A stretch of 64,000 nt of DNA, from positions 26,970,001 to 27,034,000 of the forward strand of contig OZ241833.1 of NCBI GenBank assembly GCA_965202585.1, written 5' to 3'. This stretch comes from Thalia democratica (taxonomy: Eukaryota). The notes beneath the pieces were generated by a model. It had not been told where the DNA came from, searched no databases, and saw only the letters and a list, made by a program, of their open reading frames with translations. Of the stretch, positions 1 through 64,000 are shown piece after piece (position 1 is the stretch's first letter; each line of letters starts with the position of its first letter). A program made the position numbers and the translations under genes.

Positions 1-75
1 GGAGCTATTAACTCTTTTATTTTTTATATCATTCCAATTTTCGAGCCACCTCTTGAGAAATTTGTTGGTGTAGAT

Positions 76-378
76 CAGGGGTTGGCAAACTGCAGCCCAC
101 GGACCAAATGAGAGCAAACATTTTTTACTCACAAGGTACTATTTAACTGATAAAAAATTTTTTAAAAGCAATAAAATATGATGTTAAAAATTACAATTAC
201 AATTTTTTAGTAAATACTCTTTAGTAGTGCTCTATTGTTATTTTTTCAATTTTTTTGTTTAAAAAAGTATTTTTACGTTTTCTTGTATGACTATTTTAAA
301 ATGCAGCAGACTTTTTTCTATATAAGCTTTTTTGTTTGTAAAACTTAACTGCGACTTACAAAAGGCTGCTGACTCATG
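76..378. mobile_element. hAT-like MITE (decayed)
   Basis: Left end CAGGGGTTGGCAA, decayed right end CTGCTGACTCATG; flanked by gtgtagat / gtctaggt. Confidence 0.55.
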
Positions 379-386
379 GTCTAGGT

Positions 387-644
387 CAGGGTTTCCCAAA
401 ATGGGCCCAGTGGCCTTTATGGGGCCATGACAGATTCTCAGCGGGCCATGTGCAGTTAAGGAGCCACGTAGGTGCCATGAGCTCATAATTTGAAACTTAG
501 TCTAGATATTATGGAGTTGTTGATAAAAAGCATAAAAAAAGGGCTTAGGTGCTTTTAGTATTAGTTTTTTGAGTAATCTCGTTAAACCATAGCTTTTTTA
601 ATTTCTTTAAAGGGGGCAAGTTAAAAATAGTTTGAGAAACCTTG
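387..644. mobile_element. hAT (Charlie-like) MITE, CAGGGTTTCCCAAA family
   Basis: TIRs CAGGGTTTCCCAAA / TTTGAGAAACCTTG; 8-bp TSD gtctaggt / gtctagat matches the NTCTAGAN target known for Charlie hATs. Confidence 0.8.
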
Positions 645-1364
645 GTCTAGATAGAAACTAATGAGTATTGAATAAAAAGTAAATATTCAGATGCTTAGTT
701 TTTAAGAGTTGCAATATAAATAACTTTGTTAGTTTATGTTCAAACATACATTAGAATTACTAAGGTATTTTAAGATGTAAAACAGTTATTTCAAAGTAAA
801 TTTTTGTGGCCTTCAATTTTAAGGTTAGCAAAAAACCCTGATCTGGTATTTATTTGTTTTGAAACAGGAAAATTAGTTTGTATGCATTATCTTTTGTTGG
901 AAATATGTCAATATAGAACAAAATAATTAAAAGTTTTAAAGCCATATACTAACAACATTTAGAATATAAAACAAACTGCATAGGAATTGAGAGTTAATGA
1001 TGTTTCTAAAAACGTGTTTTTATTCATAAGAAGTTTAGAAAATACTTGAATAAGTTTTTTATACTTAACAACTAATCAAATTTTTGAAAACATGACAATT
1101 TCAAGTTCCAAACAAACGTACTAACATCTCGAAGACTTTTTCAACATTAACTAGCTACTCGTACTCAATAAGTAATATCAGGAAAATTACTTTACCTGGA
1201 AAAACCTGAAATTTGACAATCTAGGCAAAAAAAACCTGGAAAACCCTTGCAAATATTTTGAAAAAACGGCTGGCAACCCTGTAATATACAAATTTGATAA
1301 AAAAATCGTCTAAAATAAAAAATAAGTACAATAAATTAACCAAAAAAAAATCAAAACGTCCCAG

Positions 1365-4300
1365 GCGGGCGAGGAGGCTCTGATGGAGGCGCAGAAGTCG
1401 ATCAGGGAGCTGTTCGACAAGATCAGGTCCATCAAGGAGCGGGCGGAGCAGAGCGAGCAGATGGTGGAGGAGATCACCAGGGACATCAAGCAGCTGGACG
1501 TGGCGAAGCGGAACCTGACCACCGCCATCACCGCCCACAACCACCTGCACATGCTCATCAGCGGCACCGACACGCTGGAGACTCTGACCGCTAACAAGTT
1601 GGTTGCAGATTTTTGTACAAGTTGTTATAGAGCAGTGGTCGGCAAACTGCTGCCCGCGAGCTGATTAATTTTTTTTTAACTAGTTAGATATATTAACATT
1701 CTCAAAAAACAAAAATTAGGTTTTAGTACTATCTTTAAAGAATAATCTAACGCCTTTTTTTTGTTTAAAAAAGTATCTTTAAATTTGTTTTTTAAAGCAC
1801 ATAAAAAACGTTCCTCTTTTGACCTGCCGACCCCTGTTGTAGAGTGTTGAATAACTTTACGTTAAACCAAAACTGATCTTACCATGAAAATAACTTTTTA
1901 AAATGTCTATTATATCCTGTAAAACATTGTATGTTTATATCCCAATAAATTTCACCACTAACAGATTAGTTTGTTTACAAGTGTAGTAGGGACATCGGTA
2001 AGGTACGCTGCTTGAACCAAGGCAAAAGTGTGTACCTTGCGTAGAATGCGTATCTTTCAGTTATGAGAAAATTTTTACCCTGTTCGCACTGTTTAATAAC
2101 TAGTATCTTTAACTTTTAAAATAAAAATACGGACTATTGTAGTTTATCTTAAAGTTACAATATTTTTTCAAAAAAGTTGTTTTATTTTGAGTTAATTATA
2201 TTGTAACCATGTTTTCCTTCATTTAGTTTTATTTTTAATATAAAATATCTTAAATTTGTTTTTGTTTTTTTAGGACAGTGTGGAACTACTGAAGAATTTT
2301 TAAAAATCTAAAAGAAACAAAAAAAAGTTTTTTATAGTTTAGAGTAGGAAACAAAACTACTTTTATATTATTATTCTAATTTATTTTGCACATAAAAACA
2401 GCCTTAATACAAATAAGTAATAATACTAGACTGTTCTTGATTTAGTATGAGCAGCAAAAATTACTGGCAATCTTAATAGTAAAAAAAATATATCAATAGG
2501 TAAGATCATTAAAATAAAAATTCACAAGCTATTTTAGATTCCAATTAGTTGATATGTAATAGAAAACCTATCTTTAGTATTTAAATATTTAGTTTAGAAA
2601 TGTTATAAGAAAACTGTGCTTAGTTATTTAAGCCATCAATTAAAGCACAATAACGTTTAAGTATATATTTTCAACTTTACTAAAACATACTGCTTTATTT
2701 TTAGAATCTACCTGAAAAATAATAACTAAGTGTGAGCTTTTATTTCGATTATGTAACTAATTAAATAAATTTAAAAAAAAGTTAACCATTAACTGTTTAT
2801 TTCCACCAACCAGCTATAATGACTAATATTAAGAAATTCTTGTCTAAATATAGCGAATCTAAATTATTAACAGTATTTAATTACAACTTCGAACAATAGT
2901 TAATAAATAACTAAACGTATATAATTATATAATATAAATCTACCTTCAAAATCAAATGAGGGCATTTAAATTACTGACGTAAAATAAATCTAGCTACCAA
3001 TTAAAACAACCGACAATAGCTTAGATTTAATTTTTTTCAAATAAAAAAAAACTTTCTATTTAAAATAAGCTATAGGAATTTATTTTTTCGGAGAGCGTTT
3101 TCACCATACATGGGGCTACGTATAGAAACCTTTTAAAATAAAGTTACCTCAAAATGAAATTTATTGATATAGAACAAACCTTCAATAGATTTTTTTTAAA
3201 CCTACCTTGAACCAACATAAGTTAGACACCAAAAACGCAGGGTTAAAATATTTTTAAACAAACCTACCTTGAATTAATTTTATTATTTCACAAATTATAC
3301 ACAGAGAGTACGGCGAGGCGGCGGGATTGTTGCAGGGAGTTTTGAACGTGATGGAGCAGTTCGACTCGTACAAGCAGGTGGACACAGTCAGGTAAGAAAA
3401 AATTAAGTTGACATACAAGGTGTATATTAAGTCGTAGTACGTATGCATTTGAAAATACTCGTATTTAAACTTATCAGTTAAAATTGTTTTTACTGTTAAG
3501 ATTTTTTTTTTTTTCTTATCTTTTTATTTGTGGAACGAATGGTGTTTTAATTGTTACTACCTTTTAAAAAAGGGAGTTGTCAACCAAAGTGAAGAAAATC
3601 AAGGAAGACCTGACCAAGCTGGTCATAGGCGAGTTCGATCGCGCCTTCGGTGATTCCCCGCACCAGAAAGACTTGGGCGTGCTGAGGCAGTGTTGCGAGG
3701 TGGCGGACGTGTTGGAGGCGCGGGTGAGGCGGGTGATGCTGAAGCGGTTTCTGGGCAACCAGTTCAACGAGTACCTGGTTTTGTACGACAGCAGTCAGGA
3801 GGACGCGTGGCTCACCAACATCACCAAGCGGTACAGGTGGGTGGATTAATTGGCAAATAGTTTTAGTGTTTTAGAATAAATGAAGTCGAAGTGTTTTTAA
3901 ACTTAAAAAACGAGTTAATATAGTATCTCTTTCGAGTCTGCTTTTGGTGCTTTTTTTAAACAAAAAACCTTTTTATAATAAACTTTTTATTTTGTTTGTT
4001 CAATGAGTTTGTTGATATATTTCGTCTTTAAAGCAAGTAACCATTTAGCTTTTTTAGTTCAAACATAAACTTTTTTATCTTACAAGTATCAAAAATCATT
4101 TGAACGAAAAATTGTTATTCACACAACAAAACAACCACCATTAACCATTCAGATGGGTGAAGGAGCTGCTGGTGTCTTTCGAGGAGACCCTCTCACCCAT
4201 CTTCCCCAAACACTGGGAGGTTTCCGAGGAGATCGCGGTGGAGTTCTGCCGCATCACCAGGGAGGAGCTGGGCAAGGTGATGCGGCAGCGGCAGTCGGAA

Positions 4301-6813
4301 ATTGACGTCAATTTACTATTGTTCGCCATCCAGGTTCGTTATTTGTTGTGCAGACTTGAGAAGGTTTTTTTAAAGTTGCAAGATTGGCTGTGAACAAATT
4401 TTAAAAAGTACTCAAGCATGCCACATAAAATGAAATACAGTAACCTCTCGCTTATTTACGCACATTGCGTCCACAGAAAAAAATGCGTAAAGATACGAGA
4501 GATCGTAAAGATACGAGAGGTACCAAATATACTTACTATAATGGCTGTTTTTTGATAATGCTTCTAGTTAAAAGCAGACTGGGTACTTTCTTACTTTTAA
4601 CAAATTGTTTACTTTATTTATAAATCTGAAAACAAAAAATAAAACTATACATCCATTAAAAAAAAGGATTCAAATTTATATAAAATAATACTACTAGTAA
4701 AAAAAAATACTAATTCTAATAACAAGTAGATTTTGTCTTAATTTGTATGTGACTTTTTTGATACTTAACATTTATATTCTTATGTACTTGGCAAGTTCAA
4801 CTTATAAATAAGCATTAGTTTACAATAAAGAAATGGTGTGATGTCTATATTAAAATCTGTTTCTATAGTCTTCTACAAAAATATGCATTTGGTGCTGTAA
4901 TGGACTTCTTCTTTTGAAGAAAAATATATAAAATATAAGAAAAATGATTAATAAAAGTTGTTTATGTTACTACATTTATTTTTAGTTTGACCTCTACCCA
5001 TATAAGGATAAACTTAAATTTAATCTCTTATTGTTAACAAAATTTATGATATACTGAGGTATAACTAAATGTTCATCAATTAGTAGAGGAACATAAGTAT
5101 ACAAAGTCTAAAGATATAGAGAGGTGTATTAGCATTTAAAAAAATATTTTAAAATAAAAATAAACAGTAGACCTCATTTGTGCAGTTAAAAGAAAAATTA
5201 AAATTTTTATTTTTGAATTTTTTGGAACTTTAAAATGCGTAACTAAACGAGAGTGCGTAAAGATGCGAGAGGTTACTGTAAATAATTAAATATATAAGAA
5301 ACTTTACATCAAATTAATATTAAAAAATTTAGCGTTATTAAATGTTTTGTTTGTTTTAACTCAAAATATTGTTATCCAGCACACGAAAAAGTTTGAGAAA
5401 TTATTAGCCGACCGCCTGACTGGCGCCACCGTGCGGAGGGCCAAATCCGCCGAGGCCGCCACCAACCCATTCCTGCAGGGAGAAAAGAAAGAAGTTGAGG
5501 AGAAAGTCGATGAGGAAGGGGAAAGCCCGTTCGTGAGAATAATCTCCGTCTGCTTCGAGCCGCACCTGCACATCTACGTGCAGTCGCAGGACCACAGCTT
5601 CAGGGAGCTGATGGGCAAGTTCGAGCGGGACATCAGCGAGAAGGTGGAGGCCGTCAGGAGCGGCAAGTTGACGGAGAGCTTCGAGGGGGAGGAGCTGGCC
5701 AGCTGCGGCGTCCTCTTCACCTGCTACCGGAAGTGCCTGAAAAACTGCTTCGAGCTGTCCACCGGCAAGCCCCTGTGCGACTTGGCGTTGATATTTCAAA
5801 AGTACTTGAGGGAGTACGCGAGCAAGATCATGATGAAGAACCTGCCCAAGCTGTCCAACCAAGCCTCCAGCAGCTCGGCTTCGAGCGTCCCGGGTCCGCT
5901 GAGCCTGCAGGCGGTGACCAACCTGATCCTGAAGGACAACCAGGCCAACCAAAACTCCAGGCTGAGCGACGGGGAAGTGACGTTGACCTGCTCCATCCTG
6001 ACCACCGCCGACTACTGCCTGGACACGGTGGCGCAATTGGAGGAAAAGCTGAGGGAGAGGGTGGACGGCCACCTGAAGTCCAAGATCAACATGACGGAGG
6101 AAAGGGACATTTTCGGGTCCGTCATCTCGAACTGCATCTACTTGTTGGTGCAGGACCTGCAGCTGGCCTGCGAGCACCACTTGAGCGACATGTCCAAGAG
6201 GTCGTGGACTTCGTTGGACTCGGTGGGCGACCAGAGCTCGTACGTGACCCTGGTGGAGGCCTGCTTCAAGAAGACGATCCCGCTGGTCAGGGCCAACCTG
6301 TCGAAGGCCAGGAAGTACTTCACCCAGTTCTGCGTGAGGCTGGCCAACTCGTTCGTGGCCTCGTTCGTCTTCCACCTGTCCAAGTGCAAGCCGATTTCCA
6401 CGGTCAGCGCCGAGCAGCTCCTCCTGGACGCCCACTCCCTCAAAACCCTCCTCCTCGCCCTCCCCTCGATCGGCTCCAAGGCTCCCAGAAACGCCCCCAG
6501 CTCCTACACGCGCGTCGTGGTCAAGGGCATGACCCGCGCCGAGATGCTGCTGAAGGTCGTCATGACGCCGCACGAGCCCACCGCCCAGTTCGTGGCCTCG
6601 TGCATGCGGTTGCTGGTGGAGGCGGACCAGGACCAGGTGCAGAAGGTGGTGGACATGAAGGGGCTGAGGAAGGTGGAGCAGGCGCCCATACTGGAGGCGT
6701 TCCGGCGGGGGCTGAAGATTTCGGATAAGGGGAATTCCCTGAACAAGCAGGAAAGCGACGATTCGTCGTTCAGGATCAAGAAGCTGGAGAACTTGATCAA
6801 GAAACGCTTGTAA
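1365..6813 (+). CDS. VPS53: Vacuolar protein sorting 53 (GARP/EARP subunit), 5'-partial, 5 exons in window
   Basis: Exons 1365-1597, 3305-3391, 3573-3836, 4153-4333 and 5380-6813 join in frame through GT-AG junctions (2199 nt, 732 aa + stop). The translation matches VPS53 motifs I recognise: [98 protein letters not shown], and C-terminal [12 protein letters not shown]. The N-terminal ~80 aa lie upstream of the window. Confidence 0.96.
1633..1836. mobile_element. hAT-like MITE in VPS53 intron
   Basis: TIRs CAGTGGTCGGCA / TGCCGACCCCTG; TSD ttatagag / ttgtagag; subterminal GCCCGCG. Confidence 0.75.
4438..5278. mobile_element. pogo/Tigger-like non-autonomous element, TA TSD (VPS53 intron)
   Basis: TA|CAGTAACCTCTCGC ... 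GCGAGAGGTTACTG|TA, with repeated subterminal (G)CGTAAAGAT motifs; a second copy lies at 30476. Confidence 0.88.
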
Positions 6814-8099
6814 GCTTGTTTGCCCTCGTTTTTATCTATGCTTGACATTTTTGTTTAAAATTGCTGGCTGCGCAAAATACAATGTTTTTGTTAGATTGTT
6901 GTCCATTTGTATGTGTAGATATTTTTTGTGAAATAAGTATTTTTGTATCCACAGTACTTTCATTATATTATTATAATTTTACTCGTTACATTTAAAGATT
7001 TGTTCCTTTTATGTTAGTAAAATGTTTATTGATTTTTTTTTATAAATTTTTATTTATGTTGTGCTATGCTTCACATATTATTTGCTTTATATTTAATTAT
7101 TTATCAGATCTCTATAATAATTTTAAAATTCTTAATTAATTGTTATTTATTTTTGTAGTTTATAACTATACTCTAGTTTCTAAACTTAAAAATTTTAAAT
7201 TTCAACACTGACTTTTGCTTACAAATATAGTTGATTAAAAAAAAACTATTTCATAATTTACGTTTCTATGTTTTATTTGTTTTAGATCGAATAATTTTTT
7301 TTATCAATATAATTTACATTGACTGCTTCTATTTTCCTGAAAAAAAAAACTAATTAAAGCTTTTAACATTGTACATGTTCGTAGTTATTTATTCTAATCA
7401 ATGTTAAAAGCTTTCTAATTTTTACAATTTTATTTAGTTTTTAAGTAAGTTTTCAATTATTTTTAGCTTCTCTTTTTTCAATTCCATTGAAAAATTTTGA
7501 TTTAAGTTTGAAAAACTCTCTCTTAAACTAACATTTTACTAGTAGAAAATTGTTTTAGTTTATCTATATACTTTACTAGGTAAAATAAAACATTTATCAT
7601 ATCAAGCTCAAAACATGTTATAAAAAGAAGTTCTAAATCAAAAAAAATCTTTTATCTGATTTGTTATAACTAATTTTTTTAAATAATACTTTAACCACAA
7701 CTATTTATACATAATAGGGTTTTTTAAACAATACTTTTAATTAAAATATGTTTCAACCTTTATACTATGATAGTAATTGTTAATTACCCTAAACAATTTT
7801 TTTCAAATAAATCTTTGGTTTTGTTGGTATTTGCACTATTTGTAAGCATTTTAGGTTTTTTTTGAAATACAATTCTAAAACTATAGATTTTTGAGCTGTC
7901 TAAATAATTTAAGTTTTTAGAATTAGTACTTTCGCATAAATTGCTTTTCAATTAATTCCAGTTTTTATAGTTTCCTATTTAAAAAATCTTATTTCTTGAA
8001 ACATTTCTTTTTTAAACATATAAAAACAACATGCACACATTGTTCATATTCTATTTCTGTGTTTGCAATTTTTTCTAACTACTTGTTATATTCAGCAGA

Positions 8100-11000
8100 A
8101 TGGAAATAGATAATGTTTTAATTTGCTTTCTGGTTTTTCTGACGTCTAAATCCATTTCGAAAAAGCAGCAATTGTCATTGAAAGTAGATATTGGTAATGA
8201 TGAAAGTCACAGTTTTCCATTGGATGTAGTGTTTGGTGAAAAACATGCACAATATGGTAAAGAAGGCTCACTTGTAAGTTTTAATGCATTTTTCTTTTTA
8301 GTGGAAACAGTTCAAGCTTTTTTTGCACGCCGTGTTGATGTGCTAAAAACTAAGAAAGTACGTTTGTTAATTAAAAACTTTGAGATGAATGTATTTTATA
8401 CATAAAGAAACAATGTTTTTAGTATTATCGCAAAATGAATATTTTTAGCCTAATTTACTATAATCAGGACTAGACACAACAACAGTCATAAAAAAAGTTC
8501 TGTTGTATTAATGAAACAAGTTTTATTTTTAAGTTTTGTTCCAAAAAAAATATCTTTGTTAATAGCAATTAAATTATTATTAGCACAACGTTTTAATATT
8601 TGAACATATTTTTTGTGGCTATGTTAGTCCGGGTTCCCACTTACTGAGGCCACTCAGACTAGTTTGATGTTTTTTTCAGTCAACATGAAAAGTTCAGGCT
8701 TGTTTGAAGTGTTTTTTTTTAATTTTTAGTTTTTTTTTCTAGTTTTGAGTAACTATTTTATTTCATTTATTTGAAATCATGTTTTCTATAGATGTTAAGT
8801 TCTTTTGTTATTACCTGAATTTTGTAAGTGTTTCAGCTTGAGTAACATTTATTTAATTTTTAGCTCTTTTTTACTCATAAACTCAGGCTAGCTTTTGGTT
8901 ATTCAGACTTCCTTTTTACCTCAAAAAGTAGCAACCCTTGTATGTTCTCGAATGTCATTAAGACATTGACCTTACTAATATTTTCCTTAGTTAACTTGAC
9001 TTCTATAACCTTAAATTAGTTGTCATCATAATGTCTACAAACACGAAAATCTTTACACTAATTAGTCTTATAAAATTTAGTTAACTATATGAAAACAACA
9101 TATAAAATAAAAGTTTCAAGGATATATCACTTTAAACCAGGGTTTCCCAAACTCATTTTCATAATATTAAGTTGGCAGAAATTAAAAAGCTTCGCCCACT
9201 CCTTTTTAACATATCGCCCCTTAATTAATCATTTACCAATTTACTTTTTTGCCCTCTTATTGCTTGTTGCCCATGATAGCCAAAAATCACCTCAAAGGGA
9301 ACCCTGTTTCAAACTAGGTTGTACAAAATGTTTAACCAAAATACCTTATTTCAGCATTTCATTCAAATTTCATTCAAACTAGTAGTTACTGAAGCAAAAA
9401 GCTAACTTTTTTGGTATTTAATTCAAGTTTCACTTAAGTTGTGCTAAACTAATAATGTAAAGAAAAAGATAACTATCTTGATGTATTACAATCAAATTAT
9501 GTTGTGTTAATAAGCTTTTAAATTTTAATCTTTTTATTTAAGAGCAAAACTACTTACTAACTATCTAGGCAAATAAAAGTGCTTGTATTTGTAAACTTAA
9601 TGTCAAAAGAAAATACTTTTTTCAGTTCTAGTAGTTTAGTATTGAGTGCGCTTGAAAACTAAATTTTAATTCATTTTTTTACAGATGATGTTTGATGAAG
9701 TTGAAAACAAAATTTACATGTCTTCATCTAAATACTCACATGTGAAAATTGCTCTTGTTTTTGTCAAAGGTATTTTCGATTGTAAATCTATCAGTTGGTG
9801 ATACGCTTTTAGTAAATTACTTTGTTTTATAATCTCCGCATAAAAATGCTCATTTAATAATTCAACAATAAAAAATATGCTTTATAAATGTTTTGAAATT
9901 CTCAAACTGTTTCAACCTTAAGTAAAAACGAGTTATTAAAATTAAAACAGTTAATTCCTAAGCACTAACAAAATTTATCTGTGTATATTATACCTTGATA
10001 ATGCATCTATCTATACCAATGTTTCCTTTTTTTTTCAAATGTCCCCCTTCGAATAAATAAAAAAGGCTGTGGCCCCCTCCAACAAGACTACTCAAAAAAC
10101 TACCATTTAAAAACACCTAAGATCTTTTTTTGTTTTTTTTTTTGCTATTCATCTGCAACTCAAGAAATATCTAGTGTAAGTTTCAAAATTATTAATAAAA
10201 GCACCTAAGACCTTTTTTTGCTCTTCATCTGCATCTGAAGAATTTCTAGTGTAAGTTTCAAAACTTTATGACTGCCCAAAATTTTTAAAAATACTCTCCC
10301 TCCCTTTACTAGTTATTGCGCCCCGACTTACTAAAATTGTACCCAGGATGGCGGTACCACCCACTTTGGGAAACCCCTATTTGTACAATAATCTATATTT
10401 TTTGTAATATTCTGTTAAAATTAACTTGTACACAACTTATCTTATGCTTTTAAGGTCTGTTAAGGACTATAATGGGGGTCTCAAGCAACTTTGAAAAATT
10501 AAGAATGGCTTATGTATAAAAGAAGTTTGTTTGAGCTTCAACTTACTTATAATGTTTTTCATTTGATATATATTTAGTTTTGTAAAATGAGTTTTATAGG
10601 ATAAAGTTAATTCTTTTTTCGAGTTCAGTTTTCTTAAGAACTAAAAACATCACTAAAATTATTTCACTCCTAGGTTTTAAATATAGGTACCACAAATTTA
10701 AAATTATAATTCCTTAGTTTGATTTGAAAAGTGTAGCGTAGAATAAAAAAATATATATGGCTAAAACTAGTTACTAAAATAAAGTTTTTTTTATCGATTA
10801 GTGTTTTTGTTAAAAAATTAAAAATAATATCAAACAATTTTTTAATAAGGATCATAATTAAAGAAAACAATTTATTTAACTAGTTTTTGATTTGTTTTTT
10901 AAAAGGAATAATAATTAATTTTCATTTATTGTGCTACTTAATCATCTCTTTACAGCTAGTAAGTTGAAAAATACTTTTGTTTTTAAATAAAAATTGGTTT

Positions 11001-13679
11001 CTTAAAAATCGTTGGAATATATATTTTTTTATTGCATCGTATTTTTTCGCCTTTTTAGTAAGGACCTTTTTTACGAAACCAAATAAGCTGTTTAATTCTG
11101 ACCTGTTATCTCTCAAAAACTATATTGAACAAAATGTAGCGAGGAAAAGTAACTGGTAACTTAGTTTATTATCTTCAAAATAAAACCAAGATAAAAAATA
11201 GTTTAGCATACTCATTATGGTCTACTAATCAGTATTTTTGTACAATTGAAACATTTTTATTTAGTTCATAAGTATAACTTTTGTAGTAAAACTACTACAT
11301 TGTATGTATTGATTATGAAATTGATAACAAATGTTCAAAAGATGCCGAAAGTAACAGAGGATCGCCAAGAAACGTTTTAAATGATAAAGTTTTGTACACC
11401 GTGAAAAAGTTTAAAGAAATTGGCATCGATACTTTTGCAACAGTGGTGATTTCAGATATGAATTTGGATAAAAAGGTTATTTGTGTTTTGTTTTTATAGT
11501 AATAATTGATAGTTTTGAGGATTTTTATAAGTTTAGGCTGTTTGAAGCAAATAACATTTACTTTAATAACTAGTGTTTTTGTTTAATAACTAAAATTATT
11601 TTGGTTTATTTAAAGCATATAAGTACTCTTTTCTTTAAAGAATAGAAATATTTTGATCCTCTGAAGTTAATTAATTTTTAGTATTTTTTAGTTATTTTTA
11701 TTTTAAGCAAACACTATCATTTATCTTGTACCTTTAATATAAAAAAAAACTTATGTAAATTAAGTGCAACAGCTATCACTTTAAAACAAGTAGTTTTTTT
11801 TTTGTAATTATTTAAATAGCTAACTTTTTATTTTTTATTTCAGAAACTGTTTTATTCTCATGTTGGTCAAGTTTATTCGTTAAAAAGTAGCAAAAGTTTC
11901 AAATGGTGGAAAAATTTCCTTATATCATCTAAAAACTGTTATATTGAAGATAAGTTAACAGAAAATTCGGTATATATTCATGTTATTTTAATTAATATAA
12001 AAATATAAGTTCTTTTGCCTTTTTTCTTTTAAGTCTGATGTAAAAGTAAAAAGAAAGCAGTAAAACTTTACAAAAGCTTCATAAATAAAAGACTTTGAAA
12101 ATGAGTGGTAATTTACGTATTGACCCTTTTAAATATACTTAGGAGGCAATATGAAACTTGTATATATACAACAATCCTAGAAATGATAATTATAAGAAAA
12201 AAATTTGCAGTAAAAAAGTTTATAGTCTATGCAGTGTTTAAAAAAAGTCATCTTATTTATTTAAAGTTTTTGAGTCTATAAGAATTATACATACAATACA
12301 ACGACTAAAGCTTAAAACTAACCTATTCAGTATGTTGAAAAAAATAAAGTAAACAGTTTCAGGTGTTAAAGTTACTATAATTTTAGCTAAGTAACAGGTT
12401 TATGCAATTTTTACTCAAGTTCTATAGTTTTTGTGGTTAGAGTACATTAAAATGTTGCCTTGTATCCTTGATTTTAATTTTTCTTAGAAAATAATATCTG
12501 AATTTTACAAGTAACGCTGTATTTTAATTTAAAAAAAAACTTCTGTTCAGCTTATTTGTTGTTATCATACAGCTTCACACATTTTAGTTATGTTTTGTCG
12601 CAACATTTAACCTAGCATATCTCTTTTGACCACACACCGCATGATTTTTTAACCAATTCAAACCCAACAGGAAAACTCAATGTCCAAATACGTTGATAAA
12701 TTTGTGCTGACGTCAGCATTGATGCTGGTCTTGTTCATAGTGTTGGGATGGAAAACATTGCACCAGGGACTGCCAAGCCACGTGACTTCAGTGCATGTTA
12801 GTGGCTGCCACTGTTTGTGTACAAATACGTTGTTTGAAACTGGTTGTGATTTGTTTGAAATTTTGTATAAATTTGCAAACAGGTTAACTTTACAGTGCAA
12901 CTTGTTGTGATTAAAATATTTTACGTTAAAGTTCATTTTTCCAATGTATTAAAATTTGTTGATGCCTTCTTGATTTTAACTTCAGGTTTTAGTAAATGAA
13001 GTTATACAAACAAAAAGCTTTTTTTTTTGCTTATGATTAGAAATATAAACTTTTAAGTATGTTTAAAGTTATTTAGCGTATATAAATTTGTTATCAAAGA
13101 AATCTTTTTATACTTAAGGAGCTGTTTCCAACAAAATCTGAAATAGCCAGTTATTGATTAAAAAAGTTAGTATTGCTTTATAAATCAACACAGCTAATAG
13201 TTGTTCAAAAATTTTTAGAGAATTTTAAAGTCTTCCATACATACTTAAAATATCTAATATTAATTGCAAAATTTGTGAACATAAGCTTTTTTTTGTAAAG
13301 TTTAAAATACTGTATATTATTTACATTTAATTTTTCTATAAATCCCTTAGTTTATCTTGTACACTAACTAAGCTCTGAAGTAGATTTATTATAATTTTTT
13401 TCAACATTTGAATCCAAAAAACACTGGCAGGTTTTCCGGGCAGCTAAAAAGATTGTCAACGAAATGGAAGAAACGACCTGCAACGTTGAGCGAACTGACC
13501 AATTCGAAACCGAAAACGGCTGCCCAATCTGCCTCGAAAAGTTCGTTGGCAACCGACCCATACGCGTGTTGCCATGCAGACACCGTTACCATAGCGACTG
13601 CGTCGATGATTGGCTGGTGAAGAGGCGGAGTTGCCCGTTATGCGGTTACGATATTTTGCGAAATTACAAAAATGCGTGA
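8100..13679 (+). CDS. PA-TM-RING-H2 E3 ubiquitin ligase (Goliath/GRAIL/RNF13-like), divergent; exon 3 start uncertain
   Basis: Proposed exons 8100-8273, 9685-9769, 11342-11475 (5' boundary doubtful), 11844-11969, 12671-12796 and 13431-13679 give about 297 aa. Features: N-terminal signal-like MEIDNVLICFLVFLTS; degenerate PA-like segment (KIALVFVK..RG..KVL..VVISD); TM segment FVLTSALMLVLFIVLGW; AKKIV (Goliath-like AKKAI); RING-H2 CPIC-x14-CRHRYHSDC-x10-CPLC in the last exon. Confidence 0.75.
9139..9306. mobile_element. Short hAT-like MITE
   Basis: CAGGGTTTCCC ... GGGAACCCTG termini; the TSD is only approximate. Confidence 0.5.
10017..10378 (-). mobile_element. CAGGGTTTCCCAAA-family hAT MITE, reverse orientation, with internal duplication
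   Basis: Reverse complement of 26845-27126. The ctagtgtaagtttcaaaa block appears twice. Flanks atctatac / atttgtac. Confidence 0.7.
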
Positions 13680-13968
13680 TCTTTTTAAAGTGTGTCTTGC
13701 TAAATTGCACTGCCCGGAGTTTTATAATTTACTTTTCACTTTAAATTTTTTACTTTGATTTTTGATAACTGTTTTTGAAATGTGCAATTTCGAGTTTGTT
13801 TATTCATACCTGTATGTTTTTATCTTTTTAATGTATTTTTTGGTACCTTAACATGAAAATAGTTTGCTGTTGTTTACTAGAAAACAAAACCTGATTATTT
13901 TGTGAAATATTTAGAAAGTACGTTTGAATAGTTTAGATTGGCCTTAAAACAAGTTTTGAGCGGATGTT

Positions 13969-14608
13969 ATAGGCATTTGGGAGGTAAATCACTTTTATCA
14001 TAATTTGATCTAATTTTCTTTAATTTTAACTAAGCTAAAAGTTGCTTTTTACAATTTGAAAAAATTCAAATTAATTTTAGAAAAAAGATATAGCCGGTCA
14101 AAATCGGAGACTACGAATATTCCTTGTGGGAGGCGCAAACTAAAAAGGAGAAAAAAGACAATTTCACTAAAAATCTATCTACTCCTAAGTTTTTTGAGAT
14201 AATCACCTCAAACTTTCAGGAAGTTTTTTTTGCAATATTTAGAATATTCTGTCTGAAAAAAATCTAAAAAAAAAAATATATATATATAATAAATTAAACA
14301 AAAAAAATTTTTTTTTTTTTATTAAATTTTATTTGCTCATAATTTTGTTCCGGCAGAATTTTCTAAATATTGTAAGTAACGAGTCTGAGGTGATTATCTT
14401 CAAAACGTAGAAGATATATTTTCAGTTATTCGCCGTTTTAGTTTGCGCCTTCCATAAGAAACCTATAGTAGTATCCGACTTCGACCGGCTATATCTCAAA
14501 AAGTATTATTAGTTTTAAAAATCTGTTAAAAGCAACTTGTAGCTAAGTTAAAACTCAATAAAATAAAGCTAAATTGTGAAAAAGGTGATTTACCCCTCCC
14601 TTATGCCC
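13969..14608. mobile_element. Fold-back MITE, same family as 35283-35962 (Kolobok-like), decayed
   Basis: Arms share gatatagccggtc and gggaggcgcaaactaaaa with their reverse complements; the centre is poly-A/poly-T. Confidence 0.8.
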
Positions 14609-15276
14609 TCATACAGTTTATTTTCCAGTTGTGAAAAAGTAACAAAAAAAACTAAGACTTCAAATAAAAAAAACTATCTTCAGTTTTTACTATGTTACAT
14701 TTGGTGCACTTTATGATCAAAATCAAAAGAGGCCAGTAGCAACATACAAATTATTTTGAAACAACCATTAATGAAAATATTTTGTTAAAAGTCTAAACTT
14801 GCTCGCAAGTACTTTTATAAAAATTTATTAAAAAAATATTAAGTAGTATTTCAACTTACAATATTCAGTTATCATGATTTCTATTACTGAGTTTGTAGTT
14901 TCTGTATTTACAAACTAAATTTTTATTTCATGGGATAAGTTTTTTTTCAAAGTGTACTTAATTTTATTTTTGTTTTCAATGCTGATCCGTTATGGACATT
15001 CTTTTAAGATTAGCTGTTTTAGATTTTTTTTTGTCAAATTTGTTAAGATTAGACGCTATACGATCCAAGTGTAAAAAATAACTATATTATCTATAGCAAC
15101 CAGACTCAGAAAAAAAAATTATACGCAGTAATTTTCATGTATTTTATTTTTAACTTGAAATTTAGTTTCCACAAATAACAATTTTCAAATAAGTTGTATA
15201 CATTTTATGAACATAAATAAATGTCATATGTTGTTTTAAAGTAAAAAATAGTGATATGAACAAAATTTCACTTCAG

Positions 15277-15510
15277 GAATCAATTGCGTACAGAGCCACT
15301 TTGAGACTTTAGATATATTTTTGAGTAAATTGAGTGCAAAACATCAACTAAGTTTCTCAAAACTACAACAATCGTGTTAAAACAATTTGTACACTAATTA
15401 AGTTTTTGGAAAATAACTTCGGTTTATATGAGCAAGAAAACTTTGAATATTTGTATAAATACATGGATGATGAACTTTTAGCTGTTCAAAAAAGTATTCT
15501 CTGTTTATAA
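15277..15510 (+). pseudogene. Possible frameshifted coding relic or terminal exon
   Basis: After the ttcag acceptor at 15272-15276, two adjacent frames read INCVQSHFETLDIFLSKLSAKHQL and VSQNYNNRVKTICTLIKFLENNFGLYEQENFEYLYKYMDDELLAVQKSILCL*. They are joined by removing one base near 15351. No family recognised. Confidence 0.2.
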
Positions 15511-17610
15511 AAGAGTTTTATAGCCTTTTAATAGTTTTTTAATTTATCTATATTTAGTTATTTTAAGTTTGGTATTGATTTACTTCAATGTAGGGGCGTG
15601 TTTTGACTGATTTCCCGTGCGACCCCAAAAAAAATGTAATAAAAAAAATTGAAGTGTTTCTTTTTTAGTTAGTTTACTATAGATATATATATCTACATGT
15701 TAACTTTTTGATATCAGGCAAAGTATATTTTCTATTTAGTGTCAAAAGCCACTAAAATTAACAAATAAAAGCAAAATTTTCATCATAAAAATAAATTATA
15801 TTTATTAAAAGGTTATCAGAAGGCTTAAGTATTTATTTAATTACATATAAGTAAGTATTTATGTTCAACCCAAAATTTTTTGAATCTACCTTGCACCTTT
15901 AAAATTTATATAACTATGTAATTACAAACTTCAAATGAATAGAAATTTATGAAAAGATTGAGTATGTTTTTATTTAATTGTGCTTATTGTAAAACGATAT
16001 TTTAGGGTTCTAAAACAAGCAACATAAAAAAAAACGACAATCTACAATAACAAACATGTTTTCAAAAGTATCTAGTTCTAAATAAATCTCAATTGCAATG
16101 TTTTTTATTAATATCACGTTTTACTTTTATATCTTAATCATTGCTTATATAAGTGTCAATTGAAATGTTCGTTAACATCGCTTTTTTATACGTATTTTAT
16201 ATTTATGATACAATCATTGGGTATGTACGCGTTAATTTCACTATTAAATATTTACTGTAAATAAATAAACTTTAACATGTTTATTTCAAATATTGAGTTT
16301 GATATACAGTTCGTAAGTTCATTACTTATTTTCTGGTTTCTTTGGTTTTAAATTATTTAAATTAAATATAGTACAACTTATTTAAAATATAATGCTTTTG
16401 TATTACTAGTTTAAGATTTAAAAAAATTACATTTTGAACTCAGCGTTTTGAAAAATTGCGTACTAACCCGGCAGTTCTTACCTAGCAAGTGCGTATCTAG
16501 TTGGCAGGTAACTGTACTTTGAAAAAGTTGTAAATTACGTACCGAGCACATTTAAAAAGGAAATTTTAATTCAAATTAGCCAAGCAAAAGTGTTTTAAAC
16601 AAACTATTTTGAATGATTTTACAGCTCCCAGGGTTATATTTTTTAATAGGAAGCGTTTCACAAAACACGTATTGTTTTGATTTATACAACACTAAACACT
16701 TTACATTTTTTGATAAAGTTTTATAATAGTTGTTAACGTCTGCTATTAATTTGTTTTCAAACATTTTGTTTGTTTTTAGCTTGATATTTTGCTTTTCTAT
16801 TTCAAGTAGAGCTTTTTGATTGGGTAATTTATTTAAATATCAATGAACATGTTTTTCTATCATTAATACAAGTTAATTACAAAATTTTATTAGCACTTTG
16901 TATTTAGTCTCTTACAAATAGACCACTTTGTTATACATTTTAGCTTCAAAAAGTAAAGCATAATTTACATATGGTCAACAATTACAGGGTCTGGATATTT
17001 TTACTGAAATTTAAAGAACTCGATTTTTATTGGGATTTGCATGTTTTTTACTAGTTTTTTATAATCGTTTAAAATTTAAATACTTTTATGCACCTGAGAA
17101 ACTTCCGAAGTTAGTGTAGTGCTCAATTAAGGAATGTTTTAAAGTATATTATTTAACAAAAAAAAAAGTGCAACCCCACTAAAAATTAGTCTAGGCATGC
17201 CCCTGCAGCATAGATAGTATGAATAATTAACACTCAAGTATCGTATTTTTTTACAATATTTGTATTAATTACCATTATTTAAGTTAAACTTCCGAGGTAT
17301 TGAGTTTTCAAACATAAGTAAAGCTAAAGATTTTCATGTAACTAATTAAGATGACTTTATTCTGTTTTTAAAAAGTATATTATTATTAGTAATAAACATA
17401 ATTTCCTTATTTAGAGATATTTAAATGCATAATCAAAATAAAAATCATACAAATGAAGTTTAAAAAGTTTTTGTTGTTGTCTTTAATATGCAACTAAATT
17501 TACAACTATTATTTTACATAATTTAGTATTTTTAATATTAAGAATTCTCTAGATACAATAACGCCTTCAGTAAACATTTCAGAATTTTTGTGTATTTTCA
17601 TCTGAGAAAA

Positions 17611-18108
17611 ATGTCTGAGAAGTACAATACTGGTGATGGAAGTAACGGAGCAGGGTCTAATGGAGAACTCAGACGCAGTGCTAGAATTCTGAAAAGAAGT
17701 AATGAAAAGGCTAAATCTGATACTAACCCAACTTCCAGTACCAATAATGAACCAATGATACAAAATATTAATGAGCCAAATATGCCTAGAAATCCACAAG
17801 CTCCTGAAATTCCACAAGCTCCTGAATATCAACCAGCTCCTGAAAATCAACCAGCTCCTGTTAATCAACCAGCCCAAGCACCGCTCGATGGACCAGCTCG
17901 CCGACGAAGAGCAGAACCAAGGAGAAGGATTCGTTGCCGTCGGTGTGTAGGGTGCTTGCGGCAGAATTGCAGAGCATGCATATATTGCAACGATATGATA
18001 AAGTACGGTGGCCCCGGTATCATGAATCAAAGTTGCATGATGAGAAGATGTTTGAATCCTGTTGACCCGGATGTCGGACCTCGTATCCTCCGCCCAGTGA
18101 ACAAATGA
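17611..18108 (+). CDS. Small single-exon CXXC zinc-finger protein (KDM2/FBXL19-type ZF-CxxC only), 165 aa
   Basis: ORF from ATG 17611. The C-terminal [47 protein letters not shown] carries all 8 Cys and the K(F/Y)GG motif of ZF-CxxC. AATAAA occurs at 18349 and 18443. The frame stays open upstream to 17542, so extra upstream exons cannot be excluded. Confidence 0.85.
17791..17880 (+). repeat. Coding 18-bp tandem repeat x5 ([30 protein letters not shown] linker)
   Basis: Units read directly at 17791, 17809, 17827, 17845 and 17863. Confidence 0.9.
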
Positions 18109-19565
18109 ATCGACAGTCTCCCGTTGCGTGTGGAATTTGTTCTTGGAATGAGCAACTCAAATTTGTTGGTGCATATCAGCATTGATGTTGTTCATAGAGT
18201 TTATTAAACTATTTTACCACAACAAGTTGTGATCACTTTTGCTTAAAAGTTGTTATACGTATTACTATAGGACAATTTTTGAAAAGTAGCTGTTTACGTT
18301 TCTGTATTTATAATGTTTTGTGTTTGGAAAGTAATGTTTTATACGCTGAAATAAATAGTTGTTATTAGTTTTATTTTAGATTTAGGTTTCAAAATATGCC
18401 TTGTCAAGCACTGTGAATAGTTTTTGACTCTATCATTTGATGAATAAACTTTGAACTTTAATTGCTTTGACTTTGTAATTTTTAATAAGTATATAAACGC
18501 TATACAGGTTATACAGCATTTTACTTTAAAACAGTATTATTTTTAAAACTATCATACTTAATAAATTTATAGTTCATTACTAACTCTAATTTCAATTTAT
18601 TGTTTTCATAGTGGAACAAGCCATTTAGCTGTAAGTTTATAGTTGTCCACTTTCAAATAAAACTTTGCATGTCACTTATGGACAATAAATTATACTTCAT
18701 TTCCTAAGATCTCTATTCTCTTCATTTAAATCTTAATTCTCCAGTTTTATAAACCCCAGACCCCGAATAACTAAAGTTTCAAACCTCTTATGAATTTTAA
18801 TTATTTTCTTGTTCTAGAAATCCTAGATTATCTAATACAACTTTCAAAACTTAAAAGATCGTATTTTTACCCTTCGCTGGCCGCATTGACCTACATTTGG
18901 CATGGCTAGTAATTCCCCAACTTATATAAAACTTATTTTGATTATATATATGTATAACTAACAATGTTTAACAAAGTATACACATACTTATGCAGTTCAA
19001 TGCAATTACATACATGCAATTTTTTACATTTATTTAAGCTTTTATATATCAATTCTGATTAAGTCGATGAGGCAAACTGTTAAAAGAAAACCTTTAATAT
19101 TAAAAATTCCTTCCTGATATAAATCAGTTTTAGTCTAATCATTGTTGCACAGTAAATTTTTACTTAGTTCAGAATTTAAAAACAGGTTTTGATAACTTTG
19201 ACATAATGCCTAACGAGGTGCTTATAAGTTATATCATTAATTTTAACATTAGGCTTAAAAAGCAAAAGTTTTATCTTATAATCTTTTAAACTTTGGATCT
19301 TGGTGACCGGAAAAAAGTCGTCGTACACCACAATTAAATTAAAACCATAAAGAGCTAAAATTAATGTCAAAATTTAAACCTAAAAAAAAATCAAATAGAG
19401 AATATATAAAAACTTTTCCAAAAAACATGCATTTCAAACATTTTAAATCTTAAATATGTTAAATTTAAAAACTTCAAAGTGTTGATTATTAAAAAAACTT
19501 ATAAAAATTGTTCGAAGAAGAGAAAAAAAAGAAATATGTGTTTTATGGGCCGTAGTACTTTGTAG

Positions 19566-20982
19566 TTTTAAAAAGTTCGCCTGTAAAAGTTTTATACAAG
19601 AACAAATATGTAAAGAAAAAAAGTTAGGCAACACAGTTTGCTCACAAACAAACAAAAACATTCTTGTTAACTTTTTATTATACAAATCTAAATCTTTAAC
19701 TTTCTACATTAGCTTCATTTTAACTAAAAAATACTTCGTGGACCAGAAACTTTTGCTCAGCCGGCCGAAGTTTGTCGAGAACTATTTGAAGAAAAGATTA
19801 AATGGAAATTTCCGTTAAAGTTTGTAAATTTCTGCAAGTTTTTATTTAAAAATGTATTTATTCGATAGGTCATCGTCATAATTATTTAATTATTAGTTTT
19901 CTGGTTTCCATGGTTATTTATACACACCACAGATTTTTTTATCAATTTTCCACTTACTTTCACAAACAGAGTTAGCAAACATTTTAAGTTTGTTAACAGA
20001 ATAAGTAAAGAATAGTTAAATCAAACAAACAGTATACAAAGCAGAACGACTGAATCGAACTTTCAGCAACCAGCATTTTTTTGACGGAAAACAAAGAAAA
20101 GTTCGGAAGCTTCACAACAAGTTTCTATACAAGTTGCGGCTATTTTGTACATTAGTGTTAGTTAAGTTGATAAGTATATGTTGTCTATACTTTTGATAAT
20201 TTTTTCTCATAAAACAAGCATATATCTATAGCTTGATTTTTAAAAAATCTTAAAGACAAAAATTATATATTTATTTGGGAGTTTAGTGCAAATTAAAATT
20301 TGTTTAAAACCATGTTTTGTGCTCTTTAAATACCGTCTTAATGGAATTCTAATTTTTGTTGATTAATTGCTTAAAACAAAAATCAAAAAAATAATTGTTC
20401 AAAAAAAAAAAATTGTTTAGGTTATTATATTTTCTTTAACTTATAGGCATTTTTGTTTCTAAAAGTTCTCTTTTTAACTTTCAATCGCTTCTCCTCTTTT
20501 CAGAACTTATTAAAAAAATAAAATGAGTAAATCTATAAATTTGAAATATTTCCGATTAGGGTCGTTTTAAGTGAAACTTTTAAAATCTGAGAATAAACAG
20601 CAATCTTGCAACTGCAAAAATGTAAATAATTTTTTATGTATAAAAATAATCAAATAGTTTATTTTTAGTATCTTTTAGTAAAAACTGTTACACAGAAAGA
20701 TAAAGAGTTGCATTCATTTAACCTATATTCAAATTAATCTCAAGACTAAGTAAATAAATTTACATATATATGACTTACACATTTTTTTTTGAAGAGCTTA
20801 GCTTAAAAAGCTCTTCAGTTCTTAAAACAAACAAATAAGTTGTTTATTAAACATTTTATTTTTTTTTTTTCGAATATAAGTTTTTTTTTTGTTTATTTTA
20901 AGCACTGAAGATCTCTTTGAGCGAAGTTTTGATTGACGAACAAAATTTGAAAAATAAATGTGATCTTCTTTTAACAAAGTAG
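19566..20982 (+). CDS. Candidate cryptic multi-exon gene, basic protein, start not found
   Basis: Putative exons 19566-19622, 19713-19813, 20033-20146 and 20903-20982 are mutually phase-compatible. 16 of 20 codons from 19732 end in G/C, against a strongly AT background. No homology recognised. Confidence 0.25.
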
Positions 20983-21339
20983 ACCTCTAAATGTTTATTC
21001 AACAACTAAACGCATAATCTTTGACATACTTTTAACTTTTATATATACTTTAAACTATTTTTGTTACTTCTAAATTTTTGATATTAAGCTCTCAAGCATT
21101 AAATACCGAACCGATACAAACAAGCTCAACTCATACCAAGCAATGCAATTTTGAACAAAGTTAAAAACAAAACTCGGCAACCTTAAAATCTCCCGACTGT
21201 TCAAACGTTCAACATACGCGCGATGATCAGCGTTTAGCCAGCTCGTCCGATCAAAAACATCTCAAAAAATTAAATTTGCACTGTTTTTTTCAAGTTTTTA
21301 AAGTTAAAAACTAAACTTGCTGTTCAACAGACTTGCGAA

Positions 21340-23522
21340 ATGAGCAGCCAATCGAGGACCAACGTGCGTCCCAACTGCCAGCCGAGGAGGAACGGCCACG
21401 CCCAGACCGACGGGCGTTACGAGGACGAGGAGCTGGAATGGAGCCCGGTGAGGGTCGGGTCCGCGCTCGCGGTGGTCTTGCTGCTCGCCTACGGATCTTA
21501 CAGCATGTACTCGCTCACCGAAAGTGACGTCAGCAGTGCCTACGTCAGGCCGTGAGTTGAATGTTCTTTTGTAAAATACACCTTTTATATTGTTATATAG
21601 AATATACTTTTTATCGTTATCAAAAAAAATTGTTTTGACCGGAAATTTCTGTATCTTTCAAAGTTTGAAATGTTAGTTTCTGTGTGAAGATTATAATTAA
21701 CCAAATAAAATTACGTTGAAATTAGTTTTTTAAAATAATTTTAAAATTTTCTTTTTTCCTGAAACACTTTAGGACTTAAGATATTAAATTTATAAGCCTA
21801 GACTTGAATAATTGTATAGTTCTAGTATGAAATAGTTCTTAACTTTTTCACAAGCTTATGAGGTTTATTAATACTTGATTTAAATTTTTTTTAGATGATT
21901 TTTGTTTTATTTTTATTGAAATTTTAATTTATGAGTTTTTGCATAAATTTATTTTGATACGCTTAAAAACAATTACTTTTTTTCTAACTATCAATTTTTA
22001 ACTTAAAAGTTTTGATTACCATACAAACAACATTGTTATAGTGCAATTAACCATTTTGTTGATTGTTTGACACAATTAATTTTTTTCTCACTGAAAATAA
22101 AGTAGTCAATTATTACTTTAGTTAATATTTCAAAGCCTAGCAAAGAAATAAGCCTAATGTTTCTACAGGGAACTGAAGCCCGGGATCGCCCCAGGTTGGA
22201 ACCCTCCTAAATTTAATGACCCCGAACCTCGACCTATCAATAACTTCCCTCAATTCGAGCCTGACCCTGTACGCCCTGACCACTGGTCTAAATTGACCCC
22301 ACTCCACCCAGACCCATCAAGAAATCCCAAGTTCCTCAATGGCGATCCCAGATTGCGCCCGACCGTCAAGCAGCCAAGAGGAGAGACCATGTCAGCTCAT
22401 AGTTTCGAGAAACCTCAGTTTCTTTCCGACAGACCTGCTGCTCTTAAAAAGAAACGGTGGGATGATGAGGACTTGGAGGACGTGAACCCTGTTGACAATC
22501 CTGCGAACTGGGAAAAAGTAAAGTATGATCAGAATCCGAGATCAGCGCGCGAAAAAAGTAAATACAGATATGACGGCGGTAACGATTTGAACAATGTTGA
22601 TGACCACTTTGAGCTGTCGAAGTGGGACGATCTTAAAAAGAAAAACGAAAAAAAGCACGCCCAAAGCTCGTATCTTGCACGTGAGAAAACAGAAGGCAGA
22701 TCTCAGCTTCCTCTTAATTCTCCCGCTGATCCCACCGGTAAACCTGCTGCTTCCAATAAAAAATGGTGGGAGGAGGAATTCGAGGAGCCTGATCTTGATG
22801 ATGAACCTATTGCTGCCAAGAAAAAATGGGGAAATGAAAATTTCGACGAAGATGATTTTTTAATGACTGACGAAGATGATTTCTTTTCCGACGAAGATGA
22901 TTACTTGTTGCCCGACGAAGATGACTATTTGATGACTGACGAAGATGATTTCTTGTTGCCCGACGAAGATGATTACTTGATGTCCGACGAAGATGATTAC
23001 TTGATGTCCGACGAAGATGATTTCTTGTATCCCGACGAAGATGATTTCTTTTTCGACGAAGATGACTACTTGATGTCCGACGAAGATGATTTCTCGTTTG
23101 ACGAAGATGACTACTTGTACCCCGACGAAGATGATTTCTTGTTGCCCGACGAAGATGATGACGAAGGCTATATTTTTGATCTCACCGATAAACCTGCTGC
23201 TCGCAACGAAGTATGGACGGGTGAAGGTCTCGAGGAAAGTTCTTTCTACCGTGAGTTGATCGCGTCGGACAAATCCCGATTTCCGACCAAGGAAAACCGT
23301 AAAAATGTCGACGGCAGAAATCCCAGCCGGGACTGGCCAGGATTCACGGCTGAAAAAAGTCGAAACGGGTATGCTGACGAGATTAAGTGGACGGATTTCG
23401 GTGCTGACCATGGAAAGTGGAACAAGGATCGGGATGAGGAGCGTTTCAACGGTAGAAACAACCAACGTGAGAAGAGGAGGTCTAATGGATTTGGAAGAAG
23501 GCCAGCAAACGTCCAGTGGTAA
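21340..23522 (+). CDS. Orphan type II single-pass membrane protein with acidic DEDD repeats, 521 aa
   Basis: Exon 21340-21551 (GTGAGT donor, phase 2) joins 22169-23522 (ttctacAG acceptor) in frame. A hydrophobic anchor VGSALAVVLLLAYGSYSMYSL sits at about aa 40-60. AATAAA is at 23574. Confidence 0.82.
22845..23163 (+). repeat. Coding 24/21-bp tandem repeat, 13 full units + partial, encoding DEDD(F/Y)(L/F/S)x(x)
   Basis: The GACGAAGATGA(T/C) core recurs every 21 or 24 nt from 22845. Confidence 0.95.
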
Positions 23523-24915
23523 TAGAAGCAGCACCCGGTCGATATATAAAAGATAAATGCACATTTAAACATAAATAAATCTAAATGTATAATATAATAA
23601 ATATAATAAAGCAATACTTGTCTGGCGTGTTTTTGTTTTAAGCTTTGAGTTATGCATAAATATAATGCTACAAAACCAACCGACTTAACAGACAGCATAG
23701 TACTTATAATTCTTTAAGTTTAAAAGCTATTAGAAAAAGGATGTCTGTTTCACTTTATTTTTTTAGTTATTCTTTATAAGGGTTCTTTATTTTGAAATAT
23801 AATGTGGATATCGTACAAACTATTAGAATTAGAACTACAATTATTTTTAAAGTATTTAAAAATTGTTAAAAATTCTCTATCATATGTTTAAAATCGTCTT
23901 GTTTTCGCTAAGTTGTAGATGATATAAATCAGCAAACATTTTGTTTAAAATAAGGTTTTGACCAGTTTAAAAAATCATATGGGTATATCCAAAAAATATT
24001 TCAGTAGCTTTCTGTTTACTTGAAACTTTTATTATCACTACTATGAACATAGAAATTAGAAATTCTTTTGAAAAGCTTCTTAACTATGCTTTTTTTAATC
24101 ATAATAAATTTACTTTGTAAATGCAAACTATACTTGTTATAGGTTTAAGCACTAGTTGTGTTAGAATCGTTAACCAAAAGTTTCCTTCGTACACCAGGTT
24201 CTTGGACCAAACGTTTTGAGCGCTTCTCTTTTGTTATTCAATAAACAATAAGTTAAGTCAGGATTTAGTGCTAGTTATTAAATTTAATTTTGCTTACTTT
24301 TTTTCATACAAAAGTTAATTAATATTTTTAATATCAAAATTAAGATTATATATGTATATTTTTTTAACTGCACCAAATAAAAAAGTATTCACAAAACTAA
24401 ATTATTAATTTGATTTAACTTTTTTACTTCTAGTATTTTTTAAAGCAGTTAAAATTAGGGATGTTTTGAGACTTAATTGTTTCGACTTACTTGATAAAGA
24501 AAAGTTTCCTGGACAGAGAAAAAATACTAAAATTCTGTTTTAATTAAAAGATTTACACATATTTACACAGTATGTTGCCACTTAGTATCTTAATTATTTT
24601 TTTGAAAAAATGATAATTTCCTGACTAAGTAACAACTGTTTTAATTGCTACTGTGAAAAAAAATTGTTTATTTTTGTATAATTTAATGTGAAGTTTAAAG
24701 TGAATAGTAAAAGTTAGGTTAGCTTTGTGTTTATATAGTCAAGATTTTTCTAGAAATTACTAATTGGTACTTTTCTCTTTGGGATTTGCTAGTTTTTGCA
24801 CTACATGTCAGACCAAAATTGTCAGGTTAAAAATATTTCTTTTTTTGGAAATAGTTTTTTTACCAGGCATAGAAACAACCACTTATATCAACAATGAATT
24901 TGTTATAGTTTGACC

Positions 24916-25059
24916 ATGTCGTGTACTAATAATAATCCTGGGCAAGACGATAAACAGTGTCCAAGTGACGAACGGCTTGATAACCGGGAAGTTTTTTTGC
25001 CAGATCTTGACACCTGTTGTTTCGAGTGTTGTCGTACAACAAACGTTATAACAATCTAA
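24916..25059 (+). CDS. Candidate 47-aa Cys-cluster microprotein
   Basis: Sequence MSCTNNNPGQDDKQCPSDERLDNREVFLPDLDTCCFECCRTTNVITI*. It has ACC-ATG context, an AG acceptor at 24907-24908 and locally raised GC. It is below the ORF-track cut-off. Confidence 0.4.
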   Translation: MSCTNNNPGQDDKQCPSDERLDNREVFLPDLDTCCFECCRTTNVITI

Positions 25060-25154
25060 ACTGTTTTGCATAAGAAGTTTTTTATGAGCACATTGTTTAT
25101 CATTTAGCACCTACTGTGTTTTTCTACCAAGTTTTAGCACCTACTGTGCACTAC

Positions 25155-25676
25155 AAATATTGTTAAAAAGATTCAGTGTTTATGAAAAATTTATAAACAC
25201 TTAAGTAAGTGATTACCTTTAATAGACCAATAGTTTGAAATCTGTGCAGAAAAAATAACTAAATAAAAAAGTTGTCAACTCTAAACTGTTTAATGTGCAA
25301 CTTTTATACAATATTACAAGTATAACGGTGTAAATGTGTTCGTAGTATGCACTTCCTGAAAAGAAACCAAAACATTATTTTGGAAAAAAAAAAAACTGCG
25401 TTAAAATTTTCACTAACAGTAAACATTTTTGTGACAAGTAAAATACTTTTACGCAAACGTTTGAATTACCGTCTTCAAAATCAGCTTTTCACAAGCTTGA
25501 TACCGTTATACTTGTAATATTGTATAAAAGTTGCACATTAAACAGTTTAGAGTTGACAACTTTTTTATTTAGTTATTTTTTCTGCACAGATTTCAAACTA
25601 TTGGTCTATTAAAGGTAATCACTTACTTAAGTGTTTATAAATTTTTCATAAACACTGAATCTTTTTAACAATATTT
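25155..25676. repeat. Long inverted repeat: 175-bp arms (25155-25329 / 25502-25676), ~170-bp spacer
   Basis: The arms read as essentially exact reverse complements (aaatattgttaaaaagattcagtg... / ...cactgaatctttttaacaatattt). Confidence 0.95.
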
Positions 25677-26033
25677 AAGTTGTATTTTACTGCTTATTTT
25701 CAACATGAGATTTAGCTTAGCTTCATCGACATAAAGTTGAAGTATGCAATACTTTCATTATAAGAAGAAAGTACTATAATCACTAGATTTTGAAATTATT
25801 TTAAAATAAATTTTTAATTAAAATTTATATACCACTTTGTATTATCCGTTTCTATAAATTTAACGGTTTTCTATTTTGAACGTGAAATTAATCGTTAAAT
25901 CAATTGAAATAAAAAGTAATCTAATTTTATGCTGGGTTGATCATTTTCTAAATGAATCATTAATCTTTAATCATGATATGTTAAAGCTATAGCTTAACAT
26001 GTGTTACAACAATTTCTAAAGCAAGTTTTAGTC

Positions 26034-26359
26034 CAGAGGTCGGCAGCATTTTATGATTTGCGGGCCAATTTTCTCATAAGTTGTTGCTCGTTAGCCACAC
26101 TCGGTAGAAAAGTTTTCACCTGGCTACTTAGAATAATTGAAGTTTACATAGAAAAACACTATTTTAAACAATAAGTTTGACAATGCATATATACAACATT
26201 ATAACACTAACTAGTTATAAATCTTAGAGGTTTATCGCAAGTTTTTACTAGATTTTTTTGCTTTCAAAAAAGTATGATTTTTGCTGTAAAAGCATGGCGG
26301 GTAGAAAATGTTTGCTTCGCGAGCCGTATTTAGCCAACGGGCCGCAGTTTGCTGACCCG
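26034..26359. mobile_element. hAT-like MITE
   Basis: CAGAGGTCGGCA / TGCTGACCCG ends, GCGGGCC subterminal motifs, TSD ttttagtc / ttttaggc. Confidence 0.7.
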
Positions 26360-26431
26360 TTTTAGGCCCTAAAACATTATTTTAAATGACCACTCAAACA
26401 TCAAAACTAGTTTTTTCACACCTGCATTCTT

Positions 26432-27430
26432 TCAATCTTTACTCTTATGTTGAATATTTGGTTGACACATCAGTATATAGTAGCAATAAAACTGAGTTAT
26501 CATAGAAGTCAAACTTTTAAATGATAACTTGACAAATGCAAGAACAACTTCTGAAACAAAATTAAGCTAACAATCTACTGAATAGAATACAAGTATTTTT
26601 TGTAAAAAATTTTATTTTTTAATTTGAAAAAACATGAGCTTAAGCCAGCGTTTCACATACGTATTTTCATAATCGCCCTCATGAAAGCACATTTTAAAAT
26701 AGTTGCACTACTTGTTTCGAAATCAGCAGGAATTTGGTGGTCCCAGGCTAGTTTTAATGTATAAAAACCCTTGTTAGCCGCAGTTGTAGTAAAGACGTAA
26801 CCTTATTGTTTTAGTCTTCATTACAAACCTTTAAGTATCTAATGCAGGGTTCCCCAAAATGGGCGATATCGTCCATTTTGGGATGAAATTAGTAAGTAGG
26901 GAGGCAATAACTAGTAAAATCGCAAAAGGGAGAGGAATTTAAAAATTTTGGGCAGTCAAGAAATTTTGAAACTTGCACTAGATATTCTTGAGTTGCAGAT
27001 GAAGAGCAAAAAAAAAGGAAAATTTTGTTTTTAAATGGTAGTTTTATGAGTAGTCTTGCTGGAGGGGGCAATAGCCTTTTTAACTTATTTAAAGGGGCCA
27101 TTTGAAAAAATGTTTGGTAAACACTGATCTAGTGTCTAACTCTAAAACATTCTACCGTAAATTTTCCTTCAGACTTTTTTTTACTCTTCATTTAAAACTA
27201 CAAAATATTTAGTGTAGGCTAGTTGATTACTTATTAACCGCCTTACTAGTTATCGCCCCCATTAGTCTTCGCTACAAACCCTCGAAGATCTGGTGTAATT
27301 TTTAGACCTATTTTGTGATTATTATTCATACGTTTCTTATATCCCACCCACTACCAAACCAAGAATATCCAGTGCGAGTTGGTTTTTTACCCATATACTC
27401 TTTTTCCATCTCTATGCTTGTCGCCCTCAT
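26432..27430 (-). CDS. Candidate cryptic small gene on the minus strand
   Basis: A symmetric phase-1 exon at 26801-26661 (YVFTTTAANKGFYTLKLAWDHQIPADFETSSATILKCAFMRAIMKI) has AG and GTATGT boundaries and only one open frame. The next exon, 26550-26432, follows a tttgtttcAG acceptor and is open in the matching phase. A candidate first exon starts at ATG 27430 (MRATSIEMEKEYM, G|GTAAAA donor). A hAT MITE falls inside the implied intron. Confidence 0.33.
26845..27126. mobile_element. CAGGGTTTCCCAAA-family hAT MITE
   Basis: Termini CAGGGTTCCCCAAA / TTTGGTAAACACTG; TSD atctaatg / atctagtg. Confidence 0.8.
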
Positions 27431-27740
27431 TTTTCAACTATTCATTTAAAATCTGACAATATCTAGTAGGAGCTAGTTAGTTATCCATTAACCTTTTGTT
27501 GCTTTTGCTAGTAAACGGACAAATGCTAAACAACAAACTATAAATTGTAATAGCAGGCTTTGAAGTAAAAATTCTTTGAATGACCAAAATTTCCCAAAAA
27601 GAGACGATATCGTCCCCTTTTGGAAACCCTGCTCTAGGTAACCCATCAAGCACTAACAAATCAAAATAACGAGATAACTTTACCAATATTAATTGTTAAG
27701 GTTTAAAAAAATTTATAATTCTTTCCTGGCTTATATAAAA

Positions 27741-28115
27741 CAGTGTTTCCCAAACAGGGATAAGTGACCCCTTGGGTGCCATGAGCAGTTAAGGGACCAC
27801 GGGGGGTCATGAGGTCGTAATTTAAAACTTACACTAGATTAGATATTCTGGGGCTGATGATGATGAAGCAAAAAAAGGTCTTAATGGTAGTTTTGGAACT
27901 TAAACTGGATATTGTGGAAAAAATTTAGGGGGTCATAAGCCGTAAAAGGGGACCAAGTTGAAACTTACACTAGATATTCTGGAGTTTATGATGAAGAGCA
28001 AAAAAAAAGGTTTAATCAGTTTTAATGGTACTTTTTGAGAAATTTTGTTGGAGGGGGCTATAGCTTTTTCAATTTCCTTAAACGGGAATTATGAAAACTA
28101 GTTTTGGAAACCCTA
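27741..28115. mobile_element. CAGGGTTTCCCAAA-family hAT MITE with internal duplication
   Basis: CAGTGTTTCCCAAA ... TTTGGAAACCCTA; TSD atataaaa / atatagaa; aaacttacactaga occurs twice. Confidence 0.78.
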
Positions 28116-28293
28116 ATATAGAAGTTACAAAATTATCTAATAAAAAGTTTTAAGGTGAATTATAAACTTTGACCTTTTTGGAAAATGTTTTCCTTAGTTA
28201 TGCTTCTTAACTATATTTTTGACTTTTCTCTGCTGTTTTAGATTTTTATGAAATTTTCGTAGCTCTTAATGATAAAACTATGTATATTTTTAC

Positions 28294-28806
28294 TAGGGTT
28301 GGGAAACGTTTTTATTCGGCGGGCCGGAGCATTTCAATATGATTTAATACACAAGAATTACTCATTCATTTCAACAATACTAATTCTATGGGACCTTGTT
28401 TTTACTATAGAGGTTTTAAATCTCTTATATTACACCCAAGACTTTTTTATTGCTCTTGCTTTAAAATTCCAGAACATCCAAAACAAAAATGCAAACTTAT
28501 TAATTTGGTTTAACAGGCCAGAGTTACATGCTGGCAGCTCGCAATATTACTTTTCGCGCATTCCACTTCAATCTCGAAAACATTGGCAGGCCTGTCATTT
28601 TCACATTCGGATCCGGCACGTACGTTTCCGACCGTGAAATTCTGTTAAATTAGCTACGAAAAAAATCAAAAAGCAGAAAACATTTATGTTTTTTCATAAA
28701 ACTAGAGAACAATAATGGGTGATAACAAATTTTAATCGGAACGTATTTTGTCAATAAACATTTTTATGAAATTTAAAGCTTTTTATATAACTAATTTGCG
28801 GACCCA
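28294..28806. mobile_element. Decayed hAT-like element
   Basis: TAGGGTTGGGAAAC left end, GCGGGCCGG motif, TTTGCGGACCCAG right end; no clean TSD. Confidence 0.4.
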
Positions 28807-30142
28807 GTAGCTCAACTTTTTTTTGGCTCTTTATTGTTATCGTCAGCGTTTTTCTCAGAAACTGACTTCATAGTTCTTGAAGAACTAATACTAAGTGAAT
28901 ATACTAAAATCTTTAACATTCCGATTTTATAAAAGACTGTACTTGAGTCAATCAATTTTTCAAGCAGGAAACTAACTTAGCTTTTTAATGACTCCTCTAA
29001 TCACAATTAACATCTTTAGGAATTCCATTCACAATATTTTTTTCTTGTCAAGTCTTAAAACAAGATAATAAAGAAAAGTGTTGCTAAAGCGATTTAGAAA
29101 ATAAAGATTTTTTTAACACTAGTACTGCTATGTACCTCATAACGATGCACTGAAAAGAAATTGAAAACTTGGTGGACTTTCAAGTAAATTAGTAAACATA
29201 AGTATTTAAGATAGCATTTTGTACTATAGGTTGAAAAAACAAACTTTGTTTAAAATTTTACATAAGAATAAACGGGCTTTAATTGCTATTAAGCTTAAAG
29301 ATTTTAGTTTAGGAGCTAGCTTTTACTTTTTTTAAATAGTACATGGATCATTGTTAAATAAAATAATGTATTTAGACAATTTTTTATACTGAAATTGGAG
29401 CTAGAACCATACTAGTCCTAGTAATTTGCTTCTAAATAGAAATACTGAACTTTAACTAATATTTTCTCTGTGCAAACCATAAATTCAGTTTTTTAGAGTA
29501 TATGTATTTTTACGAAAGATTTTTAAAATCGTTTTTGTATATTTCAAACTAAATCTCTGTTTTACAAATAGAAATCAGATTGTCATTCAAAAACAGCACT
29601 TAAAGTTAGATTTTAAAATATATATCTAAATGTCTTAACTTTATTCAACTATAAAATATAAAATAAAGTCTGTGATTGACTGTATTATACTTGATGACTA
29701 TCACAAAACGCATTTACTATCAAAAAACAAGAAAAGTTTTTATTATCTTTTTATTAGTTTTTAAATGAAATTTATCTAAAATAGTAATAAATTAATTGGT
29801 TTTATAAACAAACAGAATACCTTAAAGAAAACTAGTTTTTTAGTATAGAAAAGAACAAAAGAAAAATGTAGAAAAAGATCATTAGCACCTATTATTTTGA
29901 ATGTTAAATTTACTAATAATTAAACTTACACAAAAATTTGTAATAAAAGTTTACAACTGGTGTATGAAAATATTCAAAATCTTAAACCGAGCTATATAAA
30001 ACAAACTAAAGAACATGTGTGCGATCAAACTGCATTTAGGACGCAGTTTGTAACTCTGGTGCATTTTCTATTTCTCACTGACAACTATCAAAAAACTCTA
30101 CACGTTAAACTCGTAGAAACACTATTGAGTTTTATTATCTTA

Positions 30143-33100
30143 CTACATGTTGAACTTGTACGATACCGACCCGTCCACCTTGTGGATTGAGGTGGAGAAG
30201 GACTTGAGCTGCACGTTCTGCCCGTCTTTTATCATGCACGCGTTCGAGTCCTCCCAGTTGTCCGGCGCCTCCAGGTCCTTGTCCGTGTAGAACAGCAGGT
30301 CGAATCCGCCTGCGAAAATATTGATTTTAACGCGATATGTTCCTTTGATGTATTTTTGTCTTATAAGTGGCAGCAAGCTATAGAAAATGTTTATTTATAC
30401 TGATCGTTTGTTTTAATCAAAAAAGAAATTGATGAAAAACGAATGATTTTGATTGAATTTTAATTAAACCAAGTACAGTAACCTCTCGCTTATTTACGCA
30501 CATTGTGTCCACAGAAAAAGTGCGTAAAGATACGAGAGATCGTAAAGATACGAGAGGTATCAAATATACTTACTATAATGGCTGTTTTTTGATATAGCTT
30601 CTAGTTAAAAGCAGACTGGTACTTTACTAGTTTTAACAATTTTTTCACTAAATTTATTAATATGAAAACAAAAGACATCTATTAAAAAAAAGGATTTAAA
30701 TTTATATAAAGTGATAATACTTGTAAACTAATTTAAATAATTTTAATAAGAAGTAGATTTTATCTTAATCTTTATTTATATCAGACTTATTTGATACTTA
30801 ACATTTATATTCTATTGTACTTAGCAAATTCAATTTATAATTAAGCTTTTGTTTACAATTAAGAAATGGTGTGATGTCTATATTAAAATCTGTTTCTATA
30901 GTCTTTTACAAAAATATCCATTTGGTGCTGTAAAGGATTTCTTCTTTTGAACAAAAATATGTACGATAAAGATAAATGTTTAATAACATTTTTTTATGTT
31001 ACTACAACTTTGCTAATTTTGCCCACATAAGGATAAACTTAAATTTAACCTCCTATTGTTAACAAAATTTATAATATACGGATGTATAACTAAATGTTCA
31101 TTAACGAGTCAAGGAACATAAGTTAACAAAGTCTAAAGATATAGAGAGGTGAGTTAGCATTTAAAAACACATCTTAAATTAAAAATATACAATAAACCTA
31201 ATTTGAGCAATACTAAAAAAAATTATAATTTATATTTTTCGAACTTTAAGAATTCTAAAATGCGTAACTAAACGAGAGTGCGTAACGTCACGAGTGCGTA
31301 AAGATGCGAGATGTAAATGAGACCAAAAAATCACAGCAAATCGAATCAGTCTGCTTGTTTTTTATAATTCAGGGTTTCCACGCAAAACTTTGTAGATTTA
31401 GCCTGAATGTTCAAGATTTTGACCGATTTAGCCTGAATTTTACCTTCCTCTTCAGTAGGCACTTTAAGTACGCACTTCCAGTTGAATACGCATTCAGAGT
31501 ACGCATTATAAGTACGTATTTTGAGAGGTACATATTTTAGTACGCACATCTTATTCAGTACACATTTTTGAACCAAAATAAAAACTTTCTGTCAGGTATC
31601 TTTTATATTTATACTAGTAATTCTTAGCTATAAACTTTCCATTGAATAGTTGCTGTGTTCAGAATGTGTATTATAGCAAAATATAACTGTAATAATAAGT
31701 ATTGGTATGTAAAAATAAATAATATAAACTTAATTATAAAAAATCAATAGTAGTTCAAAATGTTTCTAGCAAAATTTTGCAATTTTAGTCTGACTTTAAA
31801 GGACTTTTTGTTAATTTGTTACTATTGAAAAATAAATTTTATAAATTAGAACTGACAAATTCTGACATTTTCACCTAAAAAAACTGATTTGGTGTCAATT
31901 TAACCTAAAAAAACTGATTTTTGGTCATTTTGACCCCAAAAAACCGATTTAGCCTGACCCTTGGCAACCAACCCTGTATAATTATGTAAAAGAGCAAAAA
32001 TTGCAATTTTTTTATAAGTGTGATGCAGGCCATTTGAAATGCATAAAAAATTTAGTAACATGTTAACACTATGTTATGTTGTTATAATTAAAACCAACAA
32101 CCATAATAAACTTCAGTAGAAACTAACAAGTAGTGTCGAGCAACGGAAGGAAGGTGACGGTTGCTGTTATTTGCCTGATTATCGACCGAATTTCCTTGTT
32201 TATTTCCGCCTCTGCTTTGTTGCTGAAAAATAAAACTAACAATTTAGTTAATATTTTTGTTTGTACAACTGCTTTAACTTATACCAAAAAAAGAATAACT
32301 ATTACCAGTAATAAGATAACTTAATGTTACCAGGCTTGCCACTCATTTTTTCAAATTTTTTTCCAGGTTTTCCAAATTTCTTCCAGGTTTTAAAAAGTGT
32401 ACATTTTTGGGTCTATTTTTAGCTTTAAGTTAATTTCTATAAAAGTAACTGTATTAAATAGTACAAAAACATTTAAAAGATGAAGTAAAGTTATTTTAAA
32501 TGTGTTTTCTAATAAAAAAAATTTTTGATGGTGACAATTAGTACTTTTTAGTACTGAAAATGTTAAAATTATTAAAAATTCCAGGTTTTTCCAGGTTTTT
32601 TGATCAAAATTCCATGTTTTTTCAGGTTTTTTTCAAAATTTCTCAATTTCCAGGTTTTTCCAGGTTATTTTTGCCTAAATTGTCGAATTCCAGGTTTTTC
32701 AAGGTTTTTCCAGGTTTCCAGGTAAAGTGGCACCCTGTGTTACACAACTAGCTTTAGTTTCAACTTTTAACTTTATTACTATTTATTATTTTTTTAAAAA
32801 TACTTATACTTTATTTGTTACTTAAAAAATATTCAAAACAGTTATGAGAAAATTATTTGAAACAGCTAAGTTAACTTATAACTTAAAAATATATATACAA
32901 CTTTTTAACAGTAAACTATATTATAAGAAATATCTTTAGCTTTAAAAAAAACTAGAAATTGATATTTTTTAAATTACAATTAAATAAGTCATAATATTGA
33001 CCAAATTCTATTAAGCATTTAATTAAATTTAAGCAAAATATCACCAACTACTTTAAATTTTGCAATGAACCAAAAACACACAAAAAAGTCAGGTCACTTA

Positions 33101-36100
33101 ATGTCAAAACGCATATTTAAATTTAAATACAAAGTATTTTATTAAAAAAAGTGAGTAAAATTTTCTAATTTTTTTAAAACGCTAAACTTCAATAGGCTTT
33201 TACTATTAACATGTTATTTACAATTGAAAACATTTTAACCACTAAGATATTAAACTGCATAAATAAATAGCTAGATTATAAGGAGTTTTTTAGTAAGTTA
33301 ATCTAAACAACTTTCTGATACTTGGACACAAGCTAATCAACACAATACAAACAAAACTGTCATATAAAGAAAACGTAGGGTTGTTCACAACAGAAATAAA
33401 ATTGTTGACCAACGAATTCACAAAGAATTTCAAGAAGACAATCACTATGACAGCAAACGGTCGTACAAAACAAAATTAATGGACAAAAAATTCATTAAAA
33501 AAAATTTTCGTCTAAAGACATGAATTCACATCGGAAATAAAATAGACATAAATTCACATCAGAAATAAAACAGACGTAAATTCACATCAGAAATAAAACA
33601 GATGTAAATTCACGTCCGAAATAAAATAGACATATTTTCACGGCCGAAATAAAATAGACATATTCTCACGTCCGAAATAAAATAGACATAAATTCACATC
33701 AGAAATAAAATAGACATAAATTCGCATCAGAAACAAAATAGAAATAAATTCACATCAGAAACAAAATAGACTTGAAACTGACCCGACGATCTTGCCATCA
33801 CCTTGGCCGTCCTGCTGCTTCTCGCTGCTTATCTCGAACTGCCACCTTTCCATCACCTCGTTCGTTCCCACCTCCTTGATCACCACCACCACCCTTCTCA
33901 CCGCCCCCTTCTCTATCCACTCTGCATTTTAATGAATATGTTAACACAGGGTTCCCGCTAAAACTTAAAAAAAATACAGGGTAATCCATAAAATATAGCA
34001 AATTTATGTGGTAATTATAAATAATAGTCTTAATAATAAAATAACAAGAGTTTGACGGTATTTGAGCTCTAACTTTAGTTAAATAAGCAAACTTTAGATA
34101 AAATGTATGTAACATAAAAAAGAGGAAAATATACGCTAGGTGGTGCCATAGAGTCACTGTTTTGTACTGATATTGCTAAGATTTTGATTTGAAATAAAAT
34201 AAAATTAAATTTTGACTGTTTTTTCACCACGCGGTGTCGCTGATTTAGCTTTCAAACTTCAATCACATAGAAAAAAACGTAATTTTTAGGGATTTTTACA
34301 TATAATTAAATTTTTTCTAGGGAATAATAGAGATTATTCAGAATATTGCAAATTTATAGGGAATTATAGGGAACTATGGGGATTTATAGGGAAGTTGAAA
34401 CCCTGTTAATAACAACTTTGTGTTTTTATTGATGATTAATATAATTTAATTAAAAAATAACTTCTTTGTAACATATATGTTTAGATAAATTATGCAATAA
34501 AAGTTTTTAGATATAACAATAAAAATCTATTTAAAAATACTTTAAACTTCAAACAAAAAACTACTACATACGCAGTAGTACAAATTGTACTTAGATAACA
34601 TGCTGGTGCTTTTATGATATTTTAGCTTCTCATTTCAGTATTTGAAAAAGTTATTTTATGCTTTATTAAAAGAACAGCATGCAAAATACGTACACAGTTT
34701 TAATAGCCTAATCTTGTTAAAAAGAACTAAGAAAGATAATAATAACAAGAACAATATATTATTTTATCAGTAACCTTGTATAGATATTAAACTAGCTAAA
34801 ATAACTGTTTATAAAGATAGAAAATTCTACTTTCAGGTTTTATAATTTTTGTTGATTTACAGGGTTGCTAAATGTTTCTTTTTTTCATTTTCTGCCAGGT
34901 TTTTAAATAAAGAACAATTTTTTGTTCATTTTCACTATAAAACTAAATATAAGGTAAAAACTATTTTAATAGTACAAAAAATTTGGAAAAGACACTGTAA
35001 AGCAACTTTGAATGTGTTTTTCGTTGATAACTTTTTTTATGATAGATTTTTTGTATCTCAATCAAACTTCATAACTTTACATGTAAAAATTCTTTGAAAT
35101 TTCAGGTTATTTAGTAACTTTTGTTTGAAATTACAGGTTTTGTTTTCTTAATTTCTCAAACTCCAAATTTTTTAAACTTTGTCAAATTCCAGGTTTTTTG
35201 GTAACTTAGCAAATACCATAAAATACCTGTAGCGTATAAAAACATACTCTATGAGAGTAATAAGTGCAAAATTTTAAAATAATTAAGGGCATAGGGGGGT
35301 TAAACACCTCTTTTGGTTTTTGATCTTATTTTATATAATTTTTACTAAGCTACAAGATGCTTTTTACAGATTTTAAAAATTCTAAATAATTTTTGAGATA
35401 TAGCTGGTCAAAGTCGGAGGCAACAATAGGATCCTTATGGGAGGCGCAAACTAAAACGGCAAATCACTAAAAATCTATCTTCTCCTACGTTTTTTGAGAT
35501 AACTACCTCAAATTTTCAGGAAATGTTCCTTAATATATTTAGAAAATTCTGTCGGAACAGAATTTTAAAAATTTAAAAAAATTGAAAAATAAAAATTTTA
35601 TAACAAAAAAACTAAAAAAATTTTTTTTTGTTTATTTTTTGTATAAAATTTTTTTTTTTAATTTTTTTTTAATTCCTTCCGACAGAATTTTCTAAATATA
35701 TCAAGGAACATTTCCTGAAAATTTGAGGTAGTTATCTCAAAAAACGTAGGAGACGATAGATTTTTAGTGAAATAGTCTATTTTTGCCGTTTTAGTTTGCG
35801 CCTCCCATAAGGAACCTATTGTTGCCTCCAGCTTTGACCAGCTATATCTCAAAATTTATTTTGAATTTTTAAAATCTGTAAAAAGCATCTTGTAGCTTAG
35901 TAAAAATTATATAAAATAAGATAAAAACCAAAAAAAGGTGTTTACCCCCCTATGCCCTTTAAGAAGTCTTTGTCAACTTTTAAACACTAAGTATCACAAG
36001 TAAGTTGAGACACTTTAAATATCTACAATATTTTTTCAAAAAATATAAAAAATATGTGAGAATAAATCTTATATAATCTAAATTTTAATGTACATTCTTG

Positions 36101-37791
36101 TATAATAACTAATAATTAATACATTAAAAAAACAAAGGCCATACATTATAATAGAGGTCAAACATATATTAATAAACTATGATTGGCATTTAGTTAACAT
36201 CAAAGTTTATAATATAAGATAGCTTTAATGGAACAAAATAAATTATTGAAACTTTGAAATGTAGTTGAATATGTTACTACAAACGTATAGAAGGGAAATT
36301 TTATATTGTTAATTTTATATAGTTATTTGCCTTAACTAAAAAAGAATGCTCATTGTTAATTTTATGAAAATATTAAAAACTACCAAAAATATATCTAAAG
36401 CTTGGTTTCAACAGCAAATTAATTCAAATTTTTTATGAATTAACTTTGCAATATGAGGAAGAAATTAAGAAAACAACTATATAAAATCAAATAACTTTTG
36501 GAAGAATCCAAAACAAACAACAAAATACAGATTGAATAAACAATTTTTTTAAGTTATAAACTTAAAATTTTCTATACTACAAAATGTTTGTTTAAAAATG
36601 TTTTTTTTGCCTTTTTAATTTATATTTACAAAAAGAACGTTTAAGCTCTCCAACTACTTTAAGATAATTACATATTTTAAGTTACTTAGAGTGTTAAAAA
36701 ACAGCAAAATGCATTTAGTACCTCGGTTGTTAATGCAAAAAAAAAGTCTTACTTGAAAACTAAAACATTCATCCCTAAGACCTAAATACTTTAGATTAAA
36801 ACTATGCAACAACTTCTTATCAAAACAGTTAAGACTACTTGTTTTTAACCTTTCAATTGGGGCATGATGGAGCCCTGCAAGTACTTGTTCACCTGCTCAT
36901 TGGTGCACACCAGCACTGAGAGGCCGTACTTTTTTTCAAACTTGAACATTTCTTCAGGGTACACGCCGCGCTGGTACAAAATGCTGTTGATTCCATAAAC
37001 TGAAAGTTATACAGAATTTCTTATTTAACAAACTATTTGGTGGAAATATTCGAACATTGACTAGGTCAGGGATGTCCGACCTTTTCATGTTGAACATAAT
37101 TACTTTTTAAGCAGATCACCAAATCTTCCCCTAATTTATAAAATTAAATATAAAAAAATAGTTAATTGTACAAGCTTATGAATTTATTTTTTTTCAAACA
37201 TAGTAAATATTAATAAAAACTGGAGAAAAAAGAAAATCAAGCATTAACATTTAATATTAGTTTTATGCTAAACAGTAGGTTTCCAAAGTATCACTTCAAA
37301 CTAATAAAAGCTTCATAATGTAGCCACTGACCACAGATTGATTACTTCTGAATTAGATTGACATGTATTCACAATAAAAAGTTCATAGTAATATAAAGAC
37401 AAATTTATTTTAAAGTACAAATAATATTACTTGTAAGTACATAAAAACAAACAAATTATAAAAAATAAATAAAAAACATATTGATATTAATAAAGTATTA
37501 AATTACAGGAAAGTTTCTTTCATTAAAAAGAGAAAAATAAATCAAGTTCAATTTTTTGCTTAGACTGATGGGATTTAAAGTGTTCTGATAACAAGACTTA
37601 TAACCAATGTATTTAAACACTATTTCAGTAAAACTATGATAAACTATTTCTATTAGTAGTTTAACTTAAAAACTTTTCACACCAAAATTAATAAATTAAA
37701 CTTTATACAATAAAAACTTACAGAAAAATTCTGAAACTATTGCAGCAGAACCTTTTAAAGTGATCTTGTTGGACTGTTTAGTAGATGCCAT
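30143..37791 (-). CDS. MAD2L1: Mitotic spindle assembly checkpoint protein MAD2 (HORMA domain), 206 aa, 5 exons
   Basis: Exons 37791-37722, 36999-36850, 33921-33783, 32222-32128 and 30309-30143 total 621 nt. Translation includes ITLKGSAAIVSEFFFYGINSILYQRGVYP, VMERWQFEI, EIRSIIRQITATVTFLPLL, FDLLFYTDKDL and LKSFSTSIHKV. Confidence 0.97.
30476..31319. mobile_element. pogo/Tigger-like element, second copy of 4438-5278 (MAD2 intron 4)
   Basis: Left TIR TA|CAGTAACCTCTCGCTTATTTACGC is identical to the first copy; the body is colinear; the right TIR is decayed (GCGAGATGTAAATG). Confidence 0.88.
31370..31976. mobile_element. CAGGG...CCCTG non-autonomous DNA element with 7-bp TSD
   Basis: TSD tataatt on both sides; internal GATTTAGCCTGA repeats at both ends; superfamily not assignable (P-like by TSD length is inference). 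Confidence 0.7.
32331..32737. mobile_element. CAGG..TGCCAC element with CCAGGTTTT internal repeats, 6-bp TSD
   Basis: CAGGCTTGCCAC / GTGGCACCCTG termini, TSD tgttac; related fragments at 1185-1281 (reverse) and 34860-35220. Confidence 0.7.
33516..33771. repeat. 28-bp minisatellite, 9 units + partial, in MAD2 intron 3
   Basis: Consensus AGACATAAATTCACATCAGAAATAAAAT; units start at 33516, 33544, 33572 ... 33768 with no spacers. Confidence 0.95.
33947..34405. mobile_element. CAGGG...CCCTG element (MAD2 intron 2)
   Basis: CAGGGTT / AACCCTG ends; flanks ttaaca / ttaata; TATAGGGAA repeats near the right end. Confidence 0.5.
35283..35962. mobile_element. Fold-back MITE with TTAA-GGG...CCC(T)-TTAA ends (Kolobok-like), ~310-bp arms
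   Basis: Left TTAAGGGCATAGGGGGGTTAAACACC, right GGTGTTTACCCCCCTATGCCCTTTAA; arms are near-perfect complements. TTAA TSD with purine termini fits Kolobok rather than piggyBac (CCC termini). Confidence 0.88.
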
Positions 37792-38019
37792 TTTAAAATA
37801 TAACTGTCAAATACAACATAACAAATTAATTTTTTATGCTATACTTATCATGTACATTATCATTTTAAGCTATAAAGTATATTTTTATAAAAGTTTTATT
37901 TTTTTTATAAATAGATATTTCTATAGACTTGAAAACTTAAAAAACACTCAAAAAAAGTTCAAATTGAGTTAACTCAAGTACATTATAATAAATATTTTTG
38001 TTGAAAGCCAGTAACTTAT

Positions 38020-38662
38020 TTAAAGGGGATAGGGGTGAAGCACCTTTTTATAGTTTGATTTTTTACATAAAAAACTAAGGTTATAGCTTCTTTCTATTAC
38101 TGTTAAAGTTCCAAACAACTTAAAAGATACAAGCAATCAAAATTTAAGAGTATATAGGCACAAACTTTTTAGACTATTTTCCTACAAATCATTTTCTTCC
38201 TAACAATTTGAGCAATATTTTTAAAATCTTCTCAGTTTTGTCTTTATAAAATTCAGAATAAATTGTAAGAAAAAATTTCAAATTTTCTATATAAATTTAT
38301 TTTTTAGATATACAAAAAAATAGGTCTTTGTTTGTTTTGTGGTCACAAATAAAATGTTTTTTTTTTTTTTTTGGCTTAACAGACTTTTCAAAATATTACA
38401 AGGAACACTTTCTGAAAACTTTAAGTCTCTGGCTTAAAAAGTAAAAAAGATAGACTTTTAGTAAGATTTTAAGTATACAAGAAAAATGACAACAAAAAAT
38501 TGTTGTCCATATGTTTTGTTTTCAAAAAATTATTGTCTCAAAAAAATAATTATTTTATATTTTTCTATAAAAAGTGAGTTATAGCTCATATTTAATAAGA
38601 TTTTATTTAAAAGTCAATGTTAACTTTTGTAAAAGAGGTAATTTGACCCCAAATAAACTTAA
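38020..38662. mobile_element. Highly diverged relative of the Kolobok-like MITE, just upstream of MAD2 ATG
   Basis: TTAAAGGGGATAGGGGTG left end; the internal aggaacacttttctgaaaa...gatagacttttagt block resembles 35704-35770. Confidence 0.45.
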
Positions 38663-39635
38663 ATAAACAACAAAAATAAATACATAGTTAGAGTTGTTAA
38701 ATAAATAGTACTCCATTCCTTGATTTCAAGCTTAAACACACTATGCTCAGCTCATTCATAAGTATGATGTAACAAGTTAATAATATTTGTTCTTGATTTT
38801 TGTAAATTAAGTATATCTCGTAAGTAGTGAATGAAATCTTCCATTTATTTTTATGAATGTAAAATTCTTATAACCAGCTAACAGTTACAAGTTTAATTTT
38901 TCTAATTATCTTTTGTACGTTTTTGTCAACATCAATAATATATTAAAAAAAACATACTAATGTTGTGAAAAATACTATATCACAAGTTTTTTACTAAATC
39001 TATAAGTTACATTTTAAAAGCATATAGCATATTGATTACAACATTTACTTTTGTTTAAGTTTGATGGTAAAAATGTTTTATTAAGATTAAAATTTATCAG
39101 TTAAGCAAGCTCAGTTTAGACCAGGGGTGGGCAACAAGCCTGCAACTTATTTTTAGTTTGATGATATTACCTTAACATTCAAATCACAAGCTTTTGTAGT
39201 CTGACACCAAGGTTTGGTTTTATTGAAACTTGTAAGTCAGTTACAACTGAAAGCTGCAGTCATTAAAAATGTTTTTATTTTTTAGTTATTTTAATGTTTT
39301 TAATAACAAAAATCATTATAAAGGTTATAAAAATTAAAAACCTGAATTTAAAATAAAACTAAAGGTTTTTAGCTCTTAAGTTGTGGTGCTAGTTTCATGG
39401 ATTTTTTTAAATCTTTTTGTTATAATTGTATTTACGTTAATTATAATTTATCTTTCTGAATATTACTAAAATTCAATTAGTTAACCAATCACCTAATCAA
39501 CTAATTACTTATCTAAAACTATATAAAATGTTTGTCCTTTGCAACTTATTAGTTTGTTTACTTTTACTTGTGATCATCGCACTAGCGTGAAACAATTGTT
39601 AAGTAATAAACTTTTTAACAATTTAACTTTTGTCA

Positions 39636-39639
<4 letters not shown>

Positions 39640-39666
<27 letters not shown>
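39640..39666. repeat. (TA)n microsatellite
   Basis: Direct reading. Confidence 0.95.
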
Positions 39667-39670
<4 letters not shown>

Positions 39671-41611
39671 TTATTTCTTTAATACAAACAGGATTATTAT
39701 TTTTCTCTACTTACATTAATTACATAAACTAATTCACTACTTACACTAATTAGCATAATATTATTATTAGTATTAGATAATAATATTATCATAACTAAAT
39801 TAGATTATGCTAATTAGTGTTAATTGATTTTTTCTGATGTAACCTCTAACTATTTATTTACTCAAAATTTAATCTTAAAATTAGTTGCTAACAAAAGTAG
39901 TTGAAAAGCGTTAGCCAAAATCAATTTTATTTGCTGTTTGCTTTAATAAAAAATGTTTTGGAATGAATCCTGTCTTAGATGTTTGTATTATAAAGAACTT
40001 AATACTTTCAGTTAGATATTGGTTTATTTGAGTTTGCAACCATTGATTGTTAGTTCACACTGGTTGCAGTGATTACATGATTGGATTGTTGATGCGTTTT
40101 TTGGAGTATGCAGATACTTGCTTGGGTCTTTAATGTTGAGTTTTTAGCCTTGTGAGTGTTTGCCAAATGATGTGTCATCAAGGATTTTTTTTAATTAAAA
40201 TGATAGCTTTTTTATTTTTTGGTTACTTTGTTGTTAATTTTAAAGAGGATGTAGAAATACAAGTGCTGATAGATTACTTGCTTGACCTTCAAAAGATGTT
40301 TATTGTTGATGAGGGAAGAGTGATTCTTATCTTTTTCTACCATTAAAACTATAAAAAATAATGTATATTATAATGTATAGTAATGATAGATAAATATAAT
40401 AATTTTATGTATGCAACTCAGAGGTCTTTTTGTGTACCCAGGTCCTTGAACCAAAACATTTTGAGCAAATTTTTGTGTTTTTTGTTCAATAAACTATACA
40501 AAATAAAATTTATAAATAAATAATTTTTGCTTGACAGCCACAATTTTCTTGAGGACCGCATTTTGCTGACTCTGTTTATAAAAAAAGCTTATATCATTTT
40601 GTGTTGAGTACATTTATTATTAATGGTAAAAATAAACATTAAACAATTACTTTTTTACCAAAAATAACAAATTTAAAGCAAAATAAATATATTTTATCTT
40701 CTTAGAAAAGGTTTACCCTTTGAATAATTAATATTGCAAAAGAGGGAAAAGATATATAAAATTTGCATGGGTAAAAAACAAATGGTAAAAAAAAAATTTC
40801 TGGTAAACATAAATCCTTGTTGCAGAATCTATGTAACAGTTGATTTATTTTGAAAATTTAATACAGAGAACCTAGATTGTAAATCATGAAGCAGACAACA
40901 GTAAAAAAAAATTTATTTACAGCGTTTTATTTATGGCAGAGTAATTACAAATATTTTTTACTTATTTCAAGTATTATGTTCATGTTTTTCAGATCTATGC
41001 TTGTCTATCATATTGTTTTAGAAGTTTGAATTATATTTGGAAGTGCTGTACTATTTTGGTACTTGCTGAATATTTTTAACATGAGAGACGATGAATGTCT
41101 AGTAGAATGCACTAACTAACAAAGTACAATATTACTATTGCTGTTAATTTAAGGACGTTAAAAATTATACTGAATAATCATTTTTATAGCAAAGTTAACT
41201 TTTATTTGAAATATAAAACTAGTTTATACATGATTCGAAAAGCTATGTAGTTCGTTGTTTTTCTAAACACAGAATAGATAAAAAGTAATTAGTTTGTTTA
41301 AATGACCATGTTTAAGTTGTTTCTGTACTTTAACAAGTTAACACAATTCAACGGAGCTATGCAAGTTAAATTTATGTTTAACTCGTTCATTTTCTATAGT
41401 ATACAAATGATAAACATAATACAGTATGTGGAAGGTAAAACAAAAAAAAATTAAGCTTACAAAACTTTAGTTTATTTATAATGAAGTTATATGTCAGTTT
41501 TCTATAAAATTGGTGTAGATTTCTTTTAATTTTTAATTTTAAAATTTTGGGCAGTCTTAAATTTTTACTTTTTAGCTTGCTACTTTACTAATTGTAGCTT
41601 GCTATCGTATA

Positions 41612-42341
41612 CAGTAGACTACCGCTTAAGTACGCACTTTTTTTGGTACGCATCACGCCTTAAGTACGCACTTATCAAGAAAGGTAGAATGGCCAACCTG
41701 CTGAGTTAGCCTAAGACTTTCACAAATTTTAAATTAGGGTGAGTAATCCTGAGTAGTCTAAGTGGCCATTTGTGACAGTCCTGTTGCTAAATGTTAATAA
41801 ACAAAATACTTATATAGTGGCTAAAGAAAACTGAAAAAAATAATGATATTTTAGCTGTAATGCTATTAAATTAATAAATCTAGATGACAAAGCTAAAAAA
41901 CCTACAGATACAACATAGTTAAGTCATAACTTAATTTAAATGTACAAACATTGATGTTTTCAAAATGTTTGGTAAACACAATGTAGTTTGGTACTTTACT
42001 TCTAACAAAACAAAATATGGCTTAATATTCTTTTTTATACCATTGACTGACATTGACTTTCTATATTAATAGTATGTATTAATTATGTAGAAACTTTTTA
42101 TAGACAAAATAATGTTTTTTAAATCTAATAAAAAGTTTTGCAGATTAGAATTATGTATTAAACGTTATTTAAAATAAAAAGACTCGTTTATTTGGCTTAA
42201 TTATTTGGTGGCTAGTTTTAAGAAAGAAAACAAACAACTAAAGTTTATATTATACTATGTCTTTAAAAAGTACGCACTACCCGTGCTAAGTACGCACTTT
42301 TTGGTCGGGTTCAATTTGCGTACTTAAGCGGTAGTGTACTG
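41612..42341. mobile_element. Tc1/pogo-like MITE, 25-bp TIR, TA TSD
   Basis: TA|CAGTAGACTACCGCTTAAGTACGCA ... TGCGTACTTAAGCGGTAGTGTACTG|TA (24/25 match); extra subterminal AAGTACGCAC copies. Confidence 0.9.
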
Positions 42342-42389
42342 TATTTGACTCTGAGGTAAAACTTAAACAAAAAAAGTCCATTTTAAAAC

Positions 42390-43145
42390 TTATAAATTCT
42401 TATAAACTTATAAAACGAGTATAAAGTAAATTTTATAGGTAAATTTATTAATTTTTCAAAAAACATAAAACTTTAATGTCAATTATTTTCCTTATCTTAA
42501 AAGCTATCTAAATTTTTTTTTTAATTTTAGAGAACGCACCTTTGTCTTTAATTTACAAAAAAAAATTGGTTTGGGGTTTGAATTATTTCATGGGGTCCCT
42601 CCAAAAATAAAGGTTTTTTTTTCATTAATATGGTATTAAAACCAAAAATTTTTTTTTTCCTTATGCATGTTATTTAAACTCTTAGATGTTTATTTTATAA
42701 ATAAGGTTAATATCTTTTACGATTTGGCCCCAAAGCAAAATGATGTATATTACACTATCATTTCCTTGGCCATTTCCTAGATAAAAATTGATAAAAGGAA
42801 AAAAAAAACATTATTTATAAATTAAACATCTAAGAGTTTAAATAACATGCAAACTAAGGGAAAAAAAATAAAATAAAAAAATATTTATTTTTGGTTTTAA
42901 TACCATAATAATGAAAAAAAAACTTTTATTTTTGGAGGGACATATGAAATAATTCAAACCCCTAACCAATTTTTTTTTAATTAAAGACAAAGGTGCGTTC
43001 TTTAAAATAAAATAAAAAATTTTTAGATAGCTTTTAAGATAAGGAAAATAATTGACATTAAAGTTTTATGTTTTTTGAAAAATTTATAAATTTGCCTATA
43101 AAATTAATTTTATGCTCTTACTTATAAACATATGAGAACTTATAG
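42390..43145. repeat. Fold-back inverted repeat, ~320-bp arms, ~100-bp spacer
   Basis: For example agaacgcacctttgtctttaatt (42531) vs aattaaagacaaaggtgcgttct (42980), and aaactcttagatgttt vs aaacatctaagagttt. Confidence 0.9.
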
Positions 43146-43509
43146 ATTCACAACGCTTAATGTTGTTGTGGAAATTAGTTAAAGAAGCTAAATTTGTTTC
43201 ACAAGATCATTTGCTCTACTTCACTAAGGATTCAGTACATATAAAAAGTCATTATTCAATTTATAACTATTATCTATCTATTGAGAAGTTCGTTTATGCT
43301 TTGTTGCATTCACGTTTTACAAAAACTGCTGCTTAAATATAGTGAAATATTTTTAAACTTATTCCTTATTATTTGTTTCACTTAAGGAAAGCAAAATAGT
43401 TATAGGCATGCAACCATGAAGTGATACAAAGATTTTTTATAATTAATTAGTATTGTGAAATATCATACCACCGAACAACTTAAAGTTGGCTAAGCCATAA
43501 ATTTCTCAC

Positions 43510-44983
43510 TAATAAAAATTAACCACAATAGTTTTAAACGTCCTTTTTTTGCTATAAGCATTCGTTTTTTTTTTTTTTTTGTAAAATTGCACTTAAAATT
43601 AAAACTTTGCAAAAATCATTCTCTCTTTTTACTTTTATCAATGTAGGACATTCGTTTAAAACACAAAAAGAAAATTTTTAATTATTTATACACATAGTTT
43701 AAGGTTTATCTCACAGCTAAGATTATAAACTTTTAAGTTATAAAACACCCTTTTAAGCTTAAAACTTGAACAATAAAATAAATTTATTCGACGATGATAA
43801 ATGTCTACAAACTTAAGTCATACGACTTTTGACAGTAGATAAATTCGTAATGTATTTAGCTTGTTTTTAAAAATTTTAATGATTGAACATTTTAAAGATT
43901 TTTTAAAATTTAAAACTTGTAGCGATATCTTGATAAACTTTAAGCAGTTTATAAAAGCTTTTTTTTTGGCTTTATTAGTAAAACTAGTATAGTTTAAATT
44001 TAACTTTTAAAATATTTTAATAGCAAAAATACTTTGATAAATGTTTGATTTAAGAAAAATAACAAATTTAAAAGTAAATTTTTAGTAAAAAAGGGGTTAT
44101 TGTTTAAAAAAATATTGAAATTGACTCGTGTTTAGAATTTTTTTTTTTGTAAGTAAGTTAAAATACAAAACGTTTAGTTTGTCATTTAAATATGTATAAT
44201 ACTGGTATAATTATCAGTTGTTTTGCTTTAAATAAGACAAAACTTCATGATTTTAATATGTGTAATAATGTTGTAGTAGTTTAAGAAAGATGAAACTTTT
44301 AATTTCATTTTAATGTTAATTGATAATTTTTTTTTTTTAAATAATAAATTTATCACTACAAAAGAAAGCAATAATTTATATGATACTACAATACAACATA
44401 CAATACAATTAGTCTATCTTATTATTAATAGTCAACTTCAAAAAATTTTAACTATAAGTATACAGTATTTTTGCTATTGAAATATTTTAAAAGTAAAAGT
44501 TAAACTGTACTAGTTTTACTAATAAAGCAAAAAAAAAAAAGCTTTTATAAACTGCTTAAAGTTTATCAAGCTATCGCTACAAGTTTAAAATTTTAAAAAT
44601 CTTTAAAATGTTCAATCTTTAAAATTTTTAAAAACAAGCTAAATACTTTACGAATTTCTCTACTGTCAAAAGTCGTATGACTTAAGTTTGTAGACATTTA
44701 TAATCGTCGAAAAAATTTATTTTATTGTTTAAGCTTTAAGGTTAAAAGGGATGTTTTATAGCTTAAAAGTTTATAAACTTAGCTGTGAGATAAACCTTAA
44801 ACTATGTGTATAAATAATTAAAAATGTTCTTTTTGTGTTTTAAACGATTGTCCTACATTAATAAAAGTAAAAAGAGAGAATGATTTTTGCAAAGTTTTAG
44901 TTTTAAGTGCAATTTTGCAAAAAAAAAAAACGAATGCTTATAGAAAAAAAGACGTTTAAAGCTATTGTAGTTAATTTTTACTA
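43510..44983. repeat. Fold-back inverted repeat, ~525-bp arms (43510-44033 / 44464-44983), ~430-bp spacer
   Basis: For example gtctacaaacttaagtcatacgacttttgacagtag (43803) vs ctactgtcaaaagtcgtatgacttaagtttgtagac (44660). Confidence 0.93.
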
Positions 44984-46839
44984 CGGCATCTACATTCGGT
45001 TTTGTTTAATTTTTCTTGATAAAGTTTTATGATATAAGCTTTTAAAGATTTTTTTTTATAAACTTATAAAAAATAATTGCCGATATAATGATAAATTGTA
45101 CATTAGATGTTTCGTAATAGATTTTTTATGAAAAACTCATGAGATTTAGTTCTTTGATATATCTGTTGATTTTATAGCTTAAATATATGATGAAACATGT
45201 TTTTGTATTAGAACTATTTAGGTTTATAACTTCAGTTATATTAAAAAAATTTAAACAGTTTTGAAAAACCTAGTCAGTTTTACGCAAGGATTTAATTTTT
45301 AGTTTTCAAGACTTTAATTTTAAATCAGTTGTATTTATTAGCAATTAGAAACACTTCACCAATAGAAAATGATATATTTAATTACCTAACTAAGTAATTT
45401 TACATAATTCCCAGCTTCAGAACTTTATCCATAAAGTTTAATCCGATAATTTAAAATCTGTTGAGGGATTATCATAAGTTATTTTATGCATGAACTACTT
45501 TTTGTTTCAGAAGAAAATATATTGATTGTTTACATTTATAAAAAATTTGAATACATATTCAATTTTTGTTAAGTTTGTTATAAAGCAGTTGTTCAACTAC
45601 ATTTTTTATTTCCTAATTTGTTTTAATTAGTATCTCGGAAGTTTGTATAATGACTTTTTGTTTAGATTACAATTTTTTACTTGTTATAACAAGATGTAAA
45701 ATAAACTTTATATAAAAACATTTTAAGAGTATACTACATTTATTAAGTCTTCATTTTTTTAAGTATTAATAACTTATACTATTAAAGTCTGTACAAAAAT
45801 AAATTAAGTGTTTAATAAAAATTTTCTAACAAGTTAATTATACCTTTCTACTTAAAAATTAATAATCTTTTGTTTGCTTTAAAACTTACTGAGTAATGCA
45901 GCACGCTAATTTCCTAATTTTGCTGCATTTGATCACTGAATAAATTCTACAGTTTATCAAGACCCAACTATAACTATAAGTCGTTTGACTTTTAGCTCAG
46001 TTTAAAAAAACAATTAAATAATAAAAAAGATCCTATAGTATATTTTTACTGTTGAAGAGTGTTATATTTCTAAACACCAGTCAATCTTGTATATTGTAAA
46101 GAATGCAAGAATTAAAAAGCAAATTGATGTGGTGAGTAATAATCTAAAACTAACTAATGCCAAAAATTTTATGAGAGTATAGTTTATAAGAGCATAATAA
46201 AACAAACTTGTTTTTAAACTCAGATAAGTCTTTATTTCTACTTATGCACACATGCTTACCATTGGTTTAATTATTGAAATACTTACATTTATTCTTAAAG
46301 TTTTAAGTTTTCAACAACCTTAAGTTTCTTAAATCTATACCGTTTAAACTATAAACACTTTAGTTTTAAGTTTACCAAAATTAAGTTATTTGGAAGATAT
46401 TGACAGTTTAAAAAGTTTACTAATTGTTACTTACAAGGAATAAATTATTATTGCTTTGACTATTGCTCAGTTAAATGTTAAAAGTTTTATTTTCAAAATT
46501 TACTAAACTGCTTCAAATAAAAAGTTAGAAAACTTTTAAGAAAAGTTAATTGTCTGTTTACCGATCTCTAAATTTATTTGTTTTTATTTTAATGGTTTTA
46601 TATTTTTAAATATATATTAACTTTATTATTATTCATGTAAAACGTTAGAAAGCCTATAAGAAAAAAAAACATATAAAAATTATAAATTTTTTTCATTAGA
46701 CTTAGTTTTAAAACAGATTAAAGTTTTTTGCTTTAATTGTACTAGGCAAGTATTCTTTTTTAGTTTACTAAAAAACATGTTAAAAGTAGTAATGTTTATT
46801 TTTTATATATCTAAAAAACTTTTAACAGTTTAATTAAAA

Positions 46840-49600
46840 CTTACTATACTAGTAATGTATTGTTTTATTAATTACTAGTTTAGCTTTTTGTAAGAAGAAG
46901 TAAAAATGAGTTAATTAGATGCTTATAAAATACACGGAAGCAAATTTATAAAGCATAAAGGTTTTATTTGAAATTAATGTTTTAACTGTTTTGTTTTATA
47001 TTTTTGAGGTTGATTTTTAATAATTTCTTAAAAAAAACTGGAAATGGCTCATTTGAAAAATCATAAAATAAAGTATAAGTATCTTTGTTTTAATGTTGAA
47101 GATTAGTACCTACAACATTTTGTTACACGTATAGTTTTTGTAATTTTTATTTTATAGTTAGTTGTTTTTATTAAAATGCATAAGTTAAAACAGTTTATAT
47201 TTTATTTTATACTTTGTTAAAGTATGTTTTATCAAAACTTAGATTTAGTATTATTCGTCTACTTAAAAGCTTACACTTTAGAGGTAATAATACAATAACT
47301 AAAACACAATGACGAAGCACTTAAAGTTAGCATTTAAGAGTACTTCGTTTACGATCTAAATTATAAAAGTTTAAGAAAGTAAGAAAAAACTAAAACTTTG
47401 AGAACAAAATATAAATATAACCAACTAAAAAATAATATATTTTTTTATTTCTACCAAAAGGGAAGTTACACAGATCGGTGTGATTCATCAACAATAGACA
47501 CTTATTTACTTTCTCTCAAATAACTAAAGAGATTTGAATTCCAAAATAAACAGCTAACACATTAAAAAATTTATGTTTTAGTTTAGCATGTTGATTGTCT
47601 TACAGACAGTTAGTAAGCTTCTTTTTTTTCTTTTTTTTTTATTTAGAGGATTTAGATGTTGAGCATTGCTTTGGTGGGTTAGATTGTAATTGCAGTTTTC
47701 ATCTGCGAAACAAATAAGACGACAACTTAATTTCTGAAAATTAAAAAAAAGTATACTGTGATACAAAATTAAAGTAAAAAATAATAAACTTAGTGTAATT
47801 TTAGCGAACTACGTTGTTACTGTTAAGTTATTTACAAACATTTTAAATGTAAAAGAAAAATTATATTTATTTCTATATTTCATTATTATTTTTCTTTTTT
47901 TTTCAAGCTTAAAGATGATAAATTATAAGTGAGTACAAAACTTGGCTTAAAACCAATTTTTTACAACTTAACGAGCTTTTAATGAAAAATATGTTAACAT
48001 TTTATTTTGTTTGAGAACTTTAGAATATAACGTGGTTCTCAAAATTTTAATCTACATTAGATAAAGAATTAAAAAGAAACTACTTCAGCATAATGTTTGT
48101 ATTTTTATTGTAACTGTATTACTTTAAGTAAACGCTTTCAAACGCAAGTAAGGCTTTTTGTTATGAGACTTGCTTATAAAACAAATCAAAAGTTATTCCT
48201 TAAACTAAACCAGACCAGCATTCTTTGTTAGTTTAGTAAAAAAGAAAACGTTAAAAGTATCAATGATTATTTTTCATATTTTCAAAAAAAAAAAGCTTTA
48301 AATAGTAAAGTTAAAACTAACTAAACTAGTAAGGTATTGTTTTATAGATCATCAGTTCAACCTTTTGATAGAGGAAATAGAAATAAGGCAATTTAGTACT
48401 TATAAAATACACGTTAAAGCAAAAAAGTTTTGTTTGAAAATAATGTTTTGACTGTTTTTGTTATAGCTTTTGTTATAAAATTATGAGAAAAATTACTAAA
48501 ACCAATAAAAAAGTTGGTAAAATAAAAGCATAAAAAAAGTAAAACTTTTCTTTTTTACAGTTGTAGTATAGTACATACAACAGTTCGTTAATCAAATAGT
48601 TCTTATAACAGTTTATAAGTTTTTTTTTAATAATACTAGCTGTTTCTATATGCATCAGTTAAAACAAATAAAAATTGATTTTTTAAATGCCAGAAGTTGA
48701 TTTAATTTAAATGTACATTTAGTTCTATTCGTATACCTAATAGCTTACGCTTTAGAGGTAATAAAATTATAACTAAAAGACAATAAACTTAGTACTTAGA
48801 ATCTAAATTTATAATGTTCAAGAAGGTAAAAAAAAAACTAAAACTTGAAGAGTAGTTTATTTATTTATTATTTAGAATAATAATTGTTAATAAAACAAAT
48901 TTAAAGTTTGTCTCACCAATAGGGAACTTACAAAGAAGGTATGACTGTTTACTCTCTCTCTCTTTAATTTGTTTACTCTCTCTCAAATAGCAACGAGCTT
49001 AAAAACTAAAATACATATCTAACATAATTAATAGTAGTATTTTATTACAGTTGTCCTATAAAACAATTAATAAGCTAAAATTAAGTATATTCGTTTTTTT
49101 AATTAAGAGGACTTAGATACTTAAAATACTTAGTTAAAATAGACTTAAATTACAGTACCTATCTACAAAGTATTATAAGTGAATGAGTTTTTTCTCATAA
49201 ATAAAAAATTAAACAAAGTGTACTGTAATACTCAATCATTAGTAAAAAAAATCAAGATTAGTTTACATTTACTAAACCAAGTGGTTACTATTAAGTTATT
49301 AAACAAATCTTAAATGTAAAAAAGCAATTCAACTTATTTCTATCTTATATTACTACAAGCTTAAAGGTGATAAACTATATGTGCTTGGAGTACAAAACTT
49401 GACTTAAAACCAATTTTATAATTTAACAAGTATTCAATAAAAAATATGTTAAAAACCTACTTTGTTCGAGAAATTTAGAATACTATGTAGTTCTCAATAT
49501 TTAAATCTACATTAGATAAATATAAAAGAGAAACTACTTTAGCATAATGTTTGTATTTCTATTACAACTGCATTATTTCAAGTAAACGTTTTCAAACTCG
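46840..49600. repeat. Diverged tandem duplication, unit ~1.46 kb (about 46840-48300 and 48310-49600)
   Basis: Colinear shared blocks: cttataaaatacacg, agcttac.ctttagaggtaataa, gagtacaaaacttg.cttaaaaccaatttt, tctacattagataaa, agcataatgtttgtattt. Confidence 0.8.
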
Positions 49601-49847
49601 TTTTAATTTTGAAAAAGTTGTACAAAGCTTTTATAAATTCTACTTAAATTAAGAATTTTCAAACTTATTTAAAAAACCGCGAGCACTTAAAGGATAACGC
49701 TTTATAACGAAAGCTTTATTTTACAATATAACTTTTTTTAGGTCTCCTAAGTAAAACATTTTAAGTTGTTTTTGTGTTTTTGTCACTTGTGTAGGCGTCA
49801 AGTTTTAGTTATACAACATCCAAAATAAAATCTTTAAAAGTTAAACC

Positions 49848-51842
49848 CAGTTGGCTAAAAATTTCTAGTCTAGTTTAGTGAATTCTTTCGATGTTTTATT
49901 TAAAAAAGAGAATTTTTTTATACTTAGTTGCTTTTGTTGAATGTATGAGTATGTAAGTTTGATTAGTATGAGTGTGTAAGTTTAAATAGTATGTAAGCAA
50001 AAACCCCTAACACAACTTGTGGTTTTCAGAAAGTTTTTTACTTTATTACAAATTTCGATCCAAAAAAAATACTTTTTTTTTTACTTTATGAGTAACTAAC
50101 AATTTTACATATTTAAAAACTTCAACACTATTTTAGTTGTAGTATATTTTAAAGCTAGTTATAAAGCATTATGTATAAAATATAACAAATAGTATTTAAC
50201 TTAAATGTAAATAAATTTTCACGCTTTATTTCATGATTTAAATCATTAATCTATTCTTACACAAAATCATTTTTTATTTGTTCAGGGTTGTTATAAGAAA
50301 TGGAGCTAGGTTTTAATACAAGAATTTATATCGTCCTATACTTATGTTTAAACCAAGTAAAAACTTATTTGCTTTAGTTGAGCTAAAGTTGTTTCTAAAA
50401 CTTTTTTTTCATATAGTATACTTTATGTTTGAGTTAATGCAATCTTGAGTATAAATCACTTGACTTTTGCACGCAGCTAGTTTATTTACAAAACACCTAG
50501 CAAAGTATTAGTAGTTCTATTAGATACATTTTTATCTTTTGTGTCTTGAGATTAATAGTTTTGTTTACTTTTATCTTTTTAATTAAACTGATTAAATATT
50601 AACTTACAAAAGTTGACTAAGTTATAAGAAGTTGAGAGGTGCGTTTATGGACAAACATTTGTTTCTAATTTAATTTAATTAAACGAAGTTTTAATAGTTT
50701 ATCAAAATTGATAGATTTCTGAACAGAACTTTTTAAAAGTTTATATACTTTTAAAAGCAATAGACTTGTGCTAGCTAGTCTAAACAGTATTGAATAAGAG
50801 CTTACCATTGTTTCTTTTGTACAAAAATAATAATGGATTACAAAAAATGCTATTCACTTTTGACTAGCTGTTTCGGATTAATGTATTTTATAAACTAATA
50901 ACAATGGTAGATACTATATGGCAAATACTTGTGCAATTTGTTTTCTTTTGATTTAGACATAACTATCTATTTACACAGTTAAGCTGCTTAAAATTTATAT
51001 TAAAAAAAATCTCAATCAAATTACTTATAACAAAAAAAAGTTAATAGTAGCATAAAGAATCAACAAAACTGTGTTAAAAACAAATGATATTTACCAAGTT
51101 ATATATTTTATTAATTCTAAGAGCCCTGTTTGTGTTTAATAAATAGAATTAGTGTGTTCCACAGAAGTTGTTTGAACGAAGTAACATTTTTATGAAAGTA
51201 TAAATCTATTAACTATATTAAATCGATTAATGAAATTTAAAATTACACATCTATATAAACCTTATCTTTTTATATTATTAATCTTAAGTTTTAAAAATAT
51301 TTATACCAATTTTCTGACAAAACTTATTTTTCGGTCTTTTTTCTGATAAATTTTTTAACTTAGAATACTATCACACAATATTTAAGTTATTTGTAACTTT
51401 AAAACCTTATTATTAAGACAAGTAATCAACAGTTGGCTTTTAAAGTTTCTAGCCTTGTTTAGTGAACTCTTTATGTTTTATTTTTAAAAGAAAAATTTTC
51501 AAATACTAAGTTGTTTTTGTTGAATGTATGAGTATGTAAGTTTGCAAAAAGTATGTAGTAAGCAAAAAACCCTAACGCCAATTGTGGTTTTCAGAAAAAT
51601 TTTTACTTTATTACAAGTTTTTATCAAACCAAAAATACTTTTATTTTACTTTATGAGTAACTAACAATTTTACATATTTATAAACTTTAACACTATTTTA
51701 GTTGTAGTATATTTTAAAGCTAGTTATAAAGCATTATGTATAAAATATAACAAATAGTATTTAACTTAAATGTAAATAAATTTTCACGCTTTATTTCATG
51801 ATTTAAATCATTAATCTATTCTTACACAGAATCATTTTTTAT
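49848..51842. repeat. Direct duplication of the GT31-A 5' flank (49848-50277 and 51430-51842)
   Basis: The core 50081-50277 vs 51646-51842 differs at only 3 of 197 positions; outer parts are more diverged. Confidence 0.92.
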
Positions 51843-51870
51843 CATACTAAGTAAAGTTGTGCATAAAAAA

Positions 51871-53903
51871 ATGTTCAAAATAAAGACAGCACATAACCAA
51901 ACAAGAATATTAACTGTTGTGATAATATCATTCCTTTTCTGCAACATGTTTCTTTACTCCCGTAATTATAGAGAATGTAAATGTGAGAAAGAAAACGAAC
52001 AAACAAATGTGCTTAAACTGGTACAAAAGAAAACATATAAAAACACTGAATCGTGAGTTTAACTACAGTTTATTATATTATCTAAAAACTATGTTTTTGT
52101 TAAAGTTATCTATTTATTAAATTAAAATAAAAGCAAGTTTGATATAAGTTATGTATTTGAATGTTTTATTAAAACTGCGATAAATACAAGTAAAAGTATA
52201 CAAGTTACGTTGACTAAACGATGAAACTAGTATAAACTTGATATTTATTTAAAGGCTCTCTTTTAATGAAAGTAATGGAAAAACTCCAATTAAAAGTAAA
52301 GAAGATTTCACAGAACTAATATCAAGCGAGCACCGATATAAGGTCAGCTATTTAATGAAGCCGAGATTATCTCTCAACAACATTTGTGACAACAAATGCA
52401 AAATTAAAGGAGGTAAAAAGTGACAGCAAAGTTATTACACAGCTGATTGATGCTTGTATTATTAATTTATCATATCACACTGTTTTAATATTAGTCGATA
52501 AAACTTTTCAAGCTTATTTTTAATTAATTATATAAAATTACATAAAACAAATGAAGCTACTTAGTACACGTTAACCATTTAAACTTAGGTCAACACTACA
52601 CGATGGTTACTTTCATAAAGTCCAAAGTTACAAACACAAAAGTGAGAAGTTTTCTCAGAAGATCTTGGACTTCTATTAAATACACGAGAAACGGAATACT
52701 TTTGTACGTGTTTGTAGTTGGTCGTCCAACATCGAACAAAACTCTTCAATTGATTGAAGAAGAATCAAAACGTTACGAAGATATTTTGATGTTTGATGGA
52801 CCAGATGATTACAAGTAAACTAGCCGTACTAGACAATTTAAGCTTGAAAAAAAATTACAACGTTATAAACCTTTTGTTTTTAATATACTCTTGCATGAAT
52901 TACTTTTATCGGAGTGTATAGATCATTACTGGTATTCAAACAAAACAGAAGCTTAAAGCTTAAAATATTTTATATTCACTAAATTGTTGCATTGAGATTT
53001 TTCCCTGTGTCGTACTAATTGGTAAGTTGTTTAAATAAAACGTAAAATATCAGAAACATCGGTCGCAAGACGTTGTCAGGGATTCAATGGGCGTCGGAAA
53101 ATTTGCCTTCTTCTTTTTACTATTCATCCTGTGATGACGATTTTATGATTGACGTCGCCGCTTTTGATGACAACATAATGAAAGCAATAAATACGACAAC
53201 TCAACTGCCTCACTTCCCTTTCATTTGCATACATGGTTTGGTGAGTCAACTTTTATCAAGTTGATTTTTGTTTTAAGAAAGTTGGTGCTGATTTCTTGAA
53301 GATTTTAATTAAGTTATGAAGCATATGCCAGTTTTAACCTATAAGTTGAAATTATTTATAAAAGATTACATAAAAGTAAATGTTAACTTTGATAATTTTA
53401 ATGTTCAAAAGTTTATTTCAACTTTTACTTTGCTTCAATCTTAAAACTACCATAGATCTATAACATTGTAAAGCTTTTTTTCAGTTCTTTGTCAATAGTA
53501 AGTAAAATACTTATACGTTGATACACACCTTCAGGTAGGCCCGCGCGTCCACAGAGACCCAAACTCAAAGTACTACGTCCCCGAATCCGAGTACGCCGAG
53601 GAGCGGTGGCCGAGGGCATGCCTGGGCGGATTTTACGCGACGAAAGTGGCCACTGTCGAAAAAGTGTGGAGGCGATCGTGGAACGAAACAATGGTGAGGA
53701 TGGACGACGTGTGGCTGACCGGTGTGTTGAGGAAGAAGAGCGGGATCCCGGACAGTTGCGTCGTAGGGGCTTACTTCAAAGCGGACTTGCACACGTGGGG
53801 CTATCAGGGAAGGGGAGACCCCGGTTCCAAAAATTTCATGGCGAAAGAGCTTGAGGAGCATGAGAGGAAAATTAATAAAAGACCGCACTGCAGGTGTGAG
53901 TGA
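51871..53903 (+). CDS. GT31 beta-1,3-galactosyltransferase-like (B3GALT/brainiac family), copy A, 373 aa
   Basis: Exons 51871-52052, 52255-52412, 52589-52814, 53054-53240 and 53535-53903 total 1122 nt. Type II anchor ILTVVIISFLFCNMFLY; GT31 motifs R..LRRSW, FVVG, IEEESKRYEDIL, D.Y.N...KT, DDDF (DxD), RDPNSKYYVP, and DDVWLTG. Confidence 0.93.
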
Positions 53904-56900
53904 GATTAGTTGCAATTGTCAACATAGCTTTGTTGTTGTACAAAATAGGCAGTAGGTTTTACACTGTTTTTTGTTAGTCTGTTTTAGGATATGTTATCTA
54001 AGTTTTTGTATAAACAACCATTTGTTTTTATAAATAAACTTTTATTTTAAGATTAAGTATATTTTACTTAAACAAGTACTAATGTTCATCAATCATTGAT
54101 CTTTATGCATTTGCTAATGTTACAGTTGTGTTATCACACGTAAGTTACTGGTTATGACGTCACTAAGGGTACAGAACAAAAAACATTTCCTTGAATGTGT
54201 TACCTATTGTAACATATGTTTTAGTTTAACTTGTACTTTGCAGGTATTATACAAACTGAATTTTTAATTGTAGATTAAAAATGAAATTATTTGCTTTATA
54301 TGTTGATCTTAATGGTGTGACGTGTGTATTTTTTTACCATTTCACTATTAAATGTAATTAAAGTATCTGAAGTTTTAAATTTATAAGAGAATTCGTACTG
54401 TAAACTTAAGTTTTGAAAAGTTAGGTGTTTGGAAACAAGCTTCATGATTTTGCACAGGTTTTTGATTATGCAACAGTTTTTTGTCTTAAAATGCTCTTAA
54501 CAAACTTTTTTTGTTTGTTATTTAAACTAAGAATATATTTGTAACGTAATTTTAAGCTTTTACTTAAAGGATTTTTGTTGATGTTTATATAAAAGAGTTT
54601 TAATTAGTTTAGCTACATAGTTCCATAGTCACATTTTTTAATCACTAATTATTATTGAATTGACTTATATTACATAAACTTTTCTACTGATTTGAGTAGC
54701 AAACATATTTTTGTAAAATAATTTAAAAAATGTTATGATATTAAATGGATTTTTTCCTACCTGAAAAATTTACCGAAATTTTTGCATATAATTTAAAAAA
54801 GTAAAACATTAAAATGCTTAAAAATTTTTCCCTCTTAATTAATTGAAACAAAATAGTTAAAATTATACACTTTAATACTAAAATGGCTGTAAAAAGTTGC
54901 TTTTTGTTATAATTAAACATTTGTTATTGTTTCTGTATACAGAACAGTATCAATTTTTAAAGAAACCTAGTGAAGCAACTACTATTAGTTGTCTTTAAAC
55001 TAAAAGTTTCGTTAGTAAAACAACTTTATAAAATTAAAGTTCTTACAAAATTTTGCTACTTGGTTAGATTCTAATGTTTATGAATTGAATTTAGTTTGAA
55101 AATACACTTTAAATCTTTACTGCAGTTAGTTTTATAGTTTTACAAGTTCAAAATTAAATTTTCAGTTGAATAATTTTTAAATGTTAATGTCGTTTTTAAA
55201 CTGTTCAATTTTGATCAAAATATTTTTTCTCATTCTAAAACTTTCAATAACATCTGCTTTACTGTTTTACTGATTAGTGCCTAAAATATATCTTGTTGTA
55301 TCAATCAAATATTTTCGCCTTTTAAAATTTGTCAATAGTTTAAAGGGCAGCTCATGTCAATATTTTTTTATGTATTTTAATCTAATTTGAAAGGCTTGCG
55401 TTATCTTAAACTAATTCAAATTTTATAAATATGTGCAAAAGTTGATTATTAAACAATTTGTTATTTTTAATCTAAAACATTGGTATACTTTTTTCAGTTT
55501 TAAACATAATTTCCATAAATTACCTTTTGCTTTAATTCTGATGGATTAAGACAAAAAGTTGGTTCGAAAATATACTTACTTCAACTAAATGAACAAAACA
55601 GAAAAATTTAACCTATTTGGTCTCTTCAAAATGACTGTAATTGTTACTTTTTGCTAAATAATTTTAAAAAATTTGTTGGTTTTGTAAAAAAAACTCCATA
55701 TTTTGATTTATCTCAACTAAATATAAAAACTTAATTTACATGTTTTTATAAAAATGAGACTTAAATGTTTTGTTTATTAAGTTGGTTGAAAATTTAAATT
55801 AAAACTATAAGATGTTTTTTATTCCATTACCCAAAACAGATTTATTCCTTTTAGTTTACCGAGACTAACTGAAAATGACAAAACAATATATTTGTAACAA
55901 AAATTTTTAATACTTTTGTTTGAAACTTTTTAAAAAAGGTTATTTTTAAAATTTACAACACTTTAGTTTGGTTTTTTATTTTAAAATAAAATATTAATGA
56001 CTAAAATTAATTATCTTACTGAGAATTCGAGTCATTGCAATATAAAAAACAATATTATTATTTACTAATTTTGTGTACTATGCTTTTCGTTGTTTATCAA
56101 ATATTGACAGTTCTCAACTTAAAAATTCAATAACAAAAGTTTACCAAGCTTAACTTGTTCAATATTTTGTAAAAAGCGTTTGATCAACAAGATTCGTTAT
56201 GTCAAATACAGAATATTTCTGAAAGTTTAGTACAATTAGTTAAGATATACTGCTGTTTGTTTAAACTAAAAAAAAAATTCAAAGTGACTAAAATATAGGT
56301 AAAAGAAAAACTATAGTCGTATTTTAAAAACGCTTTGTTAACTGCTATTTGTAAACTAATATTTAGATCTTCGTACAACTTTAAAGAAAAAGAAGAATTA
56401 AGGGATAGTAGAACAAACTTAATAAAAGAAGCTGACAATCTATGAGCACAAAAATCTCAAGTTAAGGTTAAATTTCATCTTAATTAATCAACTTATTAAG
56501 CGGTGATACGGTTTAATTTTTATTTGTTTTTCCGAAAAAGATACAAAATAAATACATATAAATACAAGCATAATTACTAGCTTCGTAGTCTTTTGATGGA
56601 TAATAGCGAGCAATAAGTTTTAAAATTATTGAAAAACAGTTTAAGTATTAAATGTGAACAAAAGCAGATGTTATCGTAAGGTTCAAGACTAAAAAAAAAT
56701 TGATTACTTAAAATACCAAAGAGCTTAAAAAATTGTAAATATATTTTAGATAAGTAAAAATATTTACAAGCAAGTTATGATTGTATTTCATATTTAAAAA
56801 GACTTATCAAAATAAAGTTTATTTATTAACTTCAAACTAAGTTGAGCAAACAAACAAGTTAAGTCTAACTAAGTCGCAAGACGTTGTAAAAGTTGTAAAT

Positions 56901-57948
56901 GGGTTGACTTACTTTCCTTGCAAAACTAATGATTCATTTAACTACTTATAGTAGTTGATTAGTTGTTTTGGTTCAACTAAGATTTATATATTTACTCAGT
57001 GGCCTTCAAGGTGATTTGAAGATGTGCACACTAAACTCCCAAAAAAGTTGCTAAAGAACCTTTTCTTGCATCAGAAACTCTAGAATAACTAGTTTTTGAA
57101 ATTAATTTCATGCACCCCTACTTGAGTTTTGTGCAACCTTAAATTAATCTTGTGCGCACTGGTTTGAAAACCACTGCTTTAAACAACAAAAAAAAACTTT
57201 TTTTATATTAAAAATAAACCTTTTACAGCCATTGTAAGTAGTTTCACACAATTTTTGCTTTACTAATTTAAACGCTGTTGTTAACTTTACAGTTTCCAAA
57301 TAACTTATGCCTTATTTCACTAATAAGTTTGTAAAGTTTGTTATATATCCAGGAAAGAAGTACCAAGTATAGTTTTAAATAGTTAAGAATACACTTTTTT
57401 TCGCTCATGTCATTAATAAAAATAATAAAGATAGCCAGCTGCTTTTCAGATTATTTTACTCAGAAACTGTATAGTTTAAGCGACATGTCATTTTATATAG
57501 AAGTGAACAAATTGTTAAACGAAAATTATATAGAAACAATCAAATGTTATTTAAACTAAATTATAAAAGAAAAGGATTTCAATAGTTTTTTTTGGATATT
57601 ATTAAATAACGCTGACTAAAAATATGAGTGCGTAGTTTAAAATATACTAGTTTATTAATTTAGCATTTATCAATAACACAGCGACGCATTTACGCGTCAC
57701 CACTGACTTACGCCTAATAATACAACGGTAGCATTTCAAAAACATAAAAGATATCAACTCGCATTAAAAACAACGATCATCAAATTTTTTTTTTTTTGCA
57801 GAAACAAAACTGAAAAAGATATTTTTCTTAAGGTAAAAACAACAACGTTTTATTTTTAATAAAAATTTGAGCCCTGAAACATTAGTAATCATATAAACTA
57901 AAAAAGATAAAATCTCAAAAACGAACAAAACTACGCGAACACTTGCAA

Positions 57949-60900
57949 CTAGTACCATTTGCACCTACAGTGCGGTCTTTTATCAATTTCCCTTTTAAAC
58001 TCCAGCTGCTCTTTCGCCATGAAAGTTTTGGAACCGGGGTCTCCCCTTCCCCGGTAGGCCCACGTGTGCAAGTCCGCTTTGAAGTAAGCCCCTATGACGC
58101 AACTGTCCGGGATCCCGCTCTTCTTCCTCAACACCCCGGTCAGCCACACGTCGTCCATCCTCACCATTGTTTCGTTCCACGATTGCCTCCACACTTTTTC
58201 GATAGTGGCCAAATTCGTCGCGTAAAATCCGCCCCTGCAACCCCTCGGCCACTGCTCCTCGGCGTACTCAGATTCGGGTACGTAGTTCTTTGAGCTTGGG
58301 TCTCTGTGGATGTACGCATCAGTCTAGAAATAAATATTAAAGGTATATGTGTATCTATAAACACAATGTAAGAACTGTAAAATACTATATTTGTTGAAAG
58401 TGGTATGGGTTTTATAAACTTTTTAAAATCCTCACGCGATTGGCACTCTGATTTTTAAAGTAAACATCAGTTTGACAAAAGTTGACTCACCAAACCATAT
58501 ATGCAAATGAAAGGGAAGTAAGGCAGTTGAGATGCTGTGTTTATTGCTTTCATTATGTTGTCATCGAGGGCAGCGACGTCAATCATAAAATCGTCATCAG
58601 CGGATGAATAGTAATAAGAAGAAGGCAAATTTTCTAACGCCCATTGCATCGATGACAACGTCTTGCGACCGATGTTTCTGATTAAATTTGAATTAAATCA
58701 TTTAACTAATGAGAACGATGCAAAAAAGGAAACAGTGGTTTGCACCAAGTCTACTTAAAAGTTTTAAACTTTTTTTTAATATCATTCGTCTACTAATGCA
58801 AACATCATTTTGTGAATTCTGCTAGTTTTGTACAAACTTAGACAAAAGTTTTTCTGAAAGTCAAACATAAATAGAAGTAAGTTTCAACCCAAAAAAAATG
58901 TCGTAAAACGTGAAAACATAACTTTTAATATACTCAACACATACTTGGTATATTCTAGCAAATAGCTTAAGTATCTACAATTATATATAATTCATTATTT
59001 TTTTCTACAAAGCTGTTTTTGTTTCTTTGTTATTAAGAAATCAACATTAAAAAAAATTATTCAAACAATATTTCTTTCAGTTTGTAACCGATTTTAGTCG
59101 CGACTTTGAAAGAATGTAGATACTTTAAAAACAAGTTTTAACCAGTAACTTATATTAGCTACAACTCAATAAAGCTTAAAATAAAATATTGTTTATAAAT
59201 GAAGCTATGACAAAATTAAAAAACAAAGTAAATTAATTTTCTAATTATGTGCTTTTAGTATAAACAGATTTTATAAACTAATTAGCATATAATACAAAAG
59301 TTAATATATAAATTTCCCACTTAAAAACATTTTAAGTTCATAAGTTAACTATAACTACAAAAACTAATAAAATCATTTTGTTTTTGCTTTTTGTAATACA
59401 CTTTATTTAAAAAGTGTTAAAATATATTTTATAAGAAAGTCATTTTAAAACAAAAATTTTATAATAAAAATTTTTTTCTTAATTTTAAGTTGTCTAGTAC
59501 GGATTATTACTTGTAACTATTTTTTTTGATTATTACTTCTACTTTGTTTGAGTACCAGTAATGATCTATACACTCCGATAAAAATACTTCATGCATGAGT
59601 ATATTAAAAAAAAGTTTATAGCATTGTAATTTTTTTCCAAGCTTAAATTGTCTAGTACGGTTAGTTTACCTGTAATCATCTGGTCCATCAAACATCAATA
59701 TATCTTCGTAACGTTTTGATTCTTCTTCAATCAATTGAAGAGCTTTGTTCGATGTTGGACGACCAATTACAAACACGTACAAAAGTATCCCGTTTCTCGT
59801 GTATTTAATAGAAGTCCAAGATCTTCTGAGAAAATTTCTCACTTTTGTGTTTGAATCTTTGGACTTTAAAAATGTTACCATCGTGTAGTGTTGACCTAAG
59901 TTTAAATGGTTAACGTGTACTAAGTAGCTTAATTTGTTTTATGTAGTTTTATATTATTAATAAAAAATATACTTAAAAAGTTTTATTGACTAATATTAAA
60001 ATAGTATGATATGATGAATTAATAATACAAGCATCAATCAGCTGTGTAATAACTTTGCTGTCACTTTTTTACCTCCTTTAATTTTGCATTCCTTGTCACA
60101 AATGTTGTTGAAAGATAATCTCGGCTTCATTAAGTAGCTGACCTTATATCGGTGTTCGCTTGATATTAGTTCAGTTAAATCCTTTTTACTTTCAATTGGA
60201 GATTTTCCATTACTTTCTTTAAAAGAGACCCTGAACAAAGTTTAAATATATAGTCAACTTTATAATAACTTTTATGGTTTACTTTAAATGACTCTAAAGA
60301 CTAAACTAAAATTATTTGAACTTAAAGAAAATATTTTTAAAAAAATTGATAAAGTTTAATTCAGTTTTGAATTTATTAATAGATAACTTAAACAAAAAAG
60401 TTTGCTTTCGTATAAGTTCAACAGCATCTATTTTTTTGTTTACTTTTTATCGGAGTTTTTTCATTACTTGCATTGTAAAAGATCCTGAAAACTTAGATTT
60501 TTTAATGTACTTTTATAATTAAAAATTTACAATATTATTTAAAATTTGGTCAGTACAATATTAAATATTGTACTGACAAAATTTTTTCAACTAAAGTGAT
60601 ATCTAACTTTTTACTAATTGTTTTTTTTTTTTTGCATTCTTGATATTACTCTTTATTAAAAGATAAAAAAAACGCTTAAAAAGTTTGGTCTAAAGACCTG
60701 GTGTACGAAGGAAATTATCTGTTATTGAGCCGTCCACAGCAATAAAAACATTAAACTTATGAGTTTATAAAAGTTTAAAATTTAGTCTATAGTATAAGTA
60801 GATAATTTAAAGAAAGACGTCGTTTTTAATATTAGTATGCTAAATTTTAGTTAAACTTACGATTTTGTAGTTTTGTCTGTTTTATTTTGCTGTAATTCAA

Positions 60901-61012
60901 CCACATTTCTTTCTCTTCTGTAAGTCTCAGAATAAAAAAAAACATTGCAAAGAAAGGACAGTATCATCAGGACACCAAATATTAACCTCAATACTTTTTT
61001 TAGTTTCAACAT
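57949..61012 (-). CDS. GT31 beta-1,3-galactosyltransferase-like, copy B, 365 aa
   Basis: Exons 61012-60861, 60230-60073, 59895-59670, 58677-58491 and 58323-57949 total 1098 nt. It has the same intron phases and the same internal exon sizes (158, 226, 187) as copy A. Confidence 0.93.
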
Positions 61013-61244
61013 CGTGTTTTAAACACCACTTAACAATGTTGAGGCATAAATTTGCAAAGCTAAAATAAAATATAATGATTATTGATTTTTAAAGTAAGCT
61101 GTGTTTATGACGTAATATGAAGTACTTGCATTTAAAGTTATCAAATTCTTGCAATCTTTTAATTTGACTATTGTGTAATTTTTATTCTCAAGATAACAAT
61201 CATAGTTCTCAACTTAAATATAAGGAGGATGATCAATTTTAAGT

Positions 61245-61416
61245 TTTATTAACAATACAATGTTTCACTTGATTCAAACTAGTCAAACGAGATCATCAGT
61301 TGAATAAAATATTATTCAAATAGAATAAATAGAAACTCTATTTGAATAAAATTCTATTCAACTGATGATCTCGTTTGACTAGTTTCAAGCGAGTGAAACA
61401 TTGTACTGTTAATAAA
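61245..61416. repeat. ~170-bp hairpin (about 80-bp stem, 12-nt loop) upstream of GT31-B
   Basis: aaactagtcaaacgagatcatcagttgaata pairs with tattcaactgatgatctcgtttgactagttt. Confidence 0.92.
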
Positions 61417-62399
61417 TTTTAGAATTTTTAATTGAATTTAACTATTGATTTAAAAACAAACTTCACAGAGTAATCTATCCAAGAGTGAGATTGAAAATTA
61501 AGATTTTATTATTTTAAGAAACACAATTACACTATTTCACTGCAAAGCGGGTTTTCAAATTGTAAATATTATCTAAATAGATTTAGTTTAAAAAGTTTGT
61601 CTACTCACAAAATGTTTTCATACTTTAGAAGTTTTTTTTTTTTTCTTAAAACTTTTTCCTAACTTCTATAATAACTTTTAATCAAATAACCTAACAGTAA
61701 GTACTTAATTAAACCTTAGTAGGAGTGAAAAAAAAAGGCTGTTCATTTTAAGTAATGTAGTGCATCAATTTTTGTTTGATTATTTATGTAAGAAGTACAA
61801 AACACTATAAACCGGTACTTGTCTTAAACTTTTCAAATTAATTTATTTTTTATACATTTAAACTTGAGGTTCTAAATTGAACAAAAATTGTTCTCAACTT
61901 ATTTGAAAATAAGGAGACAAATATACAACATTAATTAATCAAAATTTTATTTGCAAAACTCAGTTTCACCCTTTAAGGGATCTTCAGTTACAATTTAAAT
62001 CTGAAAAATAAAAGTAAAACAAAACATGGAAGATACTAAAAAAGAAAACAAAACAAGTAAATCAGAATTTGTAACTTATGATGTTTAAAAAGTTTCGAGT
62101 CTTTTACATTAAAATCGTATGTACTAGAATTAGTTAATAAATTGAAAACTTTAATTTAGGTATTGAACATAAAACTACTAAATTTAAAAAATACAATCAG
62201 CTTAAAGTAAATAAATAAACTAAATGACTTACATATTACCATGAATAAAGGGATTTGAATTGAATATATAAGTTGATAAACTACTAGTTAGCTGTAGCTA
62301 AATTATACTAACTTAAAATTGCATTGAAATTTTTCTTAGAATAACATCGCTTCTATTATTATGACGTAACTAATGCATACTTTGAACTTATACTATATT

Positions 62400-62559
62400 T
62401 GAAACTTGTACTAGACATTCTGAAGTTCATGATGAAGAGCAGAACAAAAAGTCTTAAGCGTTTTGAATGGTAGTTTTTCTAGAAATCTTGTTGGAGAGGG
62501 TCATACCTTTTTTAATTTCTTTAAGAAGGCCTTTTGAAGAAAAAATTTGGGAAACCCTG
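62400..62559. mobile_element. 3' half of a CAGGGTTTCCCAAA-family hAT MITE
   Basis: Body matches 26980-27126; perfect right TIR TTTGGGAAACCCTG. Confidence 0.7.
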
Positions 62560-63041
62560 GCATATATAAATAATTTGTTCAATAAACTTAGTTTTAGAGT
62601 AAAACTTTCTTGGAAAACAAACTAAATAAAAATTCTTAAATTTAGTGTGCACTTAATACTTTTTTGGTTGTTAATCATAATGAGCTTTCTATACGCTTAG
62701 ATTACATTTTTTTTTATATTTATAATTTTTTGTAAAAATTTAAGATAAAAACTTTAGTTTGATTAATTAGTTGATTTTTATTTGCTTGATTTTTGAAACA
62801 AAAAGTAATATAACTTACTTAACCAGTAACTAGTTAATTTTATCTGTACACCGTTCTTAGAATATTGATATCTAAAACCCTAATTATGTAACTTTCAAAA
62901 AATTTTCTTTGAAAACGACAAAAAAAAATTAACGCTAATCTTTTTAAAATTCATATGTTTGGCGAAGCTTCCAATTGGGCATATAAGTGTATTGCATTGT
63001 TAAACAATTTTATGTTTCTTTCCTATTTTACTAGTATTAAA

Positions 63042-63380
63042 TAGTGCTTCCTCGATAACCCGGCCATGTTGGGCTAGGTTTTATTTGCAGTTATGGCCGG
63101 ATTAGTCTTTAGCCGGATAAGAAAAAAAGCACCGTTTTTTATTTATAAAATATACCTCTTTCTTATTATACAATGCTTAAAAAATGAACGCTTAATTTTC
63201 TGTTGATTTTATTTGTACTCACTTTTTTAGCGAACTAAGCAATTAAAAAAGTGAAAATAAAAAACACCGTAAACAACTAAATTTATGCTGTTTTAAAGTT
63301 TTCAACTAATTACAGGTTTTGGTTAATTTTATTTAAATTAACTAAACGACGCAAACTGGCCGATTCAGCGAGGACGCATA
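63042..63380. mobile_element. Decayed pogo-like MITE
   Basis: Imperfect TIRs TAGTGCTTCCTCGATAACCCGGCCA / TGGCCGATTCAGCGAGGACGCATA. Confidence 0.4.
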
Positions 63381-63480
63381 GTAGTCAGTATAGTTTTGCT
63401 GTCAACAGAAATTTTAAGAGTATACTGTAAGTTAGTGTGTTATTGTTGTTTTATGAGAACGCATATATCAATAACGAGGA

Positions 63481-63895
63481 ACGGGTCAAATATGCACGAA
63501 GGGTCACTTTTGTACGAGGTGTCACTTTTGCACGTAGGGTCAGTTTTTTACAAAAACGAAAAAAAATAAATAAATAGTTTCCGATCAAGGGTAAGGTTTA
63601 GGGGTAACAGTGATGGTAATAAAAATAAATAAAATTACCGACCAAGGGTAATGGGTAGCAGTAAACAAAATAAAAAAAAACAAATCAAAAAACCGACAAA
63701 GGAAAAGGGGTAAGTGATAGCACGAAAAAATAATAAAACGAAGATTTAAAAATAAGTTACCGGTCGAGGGTAAGGGGTAACAGTGATAGTTGAAAAAAGT
63801 TTCTTTGTGTAAAAGTGACCCTTCGTGCAAAAGTGGGTCCTTATGCAAAAGTTACCCCTCGTGCAAAAATGTCCCTTCGTGCACTTTTGACACCT
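63481..63895. mobile_element. Non-autonomous TIR element with 18-bp subterminal tandem repeats
   Basis: GCACGAAGGGTCACTTTT-like unit x3 at left and inverted x4 at right; the core has GGGTAA-rich tracts. Confidence 0.8.
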
Positions 63896-64000
63896 ACCCC
63901 GATAGTGTATTATAACGGTTGATTGTAACTGAGGGTATTTTAGATGTCAAAAACCAGTTATATTGAATGAAGCTAGTGCACTCATCTAATCTGTAAACAA

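What the first reader, a model, noticed from the sequence alone, without database searches (positions are those of the whole stretch)
17611..18108. Minimal chromatin adaptor: HMGN-like RRSARI anchor + flexible linker + lone KDM2-type CXXC finger
Seen: the 165-aa ORF contains only LRRSARIL (17668-17691), a Q/P/A/E-rich repeat linker and a complete 8-Cys ZF-CxxC. There is no JmjC, PHD, F-box, SET or MBD domain. Known: this finger closely follows the KDM2/FBXL19 type (from memory RRRTRCRKCEAC...DMKKFGGPGRMKQSC), which reads unmethylated CpG. RRSARLSA is the HMGN nucleosome acidic-patch-binding core. Inference: a two-point nucleosome + CpG binder without catalytic activity could act as a dominant-negative competitor or shield of unmethylated CpG. 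In this genome CpG is concentrated in exon islands, so it might mark or protect exons. Its AT-rich, intronless 5' half suggests a young, possibly germline-restricted retro- or fragment-derived gene.
Basis: partly seen in the sequence, partly recalled or inferred. Interest (0 to 1): 0.75.

Follow-up and report, generated by a model that had tools for sequence, protein, structure and literature searches.

The report
Small stand-alone CXXC chromatin protein gene
A 165-codon gene in a very AT-rich marine animal genome encodes only a floppy front part with a short arginine motif of the kind that docks on nucleosomes, plus one KDM2-type DNA-reading zinc finger. It is a real, old, lineage-restricted gene of a small family, but its expression and both binding activities are untested.

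Summary
It has LRRSARIL at 17668-17691, a P/Q/A/E repeat linker and a complete 8-Cys zf-CXXC (Pfam 1.8e-12). The finger is closest to KDM2A/KDM2B/FBXL19. No JmjC, PHD, F-box or LRR lies in the ORF, and no JmjC or LRR exon in the window.

- For: RRSARI is identical to the tested nucleosome-binding motif of yeast Dot5. A complex model with this genome's own H2A-H2B puts residues 20-29 into the acidic patch (ipSAE 0.86, best control 0.00).
- Against: the anchor arginine is missing in every homologue.
- Against: the finger's CpG-reading dipeptide is NQ, not KQ/RQ. That is 0 of 208 related fingers, and K-to-A at this Lys abolishes DNA binding in KDM2A/B.
- Against "young retrogene": synonymous sites against the genome's KDM2-like genes are saturated. 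The gene belongs to a family with three more loci here and relatives in Tara Oceans metagenomes. A short 5'-UTR intron seems conserved.

No RNA data were found, so expression is untested.

Verdict: a new variant of known kinds (lone-CXXC proteins; HMGN-like motif proteins), of moderate interest.

The parts
17526..17582 (+). Inferred short (about 57-nt) intron in the 5' UTR: GT donor at 17526-17527 and AG acceptor at 17581-17582, with a second AG at 17569-17570.
   Evidence: A GT donor 55-60 nt upstream of an AG acceptor that lies 18-29 nt before the ATG recurs in all seven family loci (window, L016, L009, L010, L011, L028, L029). This is inferred only. DNA contigs of another individual or haplotype read T at 17580 and C at 17582, which removes this AG.
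17583..17610 (+). Conserved 5' leader (TTTTGTGTATTTT...AAAA) directly before the start codon.
   Evidence: About 80% identical to the Tara contig L016 over 48 nt. A T-rich GTGT core is shared with the paralogues.
17611..18108 (+). Complete coding sequence: 165 codons plus a TGA stop.
   Evidence: Single copy in the genome.
17671..17688 (+). RRSARI (R21 R22 S23 A24 R25 I26), an HMGN/Dsup/Dot5-like arginine motif.
   Evidence: Identical hexapeptide to the Dot5 motif RRSARIAT, where R6, R7 and R10 are needed for nucleosome binding (PMC13347269). Residues 20-26 and 28-29 contact H2A 60, 61, 64, 65, 90 and H2B 38, 41-44, 99, 100, 103 in the complex model.
17635..17787 (+). Family-specific N-terminal unit (DG-NG-G...RRS..I...S...A.SD...TS.T..E...QN.N..P), predicted disordered.
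   Evidence: Invariant columns D9 G10 N12 G15 R21 R22 S23 I26 S30 A34 S36 D37 T41 S42 T44 E47 Q51 N52 N54 P59 in alignment A1. pLDDT is 44-57.
17794..17898 (+). P/Q/A/E repeat linker (QAPE / QPAPEN units) up to the basic run.
   Evidence: GC3 is 0.03-0.17. DNA homology to L016 ends near 17870-17892.
17917..18051 (+). zf-CXXC domain, type-1 and KDM2-like (residues 103-147), with KYGG at 131-134.
   Evidence: Pfam, PDB, AF2 pLDDT 83-94 over residues 101-130 and 91 over 141-150, Foldseek.
18025..18030 (+). N139-Q140, at the place of the CpG-reading KQ/RQ dipeptide.
   Evidence: 0 of 208 CXXC domains in the best library hits have NQ; 165 have KQ or RQ. All six canonical fingers of this genome have KQ.
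18203..18448 (+). Candidate polyadenylation signals: ATTAAA at 18203-18208, AATAAA at 18350-18355 and at 18443-18448.
   Evidence: Sequence only. Weak evidence in AT-rich DNA.

Best explanation
This is a self-contained, single-coding-exon gene for a small non-catalytic chromatin protein. It is restricted to a lineage of marine planktonic animals; other notes of this scan call it a pelagic tunicate, which I did not check. It belongs to a small family built as N-terminal disordered unit(s) + P/Q-rich linker + C-terminal CXXC finger. In this member the finger is a well-kept type-1, KDM2-like CXXC. In the paralogues the finger loop has degenerated and the N-terminal units carry SUMO-interaction-like IIDLTSSTDDE motifs instead. 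The likely mechanism has three steps. First, the RRSARI motif (R21, R22, R25) docks in the H2A-H2B acidic patch as in HMGN2, Dsup and Dot5. Second, the roughly 75-residue flexible linker lets the finger, with its flanking basic runs, reach nearby DNA. Third, the protein thereby occupies nucleosomes without modifying them. Shown: the ORF, the domain, the fold, the family, its age and the absence of other domains. Inferred: nuclear or chromatin location, acidic-patch docking (model only) and DNA binding. CpG and methylation selectivity is doubtful, because the reading dipeptide is NQ rather than KQ/RQ.
For: The ORF is intact, with a 188-codon open frame in 25%-GC DNA. The CXXC scores 47.5 bits and is nearest to KDM2A/B and FBXL19. 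The finger's dN against the two KDM2-like genes tested (0.24-0.29) is like the dN between those genes (0.23), while dS is saturated, so the finger has been under long purifying selection. The family is collinear: C7:42434313-42435113, C7:42580017-42580580 and C1078, plus Tara proteins P0148, P0152, P0153 and P0154. The start codon, leader and splice signals recur across members. The locus is single copy and no KDM2 exon lies nearby. RRSARI equals the Dot5 motif, and the three Arg match those required in HMGN2, Dsup and Dot5 (PMC13347269, PMC12487698). The complex model with own H2A and H2B scores ipSAE 0.86 in the median of three runs, against 0.00 for the best of three controls. That mark was reached by 51 of 78 solved complexes and 2 of 108 mismatched pairs. 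The runs share at least 52% of contacts and the partner's pLDDT is at least 54. The contacts are H2A E61, E64, D90 and the H2B Q47-elbow and E105/H109 equivalents. The other DNA-contact residues of the KDM2B finger (R610, D632, K635, R649 equivalents) are kept (PMC12361114). DNMT1-like genes (BAH + C5 methylase) exist in the genome, so unmethylated versus methylated CpG is a meaningful signal here.
Against: No RNA evidence: only two DNA runs hold the stretch, and the exact protein is in no collection. The N-terminal half evolves fast (dN/dS 0.57 against L016, with equal identity at all three codon positions). The anchor Arg (R25) is absent from every homologue (RRSDTIL, RRSNII, GRSNIN, RHINVI, RRSFIV, RQSILV). 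Given the family's RRSxxI core, the full motif could therefore be a chance gain. NQ replaces KQ/RQ (0 of 208), and K-to-A at this Lys kills DNA binding in KDM2A and KDM2B (PMC3098377, PMC3524939). The complex test is not calibrated for disordered peptides and may score from memory of solved HMGN or Dsup complexes. The nearest relative, P0148, shares only the N-terminal half and has no finger on its 1.1-kb contig. The inferred acceptor AG is altered in another haplotype.
Confidence: 0.55

Rival explanations
1. The gene is real, but the two proposed contacts are wrong. The RRS-containing basic stretch is a nuclear localisation signal, a kinase site or a family-specific protein-binding motif. The NQ finger no longer reads unmethylated CpG: it has altered or no DNA specificity, or works as a protein-binding zinc module like type-2 CXXC.
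For: The family-wide conserved core is (K/E)P-RRS-xx-I-x-(K/N)K-S, without the fifth-position Arg. The paralogues pair this core with SIM-like IIDLTSSTDDE motifs, which suggests protein-protein functions. NQ is found in 0 of 208 fingers. The paralogue fingers have lost KFGG and KQ entirely, like the type-2 fingers that have lost the KQ DNA-binding motif and all loop similarity to type-1 (PMC3685328).
Against: All three functionally required Arg are present and the model docks them as in Dsup and HMGN2. Apart from K-to-N and K-to-I, the finger keeps the rigid KYGG loop, the Gln and the flanking Arg that contact DNA.
Confidence: 0.25
2. The ORF is the last coding exon of a longer gene whose upstream coding exons were not recognised.
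For: The frame is open from 17542 through the inferred acceptor at 17582 to the ATG. A conserved acceptor shows that an upstream exon exists.
Against: The Met and the MSEK/MSKRK start are conserved in all family members, and the leader shows no codon-position pattern. No KDM2-like or other coding exon lies between VPS53 (ending at 6813) and 17611; GC is at most 0.31 throughout. Metagenome gene calls for relatives start at or near the same Met.
Confidence: 0.1
3. The ORF is an unexpressed or functionless relic that merely remains open.
For: No RNA holder was found. N-terminal dN/dS is 0.57. A key DNA-reading Lys is lost. The nearest relative lacks the finger.
Against: A 188-codon open frame is very unlikely to persist by chance in DNA this AT-rich. 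All 8 Cys, the GG, D128 and the flanking Arg are kept although synonymous sites are saturated. The whole family keeps open frames across species at omega 0.5-0.7.
Confidence: 0.1

Closest known systems
KDM2A / KDM2B / FBXL19 ZF-CxxC (type-1)
   Same: It has the best sequence and fold matches. It shares the 8-Cys scaffold, the K(F/Y)GG loop, the Gln of the reading tripeptide, the CLxP tail and the basic run before the first Cys. This genome holds at least four JmjC+CXXC (KDM2-like) genes from which the finger plausibly derives.
   Different: It has no JmjC, PHD, F-box or LRR. The ORF stops 18 residues after the last Cys. It has NQ instead of KQ, and I instead of the first K of MKKFGG.
CXXC4 (IDAX) and CXXC5
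   Same: These are small proteins whose only folded domain is a C-terminal CXXC finger. IDAX is thought to have arisen by splitting off from a catalytic parent gene, TET (PMC3685328). This is the same evolutionary logic.
   Different: They carry type-3 fingers (short linker, HQ, TET-derived). This one is type-1 and KDM2-derived. Foldseek ranks CXXC4/5 last. There is no homology outside the finger.
HMGN-like motif proteins: vertebrate HMGN1-5, tardigrade Dsup, yeast Dot5
   Same: It has the R-R-S-(A/S)-R-(L/I) core with all three arginines. Its hexapeptide is identical to Dot5 RRSARI. Dot5 likewise pairs the motif with a separate DNA-binding part for two-point nucleosome binding (PMC13347269, PMC12487698). 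The model contacts match the acidic patch.
   Different: There is no Pfam HMG14_17 match. The motif is not conserved in homologues, and the rest of the protein is unrelated. Binding is untested.
KDM2A-SF / KDM2B-SF short isoforms
   Same: They are non-demethylase products that keep the CXXC finger and can act apart from the full enzyme (PMC7588095).
   Different: They are isoforms of the parent gene that keep PHD, F-box and LRR. Here a separate locus encodes the finger alone.

Membership tests
ZF-CxxC (PF02008), type-1 | Eight Cys in CxxCxxCx4-5CxxCxxC ... CxxxxC spacing, with a Pfam score above the gathering cut-off. | tested here: met
   C109/112/115/120/123/126/142/147; 47.5 bits against 26.5.
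ZF-CxxC (PF02008), type-1 | KFGG rigid-loop motif. | tested here: met
   KYGG. All canonical fingers of this genome, and 72 of 208 library fingers, also have KYGG.
ZF-CxxC (PF02008), type-1 | KQ or RQ CpG-reading dipeptide (PMC3685328). | tested here: not met
   NQ at residues 139-140; 0 of 208 related fingers have it.
ZF-CxxC (PF02008), type-1 | Crescent CXXC fold. | tested here: met
   AF2 block pLDDT is 88, 94, 83 over residues 101-130 and 91 over 141-150, dipping to 60 over 131-140. The top Foldseek hits are 6ASB, 4O64 and 4BBQ.
ZF-CxxC (PF02008), type-1 | Binds unmethylated CpG DNA. | not testable with these tools
   Needs EMSA or SPR.
KDM2/FBXL19 protein family | PHD finger directly after the CXXC, then F-box and LRR (JmjC in KDM2). 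| tested here: not met
   No such Pfam hit in the ORF. tblastn with the JmjC, CXXC and LRR parts of this genome's KDM2-like genes finds no further match in the window. The stop lies 18 residues after C147.
HMGN (PF01101) / HMGN-like motif | HMG14_17 domain match. | tested here: not met
   No hit up to E = 1.
HMGN (PF01101) / HMGN-like motif | R-R-S-x-R-(L/I) core with three arginines. | tested here: met
   R21 R22 S23 A24 R25 I26. Identical to Dot5 residues 6-11 (PMC13347269).
HMGN (PF01101) / HMGN-like motif | Motif conserved among orthologues. | tested here: not met
   P0148 has RRSDTIL. The paralogues and Tara relatives lack the fifth-position Arg.
HMGN (PF01101) / HMGN-like motif | Docks on the H2A-H2B acidic patch. 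| tested here: inconclusive
   The model supports it (0.86 against a best control of 0.00; 51 of 78 solved and 2 of 108 mismatched pairs reach the mark). Peptides are outside the calibration and memory of solved complexes is possible.
CXXC4/CXXC5 (type-3 lone CXXC) | Short linker without KFGG; HQ dipeptide. | tested here: not met
   The linker is full length with KYGG and NQ.

The most novel reading that the evidence does not exclude
This is a natural, non-catalytic two-point nucleosome binder that combines an acidic-patch arginine anchor with a KDM2-derived finger. Its changed reading dipeptide (NQ) would give it a DNA specificity different from all known type-1 CXXC fingers. It would act as a competitor or shield against this genome's expanded KDM2-like demethylase family at CpG-dense exons. 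Together with its SIM-bearing paralogues, it would form a new lineage-specific class of chromatin adaptors.
Probability: 0.15. Interest if true: 0.7.

Novelty: new variant of a known kind. Interest (0 to 1): 0.45.

Why it matters
If expressed and active, this would be a compact natural example of multivalent nucleosome reading: an acidic-patch anchor plus a DNA finger on a flexible tether, with no enzyme attached. It would be a second, independent case, after TET and IDAX/CXXC4, of a CXXC finger escaping from its catalytic parent gene. The NQ substitution offers a natural test of how far the KQ/RQ reading tripeptide can change. The recent Dsup, HMGN2 and Dot5 work predicts "an untapped realm" of HMGN-like motif proteins, and this is a candidate in a chordate relative. 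If it is silent or inert, it is just one more fast-evolving lineage-specific small gene.

Tried and rejected
- The search for homologous proteins with the ORF alone found nothing at E <= 0.001. A family profile then found three C7-type relatives.
- The look-up of encoding contigs and the listing of cluster members: the exact protein is not on record.
- The look-up of sequencing runs (kind rna) listed only two holders, neither on record as RNA, from one study. When laid, they behave as DNA contigs of another individual or haplotype. They gave no expression, strand or splice information.
- Atlas look-alikes gave only generic CXXC clusters below 0.9. Taxon identification through the VPS53 exon failed.
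- Last exon of a KDM2 gene: rejected, because the window holds no JmjC or LRR exon.
- Part of a transposon: rejected, because 17207-19000 is unique in the genome. Only 16900-17206 belongs to a dispersed repeat.
- Recent retrocopy: rejected, because of saturated synonymous sites and the conserved intron signals.
- Synteny with the Tara contig L016: DNA homology is limited to window 17570-17870. The cyclin-like peptide downstream on L016 has no counterpart in the window. Whether P0148 is an orthologue that lost the finger or a paralogue stays open.
- A D-box reading of the RRS region did not fit RxxL spacing (inspection only).
- The paper on the KDM2A-nucleosome structure (7UV9) is not in the searchable library.

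Full report
**1. What is there**

window:17611-18108(+) is an intact 165-codon ORF in DNA of about 25% GC. The frame is open for 188 codons.
- Residues about 48-96 are a P/Q/A/E linker with QAPE/QPAPEN repeats.
- Residues 97-108 are a basic run.
- Residues 103-147 match Pfam zf-CXXC at 47.5 bits (cut-off 26.5), E 1.8e-12. No other family appears up to E = 1.
- All eight Cys are in place.

Solved relatives rank KDM2A 7.9e-17, KDM2B 6.5e-14 and FBXL19 9.4e-13, ahead of MLL2, DNMT1, CFP1 and MBD1.

An AlphaFold2 model built on a 34-row alignment has confident structure only in the finger. Block pLDDT is 88, 94 and 83 over residues 101-130 and 91 over 141-150. The N-terminal 100 residues look disordered, with pLDDT 44-69. 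Foldseek returns FBXL19, KDM2B and KDM2A first, and the TET, CXXC4 and CXXC5 fingers last.

**2. Surroundings**

The window is C9:26970001-27034000 of an 802-Mb eukaryotic assembly.
- Upstream on the same strand lies VPS53, with GC-rich exons, ending at 6813.
- From 7001 to 17000, GC never exceeds 0.31 per kb and there is no convincing exon.
- tblastn with this genome's KDM2-like proteins finds only the finger in the whole window.
- The stretch 17207-19000 is single copy. Only 16900-17206 is a dispersed repeat.

The ORF is therefore neither an exon of a nearby KDM2 gene nor part of a repeat element.

**3. A gene family, not an orphan**

The genome holds at least four JmjC+CXXC (KDM2-like) genes:
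- L002, multi-exon, GC3 0.74.
- L003, an intronless 901-aa ORF, GC3 0.25.
- L006 and L007.

It also holds two tandem CXXC exons on C4.

More telling, three further loci encode small single-exon proteins that are collinear with this ORF. They are C7:42434313-42435113 (267 aa), C7:42580017-42580580 (206 aa from the ATG) and a broken copy on C1078. Each has one to three copies of the same N-terminal unit, a P/N/Q linker and a C-terminal 8-Cys finger. Alignment A1 has 23 invariant columns across the family. They include D9, G10, N12, G15, R21, R22, S23, I26, S30, A34, S36, D37, T41, S42, T44 and E47.

In these paralogues the unit ends in IIDLTSSTDDE. From general knowledge this is a textbook SUMO-interaction motif with an acidic tail. 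Their finger loop has lost KFGG and KQ, and Pfam scores are 25.0 and 23.8 bits, below the cut-off.

A profile search found three C7-type relatives (P0152, P0153, P0154). The single-sequence representative search found P0148, which matches the N-terminal half of this ORF at 44-46% identity. The contigs looked up (P0148, P0152, P0153) come from Tara Oceans marine metagenomes; P0154 is listed only as an ENA sequence. In this genome the best match to P0148 is this ORF. Other notes of this scan call the organism a pelagic tunicate; I did not verify that.

**4. Age and selection**

Measurements on the finger, against the KDM2-like genes L002 and L003:
- 52% and 45% amino-acid identity.
- Third-position identity only 0.34-0.39, and NG86 dS not computable because of saturation.
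- dN is 0.24-0.29, the same as between the two KDM2-like genes themselves (0.23).

The finger is therefore old and has been kept by selection. "Young" is not supported.

The N-terminal half evolves fast:
- Against L016, dN is 0.37, dS is 0.655 and omega is 0.57, with equal identity at the three codon positions.
- The C7-type genes show omega 0.5-0.7 between species.

GC3 jumps from 0.20 in the N part to 0.49 in the finger part. The jump lies close to where homology to L016 ends. P0148 has no finger on its 1.1-kb contig. Its ORF may run into a GT donor and is followed by a cyclin-like peptide that is absent from the window. Whether the finger was lost there or the two are paralogues stays open.

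**5. Gene model**

In all seven family loci an AG acceptor lies 18-29 nt before the ATG, and a GT donor lies 55-60 nt further upstream. In the C7 type the donor reads AG|GTTTGTGC. A T-rich GTGT leader and the Met are also shared.

I infer a short 5'-UTR intron at window 17526-17582, with the whole CDS in the next exon. That argues against a retrocopy and against a coding upstream exon.

One caveat: DNA contigs of another individual read T at 17580 and C at 17582. That removes this AG, although another AG sits at 17569-17570.

No RNA run holds the stretch, so none of this is confirmed and expression is untested.

**6. The finger's DNA-reading loop**

Type-1 CXXC fingers read CpG with a rigid tripeptide ending in KQ, or RQ in CFP1. 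Type-2 fingers have lost it, and the review treats their capacity to recognise CpG islands as unclear. Type-3 fingers have HQ (PMC3685328).

The Lys of KQ is K643 in KDM2B, by the residue numbers in PMC12361114. By my count on the 7UV9 chain it is also K601 in KDM2A. K643A and K601A abolish DNA binding (PMC3524939, PMC3098377).

Here the dipeptide is N139-Q140.
- Of 208 CXXC domains in the fetched library proteins, 151 have KQ, 14 have RQ and none has NQ.
- All six canonical fingers of this genome have KQ.
- The other contact residues are kept: the Arg before the first Cys, D128, K131 and R145, equivalent to KDM2B R610, D632, K635 and R649. The first K of MKKFGG is Ile.

DNA binding as such remains likely, because the finger is very basic. 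CpG and methylation selectivity is an open question.

DNMT1-like genes (BAH + C5 methylase, three tandem copies) exist in the genome. CpG o/e is 0.57-0.78 in non-coding DNA against 0.8-1.2 in exons.

**7. The RRSARI motif**

There is no HMG14_17 Pfam match. However, the motif class is now known beyond vertebrates.
- Cryo-EM shows HMGN2 (RRSAR) and Dsup (RRSSR) docking in the acidic patch. The fifth-position Arg acts as the anchor, on H2A E61/D90/E92 (PMC12487698).
- Yeast Dot5 uses RRSARIAT, where R6, R7 and R10 are needed. Dot5 adds a DNA-binding part for two-point binding (PMC13347269).

This ORF has the identical hexapeptide.

I took H2A and H2B from a histone repeat of this genome and ran the complex test with ORF residues 1-60:
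- ipSAE was 0.86, 0.86 and 0.85 in three runs, against 0.00 for the best of three controls.
- That mark was reached by 51 of 78 solved complexes and 2 of 108 mismatched pairs.
- The runs share at least 52% of contacts, and the partner's pLDDT is at least 54.
- ORF residues 20-26 and 28-29 touch H2A 60, 61, 64, 65, 90 and H2B 38, 41-44, 99, 100, 103. These are the acidic patch and the H2B elbow.

The tool warns that peptides are outside its calibration and that solved look-alikes can be remembered. It shows likeness, not binding.

Two points count against selection for this function. No homologue keeps the anchor Arg (RRSDTIL, RRSNII, GRSNIN, RHINVI, RRSFIV, RQSILV). Only RRS..I is family-wide. 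Given that core, gaining one Arg by chance in one of about ten units is not unlikely, although the full motif is rare in shuffles (2.4e-4).

**8. Verdict**

The best reading (confidence 0.55) is a real, lineage-restricted, non-catalytic chromatin protein whose KDM2-derived finger has been kept for a long time. Two-point binding, with the acidic patch and DNA, is plausible but unproven.

The rivals are:
- The same gene with other roles for the motif and the finger (0.25).
- The last exon of a longer gene (0.1).
- A silent relic (0.1).

It is a new variant of known kinds: lone CXXC proteins such as IDAX and CXXC5, and HMGN-like motif proteins such as Dsup and Dot5. No paper in the searchable library combines "HMGN-like" with CXXC. 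Interest is moderate: the combination is neat and testable, but expression and both activities are untested, and two key details (NQ, the unconserved anchor) cut against the simple story.

Noticed in passing
G000 C7:42434313-42435113(-) (L010/L012), C7:42580017-42580580(+) (L009/L014), C1078:18470-19445 (L011); Tara relatives L028, L029: Paralogous small single-exon genes carry two or three N-terminal units, each ending in IIDLTSSTDDE (SUMO-interaction-like), plus an 8-Cys finger whose loop has lost KFGG and KQ. The frames stay open across species (omega 0.5-0.7). The C1078 copy has stop codons.
   Followed up: partly
L002 (C8:57.16 Mb), L003 (C8:41.62 Mb), L006 (C5:31.22 Mb), L007 (C5:61.42 Mb): There are at least four JmjC+CXXC (KDM2-like) genes. 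One is an intronless AT-rich 901-aa ORF (GC3 0.25), beside a multi-exon GC-rich one (GC3 0.74). None gave a PHD or F-box Pfam hit. The open frame of L006 stops right after its finger.
   Followed up: partly
L016 (Tara contig, 1079 nt) 158-556 and about 890-1050: The nearest relative of the N-terminal half (P0148) has no finger. Its ORF ends at a possible GT donor and is followed, in the same frame, by a peptide that looks like the start of a cyclin box (EPEYADDIF..). It may be a different fusion of the same N-terminal module.
   Followed up: partly
window 1-6813 (+): VPS53 gene with exons of 56-59% GC set in introns of about 20-30% GC. The last exon is 488 codons.
   Followed up: partly
window 22293-23522 (+): 409-aa ORF with an array of DEDD-aromatic repeats and no Pfam match. 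Another first-reader note (s1-313748) covers it.
   Followed up: no
window 53565-53915 (-) and 57943-58293 (+): Two similar 116-aa ORFs in inverted orientation about 4 kb apart, in GC-richer patches. There is no Pfam match. They are probably arms of a repeat or mobile element.
   Followed up: no
window 16001-16500 and 16900-17206: Dispersed repeats. Summed contig depth is 10-20 times that of the flanks at 16001-16500. The search's 40 listed other matches (its list limit) for the window:16900-19000 query all fall within 16900-17206.
   Followed up: partly
G000 C10:25.64-25.96 Mb, C7:14.67-14.91 Mb, C8:46.19-46.31 and 54.37-54.45 Mb (L036 = one unit): Long tandem arrays of histone repeat units (about 7-10 kb) carrying H3, H1-like, H2B, H2A and H4. 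150 H3-type matches were scored, the scoring limit, out of 959 first-look candidates.
   Followed up: partly
G000 C1:49968705-49997951 (L037-L039): Three tandem copies of a DNMT1-like gene part (BAH + C5 DNA methylase in one open frame of about 840-880 codons).
   Followed up: partly
window 17838-18004: The DNA contigs of both runs have no depth over the finger-coding stretch although both flanks are covered.
   Followed up: no
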